This document shows, piece by piece, positions 1-64,000 of a stretch of DNA of 64,000 nucleotides. Source of the stretch: Phycisphaeraceae bacterium. Lineage in GTDB: Bacteria > Planctomycetota > Phycisphaerae > Phycisphaerales > UBA1924. The position numbers were made by a program, and so were the translations under genes. Every line of letters begins with the position of its first letter. The stretch's first letter is position 1. The stretch spans positions 1,899,649 through 1,963,648 of the forward strand of contig CP075368.1 of NCBI GenBank assembly GCA_019454185.1. The letters run 5' to 3'. The notes under the pieces were generated by a model. That model had not been told where the DNA came from. It worked only from the letters and a program-made list of their open reading frames with translations, and searched no databases.

Positions 1-64
1 CTTTCACTTCGCAACCTTCGCGCTCCACCATTCCCCCATATCCTCACACATCCCAAAAATCGAC

Positions 65-886
65 TTGACACACCCACCACCACCCCGTACCTTACCCGTA
101 CCCGTGGTCGCCCCTGCCCCTCCATCCCCTCTCGACTTCCACCCGGACGACGCCCTCGCCCACCGCATCGTCGCCGACCTCGCCCAGCCCCAAGCCACGC
201 TGGCCTCGGTCGCCGAAGCACACAACATCCCGCTCGCCACCCTCGCACTCTGGCTCTCCACCCCCCGAGCCGCGGCACTCTTCCACACCCTCGAATCCGG
301 CGCATGCCGCCACGTCCGCCTTACCGCTTCACTCCACCTCTCCACCGCCGTCCAGACACTCCTCCTCATCCTCGACAACTTCAAACGCCTCCACGCCACA
401 CTCGAACCCGCCGACCCCATCCTTCTCCGCGCCGCCGCCCACGCCCGCATCGCGGCGTACCACCTCTACCGCCTCTCACGCATCACGCCCCTCACCGACG
501 AACAACTCGCCCGTGCCGCGGTTCCTGGTGGCACTGCTCTCCAGAGCAGTGGCTCCGCGGCACGCGCCGCCGCGATCCGGGCGTCACTCTCCTCTGGCGC
601 CACTCCTCTCGAGCGGATGGGCTCCGCCGCCACGCCAGCCGCGCCTGCAACCATGCAGCCCGACCGTCAGGAAAGGCGTTCCCCCGCCGCCGACGCTCCT
701 CCCCCCTCTGCCCCTTCAGCCCCTTCAGCCCCTTCTGCTCCCTCTCCTCCGCGTTCCTCCGCACACCCTGTGTTCTCTTCACCTTCGCGGCCGTCGCGAT
801 CTTCGCGTTCAACCCCTTCTCCACGCCGTCCCGCCGATCTCATCCGCGCTGCCGCCGCCCCGATCCCCCTCGGCTCCTCCCCATAG
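65..886 (+). CDS. hypothetical protein; N-terminal half has a helix-turn-helix-like segment, C-terminal half is Ala/Pro/Ser low complexity
   Basis: ORF track 65..886 with a TTG start. Codons are C-ending and GC3-rich like the neighbouring rpsD. Contains ATLASVAEAHNIPLATLALWL and an SAPSAPSAPSAPS tract. No family recognised, and both the boundaries and the coding status are uncertain. Confidence 0.3.
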   Translation: MTHPPPPRTLPVPVVAPAPPSPLDFHPDDALAHRIVADLAQPQATLASVAEAHNIPLATLALWLSTPRAAALFHTLESGACRHVRLTASLHLSTAVQTLLLILDNFKRLHATLEPADPILLRAAAHARIAAYHLYRLSRITPLTDEQLARAAVPGGTALQSSGSAARAAAIRASLSSGATPLERMGSAATPAAPATMQPDRQERRSPAADAPPPSAPSAPSAPSAPSPPRSSAHPVFSSPSRPSRSSRSTPSPRRPADLIRAAAAPIPLGSSP

Positions 887-1141
887 CTCCTCCCCCTCTT
901 CCCCTTTGCCCCTTTGGCCCTCTGGCCATTTGGCCCCCCCTCTGGCCCAGTCAAACTCCCCGTTTGACCGTGGTCGCTGCTGCGCATTGAATACCGGCTC
1001 AAAACCAGTCCCCGGGAATGCCCGGATCGCACATGCCGGACCGCAGCCGCGGCCACCCGGCGCAGATCGCCGCTCGACCTCCGCACAACGGAGCGGCACC
1101 CAGGCGGATCACACCCGACCTGTGGGCGGAAGGAGTTTCGC

Positions 1142-1741
1142 ATGGCTCGTTATACAGGTCCAAAGCTCAAGCTCTCGCGCCGCGTCGGCACACCAGTCGC
1201 CGACATCCCCAAGCACACCTCCAAGCGCGCCCTCACGACGCCCGGCGTCCACGGCTTCCGCGGCCGTCGCCTCCGCGACTACGGCCTGCGTCTCAATGAG
1301 AAGCAGAAGGTCCGCTACCACTACAGCGTGCTCGAGAAGCAGTTCCGCCGCTACCTCGCCGAGGCCGCACGCCGCCCCGGCAACTCCGGCATGAACCTGA
1401 TGTCGCTGCTGGAGCAGCGTCTGGACAACGTCGTCCGCCGCGCCGGGCTGGCCCGGACGATCTGGGCCTCTCGTCAGATGGTCGCGCACGGGCACGTCCT
1501 CGTGAACGGCCGCAAGACCGATCGCCCCTCCTACTCGGCCCAGGTCGGCGATGTCATCACGCTGAAGCCCAAGGCCCAGAAGCTCGCCCGCGAGGCCATG
1601 GAATCTCTCGCTGGTCACGAGGTCCCGGGCTGGATCGAGCTCAACCCCTCCGAACTCACGCTCAAGATCGTCGCGGTCCCCACCATGGACCAGATCCCCT
1701 ACGACGTGAATCCCAACCTCATCATCGAGCTCTATCGCTGA
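1142..1741 (+). CDS. rpsD: 30S ribosomal protein S4
   Basis: MARYTGPKLKLSRR... and the S4 domain HGHVLVNGRKTDRPSY. GGAAGGAG Shine-Dalgarno lies just upstream of the ATG. Confidence 0.97.
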   Translation: MARYTGPKLKLSRRVGTPVADIPKHTSKRALTTPGVHGFRGRRLRDYGLRLNEKQKVRYHYSVLEKQFRRYLAEAARRPGNSGMNLMSLLEQRLDNVVRRAGLARTIWASRQMVAHGHVLVNGRKTDRPSYSAQVGDVITLKPKAQKLAREAMESLAGHEVPGWIELNPSELTLKIVAVPTMDQIPYDVNPNLIIELYR

Positions 1742-1840
1742 TCGAATTCCCGCAACGGGGTCGCGAAGGCGATCCCGCTGCCTTTACGCGCTGGCCACGC
1801 GCCGGGCCTGCCCGCGCCACCGGCCCGCTGGGGACAGCAC

Positions 1841-3787
1841 ATGCTCAAGTTTCTACGGAAGTACCGCACCATCCTCCTCGGGATGTTCGTCGTCATCCTC
1901 ATGGTCGCCTTCGTCGCGCCCCAGGCCATCCAGCAGCTCGGGCCCAACCCCCTCAAGCAGAAGGCCGGCTCCATCTCCGGCGTCGCCTTCACGGTCGGCG
2001 ACCTGCAGCAGGCCGCGTCCGAAGTCCGCATGCTCGAGACCATCAGCCCCGCGATCCCCGTGATCCTCGGCCTTGATAACACGAGACAGCCCGAGCACTG
2101 GATGCTCTTGAAGAGCGAGGCCAAGGCCGCGGGACTCATCGGTGAGATCGACGATGGACGCGACTGGCTCTCCGAGGTCGCGGCTCAGATCGCCCGCATC
2201 TCCCTCACCCAGCAGTACGGACGCTTCGGCCAGCAGTGGGTCGCCATGATGATGCAGGACCCGCAGGTCCAGCAGGAGATCGCCGGCCAGGCACAGAGCA
2301 TGCTCGGCAGGGTCGCCTCCGCCGCGGGCAGCAACCGCCTCACCGAGCAGGACGGCTTCCGCGCCCTGGCAGCAGCACGAGGAATCACACGCCTCAAAGA
2401 CGCATACGTCTTCGCCGCCCGGCCGACCCGCGCCCAGGCGGTCGCCGCGGCTCGCACCATCGGCGACTCGGCCACCATCGACTACCTCTTCATCCCCGCC
2501 CGCACGCTCTTGAACGAGATCGACGAGCCGAGCGAGGCCGACCTCGCAGCCCACTACGAGGCCTACGCCTCGGTCGAGCCCGGCACGGGCGACTTCGGCA
2601 TCGGATACATGCGTCCGGCCCGCATCAAGATCGAATGGCTCGTGATCGATCGGACCGCCATCGCCGGCGCGATCCCCGTGGACCGGGTCGAGCTGCGCAA
2701 GCTCTACGAGTCGAACCGCACCAAGTACACCAGCGACTACGAGATCGAGCGTGAGATCGTCCGCGCCGACTATCTCAGCGCGAAGACCGCCGAGTTGATG
2801 TCCGAGATTCTCCGGATCGTCCGCGCGGAAGTCCTCAAGGCGACACGACGCCTCGAGACGCAGGACACCTACAAGAAACTCCCCGAGACCTGGGCAGACG
2901 AACGCCCGCGTCTTGAGCAGATCGCGCTGACCGTCGTCGAGTCGCTCCGCACCATCAAGGGCGTGACTATCCCGCTGCCGAGGGTCGAGTCGCGCGATGC
3001 CAACTGGCTCGACGCCGCGGACCTCTCGATGCTCCCCGGCATCGGCTCTTCAGTGGTGCGCCTCGGGAGCATGCAGGCCCCCTTCGCCCAGTACGCCCTT
3101 CAAGTGAAGGAACTCGAAGGCAACCCCTCCCTCGGTCTCCAGGTCGGGCTCACGCCGATCGATAACCCTCTGGAAGACGCCTCGGGCAACATCTACTTCT
3201 TCACCGTGCTCGAAGCACGCCCCCCCTCCGCCCCGGACGGCATCGCCGATGTCACCACCCTGCGCGACGACTGGAAGACCATCAAGGCCTATGAGCGCCT
3301 CATCGGCGAACTCGGGATCTTCGAGACCCTCGCGCGGACCGATTCGCTCGACGCCGCGGCACGCCTCGTGGACACCGACGGCACCCGCCTGCTCTTCCCG
3401 ACCAACGCGGTCACGATCTCGCGCAACGGCCCGGCCACGTCCGACCGCGCCATCCAGTCACGGGCCTTCACCGATGCCGTGATGGACGCGGTCAAGGCCC
3501 TCGACCCGCGGCTCAGCCCGGAGGCCCTGGCCTCCGAGCCCGGCGCGGTCCTCGGCATCCCCCTGCCCAACCAGCTCGGCATCGCGATCGTGCGCATCCG
3601 CTCGATCGTGCCCTACACCATCGAGCGATTCCGCACTGAGGCAGTCGGCATCGTCGCCCAGAGCATCGCCTCAGAAGTCGAGAAGGTCGCCGGCACCATG
3701 GAGAACGTGAACCCCTTCACGTACCAGGTCATGGTCACCCGCCTGAAGTTCGAGACCCCCGGCTCCAAGCAGTCCGGCGACTCCTGA
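1841..3787 (+). CDS. membrane-anchored periplasmic chaperone, PpiD/SurA-N-like
   Basis: N-terminal MLKFLRKYRTILLGMFVVILMVAFVAPQ anchor typical of PpiD-like proteins and a long periplasmic region. I could not see a clear parvulin signature by eye. Confidence 0.5.
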   Translation: MLKFLRKYRTILLGMFVVILMVAFVAPQAIQQLGPNPLKQKAGSISGVAFTVGDLQQAASEVRMLETISPAIPVILGLDNTRQPEHWMLLKSEAKAAGLIGEIDDGRDWLSEVAAQIARISLTQQYGRFGQQWVAMMMQDPQVQQEIAGQAQSMLGRVASAAGSNRLTEQDGFRALAAARGITRLKDAYVFAARPTRAQAVAAARTIGDSATIDYLFIPARTLLNEIDEPSEADLAAHYEAYASVEPGTGDFGIGYMRPARIKIEWLVIDRTAIAGAIPVDRVELRKLYESNRTKYTSDYEIEREIVRADYLSAKTAELMSEILRIVRAEVLKATRRLETQDTYKKLPETWADERPRLEQIALTVVESLRTIKGVTIPLPRVESRDANWLDAADLSMLPGIGSSVVRLGSMQAPFAQYALQVKELEGNPSLGLQVGLTPIDNPLEDASGNIYFFTVLEARPPSAPDGIADVTTLRDDWKTIKAYERLIGELGIFETLARTDSLDAAARLVDTDGTRLLFPTNAVTISRNGPATSDRAIQSRAFTDAVMDAVKALDPRLSPEALASEPGAVLGIPLPNQLGIAIVRIRSIVPYTIERFRTEAVGIVAQSIASEVEKVAGTMENVNPFTYQVMVTRLKFETPGSKQSGDS

Positions 3788-3805
3788 GCATCGCACGGGC
3801 CCGAG

Positions 3806-5398
3806 TCAGATCCGCCCGTGCTCCCAGCCCCCCCGCAGGAACCGCCAGCCGAACGCCCCGGCCCGCACGACGATCTCCGCGCACAGACCGACCCAGAGCC
3901 AGGCCAGCGAGGGCTCCATCCCACTAGGATTGGGGAGTACCTTACCTCCGGGGAGCGGGATCTCAACGCCCGAGAGCAGATACGCCAGAGGCAGCCGGAC
4001 CGCGTAGGTCGTCCACCATGTCAGGTGCATGACGGCCTTCACGTCCCCGGCCCCGCGCAGCGCCGACCGCCAGACGATGCTGGCCGCGAACGGGATCTGG
4101 ACACACCCGCTGATGATGAGCAGAGCTGGAACGAGCGTCAGGTGCGACTCGATCGGCGTGAAGAGCGACGTGATCACCCGAGGGAAGATGACGAAGGCCA
4201 GGCCGCTCAGCCCCATGGTCGTGCAGGCGATGAGCGTGCAGATCCAGATGGCCTTCCTGGCCATGGCCGGGCTGCCTGCCCCGAGGTACTGCCCGGTGAG
4301 GGTCGCGGCGGCCGCGCCCATCGCGAACCCGGGGAGGAAGCTGAAGGCCTCGATCCGGATGGCCACGATGTGGGCGCCCATGGCCCCGGAGACGCCCGCG
4401 GCCCCGATGAGCCCGACGAAGAGCATGATGGCGTAGTTGCCGATCCACATGCCGAAGGTCTCGAAGAGGTTGGGAAGCCCGATGCGGACGATGCGGCGGA
4501 TGGTGTGCCAGTGGGGCCGTAGACGCCGGGCGCGGAGCCGGATGCCCCACGTGCCGCGCGAGGCCATCCAGAGGACCATGACAGCGCCGACCGCCTGAGA
4601 GGCGATCGTGCCGAGCGCGATACCCTTGATGCCGAGCTCGAAGGGGAAGGGATTGGCAAGGACGACCGAGCGCGTTCCATCGGACGAGAGCGTGTTCCAA
4701 TCGACGCCTGAGAGGACCCAGCTCACGACGATGTTGACGGCGTTGACGACGACCATGATCCAGAGCGGCCGGATGGAGTCTCCGACGCCCCTGGCGCAGG
4801 CGATGCCCGTGAAGAGGATGGACATGAGGGGCATGCCGCACGAGACGATGAGGATGTAGTCGCGGAACGCGGCTGCGCCGTCGCCGCTGAGGTTCATCAT
4901 GGAGGCGGTGGCGGGCGTTGTGATGGCGACGATGAGGCCGGTGGCGACACCGGCGACGATGGCGACGACGAGGGATTGACCCAGCACGGCGTTCGCGACC
5001 GCCATGCGTCGCGCACCGACGGATCTTGCGATGAGTGCGGTTGCTCCCATGCCGACGGACATCACGACGAGGCCCATGAGCCACATCATGTACGCGGCGG
5101 CGCCGATGGCGTCGGTCTCCTGCTCGCCGAGGCCGGCGGCGAGGACGGTGTCGGTGAGCCCCACCATCGAATTCAAGAAGGACTCTGCGAGGATGGGCCA
5201 GGAGAGGATCCAGATCGCCTGGCGCATGGTCAGCCCGGCGAGTCTGCCGGCACGGAGGCGTCCATCGGGCGTCAGACCCGAGGGGCGCGTGCGTGAGGGG
5301 GAGAGGGCGAGTTCCTCGGATGGGTCGATGGATTCTGGGTTCAGCGCCGGCGAGCCGCCCTGATGGGATTCGTGGGGCGATTTGCTGTGGTCGGACAC
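3806..5398 (-). CDS. MATE family efflux transporter
   Basis: Polytopic membrane protein with the MATE N-terminal signature (ILSWPILAESFLNSMVGLTDTVLAAGLG). The first ~140 codons of ORF 3806..5821 are Arg/His-rich and overlap the next gene. I chose the GTG at 5398, preceded by GGAG; the ATG at 5227 is the alternative. Confidence 0.8.
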   Translation of the reverse strand: MSDHSKSPHESHQGGSPALNPESIDPSEELALSPSRTRPSGLTPDGRLRAGRLAGLTMRQAIWILSWPILAESFLNSMVGLTDTVLAAGLGEQETDAIGAAAYMMWLMGLVVMSVGMGATALIARSVGARRMAVANAVLGQSLVVAIVAGVATGLIVAITTPATASMMNLSGDGAAAFRDYILIVSCGMPLMSILFTGIACARGVGDSIRPLWIMVVVNAVNIVVSWVLSGVDWNTLSSDGTRSVVLANPFPFELGIKGIALGTIASQAVGAVMVLWMASRGTWGIRLRARRLRPHWHTIRRIVRIGLPNLFETFGMWIGNYAIMLFVGLIGAAGVSGAMGAHIVAIRIEAFSFLPGFAMGAAAATLTGQYLGAGSPAMARKAIWICTLIACTTMGLSGLAFVIFPRVITSLFTPIESHLTLVPALLIISGCVQIPFAASIVWRSALRGAGDVKAVMHLTWWTTYAVRLPLAYLLSGVEIPLPGGKVLPNPSGMEPSLAWLWVGLCAEIVVRAGAFGWRFLRGGWEHGRI

Positions 5399-5484
5399 TC
5401 TCTTCTCCGGGCTCGACGCGGCGGCGCGGCGTCGTCGAGCCCGATCGTACACGGCGGAGGCGTGTCGGATGCGATGATCCGTGC

Positions 5485-6462
5485 TTACGCGAAGGGCCAG
5501 ACGGCCAGACCGTGGGGCGCGTTCCTGACATCGTTGCCGAATGTGATGGTCTTGATGCGTGCGGCGCGATCGATGTCGTAGACGCTGACGGTGGAGGGCG
5601 AGGAGCCGCCGATGACGATGCCGGGGCGGCCTGGGTCGCCTGTCCAGGCGGTGAGGCCTCGCGCGAAGTTCGGTTTGGCGACATCGCTCGGCAGGTTCAT
5701 GTTGATGAGTGTCGCGGGGTCGTGCCTGTAGATGTCGATCGCGGCGCGGATGTTGCCTGTGCGATCGGCGAAGCAGACTTTCTCTTCGGAGGTGCTGTTG
5801 TAGATCACGCCATCGCGCCACGGGCGGGCGTTGTGGGTCCAGGTGGGCAGTCGCGCGCCGAGGCCGACGCGCCGGCCGTCGAAGATGAAGAGCACGGGGA
5901 GCCGGACGCCTGAGATGAAGGTCATTCCCTGCATACGGCTGACGGCGTTGATGTGGATGGTGTCGGCCTTGTGCGGGCCGCCCGCGGCGTTCGGGTCGAA
6001 GGGCTTGAAGTTCAGATGCTGGGGGCCGATGGGGACTCCGGGGGGCGGCTCGTTGAGTACGCGGATCGAGAGTCCTGAGACGAAGCGATCCGATGGGAGG
6101 TCGTATTCGAGGATGGAATCGAAGGCGGTTGACGTGAGGAGAAGGCGGTCGCCCGCGACCCAGATCTCATGGCAGAGGCCGAGGTAGTCGTTGCGGACGG
6201 AACTGAGTCGATTGAAGTCTTTGTCGAAGAAGAAGATCTCGTCGCTGGCGGCGATGATCACTCGGTCGCGCCAGAAGGCGATGCCGCGAAGTCCGCGGTC
6301 GCCGCCTCGGCCCTCCCAGTCGATGTCGCCGGTGTTCCAATCGAGTTTCTTCTGGACCTCTTCGGTTTCGAGATCGACGAGATAGACGCCACCGTGGCTG
6401 TCGCCCTGATGTGTCGAGCGAATGACATCGGTGATGAGGACTTTGGGGAGTGGCGTCGGCAT
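5485..6462 (-). CDS. hypothetical protein, repeated beta-strand (propeller-like) pattern
   Basis: ORF 5485..6528 trimmed to the ATG at 6462 (MPTPLPKVLITD...). GC3-rich codons. Family not recognised. Confidence 0.55.
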   Translation of the reverse strand: MPTPLPKVLITDVIRSTHQGDSHGGVYLVDLETEEVQKKLDWNTGDIDWEGRGGDRGLRGIAFWRDRVIIAASDEIFFFDKDFNRLSSVRNDYLGLCHEIWVAGDRLLLTSTAFDSILEYDLPSDRFVSGLSIRVLNEPPPGVPIGPQHLNFKPFDPNAAGGPHKADTIHINAVSRMQGMTFISGVRLPVLFIFDGRRVGLGARLPTWTHNARPWRDGVIYNSTSEEKVCFADRTGNIRAAIDIYRHDPATLINMNLPSDVAKPNFARGLTAWTGDPGRPGIVIGGSSPSTVSVYDIDRAARIKTITFGNDVRNAPHGLAVWPFA

Positions 6463-6679
6463 GTCTGATCCATGGCGTTGAGTTGAGCTGGAAGGTGATT
6501 GTACCGAGTTTGGACGAGAGACTGGCACTGCTGCGGGGTGCGCACTCTGCTGGACGCTCTCCGAGGACTACGGACGCCTGCGGCGTGTCAGAACGCTGCA
6601 AGGCCTGTGCTTGAGATGATCTTGTCACACACGATCCACAACCGAAGGGATACAGGCGCGCCATCGCCTTCGGCTCGCT

Positions 6680-7072
6680 TCACGAGCCGCAGGCGATGGC
6701 GGAGGCGATGGCGAGGCCACCGGCGTGTGAGATGGAGAGGTGCCAGGTTGTGATCGACCGTGCGGCGGCGATGCGAGCGGCTTCGCCGCGGAGCGCGACG
6801 GAGGGTGGGCCGGCGGTGGCGAGGATCTCGACGTCAGTCCAAGCGATTCCCCCGGACCAGCCGGTGCCGAGGGCCTTCAGGACGGCTTCCTTGGCGGCGA
6901 AGCGGCCGGTGAGGTGCTCGACGCGGCGGGCGTGGACGGCGTTGTACGAGAGTTCGGCGGGGGTGAAGACGCGCTGGAGGAAGCGATCGCCGTGCTCATC
7001 GATGGAACGCTGGAGGCGTTCGACGGGCATGAGGTCGATGCCGTGGCCGAGGATGTGAGTGGCTGGTGGCAT
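6680..7072 (-). CDS. acpS: holo-[acyl-carrier-protein] synthase
   Basis: GHGIDLMPVERL...FTPAELSY...RFAAKEAVLKALGTG...LSISHAGGLAIA. Start moved to the ATG at 7072 because the first 22 ORF codons are a translation of the 34-nt repeat. Confidence 0.85.
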   Translation of the reverse strand: MPPATHILGHGIDLMPVERLQRSIDEHGDRFLQRVFTPAELSYNAVHARRVEHLTGRFAAKEAVLKALGTGWSGGIAWTDVEILATAGPPSVALRGEAARIAAARSITTWHLSISHAGGLAIASAIACGS

Positions 7073-7095
7073 GGAAGGAGAAAGAGAAAAGGCAG

Positions 7096-7129
7096 GACTC
7101 ACCACAGAGACACAGAGGGCACAGAGAAG
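7096..7129 (+). repeat. 34-nt (CACAGAG)x3 repeat, copy 1
   Basis: GACTCACCACAGAGACACAGAGGGCACAGAGAAG. On the gene strand it lies 23 nt upstream of the acpS ATG. Confidence 0.9.
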
Positions 7130-7153
7130 AGAATGCATGGGAAGAGGGAAGAG

Positions 7154-7597
7154 TTACTTCGAGGGTGAACGGTGTTTGGAGGACTTGGAGGCGGGCTTCG
7201 GGGAGGACTTGCTGGGGGAGGGTTTGCCTCCTTTGGAGGGGGAAGACTTGGGAGCCGACTTCGATTCGGGTTTGGATTCTTGCTTGGGCGTGGATTGTGA
7301 TTTGGCGTCGGGCTTCGCGTCCGATTTTGAATCAGACTTTGTCTCTGGCTTGGAGTCGGTCTTGGAATCAGGCGCGGGGGCTTTCTCTGCGTCGGCGGCC
7401 TTCTTGTAAGACTCGGAGCGGTAATCGGTCTCGTAGAAGCCGGAGCCCTTGAAGAGGATCGCGGCACCGGTGCCGATGAGGCGTTCGAGGGCGTTCTTGG
7501 CGCACTTGGGGCATTTGCGCTTGGGCGCGTCCTTCATGGACTGGAAGAGCTCGAAGCGGTGCTTGCAGGCGTTGCACTTGTAGTCGTAGGTGGGCAT
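7154..7597 (-). CDS. FmdB-family zinc-ribbon protein with a long Lys/Ser/Pro-rich tail
   Basis: MPTYDYKCNACKHRFELFQSMKDAPKRKCPKCAKNALERLI (CxxC...CxxC), then a ~90-aa KS/KP low-complexity tail. Confidence 0.8.
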   Translation of the reverse strand: MPTYDYKCNACKHRFELFQSMKDAPKRKCPKCAKNALERLIGTGAAILFKGSGFYETDYRSESYKKAADAEKAPAPDSKTDSKPETKSDSKSDAKPDAKSQSTPKQESKPESKSAPKSSPSKGGKPSPSKSSPKPASKSSKHRSPSK

Positions 7598-7622
7598 CGG
7601 GGATCCAACTTCAAACTAGGAG

Positions 7623-7656
7623 GACTCACCACAGAGGCACAGAGAACACAGAGAAA
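7623..7656 (+). repeat. 34-nt (CACAGAG)x3 repeat, copy 2
   Basis: GACTCACCACAGAGGCACAGAGAACACAGAGAAA. Lies 25 nt upstream of the zinc-ribbon gene ATG. Confidence 0.9.
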
Positions 7657-7738
7657 GACAGTGAAGAAGCGGGGATAGGGTGTCGGAAGGCGACAGCCGT
7701 TGGGCTCGTAGGTGAAGGAATGAGAGTACAGGACTCGG

Positions 7739-8398
7739 TCACGCGTTCGGGGCGACGGCGACCTTTGCTGGACGGATGACGCGCTCGCCGGTGAGCATCG
7801 TCAGGAGGAAGCCGGGCTGGAAGGTTGAGACGATGCGGCCGGGCTCGATGCCATCTGCCGTCTGCTGGATCACGGCCTCATGGCGTCCGGGCTGGAACTC
7901 ATCGTTGGGCTGGGGGTGGATGAGCGTGACGCCGTTTCGAGAGAGGATCTTGAGCATCTCTTCGCGGATGACGCGGACGCCGCCGATGAGCTGCTCGGCG
8001 GTGACCTTGGCGGGGTCCTGACCGATGGCGAGGTCGAAGTGATCGAGGACCGCTGCGACATCCGAGACGATTCGTGAGACGCCGTCTGCCTTGGCCTGCT
8101 GCTCGTTCTGGAGGGCGCGGCGCTGGCTGTTCTGGTAATCGGCGACGGTGCGGAGGAGTTTGTTCTTGGTCTCGGTGAGCTCGGATTCCAGTATGTTGAC
8201 ACGCGCGATCGCCTCCTCCGCGCTCTCGGGTCCCCACTCGCTTTTCCAGGTGTCGGACGCGCGCTCGCCGGACGGCGCGGGATCGCTTGCGCTGCCCCAG
8301 TCGCCGGTGTCGGAGATGTCGTGCTCGCGGGGGGGCACCGATTGATCGCCCGGCGTGCCTTGGTTGTGTCTGTCTTTCTTGTTCATCGCATCACCCAT
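7739..8398 (-). CDS. grpE: nucleotide exchange factor GrpE
   Basis: Coiled-coil N-terminal part followed by GrpE core motifs (FDLAIGQ..., HEAVIQQ..., RPAKVAV). Sits directly downstream of dnaJ. Confidence 0.9.
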   Translation of the reverse strand: MGDAMNKKDRHNQGTPGDQSVPPREHDISDTGDWGSASDPAPSGERASDTWKSEWGPESAEEAIARVNILESELTETKNKLLRTVADYQNSQRRALQNEQQAKADGVSRIVSDVAAVLDHFDLAIGQDPAKVTAEQLIGGVRVIREEMLKILSRNGVTLIHPQPNDEFQPGRHEAVIQQTADGIEPGRIVSTFQPGFLLTMLTGERVIRPAKVAVAPNA

Positions 8399-8426
8399 GG
8401 TTCATGCCGGTCTTGCGTTGGGGCTC

Positions 8427-9596
8427 TCAGGGATTCAGAAAGTCTTTGACGCGTTTCCAGAATCCTTCGCTCTCAGGAAGCACATCGTGGTTCTCTAGTG
8501 CGGCGAGTTTGCGGAGCAGCCCCTCTTGCTCGCTCGTGAGTTTGCGGGGCACTTCGATCTTGACGCCGACGAGAAGATCGCCGCGGCGGGCGGTGCGGAG
8601 GTTGGGAAGCCCCTTGCCCTCGATGCGGAAGACGGTGCCGTAGGCGGTTGCCTTGGGGACTCGGAGGGTGTGCTCACCGTCGAGCGTGGGGATCTTGATG
8701 TCGGCGCCGAGCGCGGCCTGGGTGTAGGTGATGGGCATCTCGAGCGTGAGGTTGTCGGCCTGCTCGGGGTCGCGCTGGAAGAGCGAGTGCTCGTCGATGC
8801 GGATCACCACGTGGAGATCGCCGCGGACGCCCTGGCCGTCGGCGGAGACCTCCTGCGGCGGGGGTTCGCCCTCGCCCGCGACACGGACGGCCATGCCCTC
8901 CTGCACGCCGGCGGGGATCTTGACGGAGAGTTTGCGCTTCTTGGGGACGCGCCCCTTGCCCCGGCAGCCGTCGCAGAGGTCTTTGATGATGCTGCCTCGG
9001 CCTTTGCAGTTGGGGCATGCGACGACCATGCGGAACATGCCGCCGAGGCCGGTCTGCTGGACCTTTCCGTGGCCGCCGCAGGTGGGGCACTTGTCGGGCT
9101 TTGATCCGGGCTTTGCGCCGGAGCCGGTGCACTTTTCGCAGACGTCCATGCGTGTGAACTCGACATCGCGTTCGCAGCCGCTGAGGACTTCTTCGAGTGA
9201 GATCTCGACTTCGGTCTCGAGGTCGTATCCCCGTGCTGGGCCGCGGCGCTGCTGGCCTCCCCCCCCCCTGCCGCCCATGCCGCCGCCCCCGAAGATGTCG
9301 TTGAACATCGAGAAGATGTCGTCGACGTTCATGCGGGTGAAGTCGTGGGTGGCGGGGCCGCCCCGGCCTCGGAGTCCTTCGTGGCCGTACTGGTCGTAGA
9401 TCTTGCGCTTGGCGTCGTCTGAGAGGACCTCGTAGGCCTCGGCGGCTTCCTTGAACTTGGCCTCGGCCTCGGCATCGCCGGGGTTGCGGTCGGGGTGGTA
9501 CTTCATCGCCAGGCGGCGATAGGAGCGCTTGATCTCCTCGCCGTCGGCGGTGCGCTCAACGGAGAGGATCTCGTAATAGTCACGGGTGGTGGGCAT
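8427..9596 (-). CDS. dnaJ: molecular chaperone DnaJ
   Basis: J domain (DYYEILSV...[16 protein letters not shown]), a Gly-rich linker, and four CxxCxGxG zinc-finger repeats. Confidence 0.97.
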
Positions 9597-9676
9597 GGGG
9601 GATCCGGGGAGGCAAAGACGAAGATTGAAGACTCACCACAGAGGCACAGAGGACACAGAGAAAGGCAAAGAACGGG
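9564..9676 (+). repeat. direct duplication, copy A (dnaJ 5' end + leader + 34-nt repeat)
   Basis: ~113 nt matching 9738..9849 with about 7 differences. Includes the first 33 nt of dnaJ. Confidence 0.85.
9630..9663 (+). repeat. 34-nt (CACAGAG)x3 repeat, copy 3
   Basis: GACTCACCACAGAGGCACAGAGGACACAGAGAAA. Lies 33 nt upstream of the dnaJ ATG. Confidence 0.9.
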
Positions 9677-9770
9677 TCATGAAGGCCCTCAAAGACGAAG
9701 CGTTTGAACTCCTCGCGGTCGGTGGTCTCTCGAAGGCGAGGATCTCGTAATAGTCGCGGGTGGTGGGCAT
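9633..9770 (-). pseudogene. duplicated dnaJ 5' fragment (45-codon remnant ORF)
   Basis: The ATG at 9770 opens [11 protein letters not shown] (identical to DnaJ residues 1-11), then diverges and stops inside repeat copy 3. Confidence 0.5.
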
Positions 9771-9849
9771 GGGGGATCCGGGAAGGCAAAGACGAAGAAA
9801 GAAGACTCACCACAGAGGCACAGAGGACACAGAGAAATGCAAAAACGGG
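9738..9849 (+). repeat. direct duplication, copy B
   Basis: See copy A. The two copies are offset by 174 nt. Confidence 0.85.
9804..9837 (+). repeat. 34-nt (CACAGAG)x3 repeat, copy 4
   Basis: Identical to copy 3. Lies 21 nt beyond the GxxExxY stop codon. Confidence 0.9.
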
Positions 9850-9858
9850 ATAGAAAGA

Positions 9859-10260
9859 CTACAACACCATTCGCTTGATGCCGTCACGGAGATAGGGAGA
9901 GTTGAAGTTGAGGAGAAGCCCCTTCGACTTTCTTGCGAGCCGGAGATACGTGAGTAACTGGGCCTCGTGGACGGGCAAGAGCTTCTCAACAGACTTCACT
10001 TCGACAACGACTGCACCACAAACGAGCAGATCGATTCGGTATCCACATTCGAGCTGAAGGCCTCGGTACTCGAGCGGCACTGCGACCTCGGACTCGACCG
10101 CGATCCCGCGATGGCCGAGTTCGTGCCTGAGGCACGCCTGGTACGCGGATTCGAGCAACCCAGGTCCGAGGGCCTCGTGAACGGTGATCGCAGCCCCGAT
10201 GATCTCTCCTGTCAGAGAGTCGGTGGAATCCGGCGCGAGATGGATGCCACGGTCCTGCAT
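9859..10260 (-). CDS. GxxExxY protein (PD-(D/E)XK nuclease-like superfamily)
   Basis: IIGAAITVHEALGPGLLESAYQACLRHEL contains the G-L-L-E-S-A-Y signature, and the ~133-aa size is typical. Start moved to the ATG at 10260 because upstream ORF codons translate the inverted repeat. Confidence 0.85.
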   Translation of the reverse strand: MQDRGIHLAPDSTDSLTGEIIGAAITVHEALGPGLLESAYQACLRHELGHRGIAVESEVAVPLEYRGLQLECGYRIDLLVCGAVVVEVKSVEKLLPVHEAQLLTYLRLARKSKGLLLNFNSPYLRDGIKRMVL

Positions 10261-10268
10261 CAATGGCT

Positions 10269-10302
10269 CTTCTCGGTGCTCTCTGTGCCTCTGTGGTGAG
10301 TC
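10269..10302 (-). repeat. 34-nt (CACAGAG)x3 repeat, copy 5 (inverted)
   Basis: The reverse complement reads GACTCACCACAGAGGCACAGAGAGCACCGAGAAG. Lies 8 nt upstream of the GxxExxY ATG. Confidence 0.85.
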
Positions 10303-10400
10303 TTTGTCTTGGTCGGTTTTCGAATCGTCCCACGCGTGTGTCCACGGGTGGGGCGGGGTGGTTTGGTTCATCCGCTCGCTCGCGCTCGCGGTTCGGTCAA

Positions 10401-10420
10401 CCCCGAGCTTGCGCTCGGGG
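10401..10420 (-). terminator. GC-rich hairpin downstream of groEL (copy 1)
   Basis: CCCCGAGC-ttgc-GCTCGGGG, a perfect 8-bp stem, 21 nt after the groEL stop. Only a short U run follows on the minus strand. Confidence 0.45.
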
Positions 10421-10441
10421 CTCCCTTTTGATTCCTATCGA

Positions 10442-12055
10442 TCAGGAGACGGATCCGGTCGTTGCTTCCTGCTCGTCCTTGAGTTCGGTCATCATGACGT
10501 CGGTGGTGAGCATGAGGCCCGCGACGCTCGCGGCATTGACCAGCGCGCTCTTCGCAACGAGGGCGGGATCGATGATCCCGGCTTTCACGAGGTCGCCGTA
10601 CTCGCCGGTCGCGGCGTTGAAGCCAAAGGAGCCCTTGCCGTCCTTGACCTTCTCGACCACGATGTCGCCGTCGAAGCCGGCGTTGACAGCGATCTGCCAT
10701 GCGCACTTCTCGACAGCGGCGATCACGATGTCGAAGCCGAGCTTCTCATCGCCCTTGGCCTTCTTCTGGGCGGCGGTCATGGCTTCCTGAGCGCGGATGA
10801 TGGCGACGCCGCCACCGGGGACGTACCCCTCCTTGGCAGCGGCGCGGGTCGCGTGGAGCGCGTCGTCGACGAGGTCCTTCTTGGCCTTCATAGCGACTTC
10901 GCTGGAGCCGCCGACGCGGATCATGGCGACGCCGCCGGTGAGCTTGGCGTGACGCTCCATCAGCTTCTCCTTGTCGTAGTCGCTGGTGGACTTGTCGTGC
11001 TGGGCCTTGATCTGTGAGGCGCGGGCGCTGATCTCGGCTTTCTTGCCCGCGCCCTCGATGATCGTGGTGTCGTCCTTGGTGATGACGACCTTCTTGGCGC
11101 GGCCGAGCTCGGAGATCTCGATGGATTCGAGCGAGCGGCCGAGATCTTCGGCGAAGAAGGTGCCGCCGGTGAGGACGGCGATGTCGCCGAGCATGGCCTT
11201 GCGGCGGTCGCCGAAGCCGGGGGCCTTGACGGCGCAGATCTTGAGGACGCCGCGGAGGCGGTTGACGACGAGGGCGGCGAGTGCCTCGTTCTCGACTTCT
11301 TCGGCGATGACGAGGATGGGCTTGCCGCTGGTTGCGACCTTGTTGAGGAAGGGGAGGAAGTCGGTGAGATTGCTGATCTTCTTCTCGTGGATGAGGATGT
11401 AGCAGTCTTCGAGCACGCACTCGGCGGTCTTGGGGTTGGTCATGAAGTAGGGGGAGAGGTAGCCCTTGTCGAACTGCATGCCCTCGACGTAATCGAGCGT
11501 GGTTTCGGCGGACTTGCCCTCTTCCACTTCGACGACGCCGTCGGGGCCGACCTTTGAGATGGCTTCGGCGATGAGTTCGCCGACTTCGGCGTCGTGGTTG
11601 GCAGAGACGGAAGCGATCTTCTTGTAGTCGTCCTTGCCCTTGCACTTGACGGCCATGCCGGTGATGGCCTCGGCGGCGGCCTCGGCGGCCTTGTTGATTC
11701 CCCGCTGGACCTGCACGGCGTTGGCGCCGGTGGCGATGACGCGGAGGCCTTCGGTGAAGATGGCCTGGGCAAGGACGGTGGCGGCGGTGGTGCCGTCGCC
11801 GGCCTTGTCGGCGGTCTTCTTGGCGACCTCATTGACGAGCTTGGCGCCCATGGAGGCGAAGGGCTCGGGGAGGGAGATCTCCTTGGAGACGGAGACGCCG
11901 TCCTTGGTGACGTGAGGGCCGCCGTAGGACTTCTCGATGACGACGTGGCGGCCGCTCGGGCCCATCGTGCACTTGACGGCCTCGGCCAGTTGGTCAACGC
12001 CCTTCTTCATCTCGAGGAGTGCGGCGTCTTTGTACATGATCTGCTTCTTGGACAT
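10442..12055 (-). CDS. groEL: chaperonin GroEL (paralog 1, tail ...ELKDEQEATTGSVS)
   Basis: MSKKQIMYKD...AGDGTTAATVLAQAI... is full-length Cpn60. It has no GGM-repeat tail. Confidence 0.97.
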   Translation of the reverse strand: MSKKQIMYKDAALLEMKKGVDQLAEAVKCTMGPSGRHVVIEKSYGGPHVTKDGVSVSKEISLPEPFASMGAKLVNEVAKKTADKAGDGTTAATVLAQAIFTEGLRVIATGANAVQVQRGINKAAEAAAEAITGMAVKCKGKDDYKKIASVSANHDAEVGELIAEAISKVGPDGVVEVEEGKSAETTLDYVEGMQFDKGYLSPYFMTNPKTAECVLEDCYILIHEKKISNLTDFLPFLNKVATSGKPILVIAEEVENEALAALVVNRLRGVLKICAVKAPGFGDRRKAMLGDIAVLTGGTFFAEDLGRSLESIEISELGRAKKVVITKDDTTIIEGAGKKAEISARASQIKAQHDKSTSDYDKEKLMERHAKLTGGVAMIRVGGSSEVAMKAKKDLVDDALHATRAAAKEGYVPGGGVAIIRAQEAMTAAQKKAKGDEKLGFDIVIAAVEKCAWQIAVNAGFDGDIVVEKVKDGKGSFGFNAATGEYGDLVKAGIIDPALVAKSALVNAASVAGLMLTTDVMMTELKDEQEATTGSVS

Positions 12056-12142
12056 GTGTTCACCTCTTTGGATCGTGCGTGTTGGTTGTCGGGCGGCGTG
12101 TGGATGCGGTGCCGCGTGTGTGTGTCGTGATTTCGGTGCGGC

Positions 12143-14044
12143 TCACCATGAACCGTCCTTCTCGTATCCGAGGGCGATGAGTTGGTCGCCAGCGGCTTGC
12201 TTGAACCATTTCTTTGCATCGTCGGTGAAGTAGTTCTGCCAGTCGCCCACTTGCCCCTTGCGATAGAAGCCGCCGGGGGTTTCGGTCTCGAATCCGGGCG
12301 CGGAGCGGTTGGCGGCACTGACTGGGGCGGCTTCGGCGGGATCGAGCCCGAGGAAGCGGTAGAGGGCGGCGCGCTCGGACTCGACGTCGGCGCGCATGCG
12401 TTCGTAACGGAGTTCGTGGAAGGGCGTGCGCCCGCGCTCGCGGATGACTGCGGCGACGGCGAGGTCGTGCCGCATCTGCTGTGCCCATTGGCGGGCGAGC
12501 GTGCGGACCCACTGTTCTTCGGCGAGCAGCCGGTGCGGCTCGCGTTTGAAGAGGTCCGGGTCGGCGAGGAAGGCCTGCTGGAGGGCGAGCATGCGCCCGG
12601 CGTAGAGCGGGTCTTTGAGCATCGTGCCGCCGGAGGCGAGTTCGTGGAAGGTGCGGCTGATGAGGACGTCGCGTCCGTCGCGAAGGAGGAGGATGTGGGG
12701 CGCACCGGGGACGAGGACGCGGAGGGCGCGGGGCGTCTTGTCGCCGAGCCATGTTGCGTCGGGCTTGTGGGTGCTGATCGCGCCCATGATGCGGCGGACG
12801 GCGTCGCGTGCGGCGCGCTCGGCCTCGGTGCGGACGGGCTCGTGATGGGCGACGTGCCAAGGCCAGCGGGTCAATTGGTCGAAGGCGTTTCGGAGGGCCT
12901 CGAAGCGGAACTCACCCTGCACGAAGGTGCGCGGATGGAGGTTCATGACGGCGACGGTCCAGGTGGTGCCGGAGCGGGGATGGCCGCAGACGAAGAAGAG
13001 ATTGCGGGCGATGCCGTCGATGGTGATGGTGTGTTCGGGCGCGTCGCCGGGAAGCGGCGCGGGGTCGGCGTGGGCCTCGATGAGGGCGGGATCGTGATGG
13101 GTGTGCGGGTGGGTGTGCGGCGCGTGGATGGCGGGTTGCGCAGGCGCGGCGGTTGGCGCGACCGAGGGTGCGACCTCGCTGATCCACAGATCGTTTGAGG
13201 CGTAGCCAGCGGCAGTGAGCGCGGCACCGGCCTCGTCGTGGAAGGCGAGCGCGTTCTCGCGCGTGAAGAATCGACGCCAAGAGCCGGGCGCGACGTCGTG
13301 GGCCTCGGACGGCTCTGCGGCGCGGGGCGCGAGGGTCTGCACCCCAAGGAGAGAACAGAGGGCGCGGACCGAATCGCCGGAGGTCGCGACGTCCTCGAAT
13401 CGGACGACGAGGGTGCGAGAGCCAGCATCGGCGAGGCGCTTGAGCGCGCCGAGATCGGACTGGATGCGGGTCGCCCAGGTGCGAGCGAGTTGGCGGAGCC
13501 AGGGTTCGAGCCAGAGGAGGCGATGGGGACGATCGCGGAGGAGGTTCGGATCGCGCCGGAGTTCCTCGCGAAGGTGCTCGAGCCGGGCACGGTAGCGCTG
13601 GTCGCTGAAGAGGGAGTCGGGGCCGGCGTGGGCACTGGTCAACTGGCGGAGGGCCTCGGCGATGACGACGTCGCGCCCATCGCGGACGAGGTAGATGTAT
13701 GTCCCGCCGGGAAGAATCTCGTCGACGGGCTCCTGGGCGATGTCGGCGATCCAGCGGATGGCGCGCGTGTCGGTGATCGCGGCGTGCATCGTGGCGCGGA
13801 CGAGTTCGTTGGTCGAGCGCAGGAGCGTTTCGGCGCCGGGGGCGTCGAGCGTGCTCGCGGCGCGGTGCGCGGCGCTGACAACGGGACCGAGGCCGAACGT
13901 GCCGGTGGTGACGATCCCGGTGCGGGCGAGCGCCGCGGCCAGGGTTTCCAGACCGCTGGAGGGGTGAGCACGGAGGAAGAGTTCGCGCACGGAGAGGGGC
14001 GCATCGACGCGAACGGGAGTTGAGGCGCGGAGCTGGGTGGTCAT
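12143..14044 (-). CDS. two-domain sulfotransferase (degenerate N-domain + canonical PAPS-type C-domain)
   Basis: C-domain motifs: FFVCGHPRSGTTW, LLLRDGRDVLIS, FYRKGQVGDWQNYFT. N-domain: HPSSGLETL replaces the PSB loop, VRDGRDVV is kept, and the C motif is degenerate (GSWRRFFT). The ATG at 14044 overlaps the upstream stop (ATGA). Confidence 0.8.
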   Translation of the reverse strand: MTTQLRASTPVRVDAPLSVRELFLRAHPSSGLETLAAALARTGIVTTGTFGLGPVVSAAHRAASTLDAPGAETLLRSTNELVRATMHAAITDTRAIRWIADIAQEPVDEILPGGTYIYLVRDGRDVVIAEALRQLTSAHAGPDSLFSDQRYRARLEHLREELRRDPNLLRDRPHRLLWLEPWLRQLARTWATRIQSDLGALKRLADAGSRTLVVRFEDVATSGDSVRALCSLLGVQTLAPRAAEPSEAHDVAPGSWRRFFTRENALAFHDEAGAALTAAGYASNDLWISEVAPSVAPTAAPAQPAIHAPHTHPHTHHDPALIEAHADPAPLPGDAPEHTITIDGIARNLFFVCGHPRSGTTWTVAVMNLHPRTFVQGEFRFEALRNAFDQLTRWPWHVAHHEPVRTEAERAARDAVRRIMGAISTHKPDATWLGDKTPRALRVLVPGAPHILLLRDGRDVLISRTFHELASGGTMLKDPLYAGRMLALQQAFLADPDLFKREPHRLLAEEQWVRTLARQWAQQMRHDLAVAAVIRERGRTPFHELRYERMRADVESERAALYRFLGLDPAEAAPVSAANRSAPGFETETPGGFYRKGQVGDWQNYFTDDAKKWFKQAAGDQLIALGYEKDGSW

Positions 14045-15135
14045 GGGTGACCTCCGCGACTCTTTGCAGCTCTGGTATCCCACTCGCTTCCCTGAGATTC
14101 GTAGCCGAGGGCGACGAGCATCTCACCGGCTTCTTCCATGAACCAGCGGCGGGCGTCTTTGGTGAAGTATGTCTCCCACTCGCCGCGTTTGCCGCTGCGG
14201 TAGAAGGAGGTCGCGCCCTGTCCCTTGCCGCCGAAGCCGGGCTTTGCGAGCGGATTGGCGTCGATGGGTGCGGCCTCGTCGGGGTTGACGCCGAGGAACT
14301 CGTACATGCGACGGCGCTGGGCCTCGGGATCGGCGTGGACGGCTTCGTAGCGGACTTCGAGGACCTTGCCGTCGAGCTCGGCGCGGGCGTAGCGACCCTT
14401 GGCGAACTCGTCGCGCCGGGCGCGGGTGGCCCAGACTCGGGCGACGTGTCGGACCCAGGTCTCTGAAGAGAGCAGCGCCTCAGGGTGCTTCTCGAAGTGC
14501 TTCGGGTCGGCCTTGAGGAGGTCAAGGAGCGCGAGCATGTCGCGCTTCCAGGGCTCGCGCGTGATGAGTTCGTTGTCGATGCGGAGCTGGTGGAAGGTCC
14601 AACTGACGCAGACATCGCGCCCGTCGCGGATGAGGTGGATGGTCGGCGCGCCCGGGAGCATCTGGAAGACTTCGCGGGGCGTCATGTCGCCGATGACATC
14701 GGCTTGCGGGCGGAGATGGACCGTTGTCAGCATGCACTCGCGGACGAGCCGCTGCATGTTGCGGCGGGCGATCTCGCGCATGGGGTCGTAGTGGCCGAGG
14801 TGCCAATCGTGCTTCTCGAACTGCCAGAGGCCCCCATACAGCATCTCGAAGTGGTACTCGCCCTGGATGTTGATCCGGGGGTGGAGGTTGAGGAGCGACT
14901 GCATCCAGTGGGTGCCGGAGCGGGGGTGGCCGCAGAGGAAGAAGAAGGAGCGTTCGACGCCCTGATAGACCTGGTGGAATCCGTCGCGGGAGTGGCCTTC
15001 GGCGAGGCCATTGGTTGGGGTGTTGGAGAGGGATTTGGGCTCGATGCTGAGCGAGAGAGCGGCATCGGCGCGCGGTGCGTCGGCCGGCGCTTCGCTGCCG
15101 GAGAGACGCTTCAGGATGCCGCGCACCGATGCCAC
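14041..15135 (-). CDS. sulfotransferase (PAPS-dependent type)
   Basis: FFFLCGHPRSGTHW, HLIRDGRDVCVS, FYRSGKRGEWETYFT. ORF 14041..15615 must start after groES; I chose the GTG at 15135, preceded by GAGG. The start is uncertain. Confidence 0.8.
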   Translation of the reverse strand: MASVRGILKRLSGSEAPADAPRADAALSLSIEPKSLSNTPTNGLAEGHSRDGFHQVYQGVERSFFFLCGHPRSGTHWMQSLLNLHPRINIQGEYHFEMLYGGLWQFEKHDWHLGHYDPMREIARRNMQRLVRECMLTTVHLRPQADVIGDMTPREVFQMLPGAPTIHLIRDGRDVCVSWTFHQLRIDNELITREPWKRDMLALLDLLKADPKHFEKHPEALLSSETWVRHVARVWATRARRDEFAKGRYARAELDGKVLEVRYEAVHADPEAQRRRMYEFLGVNPDEAAPIDANPLAKPGFGGKGQGATSFYRSGKRGEWETYFTKDARRWFMEEAGEMLVALGYESQGSEWDTRAAKSRGGHP

Positions 15136-15163
15136 GTGATTGCCTCGTTGTGTGGAGCGAGCA

Positions 15164-15451
15164 TCAGCCGATGACGCCGAGGAGTTCGTTCTCGCGGATG
15201 ATGAGGTGCTTGTCGCCCTTGATCTCGACCTCGGTGCCGGCGTACTTGCCGAAGACGACGGTGTCGCCGACCTTGACGGAGAGGTGGGCGCGCTTGCCGT
15301 TCTCCAAGAGCTTTCCTGGGCCTGTGGAGACGACCTTGCCCTGCATGGGCTTCTCCTTGGCGGACTCGGGGAGGTAGAGGCCGGAGGCGGTCTTGGTCTC
15401 GGCTTCGAGGGGCTTGACGAGGACGCGATCTTCGAGGGGTTTGACGGCCAT
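15164..15451 (-). CDS. groES: co-chaperonin GroES
   Basis: MAVKPLEDRVLVKPLEAETKTASGLYLPESAKEKPMQGKVVSTGPG... Confidence 0.97.
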   Translation of the reverse strand: MAVKPLEDRVLVKPLEAETKTASGLYLPESAKEKPMQGKVVSTGPGKLLENGKRAHLSVKVGDTVVFGKYAGTEVEIKGDKHLIIRENELLGVIG

Positions 15452-15793
15452 TGGGGTTCTCCAGAACTCGTGCGGCGGTTGCCGCGTGTTGGTGCTTTGT
15501 GAATCTGACTTGCACCTGAGTGGGGTGCGGGGGTTATGGTCCAGTGACTTATCGTTTCGAGAGACAGCACCTGGCTGGCGCTCGTCTCTTCACTCTGCAT
15601 TCCTGTACTCTGCATGTCGGACAGAACGGTACATGGTTGTAAAGAAGGAGGCCGTGGAGGATGGCGAGGGTGCGGTCGAGCATGCGTGAATCATTCCTTC
15701 GGACGCCCGGTCTGCCGACCACTGCCTGACGAGCGGTCTGCGGCACGGCCGACCGGACACCGCTCTGGAGAGCGGTGCCACCAGGAACCGAGA

Positions 15794-17476
15794 TCAGTGC
15801 GCGTGGGCGTGGCCCGCGTGCTCGTCCTTCTTCTCGGGCTTTTCGGTGATGATGCAGTCGGCGGTCAGGAGGACCGTGGCGACGCTGGCTGCGTTCTGGA
15901 GCGCGAGGCGATCGACCTTTGCGGGGGTGATGACACCCATGTCGACGAGGTCGCCGTACTCCTCGGTGAGGGCGTTGAAGCCGAAGTTGGCGGACTTGTT
16001 CTCGGCGACCTTCGCGACGACGACGGATCCCTTGACGCCCGCGTTGTCGGCGATCGTGCGGAGGGGGACGCCGAGGGCCTGATAGACCACGTCGAGTCCT
16101 GCGGCAAAGTCGTACTTCACGCGGCCGACTTCGTCGGCGGAGAGGTCCTCTGCCTGAGCGGCCTTGCCGAAGACGGCCTTGTGCTCTTTGAGCTTCTCGA
16201 TCGCGGCTCGGGCGCGGATGAAGGAGGTGCCGCCACCGGGGACGATACCCTCGGCGAGCGCGGCGCGGGTGGCGTGGAGGGCGTCTTCGACGCGGGCCTT
16301 CTTCTCCTTGAGTTCGGCCTCGGAGGCGGCGCCGACGTTGACCTGGGCGACGCCGCCGGCGAGCTTGGCGAGGCGTTCCTGGAGTTTCTCGCGGTCGTAG
16401 TCGCTGGTTGTGCGCTCGATCTCGGCGCGGATCTGGGCGATGCGTGCCTGGATGGACTTGCTGTCGCCCGCGCCCTCGATGATGGTGGTGTTGTCGGCGT
16501 CGATTTCGAGTTTCTTGGCCATGCCGAGGTGCTTGATCTCGACCTTGTCGAGTTCGATGCCGAGGTCCTTCATGATGGCGGTCGCGCCGGTGAGGATCGC
16601 GATGTCTTCGAGCATGGCCTTGCGGCGGTCGCCGTAGCCGGGGGCCTTGACGGCGGCGACCTGGAGCGTGCCCCGGAGCTTGTTGATGACGAGCGTGCTC
16701 AGGGCTTCGCCGGCGATGTCCTCGGCGATGATGAGGAGGGGCTTCTTGGCCTGCATGACCTTTTCGAGCAGGGGGACGAGCTTGGAGACGGAGTCGATTT
16801 TGTCCTCGTGGATGAGGATGAGGCACTTGTCGAGTTCGACCTTCATGTCGTCGACGTTGGTGACGAAGTTGGGGGAGAGGAAGCCACGGTCGAACTGCAT
16901 GCCCTCGACGACGGTGACCTCGGTCTCGAGCGACTTGCCCTCTTCGACGGTGATGACGCCGTCCTTGCCGACGCGATCGAAGGCGTCTGCCATGATCTTG
17001 CCGACCTCGGCGTCGTTATTGGCGGAGATGGCGGCGACGTTCTGGATGTCGGCCTTGCCCTTGACGGGGGTGGAGAGATCGTCGATGGCCTTGGAGGCGG
17101 TCTCGACGGCCTTCTTCATGCCGCGGACGAGGGCGTTGGCGTCGACACCGGCGGCGATGTACTTGAGCCCCTCGCGGAAGAGCGCCTCGGCGAGGACGGT
17201 GGCGGTGGTGGTACCGTCGCCGGCGTCGTCGGAGGTCTTGCTGGCGGCCTGCTTGACGAGCATGGCTCCCATGTTCTCGGCCTTGTTGCGGAGTTCGATC
17301 TCCTCGGCGACGGTGACGCCGTCCTTGGTGACGGTGGGTCCGCCCCAGGACTTGTCGATGACGGCGTTGCGGCCACGGGGCCCGAGGGTGGCTTTCACGG
17401 CCTTGGCGAGTTTCTCGACTCCGGCAAGAAGTGCCTGACGTGCCTCGATATCGAACGTGAGTTCCTTGGATGCCAT
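15794..17476 (-). CDS. groEL: chaperonin GroEL (paralog 2, His-rich tail ...[13 protein letters not shown])
   Basis: [20 protein letters not shown]...[15 protein letters not shown]... Uses the ATG at 17476, preceded by GGAG. Confidence 0.97.
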
Positions 17477-17600
17477 GTACGGGTCTCCGAAAGACAAGTG
17501 TGTCTTGGTATGACGGCCTGATTGGGGTGCCACGGGGCACGACCGAACAAAGACTTACCCGTGCGAGAACGATCGCGCGGTTGGGTGTATGGAGGCCATG

Positions 17601-17616
17601 GCAAGCAGAGTGCCAA
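17601..17616 (-). promoter_or_regulatory. candidate sigma-54 (-24/-12) promoter upstream of groEL paralog 2
   Basis: The minus strand reads TTGGCACtctgcTTGCc, an exact TGGCAC-N5-TTGC with canonical GG/GC spacing, 125 nt upstream of the groEL ATG in an intergenic region. Confidence 0.45.
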
Positions 17617-18051
17617 CCGGCATCGCGTCACAAGTCCAGCATTTGCAATGGTTCAAGGACGATGAAGGTTGGTTGGTTCGTGTCGATGCCTGACATCGAG
17701 CGAGCGGAACCAGCGGGAACCTGCCAGAACGGCAGTCTTGCCTTCACGGCGGGCGGCTGCGGGGGAGGAAAGAGTTCGGGCTGAGCGTGTGAATAGCCGG
17801 TCCTGCCGGGCATGATACCGGTTGGGGCTGGAGTCGCTCTTTCTCAGGGCTACGAGGTGCGGGGACTGGTTGCGTGGCGAAACACAGCATTCGAAGGCGG
17901 CGAGCGGGGCGTCGATGCTGTGCTCGGGGATCTGCAGTTCACATTCGTGTGAGCGTGCTTTGCCAGCCGCACGGTGGGGCTTTGCTCTCTCAGGATTGTG
18001 ATGCTCTTCCCGCGTTGGCCTGAGATTCCTGATGGTGTACGATAGCGGCCT

Positions 18052-18450
18052 ATGCCGAGCACTCTCGCAGCGGTTGAGCTGAACAGTTACCTGCCGATCT
18101 TCATCATTCTGTTGATGGCGGTGACCTTTGCCGTGGCGAACGTGGCGGGCTCGCTCTTGATCGGTCCTCAGCGCAAGGGCGGGAACAAGGGGATCGCGTA
18201 TGAGTCGGGGATGAACCCGGTTGGAACGGCGCGTAAGCGGTTCAATGTGCGGTTCTATCTGATCGCGATGGTCTTCCTCGTGTTCGACGTTGAGATCATC
18301 TTCCTGTATCCGTGGGCGGCGACGTTCCCGAACATCGATCCCGGCTCTCCGGACTCTTTGGTGTGGCTCGGGCGAATTCTCTTCTTCCTGTTCACGACGG
18401 TCGTGGCGTATGTCTACGGCTTCCGCAAGGGCGTGTTCCGGTTTGACTGA
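18052..18450 (+). CDS. nuoA: NADH-quinone oxidoreductase subunit A
   Basis: Three TM helices, YESGMNP, and FYLIAMVFLVFDVEIIFLYPWA. Confidence 0.9.
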   Translation: MPSTLAAVELNSYLPIFIILLMAVTFAVANVAGSLLIGPQRKGGNKGIAYESGMNPVGTARKRFNVRFYLIAMVFLVFDVEIIFLYPWAATFPNIDPGSPDSLVWLGRILFFLFTTVVAYVYGFRKGVFRFD

Positions 18451-18682
18451 ACCCGCGCCTCTGCGAGCGAGTTGACGGGCGTCTGATAACCAGTGGTTTG
18501 CTGCGACTGCCCGAGAACGCACCGGCACAACCGTCCGGGGCGGATCAGGTGTTGTTGGTTGCGCGCTGCCGGCACGGAACGGGTTGACAGCCAACAGGGA
18601 TGTCGGCGGGGTGCCGATCGAGGGTGACGGCACGGGGCGACCTGGGCCTGCTCGGACACCCGAAGAGACTGGAAAGCCATAC

Positions 18683-19513
18683 ATGAGCAGCAAGAGGGGA
18701 TCGACCGGGCTCTTTTCGCCTGCATCGCCGAGCATCGCGACGACGCATCATGACTTGGTTGAGGTGATCACTTCGCGCCGGATGGGTGCTGCGTTTCAGC
18801 CGATCGTCGATGTTGCCGCGGGGCGGATCGCGGGGGTGGAGGCGTTGGTGCGTCCTGCACCGACTGTGAGCTTCACGACGCCGAGCGAGTTGTTTGATCG
18901 CGCTGAGCAGCTGGGGATGCTGTGGATGCTTGAGGAGGCGATCCGGCGGGTGACGTTCCGCGCGGCGGCTCCGTGGCCGGATGATGTCCTGCTGTTTCTG
19001 AACACAACGCCGGATGTGGCAGGACACCCGGAGTTTGCGGATGCGTTGCTGGGGGCAGCGCATGAGATCGCCGGGCTGGGGCCGGATCGGCTTGTGATCG
19101 AGATCACGGAGCGTGCGTCCGAGTCACGGTTTGATGAGTTGCTGCGAGCGGTTGAGGAACTGAGGGAGCGGGGCGTGCAGATCGCGCTCGACGATGTCGG
19201 CGCGGGTTCCAACGGGCTCAAGCGGATCTCGCAGCTGCGGCCGTCATGGCTGAAACTTGATAGGGACCTTGTGTCGGGGATCGATTCGGACCCGATGAGG
19301 CAGCGGCTTGTGCGATCGATGGTGACGTTCTCTGAGGGTGCAGGGATCCGCATGATCGCAGAGGGCATCGAGCGGCGGGCGGAGTTGGGAACGATTGTTG
19401 ATCTCGGTATCTCGTATGTTCAGGGGTACCTTGTCGGGTTTCCGACGACTCGGGGCGCGGCGATCGCGGGTGGCGCGGTGACTCGGACGCTTGAGGCACT
19501 GGCCAAGTGCTGA
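18683..19513 (+). CDS. stand-alone EAL-domain protein (putative c-di-GMP phosphodiesterase)
   Basis: FQPIVDV...GVEALVRP, VIEITERAS, QIALDDVGAG, LKLDR, AEGIE, QGYLVG. Start set at the ATG at 18683. Confidence 0.8.
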   Translation: MSSKRGSTGLFSPASPSIATTHHDLVEVITSRRMGAAFQPIVDVAAGRIAGVEALVRPAPTVSFTTPSELFDRAEQLGMLWMLEEAIRRVTFRAAAPWPDDVLLFLNTTPDVAGHPEFADALLGAAHEIAGLGPDRLVIEITERASESRFDELLRAVEELRERGVQIALDDVGAGSNGLKRISQLRPSWLKLDRDLVSGIDSDPMRQRLVRSMVTFSEGAGIRMIAEGIERRAELGTIVDLGISYVQGYLVGFPTTRGAAIAGGAVTRTLEALAKC

Positions 19514-19551
19514 GCCGCGCCGGGAGACCGCTGGATCCCTAGCGTTCTCGC

Positions 19552-20034
19552 GTGGATGGAACTTCGGCATCGCTTGGCTTCGAGAGTCGGGCACGCGCGT
19601 CAGCACGGCGCGGGCCATCCATCGGCGTGTGGGAGCGGCTGGCGCATGTTGCGCTCGCGATGGCGTGCCTGGCCGTTCTGTGGGTTGGGCGGGGCTTGGA
19701 GCCGTCGTCTGCGGGGCACGGGTCGCATGTGCAGTTGGGCATGCCGCCGTGTGCGTGGGTTGTGCGGTTCGACAGGCCATGCCCGACGTGCGGCATGACG
19801 ACATCGGTTGCGCACGCTTCGAGGGGTGAATTCCTCAGTTCTCTGGTTGTGCAACCGGCTGGCGCGGCGTTCGCGTTGTTCTGCGCTGTGGCGTTCTGGG
19901 GATCGCTGTACATCGCTGCGACGGGGTCGGCCTTGGGGCGGCTGATCGGCCTGCGGCTGCTGGGGACGAGGTCGCTCTGGTGCGCGGGGGCTCTGGTCGG
20001 CGTATCGTGGGCGTACAAGTTCGTGACTTGGTGA
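19552..20034 (+). CDS. DUF2752-like membrane protein
   Basis: CAWVVRFDRPCPTCGMTTS motif followed by TM segments. Start uncertain. Confidence 0.6.
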   Translation: MDGTSASLGFESRARASARRGPSIGVWERLAHVALAMACLAVLWVGRGLEPSSAGHGSHVQLGMPPCAWVVRFDRPCPTCGMTTSVAHASRGEFLSSLVVQPAGAAFALFCAVAFWGSLYIAATGSALGRLIGLRLLGTRSLWCAGALVGVSWAYKFVTW

Positions 20035-20076
20035 AACCGGCGATGGTCATCGCTCGGATCGGCACCCCTCTGGAGC

Positions 20077-20772
20077 GTGTACGTGGATAGAAGGAAGCGA
20101 CATACTCGGGTGTGCGGCGTGCGTGTGGTGCTGGGGTCGGCGGTGTGCGCGATCATGCTCGGCGCGGGGGCCGGTTGTGCGGCGGTCGGCGTTGCTGCGG
20201 TCGCGGCGAAGAGCATCGAGGAATCTCGCCCGAAGAAGGTGAAGGCCGAGTACACGGGGCTGGTTGGAAAGTCTTATGCCGTTGTTGTGGCGGCGGACCG
20301 CTCCGTGCAGTCGGAGTACCCGACGCTGGTGACGGATCTGACGGCACGGATCAACGATCGGCTGTGGACGAACTCGGGAGCGGCGGCGGGTGTGCCGGCT
20401 CAGGAGTTGCTGCGGTATCTGTATGAGAATCCGAGCTGGACGGCTCGGCCGTACTCGGAATTAGCCGCGACGCTTGGTGTGGAGCGGCTCGTGGTGATCG
20501 ATCTGAATGAGTTCCGCCTGAACGACCCGGGGAACCGATATCTGTGGGACGGGGTTGCGGCGGGTGCGGTCTCTGTGATTGAGGCGGACGGATCGGTGCC
20601 GGATGAGTTTGTATACCAGCGTGCGATCCGCATCGGATTCCCGGATGTGACGGGAGTCGAGCAGGAGCAGTTCACGGCTCGGCAGATCGCGTCTGTGTTG
20701 ATAGCGAGGTTTGTGAATCGGGCAGCGTGGCTGTTCTATGACCACGAGGAAGAGCCCCAGATCAAGTATTAG
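20077..20772 (+). CDS. putative lipoprotein
   Basis: Signal peptide ending in the lipobox LGAGAGC. No family recognised. Confidence 0.55.
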   Translation: MYVDRRKRHTRVCGVRVVLGSAVCAIMLGAGAGCAAVGVAAVAAKSIEESRPKKVKAEYTGLVGKSYAVVVAADRSVQSEYPTLVTDLTARINDRLWTNSGAAAGVPAQELLRYLYENPSWTARPYSELAATLGVERLVVIDLNEFRLNDPGNRYLWDGVAAGAVSVIEADGSVPDEFVYQRAIRIGFPDVTGVEQEQFTARQIASVLIARFVNRAAWLFYDHEEEPQIKY

Positions 20773-20827
20773 AGAAGCAGACGGAGCTCCACTCTTGACG
20801 AAAGCTCTTGGATTGAATCTTGTGTCG

Positions 20828-21472
20828 ATGGGCGCGGCGGCGATGATGTGTGCCGCGGTTTGTGTGTGTGTTGGCATGCTTTCCGGGTGCAACATCGTGG
20901 CGCCGGCGTACTACATCATCCACGGGCCGGAGAAGGTGCCTGCCGTGCACGAGCTGGACTCGAAGCGGCCGACAGTGGTGTTCATTGACGACAGGGGGAA
21001 TCGACTGCCTCGCAGGGCTCTGCGTCAGACGATCGGCGATGCGGCCCAGCAGGCGTTGTTGAATGAGAAGGCGGTCGTTGACATGATCGACACGCGCGGC
21101 GCGATCGCGGCTTCGAGCCAGGATCGCGCGGGCCAGGCGATGTCGATCGTGGATATCGGGAAAGCGGTCGGCGCTGAGGTCGTGATCTACGCGACGGTGG
21201 ATTCGTTCACGATGTCGACTGACGGCCAGAGTTTCTCTCCGTCGGCGACGCTGCGTGTCAAGGTGATCGATGTCAACGCGGATAAGCGGACATGGCCCGA
21301 CGAGAAGGAGGGGTACCCGCTCTCCATGACGCTTCCGCCCAGGACCAGCGAGATCCCCAGGAGTGCGGCGGAGTTGCGTATTGCTGAGGAGGAGGTCGGC
21401 AGGACCATCGGGCTCGGGCTGGCGCAGCTGTTCTACAAGTATGAGCGAGCCCAGGGCGCGTCCCGTCGATAG
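20828..21472 (+). CDS. putative lipoprotein
   Basis: MGAAAMMCAAVCVCVGMLSGC lipobox. ORF 20738..21472 trimmed to the ATG at 20828. Confidence 0.55.
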   Translation: MGAAAMMCAAVCVCVGMLSGCNIVAPAYYIIHGPEKVPAVHELDSKRPTVVFIDDRGNRLPRRALRQTIGDAAQQALLNEKAVVDMIDTRGAIAASSQDRAGQAMSIVDIGKAVGAEVVIYATVDSFTMSTDGQSFSPSATLRVKVIDVNADKRTWPDEKEGYPLSMTLPPRTSEIPRSAAELRIAEEEVGRTIGLGLAQLFYKYERAQGASRR

Positions 21473-21481
21473 ACTCTCGTT

Positions 21482-22564
21482 GTGGCGAACGGCCTGACAA
21501 TCATCCATGTGCTTGATCGTGGCGCGAGCGAGCGAGAGCGCGGGATGCTTGGTGACCTGGATGTGCAGGGGATTCGGGCGTGCGCTCCCTCTCTGGCCCC
21601 CCACTGTCGTCATGTTTCCCTCGACCTTGAGGGATGGACGCTGCTCAGCGCGATCGCGGGACTTCGACGCGTGCGGCGTCCGCCGGACGGGCGCGCGTTG
21701 TTCCATTGCTACTCAAGGCGTGGGGCGGCTGCGCTGCGTGTCGCGTTCGGGCGGAGGTGGCCGATTGTGCTCAGCGTCGGAGAGGAGGCCGAGCCGGTCT
21801 CGCTTCCGTTCCGTATTGCGGGGCCTGATCGCCTGATCAGGCATGGCTTTGCGAGTGGTTCGGCGGGATTCGCTTGCCTGCAGGTCTGCGACGGCGGCGT
21901 CGGACGAGAGGCGATCAGGGGGGCGATGGGAATCGGCGCGGACGAGTGTGTGGTCGGCGCGCTCGCGGACCCTGCGGGGGCGACGAACGCGCGATGGCTG
22001 GTTTTCTTCGCGGGGATTCTGGTGGCCGGGGGCGTTTCGCTGACGGTGCTTGTGCCGCGGGGAGCGGCGCAGGTGGCACGCATGAGGCGATTCCACGCGA
22101 CCACGCGACTGAACCTTCGGGTGCTCGTGGTAGACAGCGGTTGTGAGGTCGGCGGCGCCGGTTCGGACGAGGTGAGCGCGTGGAGGGCTTGCGACGTTGC
22201 CATCGTTCGTCCGGATGTGCATGCGACATGCGTGAGCGGGTGGGCGATCGGCCGAGCGATCGGACGATCGCACATGTCAGGCGTGCCTGTGATCGCACCT
22301 CGCGAGTTGGCTCCTGAGGCGTTGTACTCGGGAGCGCTTGAGGAGAGACTCGTTGTGTCGGCCGCGACTACGAAGCAGATGGCGAGGTGCCTTTCGGTGA
22401 TGATCGAGGACCGCGGGCTGAGGGTTGAGACGGCCTTGCTTGCGCGGCGTGCGGCGGAGGGGGCGATGGGGTCCGACCGTTTGCGAGAACAGATCATCGC
22501 GGCGTACAGCGTGGGCAGTCGCCAGTGGGCAGGATCCTCTCCGATGACGGAGGTTCTGGCGTGA
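21482..22564 (+). CDS. hypothetical protein, possibly a degenerate GT-B glycosyltransferase-like fold
   Basis: Two-lobed pattern (IIHVLD... then ...GVPVIAPREL) but no intact E-x7-E motif. Weak call. Confidence 0.3.
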   Translation: MANGLTIIHVLDRGASERERGMLGDLDVQGIRACAPSLAPHCRHVSLDLEGWTLLSAIAGLRRVRRPPDGRALFHCYSRRGAAALRVAFGRRWPIVLSVGEEAEPVSLPFRIAGPDRLIRHGFASGSAGFACLQVCDGGVGREAIRGAMGIGADECVVGALADPAGATNARWLVFFAGILVAGGVSLTVLVPRGAAQVARMRRFHATTRLNLRVLVVDSGCEVGGAGSDEVSAWRACDVAIVRPDVHATCVSGWAIGRAIGRSHMSGVPVIAPRELAPEALYSGALEERLVVSAATTKQMARCLSVMIEDRGLRVETALLARRAAEGAMGSDRLREQIIAAYSVGSRQWAGSSPMTEVLA

Positions 22565-23061
22565 ATGAGCTCGGGCGTGATCGGAAGGGTGTGCTGTTTG
22601 TGTGCATGGGGAACATCTGCCGCTCGCCACTGGCTGAGGGCATTTTCATCCACCTTGCATCGGAACGGGGTGTTCGTGACCGCTTCCTGGTGGACTCGGC
22701 GGGAACGGGGGCGTGGCACACGGGGGAGCCCGCGGACCCGAGGTCGATCGCGGTGGCACAGGCGCGGGGGGTGCATCTGCCGAGCGTTGCGAGGCAGGTC
22801 GATCCGGAGTCGGACTTCGAGCGGTTCGACTTGATTCTGGCGATGGACCGGAGCAACCGGGCCGGGCTGATCACCCTCGGTGCGCCGGGTGAACGTGTGC
22901 ATCTGATGCGGTCGTTCGACCCGGCCCTCCGCGAGTCACCCGAGCACGAGTTGGACGTGCCCGACCCGTATTACGGTCGTGGGGACGGGTTTGTGCGGGT
23001 GTACGACATGCTGCATCGAGCAACGACGGGGTTGCTCGATGAGCTGATGCGCGAGCAGTGA
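22525..23061 (+). CDS. low-molecular-weight protein-tyrosine phosphatase
   Basis: VLFVCMGNICRSPLAEG P-loop and DPYYG. An alternative GTG start at 22561 overlaps the upstream stop (GTGA). Confidence 0.88.
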   Translation: MGRILSDDGGSGVNELGRDRKGVLFVCMGNICRSPLAEGIFIHLASERGVRDRFLVDSAGTGAWHTGEPADPRSIAVAQARGVHLPSVARQVDPESDFERFDLILAMDRSNRAGLITLGAPGERVHLMRSFDPALRESPEHELDVPDPYYGRGDGFVRVYDMLHRATTGLLDELMREQ

Positions 23062-23114
23062 GGTGGGCGTGGCCAGCAGGAGGGCCTCGGCTCGGAGAGC
23101 CGAGCCACCCAGTG

Positions 23115-24380
23115 TCAGACCTCGAGGAGGATGCGTTCGGGATTCTCGAGCTGGTCCTTGATCCTGACGAGGAACCGGACGGCTCCCTCGCCGTCGACCA
23201 TGCGGTGGTCGTAGGAGAGGGCGAGGTACATCATCGGTCGGATGGCGACCTGGCCGGGCTTGTCCGGATCCTCGACGGCGCGGTTCTTGGTCGCGTGCAT
23301 CCCGAGGATCGCCGACTGGGGCGGATTGAGGATGGGCGTTGACATGAGTGAACCGAAGACGCCGCCGTTGGTGATCGTGAACGTGCCGCCCTGCATCTCT
23401 TCGAGCGTGAGTTTGCCGTCGCGTGCCTTTGTCGCGAGTTCCTTGATGCCGCTCTCGACCTCTGCGAAGGACATGCGTTCGGCGTTTCTCAGTACGGGAA
23501 CGACAAGGCCCTTGGGCGTTGAGACTGCGATCGCGATGTCGGCGTAGGCGTGCTTCTGGACGGCGGGATGCCCCTCGGCATCCTTGACCATGTACGCGTT
23601 GACCATCGGGAACTCGACGAGGGCGTTGGCGGCGGCCTTGACGAAGAAGGACATGAACCCGAGCCCGATGCCGTGCTTCTTCTCGAAGGACTCTTTGTAC
23701 TTTGCCCGGAGCGCCATGATGCGCGTCATGTCCACTTCGTTGAAGGTGGTGAGCATGGCGGCGGTGTGCTGGGCCTCGACGAGGCGCTGGGCGATGCGCT
23801 GGCGGATCGGCGGCATGCGCTCGATCGTGGTCGCGCGAGGGCCTGACGGAGCGGGCGCGGGGGCTTTGGTTGGCGTAGAGGCAGCAGCAGCCGGCGCGGG
23901 GCTCTTGCCCTTGACGAAATCGATGACGTCCTGCTCGCGGACACGGTGGCCGGCGCCTGTGCCGGAGACTTTGGAGAGGTCTACACCGTGCTCGGCGGCG
24001 ACCTTCTTCGCGAGCGGTGTGGCGCGGATCTCGCCGTTTGCGGCCTGATCCGAGGTCTTGACGGTGTCGACTGCGGGGGGCGCGAGCACACTGGTCGCGG
24101 ACCCGGACTCGCTGGCAACAGAGGCAGCAGACGCGGCGGGTGAGCCGCCGGCTTCCATGCGTCCGACGACAGCGCCGACGTTGACGGTGTCGCCCTCTTT
24201 CGCGGCGTGGCGGAGGATGCCGTCGGCGGGGGCGACGATCTCCATGTTGACCTTGTCGGTTTCGAGTTCGAGGACCGCTTCGTCGCGTTTGACGAACGCG
24301 CCGTCGGCCTTGAGCCATTTGGAGATAACACCGGAGGCGACCGACTCGCCAACAGTCGGGATGAGGATGTCCGTCGACAT
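23115..24380 (-). CDS. sucB: 2-oxoglutarate dehydrogenase E2, dihydrolipoyllysine-residue succinyltransferase
   Basis: Lipoyl domain ([12 protein letters not shown]), a peripheral subunit-binding domain, and a catalytic domain with the DHRMVDG motif. Confidence 0.93.
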
Positions 24381-24414
24381 GAGGATGCTCTCGTGGAGGG
24401 TGTGCGGTCGGTGA

Positions 24415-27345
24415 TCAGCGTGATGCAGCGGCCTTGGCCTTGCCGGGCTTTGCGGCTTCCGTTGCGCGGGGCGCGGTATCCGTCGTTCCGGCGGCGGGGC
24501 CGACTGCGGCGGCGATGATGTCCTCTTGCTCGTGCTTGTGAACGGTCTTCGACCCGACGGCGGGGCTGGCGGCGGCGCGGCGACCGATGTATGTGAGCTC
24601 GATGCCGAGACGCGAGCGGACGATGTCGCTGATGAAGAGGAACGCGCCGGTGTTCCGCGGCTCTTCCTGGCACCAGACGTGCTCCCTGACGTTGGGATAC
24701 TTGGCGATGATGTCTTTGGCGAGTTGCTCGTGGAACGGATAGAGCTGCTCGACGCGGACGATGGCGACGTCTGTGCGAGCGATCGCGTCGCGTCGCTCCA
24801 TGAGTTCGTGCCCGATCTTTCCGGAGCAGAAGACGATGCGATTGACTTTGGACCTGTCTGACCCGCGCGAGACGAACGCGGGATCGTCCATGATCTCCCA
24901 GAATCTGCCGGAGACCAGCTCGTCGATCGTGCTTGTCTCTTTACGGAGGTGCCCCTTTGGGGTTGCGACGATCAGGGGTTTGCGGAAGGAGCGTTTGACC
25001 TGCCTTCTCAGGAGGTGGAAGGTCTGGGCTCCTGTCGAGGGGACGACGACCTGCATGTTGTGCTCGGCACAGAGTTGCAGGAAGCGTTCGATCCTGCAGG
25101 ATGAGTGCTCGGGGCCCGCGCCTTCGTACCCGTGCGGGAGGAGCATGACGAGCCCGGACCAGCGTTCCCACTTGGTTTCCGCGCTCGCGAGGAACTGATC
25201 GATGATGACCTGCGCACCGTTGACGAAGTCGCCGAACTGGGCTTCCCAGATGACGAGAACGTTGGGATCGGCGAGGGAGTAGCCGTACTCGAAGCCGAGG
25301 ACGGACATCTCGGAGAGCGGGCTGTCGTAGACCTTGAATCCGGCTTGGCGGGGGCGACCGTCGGCTCCGGGGCTCCCGACCGGATGATCGGTGGAGGGCT
25401 CGCCCAGTTCGCGCATGCCGTTGAGCGGCTCGTACGGCGCGCCTGTGACGGCGTCTCGCAGGACAGCGTGACGCTGCGAGAAGGTGCCCCGGCGACAGTC
25501 CTGCCCGGAGAGCCGGACGTGGTTGCCTTCGAGGAGGAGCGTGCCGAATGCGAGCATTTCTGCGTCGGCGTGGGAGATTGCGCCGGCCCGCCAGAGCTCG
25601 GCCCGGGACTTGAGAAGGGCCTTGAGCTTGGGGTTGACGTTGAAGCCGTCGGGGACGCGGCCGAGCGCCTCGCTCACCTCGCGGATCGTTTCGATGCTGA
25701 CATTGGTCGGGACGCTCTCGAAATTGAACTTCTGGGAGAGCCCGCGCCAGCGGTCGCTGCCGGGGTCGATGTTGGGATCGAAGGGCTTACGCTTGGCAGC
25801 GGCCTGTGCGTCCTCGAGCGACTGAGAGAGACGCCCGTTGATGACATCGATATCGGACTGCTGGATGACGCCCGCGGCCTGGAGGCGCTTGGCGTATGAG
25901 GTCAGGGTGCTGTCCTTGGCCTTGATGAGCGCGGCGAGGATGGGTTGGGTGTACGACTGCTCGTCCTGCTCGTTGTGGCCGTACTTGCGGAAGCACCACA
26001 TGTCGATCATGACGTCTTTGCGGAACGCCAGGCGGTACTCCAGCGCGATCTCGGCGACCTTGAAGACCGCGTCGGGGTCTTCGGCGTTCACGTGCAGGAT
26101 CGGGGCGTCGATCATCTTGGCGACGTCGGTGCAGTAGCGGCTGGAGCGAGAGTCCTCCGGGACCGTTGTGAAGCCGATCATGTTGTTGACGACGACGTGG
26201 ATTGTGCCGCCGGTGGTGTAGCCCTCCAACTGGGAGAAGTTGAGGCACTCGGCCACGACGCCCTGGCCCGCGATGGCGGCATCGCCGTGGATGAGGACAG
26301 GGACGACGCGTCTGCGCTCGACATCGTTCCGGAGGCGCTGCTTGGCGCGAGTGCGGCCCTCGACGATCGGGTTCACGCTTTCAAGGTGGCTGGGGTTGCT
26401 GGCCATGGCGAGACGGAGGGTCTTGCCGGACCTGAAGGTGCGGACGCCGGAGTAGCCGCGGTGGTATTTCACGTCGCCCGAGGCGTCTGCGAAGCCATCC
26501 TGGTAGCTGTCCTCGAACTCGGTGAAGATCTGCTCGTAGGTCTTGCCGAGGATGTTGTTGAGGACGTTGAGCCGCCCGCGGTGGGCCATGCCCATGACGA
26601 CTTCTTGAACGCCGTTGTCTGCGGCGTGTTCGAGGAGACGGTCGAGGAGGGGGATGAGCGACTCTGCGCCTTCGAGACTGAATCGCTTCTCGCCGGGATA
26701 GCGCTTTGCGAGGAAGGTTTCGAAGGATTCGGCGCGGGTGAGTTGTTCGAGAACGTGTGCCTGCTCGCCTCGGGTGAGTTTGATGCCGCCTCCGTTGCGG
26801 GAGGCCCTGGCGATGAGCCAGTCGCGTTCCTCGCGGTTCTGAACGTGCATGAACTCACAGCCGATGGAGCGGCAGTACGTGGTCTCGAGGCGATCGATGA
26901 TGTCGCGCAGGCGGATGGAACCGGCGACCCCGACAATCGAGCCGTCGACGTCTCGGTCGAGGTCGGCATCGGAGAGACCCCAGTGGGCGGGCGCGAGCGC
27001 GGCGGGGCGTTCCCGTGGACGGTCGAATGGATCGAGGGCGGCGCAAAGGTGGCCGAGTTCCTGGTAGGCGTGGACGAGGTGCCAGACTGCGTGCTCGAAG
27101 CTGCCGACTGCGGCGGAACCCGAGGAGTTGGTCGTGCTTCGCGGTCCGCCACCGGCCAGCGCGAGATCGAAGCCCTGGAAGAACGCCCGCAGGTCGGGCG
27201 TTACCGAGTTTGGATCCTGCCTATACCGATCGAACTCGGCCTCCAGGAAGTCGGCGTTCCAGCCGTTCACGGATGGCGTAAGTGATTGCAACTGCTGCGC
27301 TTGGGTTGACCCAGCCATGATGAACCTCGACGGCGAGCGAGCCAC
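24415..27345 (-). CDS. sucA: 2-oxoglutarate dehydrogenase E1 component
   Basis: ~970 aa with E1o motifs ([39 protein letters not shown]). Directly upstream of sucB. Start could be the ATG at 27318. Confidence 0.95.
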
Positions 27346-27504
27346 GTAACCGTGCGGGCGGCGCGCGCCAACGCTTGAACCGGGATGGTAGGCCCATCTA
27401 TCGGCGGTTCGCGAACAGGACTGGCCTGATTCTCAGACCTTCGGGGGTTTCGGCGTAAAGGAGACGAGACACTTCGGACCGTGTTGAGTCCCCCCCGGCG
27501 GTGC

Positions 27505-28392
27505 TCAGCCGAACCTGCCGGTAACGTAGTCTTCGGTCTCTGAGAGGCGGGGGTTCTGGAAGATATCCTCGGTCGTTCCGTGTTCGACGAGTCGGCCCAA
27601 GTACATGAACATGGTGTAGTCGCTGACCCTGGTCGCCTGTTGCATGTTGTGGGTGACGATGAGGACGGTGTAGCGGCTGCTGATCTCGTGGATCAGCTCC
27701 TCGATTCTGAGCGTCGCGATCGGGTCGAGGGCTGAGCATGGCTCGTCGAGGAGGAGGACCTCGGGCTCGGCGGCGATGGCCCGGGCGATGCACAGACGCT
27801 GCTGCTGGCCACCCGAGAGGCCGAGGGCGGACTGGTTCAATCGGTCTTTGACCTCATCCCAGAGGGCGGCACCCTTGAGACTGCGTTCGCAGGCCTCTTC
27901 GAGGACCTTGCGGCGGCGCTCGCCATCGATGCGGAGGGCGTAGACGACGTTCTCGAAGATCGACATCGGGAAGGGATTGGGCTTCTGGAAGACCATGCCG
28001 AGGCGTTTGCGGAGGTCGATCACATCGACATCACGGCCATAGACGGAGGTGCCGTTCAGGCGCATGTCGCCTGTGATGCGGACGCCTTCCACGAGGTCGT
28101 TGAGACGATTGACGGAGCGGAGGAGCGTTGACTTGCCGCAGCCGGACGGACCGATGATGGCCGTGACTTTGCCTCGGGGGACTTGGGTTGTGACGTCGTA
28201 GAGGGCCTTTGCGGCGCTGTAGTAGAGGCAGAAGTTTTCGATGCTAAGCACGGGATCGCCGGAGACGACTGTCTCGTGGATGACGGGAGCGGGAGTCTCG
28301 CCCCTTCGGATGGCCTCGATGACCGGGTATGAGCGCCCTGGGCGCTTTGTGGCCTGCACGTGCTTCCCTGCCTCAAGCTGTGTTGTGGGCAT
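27505..28392 (-). CDS. pstB: phosphate ABC transporter ATP-binding protein PstB
   Basis: [29 protein letters not shown], and the PstB-typical C-terminus ...[10 protein letters not shown]. Confidence 0.93.
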
Positions 28393-28482
28393 GCGAGTAG
28401 ATGGTAGCGGCGGCGGCCCTCATGGCCCGTGTCGGAGACGTCTTTGCGCGATCCTCATAATTCGTGTGCATGGTTGGAGCGT

Positions 28483-29016
28483 TCATTTTGGCGCTCTGCC
28501 GCCCACGCGGAGTTCGAGCGGCTCTCGGGAAACGACTCTGGTTCCATCGGCGAGTGTGATCTCGCAAGAGAGGCGTGCGGCCTGGGATGGGATTCGGTCT
28601 GTGCCGACGGCGTTGAGGTTGAGTTCGAAGCCGTAGGCCGGGCCGGGCTGTGTGGGGAAGACGGCGCGACTGGTCTCGCGCGGCGCGAACGCCCAGACCC
28701 CGAGCGACTGTCCCTGTTCGCCGACCATACGGAACTGGAAGGTGGCGTCGACGGTCATGGGAAGGGCGAAGCGATTGGTATCGCCAAAGACATAGACGAT
28801 CACGCGGACGGTGTCCACGAAGCCGTTGAGATCTCGGTCCTCGAGCGGCTCGTTGGCGACCAAGACTCGCTCTGGCTTGAGGTCGGAGGGTTGGGTGGGG
28901 AACTGAGATTGGGTCTGCCTGCGTGGGCGCGAAGAATCCGATGTGGCGCAGCCGGTAGCGAGCCCGATCGAGAGCAGGGCAGCGAGAAGGATGGCGAGTC
29001 GGGCGACGGGGATCAT
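28483..29016 (-). CDS. small lipoprotein translationally coupled to the secretin (pilotin candidate)
   Basis: MIPVARLAILLAALLSIGLATGC lipobox. Its ATG overlaps the secretin stop (ATGA at 29013-29016). Confidence 0.7.
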   Translation of the reverse strand: MIPVARLAILLAALLSIGLATGCATSDSSRPRRQTQSQFPTQPSDLKPERVLVANEPLEDRDLNGFVDTVRVIVYVFGDTNRFALPMTVDATFQFRMVGEQGQSLGVWAFAPRETSRAVFPTQPGPAYGFELNLNAVGTDRIPSQAARLSCEITLADGTRVVSREPLELRVGGRAPK

Positions 29017-32000
29017 CGCGGGCGCTCCTCTTTGCGTCCGACGGTCCGGACGCGGTCGCCCTGAGCAGCCGAGGATGAGCCGGGAGCGGCGCCGGACGGG
29101 TTGCTCTCCCGCATTTCGAGCGGGGGCAGAGTGGTCGGAGGTGGGGAGCCATCGTGCATCTCGAGGGCGTCGCGGATCTGGGTGGGATTGGACATGCGTC
29201 CGATCTCGTGGCGTGTCCAGCGGCTCTGGAGATCGATGGAGCTTGGTGAATCGCCTGGCACGACCTTGGGCGTGAGGATGACGAGGAGTTCGGTCTTGAT
29301 GTTCTCGACCTGGGTCGAGCGGAAGGCGTTGCCGATGATGGGGATGTCTCCCAGCAGCGGGACCTTGGTGCGGCGATCTTCCTGGGTGTTCTGGATCAGG
29401 CCGCCTATGACGACCGTCTGTCCGTCCTTGACGGTGACGACGGTGTCGACCTTACGTGTGGTGATGATCGGGGCTTCGAAGTCCTCGGAGATCTGGGTGG
29501 TGCGCTGGCTGACGGAAGAGATCTCGGGGGCGATTTCGAGCCGCACGAACCCGTCGGCGCTGATGGATGGCGTGACGTTGAGGATGATTCCGACATCTCG
29601 ACGTTCGACGTCGGACCGTGTGTTGCCGTTGTCCAATCGTTCGACACCGGTGACGATGGCGATGTCTTCACCGACCTGGATGAGGGCCCGCTCGTTGTTA
29701 TTGACCGTGACCTGGGGTCTGCTCAGCACTTCGAGCTTGCCCTGGACTTCGAGCGCACGGATCAGGACGCTGAAGTCGTTGCTCGAAATGGAGAGGTTCG
29801 CAACGCCGAGAGCGGTCGCAACGCCCGCGCCCGCGCCGAGCGCGCCGAACTGCCACATGTTGCCGCCGAACGGCCCTGCGGTCGAGTCCATGCCCCACTG
29901 GCGTGAGGCATCGAGCGTGACCTCGGCGAGGAGGACCTGGATCATGACCTGGGGCGGAGCGGCGTCGAGTTCCTCGATGATGGACTGGACGATCTCGGCG
30001 TAGCGAGGCGAGGTCGAGACGACGAGCTTGTTGCTTTTGCCGTCGCCGACGACCGTGACTTCCTGCTCGAGCTGGCGTGTCAGCGAGCCGGTCTGAGACG
30101 GGCCGAGTGTGGAGCGGATCTTGGTTGATTCTTCCTGGAAGTATCTGGCGAGGGTGCGTTCGACCTCGTCGGCCTTTGCGTAGCGAAGTTTGTAGACGAG
30201 TTGGAGGCGCTCGGTTGCTTCGATCCCGTCGAGTTCATCGACGACGGAGCGGACCATCTCAAGATACTCGTCGGTTCCTGAGACGAGGAGCGTGTTGGTC
30301 CGGGCGTCGATCGTGATCGAGAGCTCCTTGCGAGTGTCGGGAATGGGTGTGAGCGTCGTGTTGTTGAACGCGGGCGCGGCGGGATCGCTCTCGCCCGGGG
30401 ATCTCAGATCGGTCTGCGTCGGGACGAGAACGAGACGATCGCCCTGCTGCTGGAGACTGAACAGATCACGGAGGACATCGGCCATGGCGCGGGCGTCGGC
30501 GTTCTTCAGACGGAACCACTCGACACGGCGTGAGCCGGCGGAGGTTGTGTCGAGATCGGCGACGATAGCGGCGATGACTTCCATCACGGCGGGCGGCGCG
30601 GCGACCATCAGCGAGTTGGTGCGCAGATCGGGCGTCATACGGACCTGGTCTCGGATCGCGCCGTCGACAGCGGCCTCCGTGGCCTCGCGGCCGGTGCGTC
30701 CTTCGATCTGGTCGGCGATCTGATCACGGAGGAAACGGATGCGTGTGGCCTGGGTTGCGCCGACGCCTCGGCCGCCGCCGAGCGTGCGGCCGGCGAGTAC
30801 GTTCTCGAGCAGGTTCACGACTTCGAGCGCGTTGGCGGTGCGGAGCTCGAGGCGTCTGACATCCTGAACGGCGGTGACCTCGGCCGACTCCATTCGCTCG
30901 ATGATTCCACGGATGGCGTTGACATCGGATTCAGTGCCGCTGACCACGAGGGCGTTCAGTTGAGCATTTGGAACGACGCTGACGGCGCGTTGGCCACGTC
31001 GGGCGATCTCTTTCTGGACGTAGAGTGCGTTGACGGTGTCGGCGACATCGGCGGCTCTCATCTGTCCGAGCGGGATGAGGGTTGTGCGTTCGGCGCCTGC
31101 GACGGCAGCGGCATCGGCCGTGAGGGAGACGATGAGGTCTTTCACCACGGCGAGGTTCTCGTCGCTGGAGGCGACGATCAGGAGTGAGTTTGCGGCGTCG
31201 GGCTCGATGGAGAACGCGTCCTGCGGCTGCTCGATGGATCCGGCGCGGCGAGCGGCTTCGAGGCGTTCACGCATCAGTCGCTGCACGCGGGGCGCGAGCG
31301 ATGCGACATCGACGCCGGGCACCGGGACGACGTGGAGCCCGACCGCTTCGTTGGTCTCCGACGTGTCGAGGGTCTTGAGGAGGGCTTCAAGGATCGAGAA
31401 GCTGCTCACGCTGGTCGAAGCGATGAGGGAGTTGGTGCGGATATCGGCGGTGACGACGAGGGCGTCTTCGGGGCGCATCGCGCCGGTCGCCTGGCGCTGG
31501 CGGAAGATCTCGGAGGCCATGCTCGCGACACGGGCCGCGTTGGCGTGGTTGAGCGGGAAGAAGCGGACCGAGTTTGCTGCGGCGGCCGGTTCGACGTCGA
31601 GCTGCGCGACGAGTTCGGTGACGATGCGGAGGTTGGAAGCGGAGCCGATCACAACGAGCGCGTTCATCGGGAGCGCGGGCTGGATCACGAGCCCGGTCAT
31701 GGGAGCGAAGAGGTCGCCCTGGACCGAGGCGCGCGGGTCGGCGGGGTCGCGGCCAGAGTCAACGACGCGGAGGCGGGCGATCTGACGCTGGATGCCGAGC
31801 GCCTCGGGTGTGCCGGCGAGGCCCTGGACGAGCGTCCGCCGAAGCAGATCGGCCATGGCGTTGGCATCCGCGTGCTTGAGCTGGAGGATGGTTGGCTCGA
31901 TCCAACTGGTGGCCTCGGTGCTGTCGAGATCTCGGATGAGGACTTCGACGAGCGCGACGGCCTCTTCGCGGCCGGCAACGACGAGTGTGTTGGTTCGATC

Positions 32001-35000
32001 ATCGACGGCGAGGGCGATCTCTCCGGCGAGTGCCCTGCCGGTTGCGGTGGTCGGGAGACCCTGTCTGGCCGTCCCGGGGAGCCGGCGCAGTGCCTCGCCC
32101 TGACGGAAGAGTGTGTCGACGACGGTGCGGGCTCGCACCGCCGAAGCGTTCTCGAGCGCGAACATGCGGATCACGACCGCGTCGCCGGTGGCGAGGGTGT
32201 CGAGCGTGTCGATCACAGCGCGGACCGCTTCGACGTTGCCGGGCGTGGAGGCAACCAGAATCGTGTTGGCTTCAGTGTCAGGGATGAGGCGGATCGGCTT
32301 GGAGAGATCGAGTTTGAGCGGGTCTTTGCCGACACCCTCTCGGATCACGCTGAGTCTTCTGACCTGCTCGGCGATGGCCCGGGCGGGCCCTGTCTGGCTC
32401 GCCTGTTCGGCGGGATTGAGCATGAGTCTCAGGGTATTGACGAGTTGGTTGGCGCCCGCGATGCGGAGACGCACGATGCCGACGGCCTGATCGGCTTCGA
32501 CGGGATCGGAATCGATCTGTCTGATGAGGCCGCTGACGATGCGGGCGTCGGCGGGACCGGCGACAACTGCGATCGCTTGGCGTGTGGTCAGGGCAACGGT
32601 TGTGACGGGCTCGGAGACGATGCCGGGGCGATCGGACGGCTGTGCGCCGGAGATGCCGAGCTGGTCGAGCGTGCGCTTGATATCAGCGGGAGACGTGTTG
32701 GTGAGATCGACGATCGAGACGACCTGGCCGAGCCCGGGAGTGATGCTCTCTCCGTCGGCGGTGCCGAGCGCGGGTGTGTCGAGTTCCTTGATGGTTGTCT
32801 GGATCTGCTCGAAGAGTCGCTGGCTTGAGGCGATGACGAGGGCGTTCGCGGTACGATCGATCTCGACGGCGAGTGTCTCACGATTCTGCTGCGCGACGGG
32901 CGTGAAGGTGGCGAGGATCGTCTGACGGAGGCGAGCCGCGGGAACGTGCTCGAGTTTGAGAACTCTTGTCGCGAGGCGTGTGACATCGGCCTGCCCCTGG
33001 AGCGCCTCGGCGAGGGCCTTGACCTGGGTGAACTGCGTGTCGTCGCAGCGGACGATGAGGGAGTTGCTGGCCTCGTCGCCGACGACGACCAGTGCCCTGG
33101 GATTGGCGTTTCTGCCTGCACCGGATGATGCGGCGAAGACTTCTCGGATCGAGTTGGCGACTGCGGTCGCGCTGCCGCCCCTGAGGGGGACGACACGTGC
33201 CTCCGGCAGGCGGAGGGAATCCGGCTCGTCGAGGCGTGCCACGATGCCACGGATGCGGTCCATGTAGCGTTTGCCGGCAAAGACGACGAGGGAGTTGGTC
33301 TGGATCTCCGGCGCGACGCTGGGGATGCCCTCTTCATCGACGAGCAGCGAAGGAGCAGCGGACTCTCCCGCGCGGGCGTTGGCCCCGCGATTGCGCGATT
33401 CTTCGACGCGGAGGCGTCGTGCTTCGAGTTGCTCCTGAACGATGGCGCGGAAGCCCTCGTTGATGGCGCGGGCGACACCTGTCGCATCGGCGAAGCGGAG
33501 CGGCATCACCTCCAACTGACGGGAGCGGTCGTAGTCCTCGGTATCGAGTTTCTTGAGGAGCGATCGGATGCCCTCCCACTGGGTCGGCTCGGCGCTGACG
33601 ACGAGGGAGTTGGAGGCGGGATCGGCGACGATCGTGACGTTGCGTGCACCTGGGCTTGTGGCCTCCGGGGCGGAGCGGCCGTAGAACATGCCGAGCGCCT
33701 TGGAGGCCTGCTCTGCATCGGCGAAATCGAGCTTGACGAACTCGGTCGTGCGTGTCGTTGAAGCGGGGACGTCGAGGGCCTTGATCATGGCCTCGATCTC
33801 GTCGATCTGATCGGCCGGTGCGGCGATGGAGATGGCGTTCTCGGTCGCGGAGTAGTCGAGGTTCACGGGTGTTTCGCCGGGAACCCGGGGGCGGTTTCGG
33901 AGCAGTTCGTTCATGGATGCCCAGACGCGATCGGCAACGGCGTGCTCGAGCGTTACCCTCTTGAACGAAGCGATGGTTCGGGCGGGCTGCTCGTCGAGCT
34001 TCTTGACCTGATCGATGACGTACTGGATTGCTTCGGGGGAGCCCGAGAGCACGATCGAGTTGCTGCGCTCGACCGGCGTGACGGTCACGCGGAGGGTCTG
34101 CGGGAGGGCGGCACGAAGCGCGTTCGCGACCTCGGTCGCGCGGGCGGACTCAAGCTTGACCGTTGCGAGCGTCGCCCCGCCATCGGTCGGCGGCGTGTCG
34201 AGTTGTCGGACGAGATCGGCGATCTGCGTCTGCAGGGTTGTGGGCGCGGAGACGATGAGGGTGCCGGTGCTCGGTTGGGGCGTGACGATCACCTGATCTT
34301 CAGCGCGTCCGCTTCGGGGGAACATGGAGCGGATGGTGGATGCGGCATCCTGTGCGGTTGCGTTGCGAACGGTGTAGGCCTCGATGGAGCGGTCGGCACC
34401 GAGTTCGGGCTGGTCGATCTGCGCGACGAGGTCACGCAAGAGCTTCATGCTTTCCACATCGCCGGAGGCGATGATGACGTTCCCCTCGGGAGAACCGAGG
34501 ATTGAGAAGCTATCGGCGCGAAGCCCCTGGGCCTGGTTCCTGGCTGCGAAGAAACGCTGGAGACTGGCCGCGGCGCGCTCGGCCGAGGCGTGCTCGAGCC
34601 GGATCGTTTCGATCGTCGCGCCTGGACCGCCGACATCGAGGTCGGCGATGTACTTGGCGGCGGCTTCGACGCGATCATTCTTGCCGACGAGAACGACGGC
34701 CCGCCTCAGACGATCGATCTCGACCGTGACTCCGTCGGGATCAGGGCCACGCCACGGGCGCCAGCCGGGCGTCGCCATGGCACGCTCGATGACCGACTTG
34801 ATCGATGCCAGATCAGCGGATTGCACGGCGACCGCCTTGACCGCTACCGCGCCGGCTTCGCCCGGCGGAACATCGAGCAAACGCACGATGCCCTCGACGG
34901 TCTCGATGGTCTCCTGGCGGCCCATGATCACGATGGAGTTCGTGCGCTCGTTCGGTTCAAGGTAGAAACGATCTTTGTCATTCTGGCCCGCGCGGCCGGA

Positions 35001-38000
35001 GATTCGCTCCCACTGCATCTCGCCGGCGAGATTCTGCAGCGTCGGCCCGATGTCCATAGCCCGCGCGTTCTTGAGTTCGATGACCTTGAAGGCAAAGTCG
35101 CGGGATGCCGCGGGATTGTCCATGGAGGCGGCGAGTTCGAGCGCTTCTTTGATTTCGTCGGGGGTGCCGGTGGCAAGGAGCGAGCCGGAGCGATCGTCTC
35201 CGACAAACTGGGCACGGACCTGCGTCGCGCCGGGTGTGCCCTGGCGTCTGGCATCGAAGAGCCGCTGGAGGGTCGAGGCGATCTCGGTGGGCCTGGCGTT
35301 GTCGAGCGTCAAGCGCTGGATGGCGAGGCGATCGCCGCTGGATCCCTGATCGAGCAGGGAGACAAATCGCTCAACGATGGGCATGGCTTCAACCGGGCCG
35401 GCCACGATCAGCGATGCGCCACCCGGGCTTGCGACGACACGGATTGCGCCGGGCTCGATGGTTGCGAGCGTGTCGGTACCCGGCGTGTCTGCGCCGGGAA
35501 GGGACCATTGCATGGCTCGAACGCGTCTGGCCTGGATGCCGCGGGGCGCGGCGCTGACGAGGTCGTTGACTGCCTGAACGGCCTGAGCGGCGGTCATGGA
35601 TTGGAGGGGGAGGACGCGGAGGGTCATCGTCGGCCCACCTCGTTGGTGGATCATGGAACCGATGAGTTCGCCGACGACCGCGAAGTCTGTGTCATTCGAC
35701 CAGACGATGAGGGCCCCGCCGCTCGGATCGGGAGCGACAGACACCGAGCCGGAGAAGCCGCTGGGATTCTCGATGCCGGATCGCCCGATGCGAGCGATGG
35801 TCTGGTTGACGATCGCGGCGACCGAGTTGGCATCGATCGCATCGGGGAGTGTGATGATGCGGACCTTGCCGGGCTCTGAGGGCAGACTGCGTTCGAGCTG
35901 GGCGGCGAGCGCGGCGACACGGTCGGTCAGTCGAGGGGGACCGACGACGATTAGAGAGTTTGTTGCGGGATCGACGCCGATGGTGAGGCCGCCGGTGGAC
36001 TCTTCGGGTTCGTTCGAGACCGAGGGCTGGCCGAGTGCGGCGATGGCCAGCGCGCGGGCGAGGAAGGGCATGGTTTGAAGATCAGGAGGGACGTCGTGAC
36101 GGGGTGCTGCGTTGCTTGAGGGCTTTGTGGCCGGCATGTCGGGCGTTTCGCGGCCAGCGGCACCGGATCTCTTCAGGAGCTCTTCGGAGGAGATGACTTC
36201 GACGGTGAGGCCGCCTCGGTCTTCGAGCAGGCGCTTCAGGGTCTCGGCCATGAGCGCGGCATCGGCTCTTGATCGATCGACCGGGATCATCCGGACCTGT
36301 CGGCTTGAGGCGAGCGCGGCCTGGTCGAGTTGCTTCACAAGGGACTCGATCAACTTCATCTGATCGGGCGTCGCCCTGACGATGAGGGAGTTGCTCTGGC
36401 GGTCGACGCGAAGGGTCGGCGCGGGCCCCTGATCGTTCTGCTCGCCGATGACTTCGCCGATGCTGACGGCAAGCTCGGCGGCGTCCGCACCGTGGAGCGT
36501 GATGACGCGCACGACGCTCGACGTGGAGTCGGTTTCGGGCTTTACGTCGAGTTCGGTGATCATCTGCTCGGCGAGGGTCAGGGTGGCGAGAGGGCCGCTG
36601 ACGACGACCGCGTTGAGGCGTTTCTCTGCGGCGACGCGGATCTCGGCTTCGATCTTGCCGCCACTCTGGAGCAGGGCCTGGCCGCGCTGCCATTCGGGGA
36701 GCATTCTGAGGAGGGATTCCTTCCTCAGAACCTGCTCGACGAGGGGTGCGACCTGTTCTGCGCGGGCATTCTTCAGGAAGACGGTTCGAACGCCTGCGCC
36801 ATCGCCTCGACCGGCGGTGTCCATGGATTCGATGAGCTGGGCGGCACGAGCGAGCTGTGCGGCGCTGCCCGCGACGAGGATGGTGTTTCCGGAGGGTTCG
36901 CCGGAGACGGATGCGGGTTGTTCGCCGGGCATGAGTGTTCCGGCGAGTGCGGCGCGGACGGCGTCGGCGACGGTTTGTGCGGAACCCTCGGTGAGGCGGA
37001 AGACGCGGACATCGATCGGGCCTGTCTGTGCGGGACGATCGAAGGCCGAGATGAGTTCATCGGCGATCGGCATGAGGAGACTGGGGCCGCTGAGCACGAG
37101 CCGGTTGAAGCGGGTCTCGGCCCGGACGCTGGGCATGGAGAGGGCGAGCCCGGCTCGCTCGGCGCGGAGGAGATCCTCCGGCCATCTCGAGCGATCGAGG
37201 AGCATGGGCTGGACCATCTGTGCGACCGAACTGGCGTCGGAGTGCTTGAGCTCGAGGATTCTGACCTCGCTCGCGGGCATCGCGATGGATTGCTCGTCGC
37301 GCTCTTTCAGAAGGCGCAATGCTTCTTCGACCTGTGTCTTTGTGCCGAGGGCGAGGATCGCTCCTGAGCGTGGCTCGATGGACAACTCGAGGGGTGAGCG
37401 TCCCTGTGGGAGCGTGGCGTTGACGATTCTGGCGACCGCGTAGGCCAGCGTGTTCGCATCGCCCCGTGTAGGCGAGTATGACGCGGCGGTGCGCTCCGGA
37501 TCGCTGGCGGGCTGGTCGAGCTTCTCGATGACAGAGCGCGCGAGTTCGAGCGTGCCCTGCGGCGCTGAGACGATGAGCGCGTTTGTTCTGGTTTCTGCCT
37601 GGACACGGATGGTCGGCTTCTTGAACAGATCGGGACGGTTCTGCGCGTAACGAAGTTGGAGGGTCAGGATCCGCGGGTCGGTTTCCTGTTGATCGACGAG
37701 CAACCTCTCCACTGTGGTGGCGATCTGGGCGGCATCCGCGTGCTTGAGGGCGAAGGTCTCAACGGCGGGCGTTTCCGCGCTTGTGGGACGCACATCGAGC
37801 GGCTCGATCAACTCTTCGACCGTGCGGATATCCATCTCGAGGCCGGCGAGAATGATCGAGTTTGCGCCGGGCGCGCCGGTGACGGTGACGCGGCCGCCGC
37901 TGGGGAACTGCATCGAGCCGACGGCCTGGCCCAAGGCGGCAACCGTGGCGTTCACCTCGGCGAAGGCGAGCGGAATGATTTTGACGACGCTGTTGCCCGC

Positions 38001-40292
38001 GCTGGATTGCTCGCTGTCGAGCGTCTTGAGGAGTTCAACCGCGACGGCGTGGACCGACTCCGGCGCGGAGATGATGAGTCTGTTCGAGGGCGCGTCGGGG
38101 ACGATCTCGAGCAACGAGCGCGCGTCGACGCCGAGCGGAAGTTCTCCTCCGCTCTGCGCCTCGCGGATCCGTACGAGGAGCAGCCGCTCAAGAAGAGGTG
38201 AGAGGCGGTCGGCCCTGGCGTGCGCAAGGTCGTACATCTTGAGGGCGGCCGGGCTGACTCTTGCGACGTCGAGTTCGGCGAGGATCTTCTCAACCTGTGG
38301 GAAGATCACTGAAGGACCGGTGACGAGAAGGGTGCGGGTTGTGGGCTCGACGTCGACGAAGACGCCCCTCGCGCCCGAGGGCGCGCCCGCCGGACCGTAG
38401 ATGGTGCCTGCGTCCACCATGCGGCGAATGGTGGCGGCCATGGCGTCGGGCGCAACTCTTTGGACGCGATAGGTGCGCATCTCGGCATCGCCGAGTTTGC
38501 GGGAGTCATCGAGGCGGCGGATCATGGCCTCGATCGCGGGGAACTGCTCGGACTTGGCCCGAACGATCACGCTGGCCACATCGTCGATGGGTTCGATGCT
38601 GGGCGGCACGTATCGCGCGCCGTCGGTGGGTTCGAGGATGGGACGAGCGACTCTGGCGAGTATGGGCGCGAGTTCGCTGGGCTTTGACGAGACCTGGAAG
38701 GTGCGGGTTTCCTGCTCGATGCGTGCGCTGACCTCCGCTGATCGGAGGAGTTCTTCGAACTTTGAGATGCTCTCTCTGGCGCCGATCAGCGTGACGGTGC
38801 GGGATTCGGCCTCGAGTGCGGCGTGGATGGGCCTGGCGAGATCGAACCCCGCGGCCTTGTAGAGATCCTTCGCGCGAGCGAGGACATCGGCTGGGTCGCC
38901 ACCCGCGATGGTGAAGAGCCGCACGTCTCGATCTGCCTCGGAGGGAACATCGAGCCCTGCGATCAGCGCGGCGACGGCGTCAACGTCGGACTCGGGTCCT
39001 GTGACGATGATGGAGGATCGATCGGGCGCTGCGACGTATCGGAGCACCTGCTGCTGGCGAGGCGTGAGCAGCCGGGAGAGGACCGACTCGATCTGATTCG
39101 GGACGACATGCATCAAGCGGATTGTGCGGGCGACACGAGTGATGGGGAGTCCATCGGGCGCGCCGGCGGGATCGAGCGCGCCGATGAGTGCGGTCGCGGT
39201 ACGCAGATAGAGAGGGAGCCCGATGACGGTGACGCGCTGCTGATCCGGCGTTGTGACGACCACGGGCTTGCGGTCTGCAGGGACCTGTGCGTAGACAGCG
39301 TTCAGCGCCTGCTGGGCGAGATCGACCGTGAGCCCCTGGAGGGAGAATGAGATCAGCTGCTGGTCGCCGGATTCGCCGCCGGGTGGAACGTCCAGCAGGC
39401 CAACGAGCTCTTCGACGACGCGTAGGCGGCTCTCGGAGCCGACAGCGATGACTGAGTTCGTGCGCGGATCCGGCTGGATGTTGAGGCCGGCGACGTTGAC
39501 CTCCTCGACGACGCGCTGCTGACCGTCCTTGTCGACGATCACGGTTTTCTGGCGCTCGCCGACGAGGCCGCGGAGTGCGGCGACGACGGAGTCGGCCTTC
39601 GCGTGCTTGAGCGGGAAAAGCTTGAAGGCGGAATCGACGGGGCGGACCTCGTCGATCGAGCGGACGATCTCGCGGATCCTGCGGCACTGCGCCGCGGTCT
39701 CGACGATCACGACCATGTTCTGCGCGGGGATGGGGGTGATGCCGCCGTATGCGCCGAGGAGGGGCTTGATCTGCGCGGCGACGAGTTCGGCCCTTGCGTT
39801 GTTGAGCGGGATCGTGATCGTCAGCATCTCGTCCGGCATGATCTCGGACGGGATTTCGTCACCGGAGACTCTCATCGGTTTGCGAGCGGCGTCTTGGAGC
39901 GAGGAGAGGTAGAGATACTTGCCTTCGCGACGGAGGTGCGCGCCGAACCTCGCCATGTTCAGATTCAGGATGCTGAGCGCTTCGTCAAGGGTGTAAGACT
40001 CTTCGCTGATGAAGGTCAGGGCGGAGGCGGGAACGTCGGTCTCCTTGATGACCGGCAACCCGGACTCGCGCGAGAAGAAGTCGATCACCTGATCGAAGGG
40101 GGAGTCCTTAAAGTTGAAGCGGATGCCGACGGGAGGGACCGGGCTTGCATCCAGCTGCACGACGGGGGGAGCCGCGGGCGGCTGGGCTTCTTGTGCCAAG
40201 GCGAGCGAGTCGAGGTGCCAGATCGAGATCGGGTGCCCTGCGCAGAGCACGAGTGAGGCAATGACCGCGCCAGTGTTGCGTCTCCACGCCAT
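29013..40292 (-). CDS. gspD: giant type II secretion-type secretin (N0 + ~39 N-domain repeats + secretin pore domain)
   Basis: Single ORF. ATG at 40292 preceded by GGAAGGAG. Has a signal peptide, an N0-like IRFNFKDSPFDQVIDFF..., repeated ...R(T/S)N(S/A/T)L(I/V)V...LD units, and a C-terminal secretin domain ...VVIGGLIQNTQEDRRTKVPLLGDIPIIGNAF... Confidence 0.9.
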   Translation of the reverse strand: MAWRRNTGAVIASLVLCAGHPISIWHLDSLALAQEAQPPAAPPVVQLDASPVPPVGIRFNFKDSPFDQVIDFFSRESGLPVIKETDVPASALTFISEESYTLDEALSILNLNMARFGAHLRREGKYLYLSSLQDAARKPMRVSGDEIPSEIMPDEMLTITIPLNNARAELVAAQIKPLLGAYGGITPIPAQNMVVIVETAAQCRRIREIVRSIDEVRPVDSAFKLFPLKHAKADSVVAALRGLVGERQKTVIVDKDGQQRVVEEVNVAGLNIQPDPRTNSVIAVGSESRLRVVEELVGLLDVPPGGESGDQQLISFSLQGLTVDLAQQALNAVYAQVPADRKPVVVTTPDQQRVTVIGLPLYLRTATALIGALDPAGAPDGLPITRVARTIRLMHVVPNQIESVLSRLLTPRQQQVLRYVAAPDRSSIIVTGPESDVDAVAALIAGLDVPSEADRDVRLFTIAGGDPADVLARAKDLYKAAGFDLARPIHAALEAESRTVTLIGARESISKFEELLRSAEVSARIEQETRTFQVSSKPSELAPILARVARPILEPTDGARYVPPSIEPIDDVASVIVRAKSEQFPAIEAMIRRLDDSRKLGDAEMRTYRVQRVAPDAMAATIRRMVDAGTIYGPAGAPSGARGVFVDVEPTTRTLLVTGPSVIFPQVEKILAELDVARVSPAALKMYDLAHARADRLSPLLERLLLVRIREAQSGGELPLGVDARSLLEIVPDAPSNRLIISAPESVHAVAVELLKTLDSEQSSAGNSVVKIIPLAFAEVNATVAALGQAVGSMQFPSGGRVTVTGAPGANSIILAGLEMDIRTVEELIEPLDVRPTSAETPAVETFALKHADAAQIATTVERLLVDQQETDPRILTLQLRYAQNRPDLFKKPTIRVQAETRTNALIVSAPQGTLELARSVIEKLDQPASDPERTAASYSPTRGDANTLAYAVARIVNATLPQGRSPLELSIEPRSGAILALGTKTQVEEALRLLKERDEQSIAMPASEVRILELKHSDASSVAQMVQPMLLDRSRWPEDLLRAERAGLALSMPSVRAETRFNRLVLSGPSLLMPIADELISAFDRPAQTGPIDVRVFRLTEGSAQTVADAVRAALAGTLMPGEQPASVSGEPSGNTILVAGSAAQLARAAQLIESMDTAGRGDGAGVRTVFLKNARAEQVAPLVEQVLRKESLLRMLPEWQRGQALLQSGGKIEAEIRVAAEKRLNAVVVSGPLATLTLAEQMITELDVKPETDSTSSVVRVITLHGADAAELAVSIGEVIGEQNDQGPAPTLRVDRQSNSLIVRATPDQMKLIESLVKQLDQAALASSRQVRMIPVDRSRADAALMAETLKRLLEDRGGLTVEVISSEELLKRSGAAGRETPDMPATKPSSNAAPRHDVPPDLQTMPFLARALAIAALGQPSVSNEPEESTGGLTIGVDPATNSLIVVGPPRLTDRVAALAAQLERSLPSEPGKVRIITLPDAIDANSVAAIVNQTIARIGRSGIENPSGFSGSVSVAPDPSGGALIVWSNDTDFAVVGELIGSMIHQRGGPTMTLRVLPLQSMTAAQAVQAVNDLVSAAPRGIQARRVRAMQWSLPGADTPGTDTLATIEPGAIRVVASPGGASLIVAGPVEAMPIVERFVSLLDQGSSGDRLAIQRLTLDNARPTEIASTLQRLFDARRQGTPGATQVRAQFVGDDRSGSLLATGTPDEIKEALELAASMDNPAASRDFAFKVIELKNARAMDIGPTLQNLAGEMQWERISGRAGQNDKDRFYLEPNERTNSIVIMGRQETIETVEGIVRLLDVPPGEAGAVAVKAVAVQSADLASIKSVIERAMATPGWRPWRGPDPDGVTVEIDRLRRAVVLVGKNDRVEAAAKYIADLDVGGPGATIETIRLEHASAERAAASLQRFFAARNQAQGLRADSFSILGSPEGNVIIASGDVESMKLLRDLVAQIDQPELGADRSIEAYTVRNATAQDAASTIRSMFPRSGRAEDQVIVTPQPSTGTLIVSAPTTLQTQIADLVRQLDTPPTDGGATLATVKLESARATEVANALRAALPQTLRVTVTPVERSNSIVLSGSPEAIQYVIDQVKKLDEQPARTIASFKRVTLEHAVADRVWASMNELLRNRPRVPGETPVNLDYSATENAISIAAPADQIDEIEAMIKALDVPASTTRTTEFVKLDFADAEQASKALGMFYGRSAPEATSPGARNVTIVADPASNSLVVSAEPTQWEGIRSLLKKLDTEDYDRSRQLEVMPLRFADATGVARAINEGFRAIVQEQLEARRLRVEESRNRGANARAGESAAPSLLVDEEGIPSVAPEIQTNSLVVFAGKRYMDRIRGIVARLDEPDSLRLPEARVVPLRGGSATAVANSIREVFAASSGAGRNANPRALVVVGDEASNSLIVRCDDTQFTQVKALAEALQGQADVTRLATRVLKLEHVPAARLRQTILATFTPVAQQNRETLAVEIDRTANALVIASSQRLFEQIQTTIKELDTPALGTADGESITPGLGQVVSIVDLTNTSPADIKRTLDQLGISGAQPSDRPGIVSEPVTTVALTTRQAIAVVAGPADARIVSGLIRQIDSDPVEADQAVGIVRLRIAGANQLVNTLRLMLNPAEQASQTGPARAIAEQVRRLSVIREGVGKDPLKLDLSKPIRLIPDTEANTILVASTPGNVEAVRAVIDTLDTLATGDAVVIRMFALENASAVRARTVVDTLFRQGEALRRLPGTARQGLPTTATGRALAGEIALAVDDRTNTLVVAGREEAVALVEVLIRDLDSTEATSWIEPTILQLKHADANAMADLLRRTLVQGLAGTPEALGIQRQIARLRVVDSGRDPADPRASVQGDLFAPMTGLVIQPALPMNALVVIGSASNLRIVTELVAQLDVEPAAAANSVRFFPLNHANAARVASMASEIFRQRQATGAMRPEDALVVTADIRTNSLIASTSVSSFSILEALLKTLDTSETNEAVGLHVVPVPGVDVASLAPRVQRLMRERLEAARRAGSIEQPQDAFSIEPDAANSLLIVASSDENLAVVKDLIVSLTADAAAVAGAERTTLIPLGQMRAADVADTVNALYVQKEIARRGQRAVSVVPNAQLNALVVSGTESDVNAIRGIIERMESAEVTAVQDVRRLELRTANALEVVNLLENVLAGRTLGGGRGVGATQATRIRFLRDQIADQIEGRTGREATEAAVDGAIRDQVRMTPDLRTNSLMVAAPPAVMEVIAAIVADLDTTSAGSRRVEWFRLKNADARAMADVLRDLFSLQQQGDRLVLVPTQTDLRSPGESDPAAPAFNNTTLTPIPDTRKELSITIDARTNTLLVSGTDEYLEMVRSVVDELDGIEATERLQLVYKLRYAKADEVERTLARYFQEESTKIRSTLGPSQTGSLTRQLEQEVTVVGDGKSNKLVVSTSPRYAEIVQSIIEELDAAPPQVMIQVLLAEVTLDASRQWGMDSTAGPFGGNMWQFGALGAGAGVATALGVANLSISSNDFSVLIRALEVQGKLEVLSRPQVTVNNNERALIQVGEDIAIVTGVERLDNGNTRSDVERRDVGIILNVTPSISADGFVRLEIAPEISSVSQRTTQISEDFEAPIITTRKVDTVVTVKDGQTVVIGGLIQNTQEDRRTKVPLLGDIPIIGNAFRSTQVENIKTELLVILTPKVVPGDSPSSIDLQSRWTRHEIGRMSNPTQIRDALEMHDGSPPPTTLPPLEMRESNPSGAAPGSSSAAQGDRVRTVGRKEERPR
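29958..39827 (-). repeat. protein-level tandem array of ~39 secretin N-domain-like units inside the secretin gene
   Basis: Counted by eye from the recurring strand-helix-strand-strand-helix signature. The units are diverged at DNA level. Confidence 0.8.
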
Positions 40293-40347
40293 AGAACCCG
40301 CTCCTTCCGTGTGAGCGGTCGATTGTCCGACCACCCGCACAGTCTAC

Positions 40348-41325
40348 CTATTCCTTCCTGATCCGGTCTGCCAGTGTCGCGCCTGTCCGAACTGTCCACA
40401 TCGTGCCTTCGAGCTCGAAGACGGCCTCTTCGCCAGCCCCCGAAACGAGCGTAGCGCCGAGCACGGCGGCACCCGGTGCGAGCACTCGCCGCTCGCCATC
40501 CCTCATGTTGAGCATGAGGGCCTCGACGCCGCGCCGTCCGGAGATGACCCCTGTCAGTTTCCATTCCGCGAAGGGCGGGGCTGGTTCCGGTGGTTTGGGG
40601 GGGGCCGCCGCGACGGCTCGGTTGGGTGTTCTGGGGGGAGGCGTCGGCACTTTGAAGACGTTCTTCGCTGTGATCAAGGCGATTGCCTGCACGCCTGACT
40701 CGCCCGGAGCGATGATGGAGGGATCGTTCGGGTCGTCCGTCGAGAGATCGGGCATCCAGATGGTCGCGACGTCGAGTTTCAGTTCGAACCTCTCTCGTTC
40801 GCGTCCGACGGGACGGATGTTGAGGGTGTCGATTCGATGGATCCACGGCTGGCAGGCATACGTCGCGAGCGCTTGCAGGACCTGCGGCAGTGTGCCCGTA
40901 CCTTTCACCTGAGCGCGAACCACAGAGAAGTTTGGAGACTTCTTGATGCGATCCTGCATCAGACGTTCCATGTTTCTGGCAACGGCGGCGGGGTTTCGCT
41001 CGTCTTTCGGGGGTGTGCTGCTGACGACGACATCGGTCAGGCCTGCATCCTGCCCCACCCGACTCAACCCCGTGCGCAGTCGATGATCGACACGATCGAA
41101 CTGTTTGCCGAGGGTTGTGGAGGCCATCGCGGCGAGGCGGTCGCGTACTGCTTGCTGGCGCTGGAGTTCTTTCTCGTAGGCAACCTGGGCGCGCCGCAGG
41201 TCGGCTGTCTCTTTGAGCAAGGCATCGCGTTCGTTCGCGTACATCGCGCGGTATCCGTACCAGGATGCGCCGGCGAACATGATCGCGGCAAGCACGAGTA
41301 GCGTTGGCTTGAGGAAGCGTCTCAT
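40348..41325 (-). CDS. T2SS assembly protein, GspM/PilO-like N-part fused to a GspC-HR/PilP-like C-terminal domain
   Basis: N-terminal TM helix, coiled coil, alpha/beta domain, Pro-rich linker, then KLTGVISGRRGVEALMLNMRDGERRVLAPGAAVLGATLVSG... Assignment by architecture and position. Confidence 0.5.
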   Translation of the reverse strand: MRRFLKPTLLVLAAIMFAGASWYGYRAMYANERDALLKETADLRRAQVAYEKELQRQQAVRDRLAAMASTTLGKQFDRVDHRLRTGLSRVGQDAGLTDVVVSSTPPKDERNPAAVARNMERLMQDRIKKSPNFSVVRAQVKGTGTLPQVLQALATYACQPWIHRIDTLNIRPVGRERERFELKLDVATIWMPDLSTDDPNDPSIIAPGESGVQAIALITAKNVFKVPTPPPRTPNRAVAAAPPKPPEPAPPFAEWKLTGVISGRRGVEALMLNMRDGERRVLAPGAAVLGATLVSGAGEEAVFELEGTMWTVRTGATLADRIRKE

Positions 41326-42926
41326 GTGCCGCGTCCTCCCGGTGCGGGCGAGCTTCCGTTCGAGGCCGGCCTTGCATCGGGCTTTGCGGCGGGAGATGAA
41401 GGGGCGGAGTCTGATGGCGTTCGGCGGGATGTGACGAGATCGAAACTGAATCGGTCTTCGGTGTCCGCCGATTGGTTCACGACCTTGTACAAATCTCCAC
41501 GCACCAGGCGCCCGCGGAGATCGAGCGCGATCTCACGTTTGATGACCTTGCCGGAGAGCGAGAAGACGGCCTGCTGGCGACTTGTCCACTGCGCACCGGC
41601 GACGGAGCGATCGCGCGGAACGAACTCGACATCGGCGCTCATGATGGCGGAGACCTCGTCGAGTTGGCCGTCTTTCGGATCGGGCATCTGATCGCTGAGC
41701 CACGTGAGATGTCCGAGCCAGTCCATCCCCGCGCCAGCCCATCTCTCGACGCTTTCTGCCCTTACCTCCTGCACGAGCAGGTCGGCGTACTGCGTGCCCG
41801 CACGATTCATGGCGGCTCGGGCTGTGTCCCGGCTCTCGCGAAACTCGGCGAGTCTCATCTGGGCAACAACCCATGCGCCGCCAAGCATGATGATGAGCGA
41901 GAATGTGCCTGCCAGGGCGAGTTGGCGACGCCTGGCCTTCGGATCCGGCCCTTTCTTGACGACCGCGAAATCGAAAGCTTCGTGAGACTCGGCGCGGCAG
42001 ACGCCGATGCCGATGATCGACTGGAACGCGCCGGTTGCGGCATCGGCGGGTTGCTTGGTATCGGGCTCGATCAGGACGCCGGGAGGGAGCGATGCGACTC
42101 GAACCTGGCTCGCGAGCGAGGCGTCGGCGCTCCGAGCCCGAACCCGCTCGGCTAGATCCGCATCGCCGAAGAGGAGAAGTGATTCTGGAACAGAACCTTC
42201 GCGTCCGCTGGTCCAACCCATCCACGTTCTTCTCGCCTCGACCACGACACGTGCGGCGTACTGCTCCAAGCCACCGTCATCTTGAGGCGCGCCGATCTCT
42301 ACCGCGCGTGCGGTTGCGATCTGGCCGCTCTCAAGGACGAGGAACTCGGCCTTTGAGCGGCTGAGCGCGATGCAGAGCGCGGGTCCGTCGTGACGAGCGG
42401 CGATGCCGCGTGCGATGGCGGAGATTCCGGAGATCGCGAGCTGGATCCCCCCGACACGAGCACCTGCTGCACCGGCAACGGCCCGGTACCAGGCGAGCCG
42501 ATCTGCCGGCAGTGCGGCGGCGACAACGGTGGCGGCACCGCTCTCATCGCCGGATGTATCAACACGGATGAAGTCGATACCCGCGCCATCGATGGCAACG
42601 GTCATCTGGCGTGAGAGAGAGAGTCGGACGAGCCCGGCCAGTTCGGTCTGGTTCAGGCCGGCTCCGCCGGGGATATTCATCCGTTTGAGAATGACCTCTT
42701 CGCGACCCACGACGAAGACAACGCGGCGGAGTGAGAGGCGGCTCTCGGCGGCGACGCGCCCCAACCACGCTCCGATCGCGGCGGCATCGCCACGGTCGAG
42801 ACCCTCCGGTGCTGGAGACTCGATGAGTTCGCGCACGACAACTTTGCCGGATGCCACGGACATGCGTGCGCCAAGGAGGCGCGACCCATCGAACTCGATC
42901 GCCAGCATGTCGGATCTTCGTGGCAT
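41322..42926 (-). CDS. T2SS GspL-like protein (PilM-type actin-like domain + TM + PilN-like domain)
   Basis: MLAIEFDGSRLLGARM... N-domain, central TM helix LALAGTFSLIIMLGGAWVVAQM, periplasmic coiled-coil domain. ATGA overlap with the next gene. Confidence 0.55.
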   Translation of the reverse strand: MPRRSDMLAIEFDGSRLLGARMSVASGKVVVRELIESPAPEGLDRGDAAAIGAWLGRVAAESRLSLRRVVFVVGREEVILKRMNIPGGAGLNQTELAGLVRLSLSRQMTVAIDGAGIDFIRVDTSGDESGAATVVAAALPADRLAWYRAVAGAAGARVGGIQLAISGISAIARGIAARHDGPALCIALSRSKAEFLVLESGQIATARAVEIGAPQDDGGLEQYAARVVVEARRTWMGWTSGREGSVPESLLLFGDADLAERVRARSADASLASQVRVASLPPGVLIEPDTKQPADAATGAFQSIIGIGVCRAESHEAFDFAVVKKGPDPKARRRQLALAGTFSLIIMLGGAWVVAQMRLAEFRESRDTARAAMNRAGTQYADLLVQEVRAESVERWAGAGMDWLGHLTWLSDQMPDPKDGQLDEVSAIMSADVEFVPRDRSVAGAQWTSRQQAVFSLSGKVIKREIALDLRGRLVRGDLYKVVNQSADTEDRFSFDLVTSRRTPSDSAPSSPAAKPDARPASNGSSPAPGGRGT

Positions 42927-42932
42927 CCGTTG

Positions 42933-44342
42933 TCATCCTTTCGCTGACCATCGGCCCCTGCGCTGTCCCGAGGAGTCTCCGCCTTGTTGGGGCGAAGGTG
43001 AAACCCCTCGGCTTGTGCCGTTGCGCGTCCCGCTTGGTCTGCTCACAGACCGAGCATCGTCGCCGGGTTGTGCTGCTTCGGCAAGCGACGCGCCGAGCGA
43101 AGATTCGGGTGGGGTGCTGGATTGTTCCTCGTCCGCAACGAGTGTCTGAGCGAGCAGCGTGTCGATGCCCTCGGACGCACCGTCGAAGGTGACGTCCCGA
43201 AGGTATGACACCCTCACTCGATCGGCGGAACAATCGATGATCGCATCCAACGCCGCACGGGAGAGCACGATCGGTTCATCGTTTGAGGACGATGCCCTCG
43301 TGATCTCACCGACGATTCTGACACGCCAGTGCAGCGTGCGCGTGGTGATCCACGGGAGTGCCCGTGCCATGTCGGAGGAAGAGACGAGCCGCGCATCCAG
43401 AGGCCACGTCGGGCTTCTCGTGCGATCCGCGCCCAAGCGGCGTGCCGCTTCATGGATCTCCTTTGCCCGGCCCTCGAATCCGGGGATGCACCCGAGTACG
43501 GCCTCCGGCGCGCGGGAGATATCAACGAGTCCCTCGCGGCCAGCACCCTGTTCGCCGAAGGCGAGTTCGTCCCAGAGTGCGGCCCACACTGAGGGTGAGA
43601 TACTGAGTCGATCGAGGGCCCGGGCCACGTCTTGAGCGGATGAGAGGTCCACATTCGCGCCGGTCAATCGCTCGACAGTCTCGGTGACCGCGTTGTCGGC
43701 GGCGAGCCGACGATCGAAGGACCCGGCTGCGGCGTCCCAGCGTGCTCGCTTCCGTCCGGAAGACGCGCGATCGCCCACGCCGATGCCGAGATCGGGATCG
43801 AGCGAGTACGCGGTCGCGAGCGATTCGAGCGAGACTCCTCCGATCGCGCCTGCCTCGTCGCGAGGATCGATGCCGACGAGGCGAAGGTCCTCGATGCTTG
43901 TCAGTCCGCCGCGGGTCGCGAGCGACCTGATCGATTGTGCTCGCTCATCGCCGAGGCCGGAGAGGCGGGCGAGCATGGGTGCCGTCGCCACATTGAGGTT
44001 GAGTTTCGCGGCCTCGCTCCTGGCAAGGGCGCTCGGCGGGGAGCCTCCGTCGGACCCAATCTGCTCTAACCTCACTCGGGCCGTGGTCGAGCCATCGGTG
44101 TAAATGGTCCATTCCTCGGTGAGTTCCGGGTCGCCTCCTTCGATGAGATCGTTGCGCTGGGTTTCAAGCTCTGCCATGACGCCGAGCACGCCTGACCAAG
44201 CGGCGGCCCTGGCTTCGCGCCTGAGCAGCGAGCCCCTTGCGCCTGACGCGGTGGCGTCTGATTGGTCCAGCGCGATCATGGCGGTGAGCGCGCCGAGCAC
44301 GATCACGAGCAGCACCGAGAGCAGCGCGATTGCCCGCTTCAT
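42933..44342 (-). CDS. gspK: GspK-like minor pseudopilin
   Basis: MKRAIALLSVLLVIVLGALTAMIAL N-terminus without Glu5, large body with a helix-hairpin-helix-like LNLNVATAPMLARLSGLG... Sits after the three small pseudopilin genes. Confidence 0.65.
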   Translation of the reverse strand: MKRAIALLSVLLVIVLGALTAMIALDQSDATASGARGSLLRREARAAAWSGVLGVMAELETQRNDLIEGGDPELTEEWTIYTDGSTTARVRLEQIGSDGGSPPSALARSEAAKLNLNVATAPMLARLSGLGDERAQSIRSLATRGGLTSIEDLRLVGIDPRDEAGAIGGVSLESLATAYSLDPDLGIGVGDRASSGRKRARWDAAAGSFDRRLAADNAVTETVERLTGANVDLSSAQDVARALDRLSISPSVWAALWDELAFGEQGAGREGLVDISRAPEAVLGCIPGFEGRAKEIHEAARRLGADRTRSPTWPLDARLVSSSDMARALPWITTRTLHWRVRIVGEITRASSSNDEPIVLSRAALDAIIDCSADRVRVSYLRDVTFDGASEGIDTLLAQTLVADEEQSSTPPESSLGASLAEAAQPGDDARSVSRPSGTRNGTSRGVSPSPQQGGDSSGQRRGRWSAKG

Positions 44343-44926
44343 GCGCCTTCACCTCCGCCATCGGGGATCCGGACGATTCTGCGCCAGAACTCTCCTCGGG
44401 ATGTGGTGACGCTGATCTCGATCGCGGTCGGCATTCTGCCTCGATCGGCGGCGTCGAACGTGTCGTGCCACGCGAAACCGTCCGCGTATCTGAATCGCAG
44501 CTCTCCAACACGTTCGCAGACGGTCGCTCGCATGCGTTCGCCCGAGACGAGCCATCGCTCGGCCTCAACCCTGGCCCCCTGTCCGTCGAAGTTGAATGAG
44601 GATCCCTGGATGTCACGCGGAGATCGTTCGCCGAAGCTGCCTCGCAGCCACACGCCTCGCGAGAGGATTCTGATCGATGTTTCGTCTCCCACAACGCCGG
44701 AGCCCTCGCGCGGATCGGCGGCGACCGCGGTCATGAGATCGGACTCGATCTGGTCCATCATCGCGAGGACTTCGCGAGCGGATGTTGAGATCGCGGTGAC
44801 TCTGGCTCTCTGGTCTCTCGCGCTCCACATGAGCGACATCACCGCGCCCATGAGCAGGAGCAGCAACGCACACGCGACGAGGACCTCGATCACCGTGAAG
44901 CAGCGTGCGGATCTGCGACGGCTCAC
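44339..44926 (-). CDS. minor pseudopilin (GspJ-like by size and order)
   Basis: Class III signal MSRRRSARC/FTVIEVLVA with Glu5 present and Cys at -1. Confidence 0.6.
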   Translation of the reverse strand: MSRRRSARCFTVIEVLVACALLLLLMGAVMSLMWSARDQRARVTAISTSAREVLAMMDQIESDLMTAVAADPREGSGVVGDETSIRILSRGVWLRGSFGERSPRDIQGSSFNFDGQGARVEAERWLVSGERMRATVCERVGELRFRYADGFAWHDTFDAADRGRMPTAIEISVTTSRGEFWRRIVRIPDGGGEGA

Positions 44927-45396
44927 GCGTCACCTCCCTGCCGATCGAGGGGAAGGGCGGCGGCCGGGGCGTTGCCGATGCGCACGATCTGTCTCGCGGT
45001 GTAAATGAGCCGCTCTTCGGTGCCGACCGAGCGCACCACGCCGATCGATACGAGCATGTGGCTACGGAACTGGGTCGGCTCGGTCTCGACGCGTATTCCC
45101 CAGCCGCTCCAGGGCCCGAGCTGCGGGTCGCTTACGCCGGCACCGGGCGGAGGTCCCATCCAGAGCGGAGAGGATTCTTCGATCGGACCGTCGATGGATT
45201 CGGGCTGAACGACGCCGGATTCGATCAGGGAGATCGCGGACCAGGCGAGATCCGCTGCACGAAGGCGTTCGGCGGTGAGCGTGGATCGGTCGAGGGCGTG
45301 ATCGAGAGCTCCGTGGATCGCCAGTCCGGCCATCGCGAAGAGCACGACGGCCAGAAGGAGCTCGAGAAGGATCGCGCCTCGTCTGTTCATCTCCAC
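44923..45396 (-). CDS. minor pseudopilin (GspI-like by size and order)
   Basis: MEMNRRG/AILLELLLAVVLFA, with Glu5 present. Confidence 0.6.
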   Translation of the reverse strand: MEMNRRGAILLELLLAVVLFAMAGLAIHGALDHALDRSTLTAERLRAADLAWSAISLIESGVVQPESIDGPIEESSPLWMGPPPGAGVSDPQLGPWSGWGIRVETEPTQFRSHMLVSIGVVRSVGTEERLIYTARQIVRIGNAPAAALPLDRQGGDA

Positions 45397-46070
45397 TTCG
45401 CAAACGGATCAAACTCGTCTTGCAAACCGCCCGCACGGGTGTCGAGCGTGTCGGTGCGGCGAGGATCGTCGGTTGTTGCGCCTGCGAGCGCGGCGACACC
45501 TGTCCAGGGATTCACTCTGACTTCGCTGGAGCGACCGTCGCGACCTCGCACGAGGATGGGACCGGAAACAACGGCGCTGCCATCTGGGAGAAAGACCGCG
45601 AGGGTGCGTTCGCGGGGTTCGGAGACTTCAGAGCGGGAATCGGATGCGGGCGCCCCCATGCCGCCGAGACTTCTCACCGGGTCTGCGGCGGGAGTGCGGC
45701 CCGCGATGGTGATGCCCTGGGGCAGGTTCAGCCGCTTGGTTGCGCGCGTGAAGGCGTGCTCCATGCCGGGATTGGCGCTTGCGGCTTGGGATGCCGTATC
45801 GGAGACGGTGCGGCTGTCTACGCCGGTGCGACCATCGTCACCGACGATTGCGATCACTGTCACGGGCAGACCGGATTCTCTGGCCGTGGCCTGGGCATCG
45901 CTCAGCGCGGACTGGATCCGAGCAGCGGCACCATCGACCTCGGCTCCGCGGACATGGCTGGTCATGGGCACGGCCACAAGAGCGGCAAGCATGCCGATAA
46001 TCGCGATCGCGATCAAGACCTCGACCATCGAGAAGCACTTGTTGCGTGAGAGCGTTCGGCTGGTGGCCAT
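45387..46070 (-). CDS. minor pseudopilin (GspH-like by size and order)
   Basis: ORF 45387..46364 trimmed to the ATG at 46070: MATSRTLSRNKC/FSMVEVLIAIAIIG, with Glu5 present and Cys at -1. Confidence 0.6.
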   Translation of the reverse strand: MATSRTLSRNKCFSMVEVLIAIAIIGMLAALVAVPMTSHVRGAEVDGAAARIQSALSDAQATARESGLPVTVIAIVGDDGRTGVDSRTVSDTASQAASANPGMEHAFTRATKRLNLPQGITIAGRTPAADPVRSLGGMGAPASDSRSEVSEPRERTLAVFLPDGSAVVSGPILVRGRDGRSSEVRVNPWTGVAALAGATTDDPRRTDTLDTRAGGLQDEFDPFAKWR

Positions 46071-46224
46071 GATCGTCACCCCGAGATGTGCGGACACGGT
46101 CGTCCGCACCACGAGTTCGCTCCGCGACAGTTGAAACGACCGCTCCATGCGATCCGGGCATTCGCCCACACACTTCTCAAACGTGCCCCGGCAGTGATTC
46201 CCTTGGCCGGGGGTTATGCACATA

Positions 46225-46746
46225 TCAGCCACCGGGCGGGGGCGGGGGCAATCCCCTTCCGAATCCACCGTCTGCGTCGGCCTCTTCGGCGGCGAAGGCG
46301 TTGATGTCATCGTCCGTCCCGTCCTGCTTGTCCGGTCCGTATGACCACAAGTCGTATTCGCCATCGCGATTCTGGCTCTCGGCCCGATAACCCCACGGGG
46401 AACCCCAGGGGTCTGTGGGCACGGGAGATTCGAGGTACTTGGTCCACCGGGCCTGATCCTCTTCAGACTGGAGGAGTGACTTGTTCCAGAGAACAGCCAA
46501 CCCCTCGTCCTCGGACGGGAAGCGACCGAAGTCGACGTAGAACGCCTTCACACCACCCTTGATGAGACGGATCTGGGTCTCAGCGATGCCCTTCTTGGCC
46601 TTGGCACTCTGTCCGATCAGGGCGAAACCGACGAGGCCGGAGAGCGCGAGAATGATCGCGATCACGATCATCACTTCGATGATGGTGAACCCGCGTCGCG
46701 TGCGACGGCGCGACACCCTTGATCTGGACTCCACTTCCTGGGTCAT
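46225..46746 (-). CDS. gspG: type II secretion major pseudopilin GspG
   Basis: RRG/FTIIEVMIVIAIILALSGLV..., ...DPWGSPWGYR..., ...YDLWSYGPDKQDGTDDDI. Confidence 0.92.
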   Translation of the reverse strand: MTQEVESRSRVSRRRTRRGFTIIEVMIVIAIILALSGLVGFALIGQSAKAKKGIAETQIRLIKGGVKAFYVDFGRFPSEDEGLAVLWNKSLLQSEEDQARWTKYLESPVPTDPWGSPWGYRAESQNRDGEYDLWSYGPDKQDGTDDDINAFAAEEADADGGFGRGLPPPPPGG

Positions 46747-46962
46747 GGCTCAAAGATCCTTTCTGAGCGGTTCCTGCCGCGTATCTCAGTCGGCAGATTC
46801 GGCTGTCGGACCGGAGTCGGCCCGGCATCATCTCAACATCCTGAAGCGAAGGGAGTGTTCAGGAGCTAGTCCATACTAGCAAATCGCCCCTCGGCTGCAA
46901 AGAAGTTTATCCAAGTCGATGAGATCGCGGAGGATGCGCGTTTCGCTTCCTGTTCGTATGCC

Positions 46963-48639
46963 TCACACAACCAACGCTCCGGCAACCTCTTCCATCGTCG
47001 TCTGGCCTTGCCTGACCTTGGCGTATCCATCGTACTTGAGGAGTGAGAGTTCTCCCTCGGCCAACGCGGCGGCGGCCAACTCAGCGGCATTGACCCGCTT
47101 CATGATCATCTCGCGAGTTGCGCCGGTCAGATGGAGCATCTCATAGAGCCCGACCCGGCCCCTGAACCCAGTGCCTCGGCAGTTCCGACACCCAGCCCCG
47201 CAGCGGAGGTTTGCACCTTCTTCTTCGAAGTCTTTGGGCAGGGAGCCCGGTTCTGCTGTGAACGGCTGTGAACACTGTGCACAGACGCGCCGGACCAGTC
47301 GCTGGGCCATGACGCCCTCGACGCTCGATGCGATGAGGAACGGTTCAACCCCCATGTCGAGGAGTCGGGTTGCTGCACCGGCAGCGTCATTGGTGTGCAG
47401 CGTGCTGAAGACGAGGTGCCCCGTGAGCGAGGCCTGAACAGCGGTCTCGGCGGTTTCTTTGTCTCGAATCTCGCCGATCATGACGACGTCGGGATCATGG
47501 CGCAGGATGGAGCGAAGGCCGGAGGAGAAGTCGAGACCGACTTTGTGGTTGACCTGGATCTGGTTGACGCCCGGAACGTGGTACTCGACAGGGTCCTCGA
47601 CGGTGATCACCTTGACTTCGTCGGAAACGATGCGGTTGAGACTCGCGTAGAGCGTCGTGCTCTTGCCGCTGCCGGTCGGCCCCGTCACGAGAAGGATGCC
47701 GTGCGGGCGATTGATGAGCGTGTCCCAGCTCTTGAGGACGTTTTCGGGCATGCCGAGCTGATCGAGCCCCATGAGAACCGCTGTCTTGGAGAGCACGCGG
47801 AGCACGACACCCTCACCGGAGAGCATCGGGATCACGCTCATGCGGAGATCGAACTCGGAGGGGGCCTGTCCCGGCGGCTTGTGCCGGAAGGTGATGCGTC
47901 CGTCCTGGGGCCTGCGTTTCTCGGCGATATTGAGCGAGGCCATGATCTTGAGGCGAGAGACGATCGCCGCGCCGAACCGATGAATCGTGGGCGGGACGTT
48001 CGCACGCTGGAGCACGCCGTCGATTCGATAGCGGACGGCGAGCGATCCCTCGTAGGGCTCGATATGGACGTCGGTCGCTCTCTCGCTGATCGCCTCAGCG
48101 AGAAGGTCGTTGACGAGCTTGATGACCGACGCTTCCTGCGCCTGCTCGATCTCGTCCGCCTCGCCCTCGATGGATTCGAGACCGGGTCCTTGGCCCGCCA
48201 TCTCATGGAGCGTGTCGCCGCCGACGCCGTAGTGCGTCCGGATGAACTGCCGGAGCTCTTCTTCATCAGCGAGAACAAGCTCGATGGGGTTTCCGGTGAC
48301 AAGGCGGAGCTCGTCGAGCGCGGAAAGATCGAAGGGGTCACTCGTCGCGACGACGAGGACGCCATCCCGAAGCTCGATGGGAACAACCTGCTGCTTGAAG
48401 ACAACGCGGGCGGGTAGGAGTTGGATGACCTCCGGAGCGACGTCAGCAGCGCCGAGATCGACCACGGGCATGGCCAGTTGCTCGCCGATGATCTCGAGCA
48501 CCTCGCGCCGCCCCACCATTCCCATCCGGATCAGAGCACGGTCGAGGCGCTCGCCTGACGATCTGTGCTCGGCCGCGGCCTGTTCGAGCTGCTCGCGCGT
48601 GATCAGTCCACGTTCAACAAGTATGGTCGCCACACCCAT
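46963..48639 (-). CDS. gspE: type II secretion ATPase GspE (T2SSE_N/MshEN-like N-domain)
   Basis: Walker A GPTGSGKST, the Asp/His boxes, and the tetracysteine CAQC...CRNC. Confidence 0.95.
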   Translation of the reverse strand: MGVATILVERGLITREQLEQAAAEHRSSGERLDRALIRMGMVGRREVLEIIGEQLAMPVVDLGAADVAPEVIQLLPARVVFKQQVVPIELRDGVLVVATSDPFDLSALDELRLVTGNPIELVLADEEELRQFIRTHYGVGGDTLHEMAGQGPGLESIEGEADEIEQAQEASVIKLVNDLLAEAISERATDVHIEPYEGSLAVRYRIDGVLQRANVPPTIHRFGAAIVSRLKIMASLNIAEKRRPQDGRITFRHKPPGQAPSEFDLRMSVIPMLSGEGVVLRVLSKTAVLMGLDQLGMPENVLKSWDTLINRPHGILLVTGPTGSGKSTTLYASLNRIVSDEVKVITVEDPVEYHVPGVNQIQVNHKVGLDFSSGLRSILRHDPDVVMIGEIRDKETAETAVQASLTGHLVFSTLHTNDAAGAATRLLDMGVEPFLIASSVEGVMAQRLVRRVCAQCSQPFTAEPGSLPKDFEEEGANLRCGAGCRNCRGTGFRGRVGLYEMLHLTGATREMIMKRVNAAELAAAALAEGELSLLKYDGYAKVRQGQTTMEEVAGALVV

Positions 48640-48658
48640 GTCGGATGGTACGTCGGGA

Positions 48659-49486
48659 TCAGACCTGCTGATCGCTCACGGTCTTGGAATCCTGCGTAGG
48701 TCCGAATGTCGCGCTGGTTCGATCGGTCTCCCAGACTGTGATCTCCCTGAGTCTGGCGTCTCTTCCGAGACGAGCGATCTCGGCCGAAAGCAGCCGGAAA
48801 AAGACCATGGCGATGTTCTCGACTGTCGGATTGAGTCCGCCGTGGTCGGAGAACTCAGGCGTATCGAGGTTCAGGTGCTTGTGGTCGAACGGCTCGACAA
48901 GAACACGCTGGGTGATCTCTTCGAGTTCGGCTAGTGTGATGGCGGCTCGCGACGCATCCGTGCCGATTTCGACCCGCGGCTCGATCACGTAGTTATGCCC
49001 GTGTCCCGCCGGGTTGTTGCACTTGCCGAAAAACGCCCGGTTCTCGGCGTCCGAGAGCGCCGGCGAGTGGAGTCTGTGTGCGGCAGCAATCTCGAACTTC
49101 TGAGCGAGCACCACCCTGGTTCCCATAGTGACCTCTGAGTCGATAACGAGTGTCGGCGTGAGATGGAGTCGGACAGCGACAACTGGAACAGGCACCTGGT
49201 GCCGCAGCGACTGAAGAAGATCCGGCACGCACGCTGCGGGATCGGCGCGGCGGTCGATGTGAGCCGCGAGCGCGGGCACGGCGGTGCGTCGCACAGCGTC
49301 GTCGATCGCCTTGATGTTGATCAGGTACCCGGTGGCCGGGTCGGGGATGCCACTGCAGGAAACCGTGAGCTCGAAAGTCCTGCCCCAGGGGAGGAGCGAG
49401 GGAACGCCGCCGTATCCGTTTGTGCCGCGATCGCCGGCGGTGCTCGGATTGATCGCAAACCGAACTGTGCGTCTGAGCGTCACCAC
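48659..49486 (-). CDS. 6-pyruvoyl-tetrahydropterin/6-carboxytetrahydropterin synthase family protein, two-domain form
   Basis: The C-half has AAHRL...CNNPAGHGHNY...DHKHLN. The N-half is a PTPS-like repeat without the His triad. Start uncertain (GTG at 49486 chosen; the ORF extends to 49693). Confidence 0.7.
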   Translation of the reverse strand: MVTLRRTVRFAINPSTAGDRGTNGYGGVPSLLPWGRTFELTVSCSGIPDPATGYLINIKAIDDAVRRTAVPALAAHIDRRADPAACVPDLLQSLRHQVPVPVVAVRLHLTPTLVIDSEVTMGTRVVLAQKFEIAAAHRLHSPALSDAENRAFFGKCNNPAGHGHNYVIEPRVEIGTDASRAAITLAELEEITQRVLVEPFDHKHLNLDTPEFSDHGGLNPTVENIAMVFFRLLSAEIARLGRDARLREITVWETDRTSATFGPTQDSKTVSDQQV

Positions 49487-49605
49487 GCGATACGATAGGG
49501 AGTTGGTTTGATGCTGGTTCTGTGATGGAACGCGGCCTGCGGCCGCATCTGTGTGGCGCGTCGTTCCGAAACCGTTGGTCGAAGCACCCACACTGGAGTC
49601 ATGCG

Positions 49606-50205
49606 ATGGCAACCCGTTCTCGGCTCGCTCTCCTGCTCGCACCTCTTCTCGGGCTTCCTGTAGCCCTGGGGCTTGTCTCCCACCGATCGGCATCGCAGGA
49701 ACCGGCCGGCGAGGTATCGCCTTATGTGCTCTCCTACACCATGACGAGGATTGACGGCACTGCCGAACGCCTCGACGCGTACAAGGGGAAGGTCATTCTG
49801 CTTGTGAACGTGGCGAGCAAGTGCGGGCTGACGCCCCAATACGATGCGCTTCAGTCGCTCTACGAGTCGAAGAGGGAGAAGGGCTTTGTTGTGCTTGCGT
49901 TCCCGGCCAACAACTTCATGGGCCAGGAGCCGGGCACGAACGAGGAGATCGCCGCGTTCTGTGAGAGCAAGTACAACGTGACCTTCCCCATGTTCGAGAA
50001 GGTCTCTGTCAAGGGGAAGGATGCGTGTGACCTCTACAAGCAACTGGCGTCGCTCCCCAAGCCGCTCGGCGGCGAGCCCTCGTGGAACTTCACGAAGTTC
50101 CTGATCGATCGCGAGGGGAATGTGGTGCAGCGGTTTGAGCCACGCACGAAGCCGGACGCGTCAGAGCTTGTAAGCCGGATCGATGAGCTGCTCGCGAGCC
50201 CATGA
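49606..50205 (+). CDS. glutathione peroxidase family protein with signal peptide
   Basis: LVNVASKCGLTPQY, FPANNFMGQEPG, WNFTKFLI. Start set at the ATG at 49606 (MATRSRLALLLAPLLG). Confidence 0.9.
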   Translation: MATRSRLALLLAPLLGLPVALGLVSHRSASQEPAGEVSPYVLSYTMTRIDGTAERLDAYKGKVILLVNVASKCGLTPQYDALQSLYESKREKGFVVLAFPANNFMGQEPGTNEEIAAFCESKYNVTFPMFEKVSVKGKDACDLYKQLASLPKPLGGEPSWNFTKFLIDREGNVVQRFEPRTKPDASELVSRIDELLASP

Positions 50206-50287
50206 GCCCACAGATCAGGGGCGAGATCTCGCGTGGCTGCCCCCGCGATGTTCGTTCTCTTGATGCCTGCTATTCTGTTCGCTCGGG

Positions 50288-51475
50288 ATGGCGACTTACG
50301 CGTACACAGCCCTCACTGCCTCAGGCGACCGGGTCACCGGCCTGCTATCAGCAGCAACGGAGCAGGCCGTGCTCGCCGAGTTGGAATCCCGTCGCCTGAC
50401 CCCGGTGACGATCTCACCGGCGAAAGAACGGACGGCCAGGGGTCGGCGTGTCTCGGCACGGAAGCTAGGCGAGTCCTATGTGCAGATCGGCGATCTGCTC
50501 CATGCGGGCGTGCCCCTGCTCCGGTCGCTCAAGCTGATCGCTGCCCGACGGAGCCAGCCGAAGGTCGCGGATGTGTATCGCCACCTCGCTGAGACCGTGT
50601 CGGACGGAGGAGAGCTTGCAGAGGCGATGTCGCGGCGTCCTGAGGTCTTCCCACGCATCCACGTCGCGATGATCCGCGCTGGCGAGAAGGGTGGGTTTCT
50701 TGAGGGTGTGTTCAGCCGCCTCGGTGCGTTTGTGCTGGCGCAGGCGGAGCTCAGGGGTCGGATCGTCGGGTCGCTCATCTATCCCGCGCTGCTCGTGCTT
50801 TTCGGCGTGCTGATTCTCGGCGTGGTCTTTGGTGTGTTTGTCCCGATGTTCAAGCCGGTCTTTGAGCGGATGTCTCAGTTGCCGCTCTCCACACGGCTTG
50901 TGCTCGGGACGAGCGACCTGATCGCGGGGTTTGGTATCTCTATCGTCGGGGGCGCGGTCGCGACCGGGCTACTCGGATGGAGACTCTCGAAGCGTGCGGA
51001 CGTGAGACGCCGGGGCACGGAGTTCCTCACGTTCGCTCCCGTGTGCGGGCAACTGGTGAGGGCCCTCGCGGCGGCGAGATTCTGCCGCCTGCTGGGAACG
51101 ATGCTTGAGAACGGCGTGCCGATGCTCCAGGCGATGGCGATCAGCAAGGAAGCAGCGGGCAACGTGCTGATGGAAGAGGCGATCGATCGTGCGATCGAGG
51201 CCGTGCGAGCGGGCGAGCAGCTGGCTCCGCCCCTCGCTTCGAGCGGCCTCTTTGCCGATGACATCGTGGAGATGATCTCAGTTGGTGAATCGGCGAACAA
51301 CCTTGAGAAGGTGCTGCTCAGCGTCGCCGAGACGATCGAGAAACGGATCGACCGCCTGCTCGGGATCGTGGTGCGGCTGATCGAGCCCCTGATGCTCATG
51401 GCGATTGCGGGCGTGGTCGTCGTCGTGGCGATGGGGCTGCTGCTGCCGATGACGCAACTCGGCGGCGAAGGGTGA
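50288..51475 (+). CDS. gspF: type II secretion inner-membrane platform protein GspF
   Basis: MATYAYTALTASGDRVTGLL..., two T2SSF repeats and three TM segments. Confidence 0.93.
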   Translation: MATYAYTALTASGDRVTGLLSAATEQAVLAELESRRLTPVTISPAKERTARGRRVSARKLGESYVQIGDLLHAGVPLLRSLKLIAARRSQPKVADVYRHLAETVSDGGELAEAMSRRPEVFPRIHVAMIRAGEKGGFLEGVFSRLGAFVLAQAELRGRIVGSLIYPALLVLFGVLILGVVFGVFVPMFKPVFERMSQLPLSTRLVLGTSDLIAGFGISIVGGAVATGLLGWRLSKRADVRRRGTEFLTFAPVCGQLVRALAAARFCRLLGTMLENGVPMLQAMAISKEAAGNVLMEEAIDRAIEAVRAGEQLAPPLASSGLFADDIVEMISVGESANNLEKVLLSVAETIEKRIDRLLGIVVRLIEPLMLMAIAGVVVVVAMGLLLPMTQLGGEG

Positions 51476-51497
51476 TCGCATAGGAGCCGACAACGAG

Positions 51498-51530
51498 AAA
51501 GGCCCCCGCGTGTGCGGAGGCCCTTCTTCG
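51498..51530. terminator. hairpin between the convergent gspF and 51566..53521 genes
   Basis: GGCCCCCGC-gtgt-GCGGAGGCC (one mismatch), flanked by an A-rich run upstream and a T-rich run downstream. Confidence 0.4.
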
Positions 51531-51565
51531 AGTCGAGCGTGAACCGATGCGAAGCGGCGAGACGA

Positions 51566-53521
51566 TCAGTCGAGCTTCCAGACGAGCCCGATTGCGGCGA
51601 TCGAGGCCCGACGCCGAACTGGATCGAGGATCATCTCGGGAGACTCGATGAGCGCCAGCGCGGTCCTGCGCGCGTGGGGCAGGAGGTTGTGGTCCCATGG
51701 TCCCATCCCGAAGCGTCCACGCTCGGCACCCTCGGCGATGGCCGGAATCGCGATGAGGAGGGGCCAGAAGGCGCCACCGCTGCCCATCGCGCCCGCGACG
51801 TTGACGAGCATGGAGCGATCGGCGTGGCTCTCGGTGACGAGGTCCTCGCCGTCCCAGTATGAGAACTGGGTGGTGGGCTTCACGTTCTTCATGAAGTCGG
51901 CGTAGAGCGGCACGGTCAGCCCGATGTCGCGGTCACCCTTCGGGGAGCGGGCCAGGTTGGCGAACGCCGAGCCGGCCATGCTGACCAAGGGGTATCCGTT
52001 CTTGGCAGCGCGGGCGGTGTCCACGAAGGTGACGCTTGCGAGGTTGCGTCCGTTGGGCACCGCGACGGCGAAGGTCGGGTTTGAGGAGATGCCCGGGCCG
52101 GACTTGCCAAGTGCCTGGGCCGACGCCGCGAGCACGGCCTGGGGTGTCAAGCCCGCGATGAACCAATCGCCCACGACGGCATAGGTGATCTCGAGGGGCA
52201 CGGGCATTCCGGGGAAGCGGAGGGACATGAGTTCCACTTCGCCGGATGTCCAGATCGTCGGACGGATGTACATGCCTTTGTCTTGTTGGGCGAGTTGCTT
52301 TCCGGCTGCGGCGACGAGTCTGCGGTGCGCATCGATAACCCTGGCGCGGTCCTTGAGCGACGCGAAGAGGACGCCCGAGCCGAAGGAGCCGCCCCCCGTC
52401 GAATCTGACAGGTACGCGCCCCAAGTGCCGCCGATCGAGTCGATGATGTCCGCGCGGAGGTCAACTCCTGTGCGGCTCTTGAACTCGCCGAGCACGTCGT
52501 TGACGGGCACGCCGCGCTGGGCGAGATTGTCGATCAGAGCCGAAATCCCCGAGAGGTCGCCCTTGGCGATGGACATCATGGTCGCGTCGGCGGGGACCAT
52601 GGCAAGGTCCTTGTCGTTCACGGGCTCCTTCGACATGTGCCACTGGCTCGCGTACTTGCCCGCGCCCTTCACACGCACGATGCTCGTGGTGTCGGTTGCG
52701 GTGTACCCAGCGACAAAGTCGATGGCGATCGCTTCGGAGCCGATGATGCCGGCTCGCTCTAATCCGGTCAGGACCTCAACACCCTCGGGAGGGAAGTTCC
52801 TTCCCGCCAGCGTGCGGGCCATGTTGATACCCGGCGTCAGCGCGGCGAAGTTCAGTGAGCCGCGCATGACGGGGCTGACGCCTTGTGGGGGCACGGGGAG
52901 TCGGTCGAAACCGGCGTCGGGGTTGTCGACCGCGCCGGCGACCAACTCGAATCGCCAGCCATCCTTGGACTCACGCGGGCCGTAGGAGATGAGGCCGAAG
53001 GGCAACTGCACGTCCTGCATGCCCTTAAAGCGCATGCTGTCGGCGGGCGCGGGCATGCCCTGCTCCTGGAACTTCTCGAGGAGCGCGGCGTGCAGGATGC
53101 CGTGCAACTGGGTTGCGTGGCCCTGGTCCTTCGCCTGCACGCTGAGCGTCAATCCGTAGCCAAAGAACCCGCCGGCGGCGTTGTCGGGGTTGTAGGTGAT
53201 CGCGAGCCGCGCGGGCTGAGCCAGCGTCCGGAGGGCCAGTTGGACGATCGGCTCGATCTCCGGGGGCATGTCCGGAATCTCGCCTGGGAGTTCGGCGAGT
53301 CGAGCCGGGATCATCGAGATGGCCTGTTTGAGGCCGGCGTCTTTCCCATCGACAAGCCACGCGGACATCGGGGCGTGCTCGTAGAGGATGAAGGGCTGAA
53401 CGCCGCCTGCATCCTGGGCGAGGGCAAGGCCGGGGGAGACGGCGGCAAGGCCGAGCACTCCGGCGAGTGCCGCCGTGCCGAGGATGGACCGACGCCTGAT
53501 TCCGATGATCGAGCGACGCAT
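51566..53521 (-). CDS. large secreted hypothetical protein (Tat-like signal)
   Basis: The ATG at 53521 is preceded by AGGAGG. MRRSIIGIRRRSILGTAALAGVLGLAAVSPGLALA. No family recognised. Confidence 0.6.
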   Translation of the reverse strand: MRRSIIGIRRRSILGTAALAGVLGLAAVSPGLALAQDAGGVQPFILYEHAPMSAWLVDGKDAGLKQAISMIPARLAELPGEIPDMPPEIEPIVQLALRTLAQPARLAITYNPDNAAGGFFGYGLTLSVQAKDQGHATQLHGILHAALLEKFQEQGMPAPADSMRFKGMQDVQLPFGLISYGPRESKDGWRFELVAGAVDNPDAGFDRLPVPPQGVSPVMRGSLNFAALTPGINMARTLAGRNFPPEGVEVLTGLERAGIIGSEAIAIDFVAGYTATDTTSIVRVKGAGKYASQWHMSKEPVNDKDLAMVPADATMMSIAKGDLSGISALIDNLAQRGVPVNDVLGEFKSRTGVDLRADIIDSIGGTWGAYLSDSTGGGSFGSGVLFASLKDRARVIDAHRRLVAAAGKQLAQQDKGMYIRPTIWTSGEVELMSLRFPGMPVPLEITYAVVGDWFIAGLTPQAVLAASAQALGKSGPGISSNPTFAVAVPNGRNLASVTFVDTARAAKNGYPLVSMAGSAFANLARSPKGDRDIGLTVPLYADFMKNVKPTTQFSYWDGEDLVTESHADRSMLVNVAGAMGSGGAFWPLLIAIPAIAEGAERGRFGMGPWDHNLLPHARRTALALIESPEMILDPVRRRASIAAIGLVWKLD

Positions 53522-53596
53522 GGATGGACCTCCTGGAGACTTGGGAAGGGCGGTTCTGATCACCCGCCGATCGTGACGCGGCCCTGATGGTTTGCA

Positions 53597-54712
53597 GTGC
53601 GGACCCTGTGGACTATTGGGGGTGCGGTCGGCCCACTTTCACGGGCGGGCGTGTGCCGGGCCGATGGACAGCGACCCTTGCAGAGCGAATCACTGCCCAA
53701 GTCGATCCTGATCATCCGGCCGAGCGCGCTGGGGGATGTCTGCCGCTCGGTGCCGGTGCTGGCATCGTTGCGGAGCGCGTACCCGGAGGCGAGGATCGAC
53801 TGGCTGGTGCAGGACAGCTTTGCCGACGCGATCTCCGGGCACCCTGCGTTGTCGGGCGTGGTGCCGTTCGAGCGTGGGAGACTGGGCAAGGACCTGAAGA
53901 GCATCCGGCCGGCGAGCACGATCCGGTTTCTTCGCCGGCTGCGTGCTCAGCGGTACGACCTTGTGATCGATGCACAGGGGCTGTTTCGGAGTGGGATGCT
54001 TGCACTCGCGACGGGGGCTCGCCGACGCGTCGGCTACGCGAATGCCCAGGAACTCGGCTGGCTCGGGTACAACACGAGGCATCGCATCAGTCGTGAGATG
54101 CACGCGGTGGATCGGATGCTGGCGCTCGTCGAGCGAGCGGGCGTGAAACCGATCGCCGATATGCGCCTCTCCACGCTGCCGGCTTGGAGGGAGTGGGCAG
54201 CGCAAACGCTGGGAGCATCTCGCGCTGCGGTGCTCGCGCCGACCAGCCGATGGGCGGGGAAGCGGTGGCCGGCGGAGCGGTTCGCGGCACTGGCGGAGCG
54301 GATGCTCGCGATGGGGATTGAACGTGTCGCGATCGTCGGCGCAAGGTCCGAGCGCGAGCAGTGCGGCCCCCTGCTCGAGCTGGCGTCGCGGGATGAACGC
54401 GTGCTCGACCTGATCGGGAAGACAAGTGTCGGTGAGCTGATGGCCGTCGTTGAGCGGGCGGCGGTCGTCGTCGCGAACGATTCCGCGGCGATCCACATGG
54501 CGGTCGGCTTCGAGCGCCCGATGGTCGCGCTCTACGGGCCGACCTCGATCGCGCGGGTCGGGCCGTATCGGCGCGAAGGAGATGTGATCCAACACGTCCA
54601 GCCGGGGGAGGTCCTTGATCACAAGGACGATCTGGCCGGGCGAGAGATGATGGAGCGGATCTCCGTGGACGAGGTTGTCGAGCGCGTCCGGATCGTGCTC
54701 AAGACTGTCTGA
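53597..54712 (+). CDS. glycosyltransferase family 9 (heptosyltransferase-like)
   Basis: ILIIRPSALGDVCRSVPVLASLRSAYPEARIDWLV..., ...NDSAAIHMAVGFERPMVALYGPT. Start uncertain. Confidence 0.8.
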   Translation: MRTLWTIGGAVGPLSRAGVCRADGQRPLQSESLPKSILIIRPSALGDVCRSVPVLASLRSAYPEARIDWLVQDSFADAISGHPALSGVVPFERGRLGKDLKSIRPASTIRFLRRLRAQRYDLVIDAQGLFRSGMLALATGARRRVGYANAQELGWLGYNTRHRISREMHAVDRMLALVERAGVKPIADMRLSTLPAWREWAAQTLGASRAAVLAPTSRWAGKRWPAERFAALAERMLAMGIERVAIVGARSEREQCGPLLELASRDERVLDLIGKTSVGELMAVVERAAVVVANDSAAIHMAVGFERPMVALYGPTSIARVGPYRREGDVIQHVQPGEVLDHKDDLAGREMMERISVDEVVERVRIVLKTV

Positions 54713-54742
54713 GTATCACGAACCGGGGCTTAGCCGTTTGGC

Positions 54743-55933
54743 TCACCCGTTCTTCTTCGCAAAGTCGCGCATGAAGTCGGCGAGGGCCTTGCATCCTGCC
54801 TCGGGCATGGCGTTGTACATGCTGGCCCGCATGCCGCCGGCGGAGCGATGGCCCTTCATGCCGTCGAGCCCTGCGGCGGCCGACTCTTTGCAGAACTTGT
54901 CGTCCAGCTCTGGGGTCGGGGCCTTGAACGTGAGGTTCATGAGACTGCGGGCGTGTGGATGGGCGCATCCCTTCCAGAAGCCGCCGGAGGTGTCGATCGC
55001 GTCGTAGACAAGCCCGGCCTTCCTGATGTTCCGCTCGTGGATGACATCGAGGCAGTGGCGGTTGCCCTGGGCCTGGGCGAGGATCCACTTGAAGACGAGG
55101 CCGCAGACATAGATCGCAAAGACCGGGGGCGTGTTGGGGCGGCTCTCGTCCTTGGCGAAGGTCTCGTACCTGAGCATCCACGGAAGGTCGCGGACTTTCT
55201 TCGAGGCGAGATCGTCGCGGATGACGACGAGCGTGGTGCCGGCGGCTCCGAGATTCTTCTGTGCGCCTGCGTAGACAAGGCCGTACTTGGTGAAGTCGAC
55301 CGAGCGGCTGTAGATGTCGCTCGACATGTCGCAGACGAGGGGCACGCCCGCGGGGACATTGGGGATGCGTTCGCGCCAGGTGTTCTTGTCACCGGCGATC
55401 TCGTGCCACTCGGTGCCGAAGATTGTGTTGTTCGAGCACATGTGGACGTAGGCGGGCGAGGCGGAGTACTTGATCTGCTCGTCCGTCGGGATGTAGGAGT
55501 GGTTCTTGTCCTTGCTCGTGAAGGCCTCGTGCACGGGGCCGTAGACCCTGGCCTGCTCGAGACTCTTCTCGGCCCAGTAGCCGGTGGTGATGTAGTCGGC
55601 GGTCTGGTCCTGGGGCTTCAGGTTTGCGGGGACGAGGAAGTTCTGGCTCGTCGCGCCGCCGGTCATGAAGAGGACGTGGTAGTTGCTCGGAAGGTTGCTG
55701 ATCTTCCGGAAGTCTTCGAACGCTTCGGCGAGCACCCGGTCGTAGACCTTGGCGCGGTGCGAGTGTTCGAGGATGCCGATGCCGGAGCCCTTGATGTTGA
55801 ACACATCCTCCTGAATCTGGCGGAGGACGGGCTCGGGGAGGCAGCCGGGTCCTGCGGAGAAGTTGAAGATCCGCTCGCCGGAAGTCGTCTTGGTCACGGC
55901 CGGCGCGGTCCCGGCGGGGCTCATCGTGGTCAT
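54743..55933 (-). CDS. serC: phosphoserine aminotransferase
   Basis: FNFSAGPGCLPEPVL, GGATSQN, and the GAQKNLG PLP-lysine motif. ORF trimmed to the ATG at 55933. Confidence 0.93.
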   Translation of the reverse strand: MTTMSPAGTAPAVTKTTSGERIFNFSAGPGCLPEPVLRQIQEDVFNIKGSGIGILEHSHRAKVYDRVLAEAFEDFRKISNLPSNYHVLFMTGGATSQNFLVPANLKPQDQTADYITTGYWAEKSLEQARVYGPVHEAFTSKDKNHSYIPTDEQIKYSASPAYVHMCSNNTIFGTEWHEIAGDKNTWRERIPNVPAGVPLVCDMSSDIYSRSVDFTKYGLVYAGAQKNLGAAGTTLVVIRDDLASKKVRDLPWMLRYETFAKDESRPNTPPVFAIYVCGLVFKWILAQAQGNRHCLDVIHERNIRKAGLVYDAIDTSGGFWKGCAHPHARSLMNLTFKAPTPELDDKFCKESAAAGLDGMKGHRSAGGMRASMYNAMPEAGCKALADFMRDFAKKNG

Positions 55934-56027
55934 GGCATCGTTCCTGAACAGAGGATCTGCGTTGAGTGGAGGTATGAGTGGTGGATTGTACGCCCCGATC
56001 GATCTCTGCCGGGTCCTGGAGCGGGGC

Positions 56028-57011
56028 TCAGTTGACGCGATTCTCGATCGAGCCGGCTTCTTTGAGGACTCGGACGATTCGGACGACCTCTTCCGCGACA
56101 GCGTTCTGGGCCTGCTCGGTCCCCGCACCGCTGTGATGGGTGATCGAGACGCCGCTCAGTTTCGCGGTCTGGCAGGTCCATGCCCCCTGCGGCTCCGCGG
56201 GCTGATTCTCGAATACATCGAGCCCTGCACGGATCCCCTTTGAGACCATCGCCTCGCGGAGAGCCGCCTCGTCGATGACGCTCCCTCGGGATGTGTTGAT
56301 GAGGTACGCGCCGGGCTTCATCTTCGAGAGAAAGTCACGCCCGATCAGGTGCTTGGTGTCGGATGCGCCGGGGAGATGGATCGAGATGGCGTCGCAGACA
56401 GAGGCCAGCGTATGGAGGGCGGGCGTGTCGTTGCCCCCCCACTCTGCGCCGAGATCCTTCGCGTGATCCTTGGTGATGGAGCGGCTCCACGCGATCACGC
56501 GCATCTCAAAGGCGAGGGCACGCTTGATGACCGCGCGTCCGATCGCGCCGCATCCGACGACGCCGAGCGTTGAACCCTTCAGTCCCCGCGCACCGCCGAG
56601 ACCGGTGCGCCCGAACTCTTTCTTGTCCCACTTTCCCTCGCGTGCGGCGATGGTCTGCTCGGGGATGCGTCGGTCGAGGTTGATCAGGTGCCCGATCGCG
56701 AGCTCGGCGACGGCGACGGCGTTCATGCCTGGGCAGTTCGCGACCGCGATACCGGCCTTGGATGCGGCGTTGAGATCGATGTTGTCGTAGCCCGCGCCCG
56801 CCCGAATGATGAGGCGGACGCCCCTCATGCCCTCGATGGACTGGGCCGTGACCTTCTTCGAGCGCACGACGAGCACCTCGGCGCGGGCATCGTTGACGAC
56901 GGCGGCGAGCCCGTCCGAGGGAGTCTCGGGGACGTTGGAGACCTTGCACCCGGCTGCTGCGAGCCCATCCAGGCCGACCCTCTCGAACTTGTCAGCGACC
57001 ACGACGTTCAT
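56028..57011 (-). CDS. serA: D-3-phosphoglycerate dehydrogenase (short form, no ACT domain)
   Basis: D-2-hydroxyacid dehydrogenase fold (GVVGCGAIGRAV, INTSRGSVIDEAAL). Lies 94 nt upstream of serC. Confidence 0.8.
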   Translation of the reverse strand: MNVVVADKFERVGLDGLAAAGCKVSNVPETPSDGLAAVVNDARAEVLVVRSKKVTAQSIEGMRGVRLIIRAGAGYDNIDLNAASKAGIAVANCPGMNAVAVAELAIGHLINLDRRIPEQTIAAREGKWDKKEFGRTGLGGARGLKGSTLGVVGCGAIGRAVIKRALAFEMRVIAWSRSITKDHAKDLGAEWGGNDTPALHTLASVCDAISIHLPGASDTKHLIGRDFLSKMKPGAYLINTSRGSVIDEAALREAMVSKGIRAGLDVFENQPAEPQGAWTCQTAKLSGVSITHHSGAGTEQAQNAVAEEVVRIVRVLKEAGSIENRVN

Positions 57012-57093
57012 TGTGGGGCTCCTACGCGCTTGGGGACGTCACGATTCTACCGCGTGCTGGTTTGAGCGCCGCCTATCGCCCCGGCGCCAAGCG

Positions 57094-57126
57094 AAAAGGA
57101 CCCCCGGGGTCTCCGGGGGTCCTTTG
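57094..57126 (-). terminator. intrinsic terminator after the DUF1559 gene
   Basis: GGACCCCCGG-ggtct-CCGGGGGTCC, a perfect 10-bp stem followed by UUUUCGC on the minus strand. Confidence 0.65.
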
Positions 57127-57154
57127 CGGGAATCAAGTCATGCGATGGAAACGA

Positions 57155-58225
57155 TCAGTCGAAGGACTGGCCGGTGAAGACCTCGCGGCCACCGTAATCA
57201 ATGCCCTTGAGGCCGCCTCGGGTCCACTTCATGTAGCCCTTGATGTTCGTGTCGGTGAGCGCGCCGTTGCGGGTCGGGGGCTCCCACTGGTTGCGCGGGT
57301 AGAGGGCGCGGGAGAATGAGTACCAAGTGATCGCGGAGGACTTGGTCATCGGACTCCACGGGTCCCAGCCGGCGTTGGAGTCGCCGCTCTGACGGACCGA
57401 GGAAGAGGCGTCGAACATGAGGACGGGGATGCGTGCATCGTCGTAGGCGTAGTAGCGGGGAATCTTCTTGTAGCGGTCAACCGATTCATGCATGAAGGCC
57501 TTGCCGGAGGGGAAGGTGACGTCGGACGCGCGGGTGGCGTCGAGGTCGGCGGTTCCGGGCACAATATAGGCGTTGTGTGAAGACGAATACTTGATGCGAC
57601 GCGTCACGGAGGGCCCGCTGGTGGCGCGGATGTTCGAGCTCTGGCCACGGTCGTAGAGCGCGACGACGGTGTCGTACGAGCAGGAGTATGGCCAGCGCAG
57701 CTCACTGCTATCGAGCGTGCCTGATCCGGCGGAGGCGGCGGGGCTCGGCGTGTAGAAGCCGAACTCGCGCCAGTTCTGCCACGCGTTGCGATGGACATCG
57801 CTGGGGCTGACGACCAGTTTTTCGGGGAGACGCGAGGCGAGATAGTCCTGCAGCACGAGGTGGGAGTAGAGGACGTGGGGAATCCAGCCGGAGATGCGGG
57901 TGAGGTTGCGGCCGCCACGCTCGTTGATGATGGAGACGGCCTGATCCGCCGCGGCTTGCAGGAGCGAACCGGAAGCACCGAAGGGGTTCTCCGGCTGATC
58001 GACGCGCCATGAGAACGTCGGGTTCTTGTCCGCGTAGTCGGTCGCGTACGAGTTGGACGCGACGCCGAGCTGGCGCTGGTTGTTGAGATCGATGGAGAGT
58101 CGGGCGGCCTTTCTGGCCTCGCCGAGCGCGGGGAGAAGGATGCCGATGAGCAGGGCGATGATCGCGATCACCACCAACAGCTCGATCAGCGTGAATGCAC
58201 GCCTGTTCATCGTCTTTGACTCCAT
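57155..58225 (-). CDS. DUF1559-type protein with prepilin-like N-terminus
   Basis: [43 protein letters not shown]..., a Planctomycetes-typical architecture. Confidence 0.85.
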
Positions 58226-58421
58226 TGTCGGACCTCCGCGTGTTGTGCGACGCGATCACTTCCGCCTGGTTCAACCTACAGGGGTTGAAACCCTAGTCTA
58301 GCAGAATCCACATACAGATTGCAAGAAGAAAGAACAACGGACGTTGACCAAACTTTTTACGAACAATAAAGCCCCGTGCTCGGGCATTCAGGACCTCTCG
58401 GAGGCGCTCAGGCGGGGGCCA

Positions 58422-58928
58422 TTATCTCTGCTCCCGGGATGGGATTCTTGCCATGGTCGGGATCTCTCTCACTTCGCCGAGTCCCATGTACTGCCGGTCT
58501 TGCTCGACGTTGAAGGAGGCGTTGCATGTCTTGCATGCCACGTCGTCGACGCGGGCTGCGGCAGCGCAGGCGTGGCAGACGCCGAGGATGTGGGCGATGC
58601 CGGGGACACGCTTTGCGATCTCCCAGAACTGTCGCGTACTCGGGCCGCGGACGATGGTTGCGGGGGTGATCTTCCCCCGGAGGGCCATGGCCTTCATGAC
58701 TGCGTATGAGCAACCCGGTCGGAAGGGGTGTTCGATATCTCTGATGAACCACGGCCCCATGTGGTTCTGTGTGGCCTGACGGGAGAGCGGATCGAAGAGC
58801 CCGGCGCAGGTCTCGCAACGATCGTGTCGCAGGGAGGATGTGCCGCAGTAGGGGCAGAGGACGGGCCGGCGTTCGTCCATCTCATGGCCACCGTCGATGC
58901 CTTTGAAGCGTTCCGATCCATTGTGCAT
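58422..58928 (-). CDS. zinc-ribbon + GYF_2-like domain protein
   Basis: CPYCG...CETC and CHAC...CKTC pairs flank GPWFIRD...SYAVMKAMALRGKITPATIVRGPSTRQFWEIAKRVPG. Confidence 0.5.
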   Translation of the reverse strand: MHNGSERFKGIDGGHEMDERRPVLCPYCGTSSLRHDRCETCAGLFDPLSRQATQNHMGPWFIRDIEHPFRPGCSYAVMKAMALRGKITPATIVRGPSTRQFWEIAKRVPGIAHILGVCHACAAAARVDDVACKTCNASFNVEQDRQYMGLGEVREIPTMARIPSREQR

Positions 58929-58957
58929 ATGTGGATGCTACACGATGAACCGTCTGC

Positions 58958-60091
58958 GTGGGGATGGGCAAGTTCCCTACCCTGAGAGCCATGAGGAAGC
59001 CAAGTGCATCTGGTCCATGTGCCACCCGGATCCGTGCGCCTCGATGGCGTATGCGTCTGGCGACGATGGGCGCGGTCTGTATCGGCTGGATGTTTGCGTG
59101 TGGCTGTGCTGATTCCGGGGCGTCGAGCGACGCTCTGGGGCGTGAGGGGGCGGGGCTTCGCGCTTCGGAGCGGACCGTGCAGGTCTCCCGCCCGGGCGAG
59201 ACGAGACAGCAGCCGCAGCAGGGAGGATCGGCAGTGCCTGCGGCGGTGCTCGGGAGCGAGACGTACACGATCGCCCAGATCGCGCCGTATCTTGCGGAGG
59301 CGTTCGGCGGGCTTGTCATTGAGGAGATCCTGATCACGCGAACCGCGGAGGCGGAGTTGGCGCGGATGGGACGCTCTCTGACTGCGGCGGACCTTGAACG
59401 CGAGCGTGCGGAGTTGGCCGATGCGCTGGATGTCGGGAGGAGCGGTGTCAACCCGGAGCAGGCGATCGATTCCGTGAGGCGGGCGCGGGGGCTCGGGCCG
59501 GAGCGATTCGGGCTGCTCGTGCGCCGGACCGCGGCCCTGCGGAAACTCGTGAGCGATGAGGTGAGCGTGACGGATGATGAGATCCGCCTGGCGCACGCCG
59601 TTCGATACGGGCAGAAGCGACGGGTTCGGATGTTCATGGCGGCGACTGAGCGCGAAGCGGCGGCTGCGCTCGCGGAGTTGCGGGGTCTTGACGGGGTGTC
59701 GCGTCGAGCCAGGTTCATCCAGATGGCCATGGACCGTTCGATCGATGCCTCGGGCGCGGCGGGGGGTCTGATCGAGCCGATCTCCGTGGCTGACCCGGCG
59801 TACCCGCTCTCGGTTCGTACCACGATCGGCTCGCTGCAGGCGGGTGAGATCAGCCCTGTGATCGCCCTGAATCCCAACTACGCGATTGTGCTCGTAGAAG
59901 AGGTGATCCCGGATCAGGGAGTCTCGATCGAGGCGGTGAGACAGTCGCTGGCATCGGACCTGCGGCGTCGGCAGGAGCGGCTGCTGATGGAGCGGAAGGC
60001 CAGGGCGATTCTGGAGACATCGAGCGTGACGATCATTGACCCATCGCTGCAATGGTCGTGGCGGAGCCGCGAGAGCCGCAGGGAGCAGTGA
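58958..60091 (+). CDS. SurA/PrsA-like parvulin-type peptidyl-prolyl isomerase, probable lipoprotein
   Basis: Parvulin-like segment VRMFMAATEREAAAALAELRG...GGLIEPISVADPAYPLSVR...GEISPVIALNPNYAIVLVEEV. The more likely start is the ATG at 59051 (MRLATMGAVCIGWMFACGC). Confidence 0.6.
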   Translation: MGMGKFPTLRAMRKPSASGPCATRIRAPRWRMRLATMGAVCIGWMFACGCADSGASSDALGREGAGLRASERTVQVSRPGETRQQPQQGGSAVPAAVLGSETYTIAQIAPYLAEAFGGLVIEEILITRTAEAELARMGRSLTAADLERERAELADALDVGRSGVNPEQAIDSVRRARGLGPERFGLLVRRTAALRKLVSDEVSVTDDEIRLAHAVRYGQKRRVRMFMAATEREAAAALAELRGLDGVSRRARFIQMAMDRSIDASGAAGGLIEPISVADPAYPLSVRTTIGSLQAGEISPVIALNPNYAIVLVEEVIPDQGVSIEAVRQSLASDLRRRQERLLMERKARAILETSSVTIIDPSLQWSWRSRESRREQ

Positions 60092-60169
60092 GACGGCGGT
60101 CCCGCTGGGGCTTGGGGATGCTCTGCCCGGGTTGCTCCGGGTGCCGCGGGTTCGGGCTATGCTGTCGGC

Positions 60170-60739
60170 ATGGAGACTTCCTTTCGATCGCTGCGATTTC
60201 ATGGTTGCTGCGCCGCATCGGCTCTGTGCGTTGCATCCGGGTGTGTCCAGTCGAACCACAGGTTGACGATCGGGGATGAGGTCGCGTTGGCGGCGTTCAC
60301 TGAGCGCGAGCCGACGTCGGCCGAGGATCGAGGTGTGCCGACGCTGCGGACGGTCACGCGCGAGGAGTGGAGCACCGTCGAGTTCCGGGTTCCTTCGGAC
60401 GGTGTGGGCCACCGCCCGAACTATCGCACGCATTGGCTGACGGATCGGACGCTCGCACGCGCGAGGGGCGAGCACCCGACGGCGACGACCGCATTCGAGC
60501 TCGGGCAATCCGGGAGTTCGTCGCAGATCCAGGAGGCGCTGATCGCGCCGTTCAACCAGATCTTTGATGCGGCCACGATGCCAGTGATGCTGCTTGTTGA
60601 GCCCCAGACCGCGGAGTTGCGGAGCCCATACCGGCGTTTCGAGAGGTCGCCGAGCACGTCGATGCTGGCATCCGAGGCGTGTGCGGTGTGCGTCAATGCC
60701 TGCACGGCTGAGGCGTGTCCGAAGGGTGAAGCACGATGA
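60170..60739 (+). CDS. putative lipoprotein, unknown function
   Basis: Signal peptide with lipobox CVASGC. The stop overlaps the next start (ATGA). Confidence 0.5.
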   Translation: METSFRSLRFHGCCAASALCVASGCVQSNHRLTIGDEVALAAFTEREPTSAEDRGVPTLRTVTREEWSTVEFRVPSDGVGHRPNYRTHWLTDRTLARARGEHPTATTAFELGQSGSSSQIQEALIAPFNQIFDAATMPVMLLVEPQTAELRSPYRRFERSPSTSMLASEACAVCVNACTAEACPKGEAR

Positions 60740-61143
60740 GCGGTGCGGCTCGCGATCTTCCCGAGGGGTATCCGTTTCAGCCGGGGCTGGAGATCACTCC
60801 ACGCGAGACAGCGGAGTTGATGCGAACTCGCCCTGGTGAGCTGCTCGTGATTGACTGCCGCGAGAGGGCGGAGTGGGAGACGGCGCGGATCGAGGGGACG
60901 GTGCTGATTCCGCTTGGCGAGATTCAGGATCGGATCGACGAGATCGAGGGTCTGGGGAAGCCGACGGTCGCGGTGGTGTGCCATCACGGCCGGCGATCGA
61001 TGAAGGCGGCCCTGCTGCTTCGGCAGATGGGGATCGACGGCGCGCTCTCTGTCGCGGGCGGGATCGACTGGTGGTCCCGTTCGGTGGATGGCACGATCCC
61101 TCGCTATACGAAGGACGCGAGCGGGTGCCGGGTTGTAGGGTGA
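60736..61143 (+). CDS. rhodanese-like sulfurtransferase domain protein
   Basis: Active-site loop VVCHHGRRS and ...VIDCRERAEWETARIEGTVLIPLGE. Confidence 0.85.
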   Translation: MSGAARDLPEGYPFQPGLEITPRETAELMRTRPGELLVIDCRERAEWETARIEGTVLIPLGEIQDRIDEIEGLGKPTVAVVCHHGRRSMKAALLLRQMGIDGALSVAGGIDWWSRSVDGTIPRYTKDASGCRVVG

Positions 61144-61296
61144 TGCGGGTTCGCTGGATTGCGGGCGGATTGTGCGTGTGCCTCGCGGGCTGACCCGTTT
61201 CGGATACGCGCGTCGCGGACTGCGCTGTGCGGCGATGATGAGCGACGATGGCCCGCGCCCGAGAGCGGACAAGGCCGTTGGTGCATATGTGTGAGT

Positions 61297-61332
61297 GAAA
61301 AAGACAGCCCCCGTGCCGGAGCACGGGGGCTG
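61297..61332 (-). terminator. intrinsic terminator after the dockerin-protein gene (usable in both directions)
   Basis: CAGCCCCCGTGC-cgga-GCACGGGGGCTG, a perfect 12-bp stem followed by UCUUUUU on the minus strand. Confidence 0.75.
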
Positions 61333-61392
61333 TTGTGCTGATCAGTTCTGCCGCTTGACCCGCCCGAGGACAGATCGAGCGTGCATCAACTC

Positions 61393-62565
61393 TTACGAGC
61401 ACTGACCGAAGATGTCGAAGAATCCGAGGAAGTCCTGGATATCGACAAAGTTGTCGGGGTTGTAGCGGTCAACGTCAAAGAGCGCGTCGGAGCAGGGCGC
61501 GGTCTGGAACTCGCAGGGGCCGTAGTCGCCGAAGAAGTCCAGGAAGTCCTGGATGTCGACCTCGGTGTCGCCGTTGTAGTCAGCGGCGTCACAGGGGTTG
61601 CCACCGCCGCCAGCGGTGCCGTACATGGTCATCATGAAGGACGCGTAGGGGTTGGTCGGCCAGCCGCCGAACCAGTAGTTGCCGAAGCGGCCGGTGCGGG
61701 GAGCAGCGGTGTTCGGGTTGGTGGGCGTGGTCCACCAGGTGAAGACGTCGCGGACGCCGTCGGCATTGCCGCCGCCGCCGGTCGGGAAGTCGTCATCCTC
61801 GATGATGTCGGCGGAAGCCGGGAGGACGAGGTACGGGCCGGTGGTGCCCTTGGACTGGGTCTGGCCCTGGATGAAGGTGTAGCCCCAACCGAAGTCGGCC
61901 TTGGGGTTGCCGTCGGTGTCGTCAAGATCGCAGCCCTGGTTGGGGCCGTTGATCTGGAACGCGCCGGAGGCAGAGCCGTCGTTATCGCCGATCTCGAAGA
62001 AGTAGCCCTGCGTGGTGGGCTCGAAGTCGAAGGTGAAGGTCCAGCCGGTGAAGCCGGTGGAGAAGTAGGCGCCCGGCGCGCTGCTGAGCGCGAGGCCAGC
62101 GGCGGGAACCGCGACTTCGGAAGCGGCGAGGCCGCCGTCGCAGTCGTAGTACCACTGGATCAGCGTGAAGCCGGGGAGAGAGGAGACCGGAGCAATCTCG
62201 CGGGCGGCGTTGGTGGCGTAGCCGAGGCCGATGCCATCGACGACGGTGTTGAAGGGGATATCGCCCCAGTCGCCGGCCTCAGAGCCGAGCGCCGGGATCG
62301 TTGGGGCGCGGGTGGGGTTGTCCATACCGAAGAAGAAGTTGCCGTTGGCGGCATTATCCTGGTTGACGAAAATGCCATCGCCGAAGCGCTGGGAACCACC
62401 GGCGGGGGCGCCGAGGGTGACAACACGCTCGCCCGTGCGCATGTTGACATACACATGGCCGGCGTGACGGAAATTGAGAGCCTCAGCGAGCTGGGGCTCG
62501 GACGCAAACGCCGTGCAGGCAGCACCCGCCGCCACGGCAACCATCATGCAGCTCTTCGCCTTCAT
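61393..62565 (-). CDS. secreted protein with two C-terminal GC-type dockerin-like repeats
   Basis: The ATG at 62565 is preceded by AGGAG. Signal peptide MKAKSCMMVAVAAGAACTAFA. C-terminus: DYNGDTEVDIQDFLDFFGDYGPC and RYNPDNFVDIQDFLGFFDIFGQCS. Confidence 0.7.
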   Translation of the reverse strand: MKAKSCMMVAVAAGAACTAFASEPQLAEALNFRHAGHVYVNMRTGERVVTLGAPAGGSQRFGDGIFVNQDNAANGNFFFGMDNPTRAPTIPALGSEAGDWGDIPFNTVVDGIGLGYATNAAREIAPVSSLPGFTLIQWYYDCDGGLAASEVAVPAAGLALSSAPGAYFSTGFTGWTFTFDFEPTTQGYFFEIGDNDGSASGAFQINGPNQGCDLDDTDGNPKADFGWGYTFIQGQTQSKGTTGPYLVLPASADIIEDDDFPTGGGGNADGVRDVFTWWTTPTNPNTAAPRTGRFGNYWFGGWPTNPYASFMMTMYGTAGGGGNPCDAADYNGDTEVDIQDFLDFFGDYGPCEFQTAPCSDALFDVDRYNPDNFVDIQDFLGFFDIFGQCS

Positions 62566-63065
62566 TGAACACTCCTCTTGAAATAAACCACGACACGGAA
62601 CGGCCGTTTCTGGGCCACAAGGAAACACGAAAAGAGCGGGTCAGGAAAGTGCTCTCTCGTTGAACGCAGAACATGGACGCGACGACGCAGACTGATACGC
62701 CTCGCTTGTGAACAGATCGAGATTCGCGATCGACCTCCGTCAACTCCAACCAGCCGACACGAGGCGGCTCAGCCGCGTTCGCGCCATTCCTCCAACAATT
62801 CGCCATCGAGCGAGTGGGACTCGCACGAGGAGCATCTCTCTTCAGCCGCGGAGCGGCGTGTCGGACCGAGGCCTTCACCCCGGATGGTGACACTGCACCG
62901 AATATACCGGAGCGTTTTGTGGATGCAAGGGTCTACGGCGGTTCTGCGCAAAATTCCGACAAAGGAACACATATAGGGCCGGCGTAGTGGAACCGATTCG
63001 ACGATCCGAAACCGAACACAAGGGCATGCCTGACAGATGTTTGGGTATCGAGCAAAGGATCGGAA

Positions 63066-64000: not shown

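Follow-up and report, generated by a model that had tools for sequence, protein, structure and literature searches.

Tandem-heptamer repeats at cistron junctions of a Phycisphaeraceae chaperone operon: a candidate intervening-sequence-like element

The chaperone operon of this Phycisphaeraceae bacterium raises the question of what a short, regular repeat does at several of its cistron boundaries. Five copies of GACTCAC-(CACAGAG-N1-2)x3, denoted R1–R5, are present in the window, the whole 64-kb stretch of DNA. A search with the pattern CACAGAGNCACAGAG, allowing up to two mismatches, returned five matches in the 64 kb, against 0.59 expected from shuffled sequences; the copy number, the positions and the absence of the repeat elsewhere in the window, as given in the initial annotation, were thereby borne out. 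Each arm comprises at least three tandem 7-nt words, and CACAGAG recurs at spacings of 8 and 9 nt in all five copies. R1–R4 read GACTCAC on the plus strand and form pyrimidine arms on the minus strand, while R5 is inverted. R1 (7096..7129, minus strand, where it reads CTTCTCTGTGCCCTCTGTGTCTCTGTGGTGAGTC) is a solo arm with its head 23 nt upstream of the acpS ATG at 7072, and no inverted partner was found within 350 nt of it. R2 (7623..7656, minus strand) and R3 (9630..9663, minus strand) are likewise solo pyrimidine arms, located 25 nt upstream of the ATG of the zinc-ribbon gene (7597) and 33 nt upstream of the dnaJ ATG (9596), respectively. These distances, and that of 33 nt between R4 and the ATG of a dnaJ 5' fragment, coincide with those first noted, and the gene names agree with the Pfam and NCBIfam assignments (ACPS, Zn_ribbon_8, GrpE, DnaJ, Cpn60 and PDDEXK_3/TIGR04256). 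Rfam covariance models (E up to 1, positions 5000–14000) detected nothing on the repeats and no rRNA; the sole match was a chance-level snoRNA at 12656 (E = 0.75).

R4 and R5 bracket a gene. R4 (9804..9837, minus strand), the 3' pyrimidine arm, lies 21 nt past the stop codon of a GxxExxY gene, and R5 (10269..10302, plus strand), the 5' arm, is purine-rich on the sense strand and ends 8 nt before the ATG at 10260, as had been reported for the inverted copy. In the minus-strand transcript, R5 reads GACUCAC-CACAGAG-G-CACAGAG-AG-CACCGAG. The resulting 499-bp cassette (9804..10302, minus strand), consisting of arm, gene and arm, is situated between groEL and dnaJ. Its cargo (9859..10260, minus strand) encodes 133 aa (PF13366 PDDEXK_3, E = 6e-41; TIGR04256, E = 4e-42) and has the same direction as both neighbours. 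When the cassette is folded as RNA, pairing between the arms gives a closing stem of about 40 bp, which is predicted in the minimum-energy and the centroid folds alike (ΔG = -226 kcal/mol; z = -6.0 relative to shuffled sequences). A scan of positions 6600–12300 detected no sigma-70-like promoter, and hence none for the cargo gene. No functional study came up in a literature search on GxxExxY and PDDEXK_3. Between the cassette and dnaJ lies a duplicated leader with a decayed dnaJ 5' fragment (9700..9803, minus strand; ATG at 9770), in which about 75 nt resemble dnaJ with indels and contain no complete ORF. The underlying local duplication (9555–9669 versus 9729–9843, 93% identity) takes in the repeat and the leader along with the first dnaJ codons. 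It accounts for only R3 and R4 among the five copies.

The family extends well beyond the window. The genome contains 26 copies, at least 23 of which are intergenic by the gene calls made here; three lie inside called ORFs, which may be miscalls. The repeats are therefore neither confined to the five initial copies nor placed at random. The GACTCAC/GTGAGTC head is directed outwards at the nearest gene end, 12–66 nt away in 19 of the 26 copies: it adjoins a start codon in eight (23–64 nt) and the stop codon of a convergent gene in eleven (12–66 nt). The purine strand is the sense strand past stops and the antisense strand before starts. A second cluster, at 3709.1–3711.1 kb of the genome, consists of four sense-strand copies past stops, oriented oppositely to transcription when compared with the window operon. 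This cluster and the stop-adjacent copies indicate that the family is not a leader locked to start codons. The regulatory, promoter or leader module originally suggested is thus not supported in general; close congeners also lack the repeat at the same leaders, and neither a sigma-70-like promoter nor a CIRCE element was found. Arrays with at least three exact units number 14 genome-wide, compared with none for the reversed word. Anatomically, an arm is composed of about three CTCYGTG words spaced by 8–9 nt and capped by a GTGANTC head. Four inverted pairs were identified, of which three are gene-less (152–186 bp) and one is the 499-bp cassette. In contrast, 18 of the 26 copies have no partner within 350 nt, and a search for a degenerate partner beside every solo arm yielded none exceeding the random background.

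We interpret the repeats as an intervening-sequence-like junction element, in which two paired arms fold as RNA into a stem of about 40 bp, a likely RNase III substrate; we assign this reading a probability of about 0.55. The element would be transcribed as part of the operon, and its paired arms would fold into a long stem, where cleavage by RNase III may be expected by analogy with ORF-bearing 23S rRNA intervening sequences (IVSs). Such cleavage would release the mRNA of the cargo and part the cistrons on either side. The three solo copies of the window are right-hand arms, lying in the spacers that precede dnaJ, the zinc-ribbon gene and acpS. They would represent half-elements with no start-codon-specific role, with which the one purine arm could at most pair as an alternative. 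For the RNA step, a published analog is the IVS of Coxiella burnetii. Its 28-bp stem carries three tandem heptamers (GACAGAT) that immediately precede the ORF, and RNase III cleaves inside this stem (Warrier et al. 2016, PMC4990558). The ORF-bearing 23S IVSs of Coxiella and Leptospira resemble the cassette in carrying a small ORF in the loop of a long stem, in the stem heptamers and in their co-directional position within a transcribed unit. In contrast to these IVSs, the cassette occupies an mRNA cistron junction (groEL/dnaJ) rather than an rRNA helix, and its cargo belongs to PF13366/TIGR04256 rather than to the S23p family (PF05635), although two further hairpins in this genome do contain PF05635 genes. 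Moreover, the copies here are mostly gene-less or single arms, and their cleavage by RNase III is a prediction from this likeness. The predominance of solo copies weighs against the proposal, because a lone arm cannot form an RNase III stem. When the folding energies of the two strands were compared as a test for RNA-level selection, the sense strand was favoured in 10 of the 15 hairpins with co-directional neighbours and disfavoured in five (p = 0.16).

Comparison within the genus provides a view of how the junctions change. The distribution is patchy: arm copies number 22, 7, 2, 32 and 5 within the genus, and most other genera of the family carry none; the reversed-pattern control gave no copies in the relatives. 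Congeners whose DnaJ proteins are 90–96% identical have the same leaders without the repeat or with arrays of other words. The 142-nt spacer that holds R2 corresponds to spacers of 15–16 nt in congeners G002 and G004. A pyrimidine-rich array of the same polarity precedes acpS in all five congeners, built from differing words (CTCTGTG, CTCCGCG, CTTCGCG and hybrids), and some pyrimidine-rich array is found in the dnaJ leader of four of the five. These filled, empty or other-word junctions indicate that arrays have been gained, lost and replaced within the genus.

The recurrent arrays before acpS and dnaJ could also mean that the host selects for arrays at leaders, which weighs against the intervening-sequence-like reading. 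According to this alternative, CTCYGTG-type arrays are maintained at cistron boundaries as signals for RNA processing, stabilization or insulation, or as protein-binding sites, and diversify in situ, through slippage and concerted change, with no mobility. The conserved polarity of the acpS array despite its changing words is compatible with such a history, as are the CpG-to-TpG type changes seen between words in every unit, the arrays at structural gene junctions of phages and the depletion of hairpins between divergent genes (3 of 30). RNase III processing hairpins were reportedly described by Dunn and Studier between genes of phage T7. These T7 sites are unique sequences rather than tandem words, and they are not known to be dispersed across phyla or to enclose genes. 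As long hairpins at the cistron junctions of polycistronic RNAs, they may nevertheless be likened to the paired arms, including those of the phage contig L166. The design has also been taken for a regulator site before: the "class 2 putative global regulator binding sites" of Geobacter metallireducens consist of three tandem TCTCCGTS[Y] repeats (Aklujkar et al. 2009, PMC2700814). Selection in place has difficulty accounting for an exact 21-mer, head included, shared by about ten phyla of very different G+C content. Several close-congener junctions, with spacers of 15–16 nt, are empty, apparently without harm, and copy number varies from 2 to 32 inside a single genus. We regard the host-selected alternative as unlikely.

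A second alternative places the driving force in the cargo. The GxxExxY protein, a member of the PD-(D/E)XK nuclease fold, would recognize its own arms by their phased CACAGAG words and bring about the copying or maintenance of the arms in trans, in analogy to REPIN/RAYT systems, with the other 25 copies being non-autonomous offspring. Three of the four GxxExxY paralogs of the genome are indeed bracketed by their own inverted heptamer arrays, and the word of each recurs in dispersed arrays of the genome. A Porphyromonadaceae GxxExxY gene carries the same arms as the window cassette. Arm word and protein similarity are, however, uncoupled: this protein shares 43% identity with that of the window, whereas the own-genome paralogs with other arms share 58% and 49%. 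The same architecture also encloses genes that do not encode nucleases, namely two four-helix-bundle genes of the PF05635 (23S-IVS) family at accB|accC and dcd|nrdJ. Together with the three armed GxxExxY genes, located at groEL|dnaJ, at a 421-aa ORF|polA and at a lipoprotein-like ORF|DUF58, they make up five armed cargo genes, each with a separate word and all co-directional with both neighbours. Among relatives, approximately 6 of 30 GxxExxY loci are clearly armed, a qualitative count, as automatic arm extraction mis-framed several ORFs. Six relatives (G024, G017, G001, G015, G019 and G004) contain 5–19 arm copies but no GxxExxY gene adjoining such arms.

The distribution across phyla is similarly difficult to reconcile with a driving nuclease. 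Exact matches to the 21-mer core were located in more than 120 stretches, a lower bound, belonging to about ten phyla; by our estimate, chance alone would yield about 0.3 in 596 Gb. The 19-mer core occurs in 62 viral stretches. Both the 21-nt core in these phyla and the 19-nt core in phage contigs are always found at gene junctions. An inverted partner lies 29–139 nt away on the inner side in 67 of 127 cross-phylum copies, but only 1 of the 127 encloses a GxxExxY ORF when ORFs are sought on that side. An all-against-all comparison revealed no sequence common to the loops between arms. Identical arms with unrelated loops do not fit simple copy-and-paste of a whole element, a point that weighs against the intervening-sequence-like reading as well as against the nuclease-driven one. 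We consider the nuclease-driven alternative rather unlikely, and the intuitive notion that the arms spread through the nuclease they enclose is weakened by these results.

The REP/MITE-like element spreading with GxxExxY genes that was suggested at the outset nonetheless comes closest to the results. A dispersed element with one pair around a GxxExxY gene and three armed paralogs was recovered, while the link to GxxExxY proved loose in view of its near absence from the cross-phylum copies, of relatives with up to 19 copies and no armed GxxExxY gene, and of the four-helix-bundle genes in the same kind of hairpin. The notion that the element is always a GxxExxY cassette was dropped on the cross-phylum count. 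A classical MITE was also dropped: the loops are unrelated, the flanks of the four inverted pairs show no direct (target-site) duplication, and no transposase is enclosed. That neither an enzyme nor a movement event was seen, nor any target-site duplication, also counts against the intervening-sequence-like reading. The family resembles REP/REPIN-RAYT systems as short, extragenic, dispersed repeats that occur as singlets and inverted doublets and in one case bracket a small gene. In contrast to the palindromic REP unit, the arm is a direct array of tandem words, and the enclosed genes are GxxExxY or four-helix-bundle genes rather than RAYTs. Y1_Tnp genes are present in the genome, with two weak partial matches besides six full-length ones, but the repeats beside the six full-length genes are ordinary GC-rich palindromes instead of heptamer arrays. 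Copying of the arms appears to require neither a GxxExxY gene with matching arms nor a RAYT transposase.

A heat-shock operator or promoter, in which CUCUGUG x3 + GUGAGUC would form a binding array co-regulating dnaJ, the zinc-ribbon gene, acpS and groEL, is very improbable, and the placement of the copies across the genome already largely refutes it. In its favour, one operon has four copies at 23–33 nt from ATGs, and another copy lies 45 nt upstream of a second groEL (genome position 83470). On the other side, further copies precede sucD-like and argB-like genes (first residues only) and a 495-aa gene or follow stops, grpE (28 nt after dnaJ) has no preceding copy, congener G001 lacks copies anywhere in its chaperone cluster despite a 96% identical DnaJ, the same sequence occurs at unrelated genes of unrelated phyla and phages, and a search for the CIRCE inverted repeat with up to three mismatches gave no match. 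The window's own groEL is not preceded by a copy either, because none lies beyond 10302.

The family can be set beside arrays known from single genomes. The repeats display the three hallmarks of tandem-heptamer arrays of the Geobacter class 2 and Xanthomonas GGGAATC types, that is, tandem words, placement at gene ends and frequent inverted pairs. The Geobacter repeats share the CTCYGTG word family, the intergenic location, the dozens of copies per genome and an arrangement mostly in opposite-strand pairs at variable distance. They were reported only as aligned sequences and guessed to be regulator sites; cargo genes, cross-phylum spread, a bias towards solo arms and a comparison of filled with empty junctions did not figure in that description. 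The GGGAATC/GGGGAYT arrays of Xanthomonas and Nostoc comprise approximately four intergenic 7-nt units, positioned within 50 bp upstream of ORFs in antisense or within 50 bp past stops in sense; each genome has about 70 convergent inverted pairs, and divergent genes seldom have arrays between them (Rehm et al. 2015, PMC4692102). The geometry is the same as in the present family. Those G-rich arrays were interpreted as G-quadruplex formers (PMC4692102); since CACAGAG/CTCTGTG lacks G-tracts, the common geometry cannot stem from quadruplexes.

Such boundary arrays of tandem 7–8-nt words have been noted since 2009 in Geobacter, Xanthomonas, Nostoc and the Coxiella IVS, and none of the published parallels explains the mechanism. 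One small genome now unites a word family with an identical 21-nt core across phyla and a 19-nt core in phage contigs, cassettes with either of two large protein families (GxxExxY and the 23S-IVS four-helix bundle), gene-less hairpins, solo arms and junctions that are filled, empty or replaced. A more far-reaching scheme, which we consider distinctly improbable as a whole, would take the arm of about 34 nt (head and three words) as the propagating unit, set at gene ends by an arm-specific process common to many phyla and phages. Arm pairs would then shelter small promoter-less genes (GxxExxY or four-helix-bundle) that are cut from host transcripts by RNase III, and the one purine arm facing four pyrimidine arms in the window operon would form alternative long-range duplexes that set the cut sites of the polycistronic RNA. 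If the RNA-stem and RNase III reading is true, elements of this kind would, quite generally, allow small genes to travel inside operons that remain unbroken. They would also call for caution in annotation, since ORFs are lengthened by the arms, which can be mistaken for leaders or signal peptides. Both ORFs described at first as inflated (6680..7138 and 9859..10371) run through repeats, and their Pfam domains begin only past the inner ATGs.

The five 34-nt repeats of the window (R1–R5) are arms of a cross-phylum, intervening-sequence-like family of hairpins built from tandem arrays of a short word, here the heptamer CACAGAG. The full unit reads GACTCAC-CACAGAG-N-CACAGAG-NN-CACAGAG-AAR, and its GACTCAC end (GTGAGTC on the opposite strand) is referred to as the head. 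A search of the 64-kb window with CACAGAGNCACAGAG, allowing up to two mismatches, returned five matches, at 7103, 7630, 9637 and 9811 on the plus strand and 10281 on the minus strand, against 0.59 expected in shuffled sequence, where five were never attained. On the minus strand, R1 (7096–7129), R2 (7623–7656), R3 (9630–9663) and R4 (9804–9837) read (CTCTGTG)x3-GTGAGTC and end 23, 25, 33 and 33 nt 5' of the ATGs of acpS (6680–7072), a Zn_ribbon_8 gene (7154–7597), dnaJ (8427–9596) and a dnaJ fragment, respectively. R5 (10269–10302) is inverted relative to R1–R4 and lies 8 nt 5' of the ATG of a GxxExxY gene (9859–10260, minus strand; PF13366, TIGR04256). The initial annotation had described the repeats correctly in each detail checked. 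The cluster also contains grpE (7739–8398) and groEL (10442–12055), which, like acpS, the Zn-ribbon gene and dnaJ, lie on the minus strand and were assigned by Pfam/NCBIfam. R3 and R4 are located inside a 115-nt duplication (9555–9669 and 9729–9843, 93% identical) that includes the leader and first codons of dnaJ; R1, R2 and R5 share no sequence outside the unit. The sole other word array in the window, at 893–936, has a period of 8 (CCCCTCTT/CCCCTTTG/GCCCTCTG and further units) and begins 7 nt 3' of the end of a plus-strand gene.

The source genome (G000) is a single 3.80-Mb contig (C1) with 64% G+C, of which the window covers positions 1899649–1963648, and a ACTCACCACAGAGGCACAGAG-anchored search of it, the genome-wide check that had been proposed, yielded 26 copies, extending the repeat well beyond the five local ones. 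Eight of the 26 form four inverted pairs with their heads outward. Three pairs are gene-less (152, 177 and 186 bp) and have mutually unrelated loops, while the fourth is R4/R5, which encloses the GxxExxY gene within 499 bp. For the other 18 copies, no inverted partner above the random background was found within 350 nt.

The arms of the R4–R5 cassette (9804–10302) are complementary. The minimum-energy and centroid structures predicted for the minus-strand RNA from 10315 to 9790 agree in having R5 and R4 close a stem of about 40 bp; the folding energy is −226 kcal/mol compared with −187 ± 7 for shuffled sequences (z = −6.0). A scan for sigma-70-like promoters across 6600–12300 found none. The cassette is most likely transcribed with the operon, and the R5:R4 stem would then be cut by RNase III, by analogy with the intervening sequence (IVS) of the Coxiella 23S rRNA. 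The stem of that element is 28 bp long and contains three tandem heptamers 5' of an ORF, and it is cut in vitro by both Coxiella and E. coli RNase III (Warrier et al. 2016, PMC4990558); the element combines, in an rRNA setting, the design of a heptamer-containing stem plus ORF with RNase III cleavage. Solo arms, which have no inverted partner nearby, cannot form such a stem alone and are perhaps half-elements left by turnover; those in the operon might serve as alternative partners of the single purine arm, R5. As a test for RNA-level selection, sense and antisense folding energies were compared for 15 hairpins between co-directional genes, and the result, 10 versus 5, leaned in the expected direction without reaching significance (mean difference −3.4 kcal/mol, p = 0.16).

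The CACAGAG arms belong to one of several word-array families in the source genome. Tandem Repeats Finder (TRF) detected 139 intergenic arrays with a period of 7 or 8, and 111 of the 165 period-8 arrays with at least 2.8 units are intergenic, compared with an intergenic share of 15% of the genome. The words include GGCACGAA, AGTGACGG, CCCCTCTG, GCCGAAT and CGCGAAG, with reversed-word controls near zero. Three of the four GxxExxY paralogs lie between inverted arrays of three units, and the word differs from gene to gene (CACAGAG, CCACGGAG and CGCGAAG). The same holds for two of the three genes for four-helix-bundle proteins of PF05635/TIGR02436 (the '23S rRNA intervening sequence protein' family), which have GCATTCG and AGTGACGG arrays. 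All five armed genes are co-directional with both neighbours and lie at cistron junctions (groEL|dnaJ, accB|accC, dcd|nrdJ, an unnamed 421-aa ORF|polA, and a lipoprotein-like ORF|DUF58); with the flanking pairs taken as co-directional, the chance of this under random orientation is 1/32. The bracketing and the shared direction therefore indicate a design in which a small promoter-less gene sits in the loop of a word-array hairpin within a host transcription unit. A 339-aa ORF of unknown family is present twice (G000:C1:1062396-1064341 and 1848195-1850077), each copy inside nested inverted word arrays of the TGCGACAC/ATGCGATAC and GCGGCCC types spaced about 1.7 kb from each other. Both contig ends (G000:C1:1-61 and 3800021-3800083) consist of (CCCCTCTG)n with about 8 units, and the contig sequence includes 100 N; the point where the assembly broke, or was closed, probably lies within a long word array.

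Among 41 relatives surveyed for the 21-mer with at most one mismatch, the counts within the genus are 22 (source genome), 7, 2, 32 and 5. Most other genera of the family have none, and five have 5, 9, 5, 19 and 1; the remainder of the order has 3 in one genome and 0 elsewhere. The reversed-pattern control gave 0 in every relative. We compared the orthologous groEL–dnaJ–grpE–Zn-ribbon–acpS cluster in four congeners (G001–G004; DnaJ 90–96% identical). G003 has the layout of the source genome: an R5-like arm is followed by a GxxExxY gene with 90% identity, a second arm, an extra ORF (about 110 aa), a further arm and dnaJ, and arms are also present 5' of the Zn-ribbon gene and acpS. The extra ORF (L126; G003:C234, about 2850–3220) starts with the first five codons of dnaJ (MPTTR) behind a duplicated arm and leader, at the site that holds just a decayed dnaJ 5' fragment in the source genome. 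G001 has no arm copy within the groEL-to-acpS cluster; about 800 nt of unrelated sequence are inserted in its groEL–dnaJ gap, and an array of another word, of the CCATTTGG type, occupies its Zn-ribbon leader. The groEL–dnaJ gap of G002 is 152 nt long, with a (CTCCGTGA)x4 array 14 nt 5' of the ATG. G004 has a different inserted ORF in an insert of about 520 nt, and a partial arm with the same leader. The gap is thus an insertion hot spot whose inserts differ in G001 and G004. The grpE–Zn-ribbon gap is only 16 nt in G002 and 15 nt in G004. The acpS leader has a pyrimidine-rich array of one polarity in all five genomes, with different words: CTCTGTG x3 plus head in the source genome and G003; CTCCGCG/CTCTGCG in G001; a hybrid CTCTGTG-CTCCGCG-CTGTG plus head followed by a G001-type array in G004; and CTTCGCG x3 followed by a G001-type remnant in G002. 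The words at these junctions differ by CpG/TpG-type changes across whole arrays. Within one genus, a given junction can thus be empty, filled, or refilled with a different word. A GC-rich hairpin at 10401–10420 of the window (CCCCGAGC-TTGC-GCTCGGGG), 22 nt 3' of the groEL stop and followed by a CGCGAGCG-rich stretch, is kept together with that stretch in four of five congeners, with G002 retaining the CGCGAGCG-rich stretch alone; it may act as a terminator or attenuator between groEL and the dnaJ operon.

Beyond the source genome, exact matches to the 21-mer CTCTGTGCCTCTGTGGTGAGT were found in at least 120 stretches of a one-genome-per-species collection, against our estimate of about 0.3 chance matches in 596 Gb on both strands. 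The hosts include Acidobacteriota (many Pyrinomonadaceae), Planctomycetota (Phycisphaerae, Pirellulales, Fimbriiglobus), Bacteroidota (Prevotella, Porphyromonadaceae), several proteobacterial classes, Desantisbacteria, Binatia, Nitrospirota, Gemmatimonadota, Armatimonadota, Elusimicrobia, Chloroflexota and one spirochaete. Among the matches listed, 67 of 127 copies have an inverted CACNGAG array 29–139 nt away on the inner side, and thus the usual form is a hairpin element of 70–190 bp; for another 14 of the 127, a partner lies on the outer side at a distance of about 20 nt. The loops of 62 cross-phylum hairpins are mutually unrelated. A 19-mer core was also found in 62 IMG/VR viral stretches; in one of them (L166), hairpins occupy successive junctions of putative phage structural genes, named by appearance. 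In five loci from AT-rich Desantisbacteria and Nitrospirota MAGs (L103, L012, L028, L038 and L059), the CTCTGTGCCTCTGTGGTGAGT arm is the outer of two nested arrays, the other consisting of TAATCTGYG / CACAGATTA words, so hairpins can combine two word families in layers.

Word-array hairpins of these kinds have already been published, without explanation. The nearest printed description of this word family concerns the 'class 2 putative global regulator binding sites' of Geobacter metallireducens, three tandem TCTCCGTS[Y] repeats that occur as 21 opposite-strand pairs with variable spacing (PMC2700814). Rfam contains no model for the repeats, and our literature search found no paper linking word arrays to GxxExxY genes, with mentions of GxxExxY or PDDEXK_3 being incidental only. 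To these descriptions the window adds that solo arms predominate, that two cargo families coexist and that identical arms surround unrelated loops, together with filled, empty and replaced junctions within a single genus and negative tests for a cognate nuclease or RAYT.

These tests concern the possibility that the GxxExxY nuclease drives arm spread in a REPIN/RAYT-like manner. The initial suggestion of a REP/MITE-like element spreading with GxxExxY genes is partly right, in that R4 and R5 enclose the GxxExxY gene, but four-helix-bundle genes, without a nuclease fold, occupy similar hairpins, and arms often occur without GxxExxY. When PF13366 genes were located across the 41 relatives and compared with arm positions, GxxExxY genes flanked by this arm family were found only in the source genome and G003, at one shared locus, whereas arms without such a gene are present in the relatives G024 (19 copies) and G017 (9), in G001 (7) and in others. 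Only one of the 127 copies among the matches listed encloses a GxxExxY ORF (L107, a Porphyromonadaceae MAG); this ORF has the same arms, and its protein shares 43% identity with that of the window, compared with 58% and 49% for source-genome paralogs with other words. The source genome has six full-length Y1_Tnp (RAYT/IS200-like, about 150 aa) gene matches, at C1 positions 2843527, 3501206, 2315605, 3096625, 1321279 and 3485700, and two weak partial ones. On either side of the six full-length matches lie ordinary GC-rich palindromes (GAGTGGCTGAAGCCACTC is one example), not word arrays, and these genes represent a REP/RAYT-type system distinct from the heptamer arrays. These results argue against a simple one-nuclease-one-arm system, although some role of the cargo proteins may be compatible with them.

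By rough gene calls based on codon usage (2,980 genes, 85% of the genome), 23 of the 26 copies are intergenic and three fall within possibly miscalled ORFs. The head lies 23–64 nt 5' of a same-direction start codon in eight copies (second groEL, acpS, the Zn-ribbon gene, dnaJ, the dnaJ fragment, a 495-aa gene, and sucD-like and argB-like genes named from their first residues only) and 12–66 nt 3' of the stop of a convergent gene in 11. In a second cluster at 3709.1–3711.1 kb, four copies in a plus-strand operon have the purine strand as sense and follow stops, and the orientation relative to transcription is therefore not fixed. With the head beside 8 starts versus 11 convergent stops and this variable orientation, the proposal of a regulatory leader module is unsupported. 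The constant feature is that the head points outward, towards the gene boundary, the same geometry as in the GGGAATC arrays of Xanthomonas, for which positional rules were described by Rehm et al. 2015 (PMC4692102). Their bias against divergent gene pairs is matched here: the hairpins in the folding sample include 12 at convergent, 15 at co-directional and 3 at divergent junctions, and the last, low number counts against a promoter role. At G000:C1:3701526-3701617, one arm precedes a CTTCGTGC/CTTTGTGC array overlapping the 5' end of a 180-aa ORF; the translation of this array (...VPLCLCAFVPLLTGC) resembles a lipoprotein signal peptide with a lipobox, which may mean that the array was recruited into coding sequence.

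Follow-up and report, generated by a model that had tools for sequence, protein, structure and literature searches.

Few bacterial gene pairs are as stably linked as groES and groEL. In the stretch analysed here (64,000 nucleotides of contig CP075368.1 of a Phycisphaeraceae bacterium, hereafter the window) they are separated by 3 kb of non-chaperone enzyme genes, the sulfotransferase (ST) genes ST1 and ST2. What are these enzymes, how did they come to this place, and do they take part in chaperonin biology? Sulfotransferase genes between groES and groEL have apparently not been described previously. As a whole, we suggest with moderate confidence that they are an old accessory cassette of cytoplasmic PAPS-dependent sulfotransferases, co-transcribed with the chaperonin genes.

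Gene order and transcription of the cluster

The gene order and the gaps given in an earlier note on this DNA are borne out by the open reading frames, their translations and sequence reads. On the minus strand groEL2, groES, ST1, ST2, groEL1, a PD-(D/E)XK gene, dnaJ and grpE follow each other (Table 1). ST1 begins 28 nt after groES, ST1 and ST2 overlap by ATGA at 14044-14041 (-4 nt), and the gap from ST2 to groEL1 is 87 nt. Each start in the groES-ST1-ST2-groEL1 stretch is preceded by a ribosome-binding site. The groES-groEL1 interval holds three ST domains, one of them degenerate. Independent gene calls on ENA contig L145, with Pfam DnaJ and GrpE, give the same gene order. The tail of GroEL1 has no GGM and ends with ELKDEQEATTGSVS, a tail type kept in all related loci; that of GroEL2 is His-rich (EHAGHAHAH), and its orthologues outside the clade end in GGM tails.

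Table 1. Features of the chaperone cluster and of the ST cassette, with positions in the window
Feature	Position	Strand	Description
groEL2	15794-17476	-	560 aa; Pfam Cpn60_TCP1, NCBIfam GroEL equivalog 746 bits
groES	15164-15451	-	95 aa; Pfam Cpn10 7e-34
ST1	14041-15135	-	364-aa PAPS-type sulfotransferase; Pfam PF13469 and PF00685, AlphaFold model
ST2	12143-14044	-	fusion of two sulfotransferase-fold domains
ST2 N-terminal pseudo-sulfotransferase domain	13175..13996	-	about residues 17-290; similarity to ST1
ST2 C-terminal sulfotransferase domain	12143..13039	-	about residues 336-633 and stop codon; Pfam residues 350-618
groEL1	10442-12055	-	537 aa; NCBIfam GroEL equivalog 734 bits
PD-(D/E)XK gene (PDDEXK_3, GxxExxY-type)	9859..10371	-	Pfam PF13366 1e-40; between groEL1 and dnaJ
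dnaJ	8427-9596	-	translation; downstream end of conserved chaperone cluster
grpE	7739-8398	-	translation; downstream end of conserved chaperone cluster
Predicted sigma-54-type promoter TGGCACTCTGCTTGC	17601..17615	-	about 125-140 nt upstream of groEL2 start
Hairpin after groEL2 stop	15756..15779	-	GC-rich, within larger stable structure, no U-tract
groES-leader hairpin GCGGCAACCGCCGC	15472..15485	-	about 20 nt upstream of start, just 5' of ribosome-binding site
ST2-groEL1 spacer	12056..12142	-	87 nt; ribosome-binding site AGAGG
Terminator-like hairpin CCCCGAGC-GCAA-GCTCGGGG after groEL1	10401..10420	-	-33 kcal/mol, z = -3.75

The only conserved promoter signal found in the cluster is the sigma-54 site upstream of groEL2. 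It matches TGGCAC-N5-TTGC exactly, at a distance of 139 nt in the motif scan, and the motif scored upstream of groEL2 in 41 of 45 related loci, 77-205 nt off, nearly always with 0-1 mismatch and in a few of the 41 with 2 mismatches at best. Sigma-54 control of chaperone genes in Planctomycetota has been predicted (PMC12316311). No CIRCE element was found in the window. Upstream of groES and within the ST cassette, scans gave neither a site like those of sigma-70 or sigma-32 nor an enriched motif; these promoter and terminator scans are simple, and high-GC bacteria often use signals which such scans miss.

Apart from the groES leader, where a GC-rich hairpin of varying sequence is seen by eye in many related loci, hairpins are confined to the positions after groEL2 and after groEL1. 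The former is a candidate terminator or processing site (RNA fold of 15700-15793: -48.6 kcal/mol, z = -2.3). The latter, which the earlier note had pointed out, is real and stable, and scan and folding found no terminator between the cassette and this hairpin, as that note also said. Both cassette spacers are unstructured: RNA folding gave no hairpin between groES and ST1, and the ST2-groEL1 spacer has neither a hairpin (fold z = 0.0) nor a promoter-like site (promoter/terminator scan empty). The spacers are short and without structure, hairpins are restricted to the ends of groEL2 and groEL1, and a conserved sigma-54 signal lies before groEL2 alone, which suggests that a single mRNA most likely carries ST1 and ST2 along with groES and groEL1; co-expression of the STs with chaperonin is plausible.

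Alternatively, the STs form one or more transcription units of their own, with unrecognised promoters and terminators and without stress regulation, and the adjacency is merely positional. For groES, too, the scans found no promoter of a recognised type, the promoter types of the phylum are poorly known, and nine related loci, a subclade, have a sigma-54-like site directly upstream of groEL1, between it and the last ST; in these lineages groEL1 and the STs may have separate transcripts. However, the 28-nt gap and the 4-nt overlap, the spacers free of hairpins and the location of all genes on the same strand in about 50 genomes make separate units unlikely. The backbone is a chaperone supercluster made up of groEL2, groES, groEL1, dnaJ and grpE. 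ST2 is probably coupled to ST1 in translation via the ATGA overlap, and with co-transcription the sulfotransferase output would rise and fall with chaperone expression and hence, as we infer, with stress.

Intact and degenerate sulfotransferase domains

The GTG start of ST1 is supported by orthologues with products beginning MASVRGILKRL. In the protein, a basic amphipathic helix at the N-terminus and a stretch of low complexity (residues 1-50) precede the catalytic domain (residues 55-350). The PAPS-type classification given earlier is upheld by the profile search, in which both proteins exceed the Pfam sulfotransferase thresholds. ST1 matches Sulfotransfer_3 (PF13469) with E = 3e-18 and 67.3 bits and Sulfotransfer_1 (PF00685) with E = 9e-17 and 61.8 bits, the curated cut-offs being 27 and 22; the corresponding values of ST2 are 4e-21 with 76.6 bits and 1e-17 with 64.7 bits, confined to residues 350-618, that is, to its C-domain. 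The top Foldseek matches of the AlphaFold model of ST1 (pLDDT 82) are all sulfotransferases, with probability 1.00.

All motifs reported in the earlier note are found in the sequence, as PRSGTHW, PRSGTTW, RDGRDV (three times), YRSGKRGEWETYFT and YRKGQVGDWQNYFT. The 5'-PSB loop, GHPRSGTHW in ST1 and GHPRSGTTW in the ST2 C-domain, is invariant or nearly so across 23 homologues, and the 3'-phosphate-binding motif RDGRDV..S is invariant among the homologues aligned. Invariant residues of ST1 in the 23 homologues are G69, H70, S73, G74, T75, E93, R170, D171, R173, D174, S178, R313 and G315; R72, G318, D319 and W320 are nearly invariant in the alignment.

ST2, whose start ATG is backed by orthologues beginning MTTQLR, is a fusion of two sulfotransferase-fold domains with a degenerate N-terminal one, which had escaped the earlier note. 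The N-half shares 29% identity with ST1 (E = 4e-22), and the Pfam profile search gave no match in this domain. Its PSB loop is HPSSGL, without the PAPS-loop arginine; the domain has also lost the catalytic Glu and the C-terminal RxGxxGDW but retains RDGRDV. In 16 fused orthologues these motifs are kept in their degenerate form, and the domain is located on a long branch in the ST tree. In the C-domain the motifs are intact: besides the PSB loop, GEFRFE, GDKTPR, RDGRDV and YRKGQVGDW are present. From the intact PAPS and catalytic motifs we predict that ST1 and the ST2 C-domain are active enzymes, and the ST2 N-domain is predicted to be a conserved non-catalytic partner of the active domain. No gene for PAPS synthesis (cysC) was found within the 64-kb window.

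The best PDB matches of ST1 are TPST1, TPST2 and tick TPST (structure TM 0.56-0.65, profile E = 2e-12). Only the profile positions 22-214 align with the TPSTs; the C-terminal third pairs with cytosolic SULTs. In the profile alignment the invariant E93, some 21 residues beyond the PSB Arg, is paired with the GEE of TPST1/TPST2. In the GDxTP segment, the position aligned to K158 of TPST2 is occupied by Met in ST1, by Lys in the ST2 C-domain and mostly by Arg elsewhere. In SULT1, the catalytic His108 lies between the PSB loop and the RDGRD motif. No catalytic His was found between these two elements in the STs, and the invariant Glu93 is at the catalytic position; from R72 to R170, H85 of the LHP motif is the sole invariant His, and it is paired with the LxxHP segment of TPSTs. 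The STs are thereby predicted to use a glutamate base, as tyrosylprotein and glycan (heparan-sulfate) sulfotransferases do. The resemblance to cytosolic sulfotransferases proposed earlier holds for the C-terminal motif, but not for the catalytic half, which is similar to TPSTs and glycan sulfotransferases, with a Glu base and no His.

Conservation, loss and origin of the cassette

The earlier note had pointed to Planctomycetota for a survey, and the layout is indeed present in about 50 species-level Phycisphaerales genomes. In about 50 of 64 ST-seeded loci, taken from GTDB species representatives, groEL2, groES, one to four STs, groEL1, dnaJ and grpE are located on one strand, and GroEL1 identity across them is 74-99%. 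In 51 related loci the last ST ends about 10-190 nt before groEL1. Despite the change of copy number, every ST-bearing locus with groEL1 on the contig has at least one ST immediately upstream of groEL1. As follows from the comparison of the ST and GroEL1 trees (neighbour-joining, without support values), ST subfamilies keep their positions and are common to several GroEL1 clades, which points to vertical inheritance from an early insertion; ST-less clades are nested within ST-bearing ones, which points to loss. An ancient insertion that was lost repeatedly would account for the pattern, and the ST layout between groES and groEL appears, on this comparative evidence, to be old and inherited in a part of Phycisphaerales (Planctomycetota).

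A recent horizontal insertion peculiar to the present strain, which the earlier note had envisaged as a refuting case, is refuted by the ST-seeded conservation survey, and we give it practically no weight. GC is slightly higher over the ST genes (0.69-0.71 versus 0.62-0.67); however, the layout is shared by these species-level genomes with GroEL1 identity down to 74%, and the ST and GroEL1 clades are congruent. The GC3 values (ST1 0.85, ST2 N-half 0.84, longest ST2 ORF at 12143-14083 0.85) are close to those of dnaJ and grpE (0.84-0.86; chaperonin genes 0.90), in line with the native codon style noticed earlier, and therefore give no compositional sign of recent transfer. No repeats flanking the ST cassette were found; copies of a 68-115-nt repeat flank the PD-(D/E)XK gene.

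We suggest that the cassette entered the groES-groEL1 spacer in an ancestor of many Phycisphaerales. Vertical inheritance would have followed, with duplication to one to four copies, a fusion in the present clade and repeated losses.

The cassette is dispensable for the chaperone cluster, since in a GroES-seeded sample an ST follows groES in only 8 of 72 informative loci (groEL1 is next in 63 and a groEL2-like gene in 1). The spacers also accept insertions, as a 23S_rRNA_IVP gene occupies the groES-groEL1 spacer in some relatives; a DedA/VTT gene is found between groEL2 and groES in some lineages, and the PD-(D/E)XK gene between groEL1 and dnaJ is patchy, being present in some relatives only. 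Moreover, paralogs of the STs are found inside unrelated housekeeping operons, as E1beta-ST-E2 in two MAGs and as rpoN-ST in one. The position could thus reflect permissive sites rather than function. In neutral hitch-hiking of this kind, the STs would borrow transcription in permissive landing sites, and their product would be unlinked to heat shock or folding. The several losses of the cassette and its absence from most relatives agree with this possibility. Nevertheless, we regard it as rather unlikely, because the cassette is kept over deep divergence with intact catalytic motifs, ordered paralog subfamilies, a stable fusion and at least one ST always directly upstream of groEL1. A functional tie to chaperonin biology is weakened by the ST-less state of most relatives, by the unrelated spacer genes and by the lack of a co-varying chaperonin tyrosine.

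Sulfate acceptor and comparison with known systems

The paralog clade nearest to ST1 adjoins genes of a Wzm/Wzt-like ABC exporter and a large methyltransferase, and several regiospecific-looking ST paralog subfamilies are retained in fixed order. Because of this paralog context only, we tentatively guess that the enzymes sulfate a glycan, a lipid-linked glycan or a small molecule made at the cytoplasmic face, rather than the chaperonin.

In another reading the STs are bacterial tyrosylprotein-type enzymes with GroES, GroEL1 or client proteins of the chaperonin as their cytoplasmic targets. It is suggested by the TPSTs as top PDB matches, with PRSGT, the LxxHP...GE Glu and RDGR aligned, and by the location of the STs between the genes of two partner proteins, with the similar wedge between E1beta and E2. 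However, the columns of GroES, GroEL1, GroEL2 and DnaJ contain no tyrosine specific to ST-bearing lineages, and the mobile-loop Tyr of GroES is Phe in many ST-bearing loci. The GE[FY]HF motif and the Glu base are typical also of glycan sulfotransferases such as heparan-sulfate 3-OST, the C-terminal RxGxxGDW aligns with small-molecule SULTs, and the equivalent of TPST Lys158 is Met in ST1. With one to four divergent paralogs, modification of a glycan at several sites is also a better fit than one protein target, and we find this reading very improbable. Hardly more probable is a role in proteostasis, either of a stress-coupled sulfated product (a chemical chaperone or osmolyte) or of sulfation in the cytoplasm with chaperonin clients or other proteins as targets; in both cases the ST2 pseudo-domain would recruit the substrate. 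If true, it would be the first sulfation step in a bacterial heat-shock operon and possibly the first bacterial cytoplasmic protein sulfation system.

Sulfated-glycan biology in Phycisphaerales is known mostly from the degradative side (sulfatases). The long-lasting split of groES and groEL by predicted-active sulfotransferase genes is a natural experiment in how accessory chemistry may be tied to stress. A functional coupling would point to a sulfated envelope glycan or metabolite required by Phycisphaerales during chaperone induction; if the coupling is not functional, the locus is still a clear example of housekeeping-operon spacers as gene landing pads. The locus also presents a compact bacterial family of predicted Glu-base sulfotransferases with a natural enzyme/pseudo-enzyme fusion, and its comparison across genomes strengthens the case that chaperone genes of Planctomycetota are under sigma-54 control.

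With TPSTs the STs share the PRSGT 5'-PSB loop, LxxHP with the catalytic Glu, the NKDP-like GDxTP segment and the RDGR 3'-PB motif. However, only the N-terminal half aligns, the C-terminal RxGxxGDWxxYF being of the cytosolic-SULT type, and TPSTs are type II membrane proteins of the Golgi lumen, whereas ST1 and ST2 are predicted to be cytoplasmic. Cytosolic SULTs (SULT1/2, PF00685) are similar in the overall fold, in the C-terminal RKGxxGDWKxxFT-type 3'-phosphate-binding motif and in being soluble and cytoplasmic, but the STs have no catalytic His and the structural similarity is lower (TM 0.37-0.52). Rhizobial LpsS and KpsS and mycobacterial Stf0 are cytoplasmic PAPS-dependent enzymes that sulfate envelope glycans or trehalose. 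The STs would likewise be cytoplasmic PAPS-dependent bacterial enzymes, and one ST paralog clade adjoins Wzm/Wzt-type exporter genes; we know of no LpsS, KpsS or Stf0 gene inside a chaperonin operon.

As for the operon, the hrcA-grpE-dnaK-dnaJ operon of Bacillus subtilis carries the methyltransferase gene prmA, and there a group-transfer enzyme is likewise co-transcribed with heat-shock chaperones. Unlike the STs, it belongs to another enzyme class and another phylum, and is located downstream rather than splitting a partner pair. Bacteria with several groEL genes exist, e.g. Myxococcus xanthus (PMC5406781), and the present cluster is similar to them in having two groEL paralogs that differ in the C-terminal tail. 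As in the canonical bicistronic groES-groEL operon, groES is followed by its groEL partner on the same strand. However, here the ST genes split the pair, the cluster runs on into dnaJ and grpE, and instead of CIRCE/HrcA or sigma-32 the conserved promoter signal is of the sigma-54 type.

Gene order between groES and groEL1 and its conservation

Two sulfotransferase genes (ST1 and ST2) lie between groES and groEL1, as the earlier note had proposed, within a single minus-strand gene string that the ORFs and translations place at 7.7–17.6 kb of the window. Here groEL1 is the groEL copy downstream of the sulfotransferases and groEL2 is the second copy, upstream of groES. Reading of the sequence returned the junctions exactly as they had been described: 28 nt from the groES stop to the GTG of ST1, an ATGA overlap of ST1 and ST2 at 14044–14041 and 87 nt from the ST2 stop to the ATG of groEL1. 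A GGAG-like ribosome-binding site precedes every start, and the starts of ST1 and ST2 are backed by orthologue products opening MASVRGILKRL and MTTQLR, respectively. Both sulfotransferases score well over the curated Pfam thresholds for Sulfotransfer_3 and Sulfotransfer_1. The Cpn10 gene and the two Cpn60 genes are verified by Pfam, and GroEL1 and GroEL2 are both equivalogs in NCBIfam. The codon style is native, also as claimed, with the GC3 of the sulfotransferase genes (~0.84–0.85) equal to that of dnaJ and grpE and the chaperonin genes slightly higher (0.90); the composition gives no hint of their recent transfer.

Chaperone-cluster genes of the window and loci of related genomes (L numbers) with a sulfotransferase paralog in a Wzm/Wzt-like string
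Feature	Sequence	Coordinates	Strand	Pfam
groEL2	window	15794-17476	-	Cpn60
groES	window	15164-15451	-	Cpn10
ST1	window	14041-15135	-	Sulfotransfer_3 + Sulfotransfer_1
ST2	window	12143-14044	-	Sulfotransfer_3 + Sulfotransfer_1
groEL1	window	10442-12055	-	Cpn60
PD-(D/E)XK gene	window	9859-10371	-	
dnaJ	window	8427-9596	-	
grpE	window	7739-8398	-	
ST paralog + Wzm/Wzt-like string	L005	868-7620		
ST paralog + Wzm/Wzt-like string	L010	1602-6793		
ST paralog + Wzm/Wzt-like string	L038	7910-10155		

The family-motif scan of GTDB species representatives gave 64 loci, nearly all from Phycisphaerales or Phycisphaeraceae MAGs. About 50 of them carry groEL2, groES, one to four sulfotransferase genes, groEL1, dnaJ and grpE on one strand (tblastn with the window proteins), with GroEL1 identities from 74% to 99% among the loci of the same order. 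The gap between the last sulfotransferase gene and groEL1 is ~10–190 nt in all 51 measurable loci, and a few genomes have an extra sulfotransferase gene in the groEL2–groES spacer. The layout was also recovered by independent gene calling on an ENA contig, and locus L024 shows it in the genus Phycisphaera. Complete genomes with sulfotransferase genes in this slot include JAHBWV01 and CP053450. In the neighbour-joining tree of 126 sulfotransferase domains the copies sort into subfamilies with a fixed position in the array, and these subfamilies recur in different GroEL1 clades. This is the pattern that vertical inheritance of an old, already duplicated cassette (the sulfotransferase genes in the groES–groEL1 slot) would predict. 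Hence, the alternative of a recent insertion unique to this strain, which the earlier note had raised, fails, since the same order is found in ~50 loci and the subfamilies keep their positions. Literature searches on sulfotransferases with groES/groEL, on Phycisphaerae and on planctomycete heat shock returned no description of the arrangement. The placement is conserved and, as far as these searches show, undescribed.

Several other features of the region were noted. The GroEL1 tail is never Gly-Met and ends ELK(D/E)xxxxxG(A/S)V(S/A) (window codons 10442–10480; loci L001–L063). The tail of GroEL2 is a long GGM in most lineages and a His-rich EHAGHAHAH in the clade of the window (codons 15794–15830). 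A 68–115-nt repeat with the core GACTCACCACAGAGGCACAGAGGACACAGAGAA is present in four copies (7598–7665, 9605–9672, 9779–9846 and, inverted, 10270–10304), which flank the PD-(D/E)XK (PDDEXK_3) gene and also occur on the downstream side of grpE, with one 115-nt unit in tandem duplicate (93% identity). The true start of the PD-(D/E)XK gene is probably the internal MQDRGIHL, because the inverted copy lies within the 5′ end as annotated. Farther along the window, a single 3775-aa ORF at 29013–40340 (minus strand) encodes a giant secretin with 29 Secretin_N repeats and, at the C terminus, one Secretin domain. A few kb past it, at 46.2–51.5 kb and 57.2–58.2 kb, are genes of type II secretion/pilus systems (T2SSE, T2SSF, T2SSG and N_methyl pseudopilins).

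Distribution and probable gain and loss of the cassette

Because the 64 loci were found via the sulfotransferase itself and are biased towards its presence, a second scan was seeded on GroES. Among the 72 GroES-seeded loci with enough downstream sequence, groES is followed directly by groEL1 in 63, by a sulfotransferase gene in 8 and by a groEL2-like gene in one. Judged by this unbiased sample, the cassette is accessory. In the GroEL1 tree an outgroup of 20 loci wholly lacks sulfotransferases, while sulfotransferase-bearing lineages occur throughout the ingroup, basal branches included. At least four sulfotransferase-less clades are nested among the bearing lineages, and the simplest reading of the tree is a single early insertion followed by repeated loss. 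By habitat, the bearing MAGs may derive mostly from marine or saline samples and the sulfotransferase-less loci from freshwater.

The 460–510-nt groES–groEL1 gaps of sulfotransferase-less relatives were considered as sites of relics. The HMM search for them was negative, and these gaps encode 23S_rRNA_IVP, a four-helix-bundle, bAvd-like protein (L068, L072, L073, L078, L081, L082, L083, L117 and L127). Some other lineages have a DedA/VTT membrane-protein gene in the groEL2–groES spacer, and the PD-(D/E)XK gene lies between groEL1 and dnaJ in the window and some relatives. The spacers of the chaperone cluster are evidently permissive insertion sites, and position alone is therefore weaker as proof of function. 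An apparent fusion of a sulfotransferase with GroEL1 in locus L039 was ruled out by a stop codon there.

Promoter and RNA signals

The sigma-54 promoter motif TGGCAC-N5-TTGC is exact at 17601–17615 (minus strand), upstream of groEL2. Of 45 related loci, 41 have a similar site ahead of groEL2, nearly always with 0–1 mismatch and in almost all of the 41 at a distance of 77–205 nt (loci L001–L063). It is the sole conserved promoter signal predicted for the cluster and agrees with a published prediction that chaperone genes of Planctomycetota depend on sigma-54 (PMC12316311). The wiring of groEL1 and the sulfotransferases may vary by lineage, since nine loci that form a subclade (L023, L040, L041, L045, L046, L048, L050, L053 and L059) have a second sigma-54-like motif directly ahead of groEL1.

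Other candidate signals were rejected. The scan of 7.5–18.5 kb found no sigma-70-like site, and a CIRCE/HrcA operator is absent from the window at a tolerance of up to 3 mismatches. A sigma-32-like promoter upstream of groES (CTCGAAA-N15-CCATAAC) is not kept in the closest relative, L002, and such sites occur in only one of the 45 groES leaders, versus 0.7 in shuffled sequence. There is no enriched motif upstream of groES. The element apparently shared by the groES and groEL1 leaders (ACACGCGGCA in the window) was dismissed, as the longest common substring averages 6.5 within loci and 6.6 between them. The Rfam search for RNA elements, thermometers included, gave no match.

By RNA folding, the groES–ST1 and ST2–groEL1 spacers are unstructured (z = −0.9 and 0.0, respectively), and the sequence after groEL2 (z = −2.3) and after groEL1 (10401–10420, z = −3.75) folds into stable hairpins. 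A GC-rich hairpin was also seen by eye 5′ of the groES ribosome-binding site (15472–15485, minus strand), at an equivalent position in many loci with variable sequence; such stems, unlike in sequence but alike in position, would point to a conserved RNA structure, e.g. a processing or stability element. We suggest, as the most economical model, that groES, ST1, ST2 and groEL1 would share one message. It could start within the 342-nt groEL2–groES spacer or derive from the sigma-54 transcript of groEL2 through read-through or processing, and the hairpin after groEL1 would be its end. Functional coupling of the sulfotransferases to the stress response is plausible.

Possible acceptors and enzyme type

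A tyrosine in the mobile loop of GroES (TASGLYLPES) was considered as a sulfation target and set aside, as it is Phe in many sulfotransferase-bearing loci. No Tyr column of GroES, GroEL1, GroEL2 or DnaJ separates the 52 bearing from the 29 sulfotransferase-less ingroup lineages.

About ten paralogs lie outside the chaperone cluster, in mixed contexts. In the clade nearest to ST1 a conserved string runs M17 aminopeptidase, sulfotransferase, ABC-2 permease (Wzm-like), ABC ATPase with Wzt_C and a 1001-aa double methyltransferase, which in our reading suggests a sulfated, ABC-exported glycan. In two different MAGs a paralog separates the E1beta gene of a 2-oxoacid dehydrogenase from the E2 gene (L058, 7464–12310, with a 4-nt overlap with the E1beta stop; L060, 8869–13370), and this is a second instance of a sulfotransferase splitting the genes of partner subunits. 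The 2-oxoglutarate dehydrogenase E1/E2 pair of the window (23115–27345) has no such insert. In one further MAG (L051, 8414–11008) a paralog follows rpoN (sigma-54) on the same strand after a gap of 28 nt.

By eye, the sulfotransferase sequences show no signal peptide, and many family members open with a short, basic, amphipathic helix (M..L.RL.LR type). The enzymes are probably cytoplasmic and may be membrane-peripheral. We lean tentatively, with clearly less than even confidence, towards a multiply sulfated glycan, a lipid-linked glycan or a small molecule as the acceptor, on the combined grounds that several divergent paralogs retain a set order, that the enzymes would be cytoplasmic and that one clade has an exporter context.

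ST2 has two domains, which the earlier note had overlooked. Its Pfam matches are limited to residues 350–618, and the N-terminal 320 residues form a second sulfotransferase-fold domain with 29% identity to ST1 (E = 4e-22). This domain has lost the arginine of the PAPS 5′-phosphosulfate loop (HPSSGL, not HPRSGT), the catalytic glutamate motif and the C-terminal RxGxxGDW motif, but still has RDGRDV, and its helical core is strongly conserved. We suggest that it is a conserved pseudo-enzyme fused to a predicted active enzyme, not a decaying gene, because exactly the same degenerate pattern is kept in 16 fused orthologues with 61–92% identity. In the AlphaFold model of ST2 both halves are folded (pLDDT 75), with a pTM of 0.51 that does not fix the packing and orientation of the domains. 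The exact ST2 sequence has no entry in the contig index.

Across 23 homologues the motifs GHPRSGT.W, NLHP followed by GE[FY]HFE, GDxTP, RDGRDV..S and R.G..GDW..Y are invariant or nearly so. The AlphaFold model of ST1 is confident (pLDDT 82), and its best structural matches in the PDB are tyrosylprotein sulfotransferases (TPSTs; TM 0.56–0.65), versus 0.37–0.52 for cytosolic sulfotransferases (SULTs). TPSTs are again at the top in the profile comparison (E = 2e-12), where the invariant Glu93 of ST1 falls on their catalytic glutamate. Unlike SULTs, the enzymes lack the conserved histidine at the catalytic-base position; however, the C-terminal third of their profile aligns with SULTs. The family thus appears to be a hybrid of a Glu-base N-terminal half and a SULT-like C-terminal PAPS motif. 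ST1 and ST2 are best regarded as new additions to a known superfamily; their predicted fusion of enzyme and pseudo-enzyme is unusual, and their placement is a new variant on the chaperone-operon theme.

What the first reader, a model, noticed from the sequence alone, without database searches (positions are those of the whole stretch)
29013..40292. Giant secretin: one 11.3-kb gene with about 39 tandem secretin N-domain (ring-building) repeats
One uninterrupted minus-strand ORF encodes 3,759 aa from the ATG at 40292 (preceded by GGAAGGAG), or 3,775 aa from the first in-frame start. It begins with a signal peptide and an N0-like domain (IRFNFKDSPFDQVIDFFSRESGLPVI...). It ends with an unmistakable secretin pore domain (RPQVTVNNNERALIQVGEDIAIV ... 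VVIGGLIQNTQEDRRTKVPLLGDIPIIGNAFRS ... ELLVILTPKVV). Between them I count about 39 diverged units of ~80-90 aa by eye. Each follows the N1-N3 pattern: a strand like VRVIxLxxxxA, a helix, a strand pair ending (D/E)xR(T/S)N(S/A/T)L(I/V)V, then a helix ending (L/I)(I/V)xxLD. Characterised T2SS secretins have N0 plus three such domains and are several-fold shorter, so this protein has roughly ten times the usual number of periplasmic ring modules. I saw no long identical DNA repeats, which argues against an assembly expansion artefact and for an old, selected architecture. If the modules stack like N1-N3 rings, the periplasmic conduit would be about an order of magnitude longer than in model systems. 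That would fit a cell with an unusually wide periplasm, as reported for Planctomycetes. Alternatively, part of the array could have a different topology or a scaffold role.
Basis: partly seen in the sequence, partly recalled or inferred. Interest (0 to 1): 0.92.

Follow-up and report, generated by a model that had tools for sequence, protein, structure and literature searches.

The report
Giant 39-domain secretin of Phycisphaeraceae
This 11.3-kb gene is a real outer-membrane secretion pore (secretin) with 39 periplasmic ring-building domains where characterised secretins have three to six, and it belongs to a large, apparently unstudied family of 3,000-5,500-residue secretins in Planctomycetota and Verrucomicrobiota that may carry secretion across an unusually wide periplasm.

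Summary
One intact minus-strand ORF (29013-40292, 3,759 aa, about 402 kDa) encodes a signal peptide, a GspD-type N0 domain, 39 contiguous beta-alpha-beta-beta-alpha N domains and one C-terminal secretin pore domain. The repeats are old: about 20% pairwise protein identity and no long DNA repeats. They are under purifying selection (dN/dS about 0.2). They are position-by-position orthologous in independently assembled Phycisphaerales genomes, so this is not an assembly artefact.

The gene is the last large gene of a type II secretion operon (gspE, G, H-K-like, PilM/GspL-like, and a PilO-PilP/GspC-HR-like fusion). A translationally coupled lipoprotein gene follows it.

The gene is not unique. 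Among the closest 148 cluster representatives (50% identity), 98 are complete secretins with a median of about 4,000 aa and a maximum of 5,532 aa. Giant ORFs also occur in Verrucomicrobiota genomes. Ten full-text searches found no paper describing such secretins. The largest characterised case I found, Thermus PilQ, has six rings and is 35 nm long.

Most likely it is a working T2SS secretin whose N domains connect the outer-membrane pore to the inner-membrane platform over roughly 100 nm or more. Whether that connection is a stacked-ring tube or a flexible tether is not shown.

The parts
29013..40292 (-). Giant secretin CDS (3,759 aa plus stop; about 402 kDa)
   Evidence: It is the only secretin in the window.
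40191..40292 (-). Signal-peptide-like N-terminus (aa 1-34, MAWRRNTGAVIASLVLCAG...SLALA/QE)
   Evidence: Read from the sequence. No signal-peptide predictor was run.
39891..40124 (-). N0 domain (aa ~57-134)
   Evidence: phmmer against PDB GspD/XcpQ N0-N1. The AF2 model shows a beta-alpha-beta-beta-alpha-beta-beta fold, and Foldseek's top hits are XcpQ N0-N1-N2.
29961..39890 (-). Array of 39 contiguous Secretin_N / ring-building-motif domains (aa 135-3444)
   Evidence: Pfam finds 30 stretches. The protein's own HMM finds 34+4, plus 1 by alignment. [quoted passage not shown]
29193..29960 (-). Secretin pore domain (aa 3445-3700; Pfam match at aa 3513-3678)
29016..29192 (-). Pro/Ser/Gly-rich C-terminal tail (aa 3701-3759); no recognisable S domain
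   Evidence: Sequence. No family match.
28483..29016 (-). 177-aa lipoprotein (LATGC lipobox). Its ATG overlaps the secretin TGA stop (ATGA). Candidate pilotin-like partner.
   Evidence: A lipoprotein gene sits in the same position in 22 of 32 relatives' loci, including Verrucomicrobiota. No Pfam, NCBIfam or PDB sequence match.
40348..41325 (-). 325-aa bitopic protein with a PilO/GspM-like part and a C-terminal PilP/GspC-HR-like beta domain. This is the type of partner that binds secretin N0.
   Evidence: AF2 pLDDT 78. Foldseek finds PilO (3jc8_Oa, 2rjz, 5uvr), PilP (2y4y, 2lc4) and GspC HR (3oss_C, TMt 0.75, rmsd 2.2 A). No sequence-family hit.
41322..42926 (-). 534-aa PilM/GspL-like protein: cytoplasmic actin-like domain, one TM segment and a periplasmic domain
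   Evidence: Weak PilM_2 and TIGR01175 matches. TM segment read from the sequence.
42933..44342 (-). 469-aa GspK-like minor pseudopilin candidate (N-terminal hydrophobic segment, helix-hairpin-helix region)
   Evidence: Weak HHH_3 match. Assigned mainly from its position after the GspJ-like gene, so this is an inference.
44339..44926 (-). GspJ-like minor pseudopilin
   Evidence: T2SSJ and N_methyl matches, both below cut-off.
44923..45396 (-). Small pseudopilin-like protein (GspI position)
   Evidence: N-terminal hydrophobic segment read from the sequence. No family match.
45387..46070 (-). Pseudopilin with a prepilin N-methylation motif (GspH position). The start is set at MATSRT...
   Evidence: N_methyl match. 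Start set.
46225..46746 (-). Major pseudopilin GspG
   Evidence: TIGR01710 102.6 bits (cut-off 88.85). Pfam T2SSG.
46963..48639 (-). Assembly ATPase GspE
   Evidence: T2SSE 431 bits plus an MshEN domain.
50288..51475 (+). Platform protein GspF (divergent strand, about 1.6 kb from gspE)
   Evidence: T2SSF 162 bits, two stretches.

Best explanation
The gene encodes the outer-membrane secretin of a type II secretion (T2SS-like) machine whose other parts are encoded in the same operon. The C-terminal secretin domain would form the gated multimeric pore in the outer membrane. The N0 domain would dock onto the inner-membrane platform through the PilP/GspC-HR-like domain of the protein encoded just upstream. 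The 39 ring-building N domains would oligomerise into a long stack of rings that links pore and platform. At about 3-4 nm per ring, the conduit would be roughly 120-160 nm long. That would carry a pseudopilus, its cargo or both across the enlarged periplasm of these PVC bacteria.

What is shown: domain identities and count, operon context, purifying selection, and conservation of the array.

What is inferred: oligomerisation of every unit into rings, the length of the conduit, N0-HR docking, and the link to periplasm width.
For: The pore domain is closest to solved T2SS GspDs.

The operon holds GspE, GspG (above the equivalog cut-off), pseudopilins, and PilM/GspL-like and PilO-PilP/GspC-HR-like proteins with overlapping stop/start codons.

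The whole array is under purifying selection (dN/dS 0.17-0.22). Its units are individually orthologous and collinear in other Phycisphaerales genomes at 40-50% identity. This fits each unit having a fixed place in an ordered structure.

Precedent: Thermus PilQ uses six stacked N rings (complex 350 A long) to span most of a wide periplasm (PMC5745081).

The family is found in Planctomycetota and Verrucomicrobiota. These are the phyla for which a compartmentalised cell plan has been discussed (PMC3422733 abstract).
Against: No oligomer was modelled and no imaging exists, so ring formation by all 39 units is assumed by homology.

A rigid tube of 120-160 nm is several times wider than an ordinary periplasm. 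It would need an equally long pseudopilus or another transport principle.

Array length varies widely among relatives (about 2,400 to 5,532 aa), and I have no measurements of envelope width to match it.

Foldseek E-values for the PilP/GspC-HR assignment are weak (0.01-0.5), although probabilities and target-normalised TM-scores are high.

The AF2 inter-domain geometry is uncertain (pTM 0.47).
Confidence: 0.5

Rival explanations
1. Same secretin and same machine, but only the few N domains next to the pore form ordered rings. The remaining units are a flexible, extensible beads-on-a-string tether, with one chain per protomer. The tether keeps the outer-membrane pore attached to the inner-membrane platform while the periplasm changes width, because the cytoplasmic membrane is invaginated in these bacteria. 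Alternatively it acts as a periplasmic scaffold for partners.
For: In characterised secretins the distal N domains are poorly ordered. In Thermus PilQ the spacing between rings varies and the complex is flexible (PMC5745081). AF2 gives confident domains but uncertain inter-domain geometry (pTM 0.47). Array length varies about two-fold among relatives, which is easier to tolerate in a tether than in a precisely matched tube.
Against: Position-specific conservation of each unit over long evolutionary distances, and uniform purifying selection, suggest specific contacts rather than a generic spacer. All units keep the ring-building fold and short linkers.
Confidence: 0.3
2. The array does not extend linearly. 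It folds back on itself or packs into a compact multi-layered periplasmic chamber or cage beneath the pore, for example a thick-walled vestibule or a peptidoglycan-embedded anchor. The machine would then span an ordinary periplasm.
For: This avoids the need for a conduit and pseudopilus longer than 100 nm. Some Verrucomicrobiota carrying such genes may have ordinary envelope widths; that is my assumption and was not tested.
Against: There is no higher-order periodicity in unit similarity that would suggest paired or layered super-repeats. Linkers between units are short. No known secretin packs its N domains this way (established knowledge of GspD, PilQ and InvG structures).
Confidence: 0.13
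3. Artefact or dead gene: an assembly expansion of a repeat, a chimeric read-through of several genes, or a pseudogene that is not expressed.
For: Some relatives' loci show the gene split into 4-6 ORFs (L001, L002).
Against: In those loci the neighbouring 2-oxoglutarate dehydrogenase and ABC genes are fragmented too, so sequencing errors are the likely cause. The window ORF is intact. Its units share only about 20% identity and there are no DNA repeats. About 30 independent genome assemblies carry intact ORFs longer than 3,600 aa, and 90 cluster representatives are at least 3,000 aa. dN/dS is about 0.2.
Confidence: 0.02

Closest known systems
T2SS secretin GspD (E. coli K12 GspD 5wq7, Klebsiella PulD 6hcg, Pseudomonas XcpQ 5wln/4e9j)
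   Same: Both have an N0 domain, Secretin_N (N1-N3 type) domains and a C-terminal secretin domain. These are the best sequence matches in the PDB for both ends of the protein and the best fold matches for the N-terminus. The gene sits in a gsp-like operon with GspE, GspG and pseudopilins.
   Different: GspD has three N domains after N0 in 600-700 aa. This protein has 39 in 3,759 aa. No S domain was recognised. Instead there is a Pro/Ser-rich tail and a conserved, unrelated lipoprotein gene downstream. The platform proteins look like PilM and PilO-PilP fusions rather than classical GspL/M/C.
Thermus thermophilus PilQ (type IV pilus / DNA-uptake secretin)
   Same: It is the characterised precedent for extra N-domain rings. 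It has six stacked rings (N0-N5) of beta-alpha-beta-beta-alpha domains forming a 350 A complex that spans most of a wide periplasm. [quoted passage not shown]
   Different: It has six rings in 757 aa, against N0 plus 39 units here. It belongs to a type IV pilus system, whereas the pore domain here is closer to T2SS GspD and the operon has a GspG-type pseudopilin.
Uncharacterised giant secretins of Planctomycetota and Verrucomicrobiota in public databases (annotated 'type II secretion system protein D' or 'secretin N-terminal domain-containing protein')
   Same: They share the same architecture, N-terminus and pore domain. Phycisphaerales members are collinear unit by unit, and the downstream lipoprotein and other neighbouring genes are shared.
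   Different: Nothing essential. The window protein (3,759 aa, 39 units) is slightly below the family median of about 4,000 aa, and the largest member seen is 5,532 aa. This is the family the gene belongs to. I found no publication on it.

Membership tests
Secretin superfamily (Pfam PF00263-containing outer-membrane channels) | C-terminal secretin domain | tested here: met
   PF00263 scores 168.5 bits against a 27.5 cut-off at aa 3513-3678. PDB GspD, PilQ and InvG matches.
Secretin superfamily | [quoted passage not shown] | tested here: met
   PF03958 gives 30 stretches at 1002.5 bits. 39 units align in one register. The AF2 secondary structure agrees.
Secretin superfamily | Assembly into a 12-16-mer gated channel in the outer membrane | not testable with these tools
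   Needs biochemistry, cryo-EM or multimer modelling.
Secretin superfamily | Sec signal peptide | tested here: inconclusive
   An n-region, h-region and ALA/QE site are visible in the sequence. No predictor was available.
T2SS secretin GspD (NCBIfam TIGR02517 equivalog) | Score above the curated cut-off, with the alignment covering the N-domain-to-secretin region | tested here: met
   982 bits against a 351 cut-off. The best stretch, aa 3240-3680, covers profile positions 147-592 of 600. The total score is inflated by the repeats. PilQ and SctC models also pass their cut-offs for the same reason.
T2SS secretin GspD | N0 domain of the GspD/XcpQ type | tested here: met
T2SS secretin GspD | Canonical N0-N1-N2-N3 periplasmic architecture (four domains) | tested here: not met
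   The protein has N0 plus 39 N domains.
T2SS secretin GspD | Encoded with gspE, gspF, gspG, minor pseudopilins and platform genes | tested here: met
   GspF is on the opposite strand about 10 kb upstream of the secretin gene.
T2SS secretin GspD | C-terminal S domain bound by a pilotin lipoprotein | tested here: inconclusive
   No S domain was recognised. A conserved lipoprotein gene lies immediately downstream, but it has no similarity to known pilotins.
Type IV pilus secretin PilQ | N-terminal AMIN domains, and association with pilMNOP, a pilT retraction ATPase and a type IV pilin | tested here: not met
   No AMIN match. The pore domain is closer to GspD than to PilQ. The major filament subunit passes the GspG equivalog. 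No PilT was seen among the ORFs I scanned in the window; not every ORF was scanned. PilM-like and PilO-PilP-like proteins are present, so the platform is of a mixed type.

The most novel reading that the evidence does not exclude
Giant secretins build stacked-ring, trans-periplasmic tubes 100-200 nm long, 15-fold or similar in symmetry and 6 MDa or more per complex, in Planctomycetota and Verrucomicrobiota. The number of N domains would be tuned to the width of the enlarged periplasm. If so, they would be the molecular basis of a long-distance secretion or fibre conduit through the PVC cell envelope, possibly part of the envelope-spanning pits and fibres seen in planctomycetes. N-domain count could then be used as a genomic ruler for envelope architecture.
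Probability: 0.3. Interest if true: 0.85.

Novelty: new variant of a known kind. Interest (0 to 1): 0.72.

Why it matters
Secretins are among the best-studied bacterial outer-membrane machines. Current models assume three or four periplasmic domains, with six in Thermus as the extreme. A widespread family with 30-50 or more ring-building domains raises three questions: how a pseudopilus or its cargo crosses such a distance, how a 400-550 kDa protomer is exported and assembled, and how the outer and inner membranes stay coupled in bacteria with enlarged or variable periplasms.

The long-argued PVC cell plan becomes testable from a defined gene. N-domain number can be compared with measured envelope width. 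The protein is also an obvious target for cryo-ET, proteomics and multimer modelling.

For genome annotation, these genes are routinely fragmented or labelled 'partial', so the family's size has probably been overlooked.

Tried and rejected
1. A homolog search with the full 3,759-aa protein timed out.
2. The word-index homolog search with the C-terminal 341 aa returned only fragments under 600 aa, which hid the giant relatives. The genome-contig scan and the exhaustive representative search were needed to see them.
3. Ten literature searches found no description of secretins with tens of N domains. They covered secretin with Planctomycetes, Planctomycetota, Verrucomicrobia, giant genes, Secretin_N repeats, crateriform and 'giant/huge/elongated secretin'. 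The giant-gene preprint 10.1101/2023.11.21.568195 mentions gspD only as a neighbour of other giant genes. The library holds open-access papers only, so this absence is not proof.
4. Assembly artefact was rejected.
5. Pseudogene was rejected.
6. Super-repeat organisation was not found.
7. The ARAGORN tRNA-Glu call at 29086-29174 (+), inside the ORF, was taken as a false positive. It is 89 nt long and has no Rfam match.
8. Sequence searches for the 325-aa upstream protein and the downstream lipoprotein found nothing. Only structure prediction plus Foldseek identified the former.
9. The slime-nozzle secretin paper (PMC12475490) was checked as a possible analogue. It concerns secretins of normal size.

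Full report
**1. The observation**

The window has about 65% G+C. It contains one uninterrupted minus-strand ORF, 29013..40340, of 3,775 aa from the first GTG. The ATG at 40292 gives 3,759 aa, about 402 kDa. That ATG is preceded by GGAAGGAG with an 8-nt spacer, and the upstream gene's stop codon is at 40348-40350. A 75.5%-identical full-length ortholog, P0128 (3,776 aa), aligns residue 1 to residue 1 with the ATG version. I therefore take 40292 as the start.

**2. Objective domain count**

- Pfam finds one Secretin domain (aa 3513-3678, 168.5 bits) and 30 Secretin_N stretches (1002.5 bits in total). The only other matches are weak ones to KH-type domains, which share the beta-alpha-beta-beta-alpha topology.
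- NCBIfam's GspD equivalog scores 982 bits against a cut-off of 351. PilQ and SctC models also pass their cut-offs, because every repeat adds score.
- I built an HMM from the conserved second half of the unit (strand pair ...xRTNSLIV..., then a helix ending LIxxLD). It converged on 34 hits at i-E<0.01.
- Searching the gaps separately gave four weaker units, and one more was seen by eye.
- The resulting 39 units tile aa 135-3444 with no residue left over. They are 68-142 aa long (median 81), and all align in a single beta-alpha-beta-beta-alpha register.
- An AlphaFold2 model of aa 51-500 (8-sequence alignment, mean pLDDT 73) shows a beta-alpha-beta-beta-alpha-beta-beta N0 domain followed by beta-alpha-beta-beta-alpha units. 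These include units 1, 3 and 4, which my own HMM detected only weakly or in part.
- Foldseek against the PDB returns XcpQ N0-N1-N2 crystal structures first (E about 1e-13), followed by GspD, PulD and InvG.
- By sequence alone, aa ~59-220 align to GspD/XcpQ N0-N1 (E about 1e-6).
- The last N domain plus the pore domain match T2SS GspDs best (5wq7 at 1.6e-35). PilQ follows at about 1e-24, and T3SS secretins at 1e-11 to 1e-16.

**3. Real and old, not an artefact**

- Pairwise identity between units averages 20% and reaches at most 38%. Adjacent units are no more alike than distant ones, and there is no super-repeat periodicity.
- At the DNA level, no repeat family is longer than 50 nt, and none of the longer families (43-50 nt) exceeds 76% identity. 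There are no meaningful tandem repeats.
- Against the closest metagenomic relative (L001), dN/dS is 0.17-0.22 over three segments of the array and 0.11 over the pore domain, with dS about 0.8-1.0.
- In eight other Phycisphaerales or Planctomycetota genomes, each unit of the window protein finds its best match at the corresponding position. Matches are collinear at 80-94% of steps, at 36-51% mean identity.
- In Verrucomicrobiota loci only the last roughly nine units remain collinear.
- Units 10, 26 and 32 are noticeably more conserved than the others (66-76%).

The array is therefore an ancient, ordered structure in which units are not interchangeable.

**4. Genomic context**

The secretin is the last large gene of a run of minus-strand genes with short gaps or overlapping stop/start codons:
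- GspE ATPase, 46963-48639.
- GspG major pseudopilin, 46225-46746, above the equivalog cut-off.
- Three small prepilin-like genes in the GspH, GspI and GspJ positions.
- A 469-aa GspK-like gene.
- A 534-aa PilM/GspL-like bitopic protein.
- A 325-aa protein, 40348-41325.

GspF lies on the other strand at 50288-51475.

The 325-aa protein has no sequence-family match. Its AF2 model (pLDDT 78) is a TM helix, a long helix, a ferredoxin-like domain and a C-terminal beta domain.
- Foldseek matches the first part to PilO (3jc8_Oa E 5.7e-4; 5uvr TMt 0.69).
- It matches the last domain to PilP (2y4y TMt 0.58) and to the GspC HR domain (3oss_C TMt 0.75, rmsd 2.2 A; 6hcg_e).
- In characterised systems that domain is the inner-membrane partner of secretin N0; 3OSS is the GspC-GspD complex. 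This supports a canonical topology, with N0 at the inner-membrane platform and the pore in the outer membrane. The docking itself is inferred.

Immediately downstream, a 177-aa lipoprotein gene (lipobox LATGC) starts at an ATG that overlaps the secretin's TGA stop. A lipoprotein gene sits in the same place in 22 of 32 relatives' loci, including Verrucomicrobiota. It resembles nothing in Pfam, NCBIfam or the PDB by sequence. A pilotin-like role is a reasonable guess and no more than that.

**5. How common is it?**

This is where the finding changes character.
- A scan of one genome per GTDB species, using the pore-domain profile, returned 80 loci.
- In about 30 of them the ORF containing the pore domain fills the whole 10-kb upstream flank (more than 3,650 aa) and carries 22-40 strong N-domain hits. 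They include Phycisphaerales, other Planctomycetota, and Verrucomicrobiota such as Limisphaerales.
- Complete ORFs of 2,400-3,655 aa occur in others. Planctomycetia (Fuerstiella, Planctomyces, Pirellulales) have 900-1,500-aa versions, and Fimbriiglobus about 2,050-2,120 aa.
- An exhaustive HMMER search of 1.84 billion cluster representatives with the N-terminal 330 aa gave 155 hits at E<1e-30.
- Of the best 148 hits, 98 carry both this N-terminus and a C-terminal secretin domain. Their median length is 3,992 aa; 90 are at least 3,000 aa, 48 at least 4,000 aa and 6 at least 5,000 aa. The maximum is 5,532 aa, with 50 strong N-domain hits.
- Sources label them 'type II secretion system protein D' or give no name.
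- In error-prone assemblies the gene is split into several ORFs, together with its neighbours. Gene callers also produce many 'partial' fragments. Both probably hide the family.

The window protein is thus an ordinary, slightly below-median member of a large family. Its host is a Phycisphaeraceae bacterium: the neighbouring gene is 96% identical to one from a Phycisphaeraceae MAG.

**6. Is it described?**

Ten full-text searches of the open-access library found no paper on secretins with tens of N domains (with spot checks). The closest characterised case is Thermus thermophilus PilQ. It has 757 aa and six stacked rings (N0-N5), and the complex is 350 A long. [quoted passage not shown] I recall no other description, but subscription literature could not be searched.

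**7. Mechanism**

Shown:
- This is a T2SS-type secretin with N0, 39 ring-building-type domains and a pore domain.
- It is encoded with a complete-looking T2SS-like set and a conserved lipoprotein.
- It is under purifying selection along its whole length.

Inferred:
- If the units stack as rings like N1-N3 of GspD or N1-N5 of PilQ, each adds roughly 3-4 nm. This is my estimate from the 350 A Thermus complex and from general knowledge of GspD structures.
- The periplasmic part would then be about 120-160 nm long, and a 15-mer would weigh about 6 MDa.
- The family occurs in Planctomycetota and Verrucomicrobiota, the phyla for which an enlarged periplasm or compartmentalised cell plan has been discussed (PMC3422733). 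That fits the idea that the array bridges an unusually wide or variable inter-membrane distance.

The main rival keeps the same identity and topology but sees most of the array as a flexible tether or scaffold rather than a closed tube. Ring spacing is already variable in Thermus PilQ, and array length varies two-fold among relatives. A compact, folded-back arrangement is less likely, because linkers are short and there is no super-repeat. Artefact or pseudogene is effectively excluded.

**8. Verdict**

The gene is a typical member of a widespread but, as far as I can tell, uncharacterised variant of the secretin family, in which the periplasmic module has grown ten-fold or more. It is not categorically new, because every domain is known. 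The architecture still lies far outside what current secretion-system models cover, and it offers a concrete handle on the PVC envelope. The interest lies in the family rather than in this one gene.

Noticed in passing
window 28483-29016 (-); also L003, L004, L006, L011, L013, L016, L019-L021, L028, L030, L037, L040, L041, L043, L044 and others, just after the secretin stop: A 150-215-aa lipoprotein gene is translationally coupled to, or immediately follows, the giant secretin gene in 22 of 32 loci across Planctomycetota and Verrucomicrobiota. It has no match to any known family or solved structure. It may be a new pilotin-like partner.
   Followed up: partly
window 40348-41325 (-): A protein invisible to Pfam and NCBIfam is predicted to be a single-chain PilO/GspM-like plus PilP/GspC-HR-like fusion. 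Together with the PilM/GspL-like gene at 41322-42926, the platform mixes T4P-type and T2SS-type features.
   Followed up: yes
secretin units 10 (aa 835-928), 26 (aa 2177-2251) and 32 (aa 2700-2791): These three units are much more conserved between orthologs (66-76% identity) than the others (about 40-55%). They could be special rings, such as gates, partner-binding sites or hinges.
   Followed up: no
secretin unit 16 (aa 1326-1467): This is the longest unit (142 aa). It carries an insertion of about 60 aa that is rich in Pro, Ser and Ala, with a short hydrophobic stretch (MPFLARALAIAALG) between helix 1 and the strand pair.
   Followed up: no
relatives L004, L005, L053, L011 between the matches to units 19 and 20: Orthologs have about 225 extra residues here, equal to two or three more units than the window protein. 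Units have therefore been gained or lost inside an otherwise collinear array.
   Followed up: no
window 29086-29174 (+): ARAGORN calls an 89-nt tRNA-Glu(TTC) antisense to the 3' end of the secretin ORF. Rfam finds no tRNA there, so it is probably a false positive.
   Followed up: partly
L001 (JGI 3300056626) and L002 (ENA contig_151083): In these assemblies the giant secretin is split into 4-6 ORFs, and the neighbouring 2-oxoglutarate dehydrogenase and ABC genes are fragmented too. This points to frameshift errors that make giant genes look like several 'partial GspD' genes in databases.
   Followed up: partly
window 10442-12055 (-) and 15794-17533 (-): Two Cpn60/GroEL paralogs lie 3.7 kb apart, with a sulfotransferase gene (14041-15615) between them and a DnaJ gene (8427-9596) nearby.
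   Followed up: no
window 57155-58225 (-): A 356-aa protein with a prepilin N-methylation motif lies outside the T2SS operon.
   Followed up: no
loci L062-L064, L080 (Fimbriiglobus sp.): ORFs of 1,600 aa or more to 2,121 aa carry the secretin domain but give only 4-5 hits to the N-domain HMM. The rest of these proteins may hold very diverged N domains or other modules.
   Followed up: no
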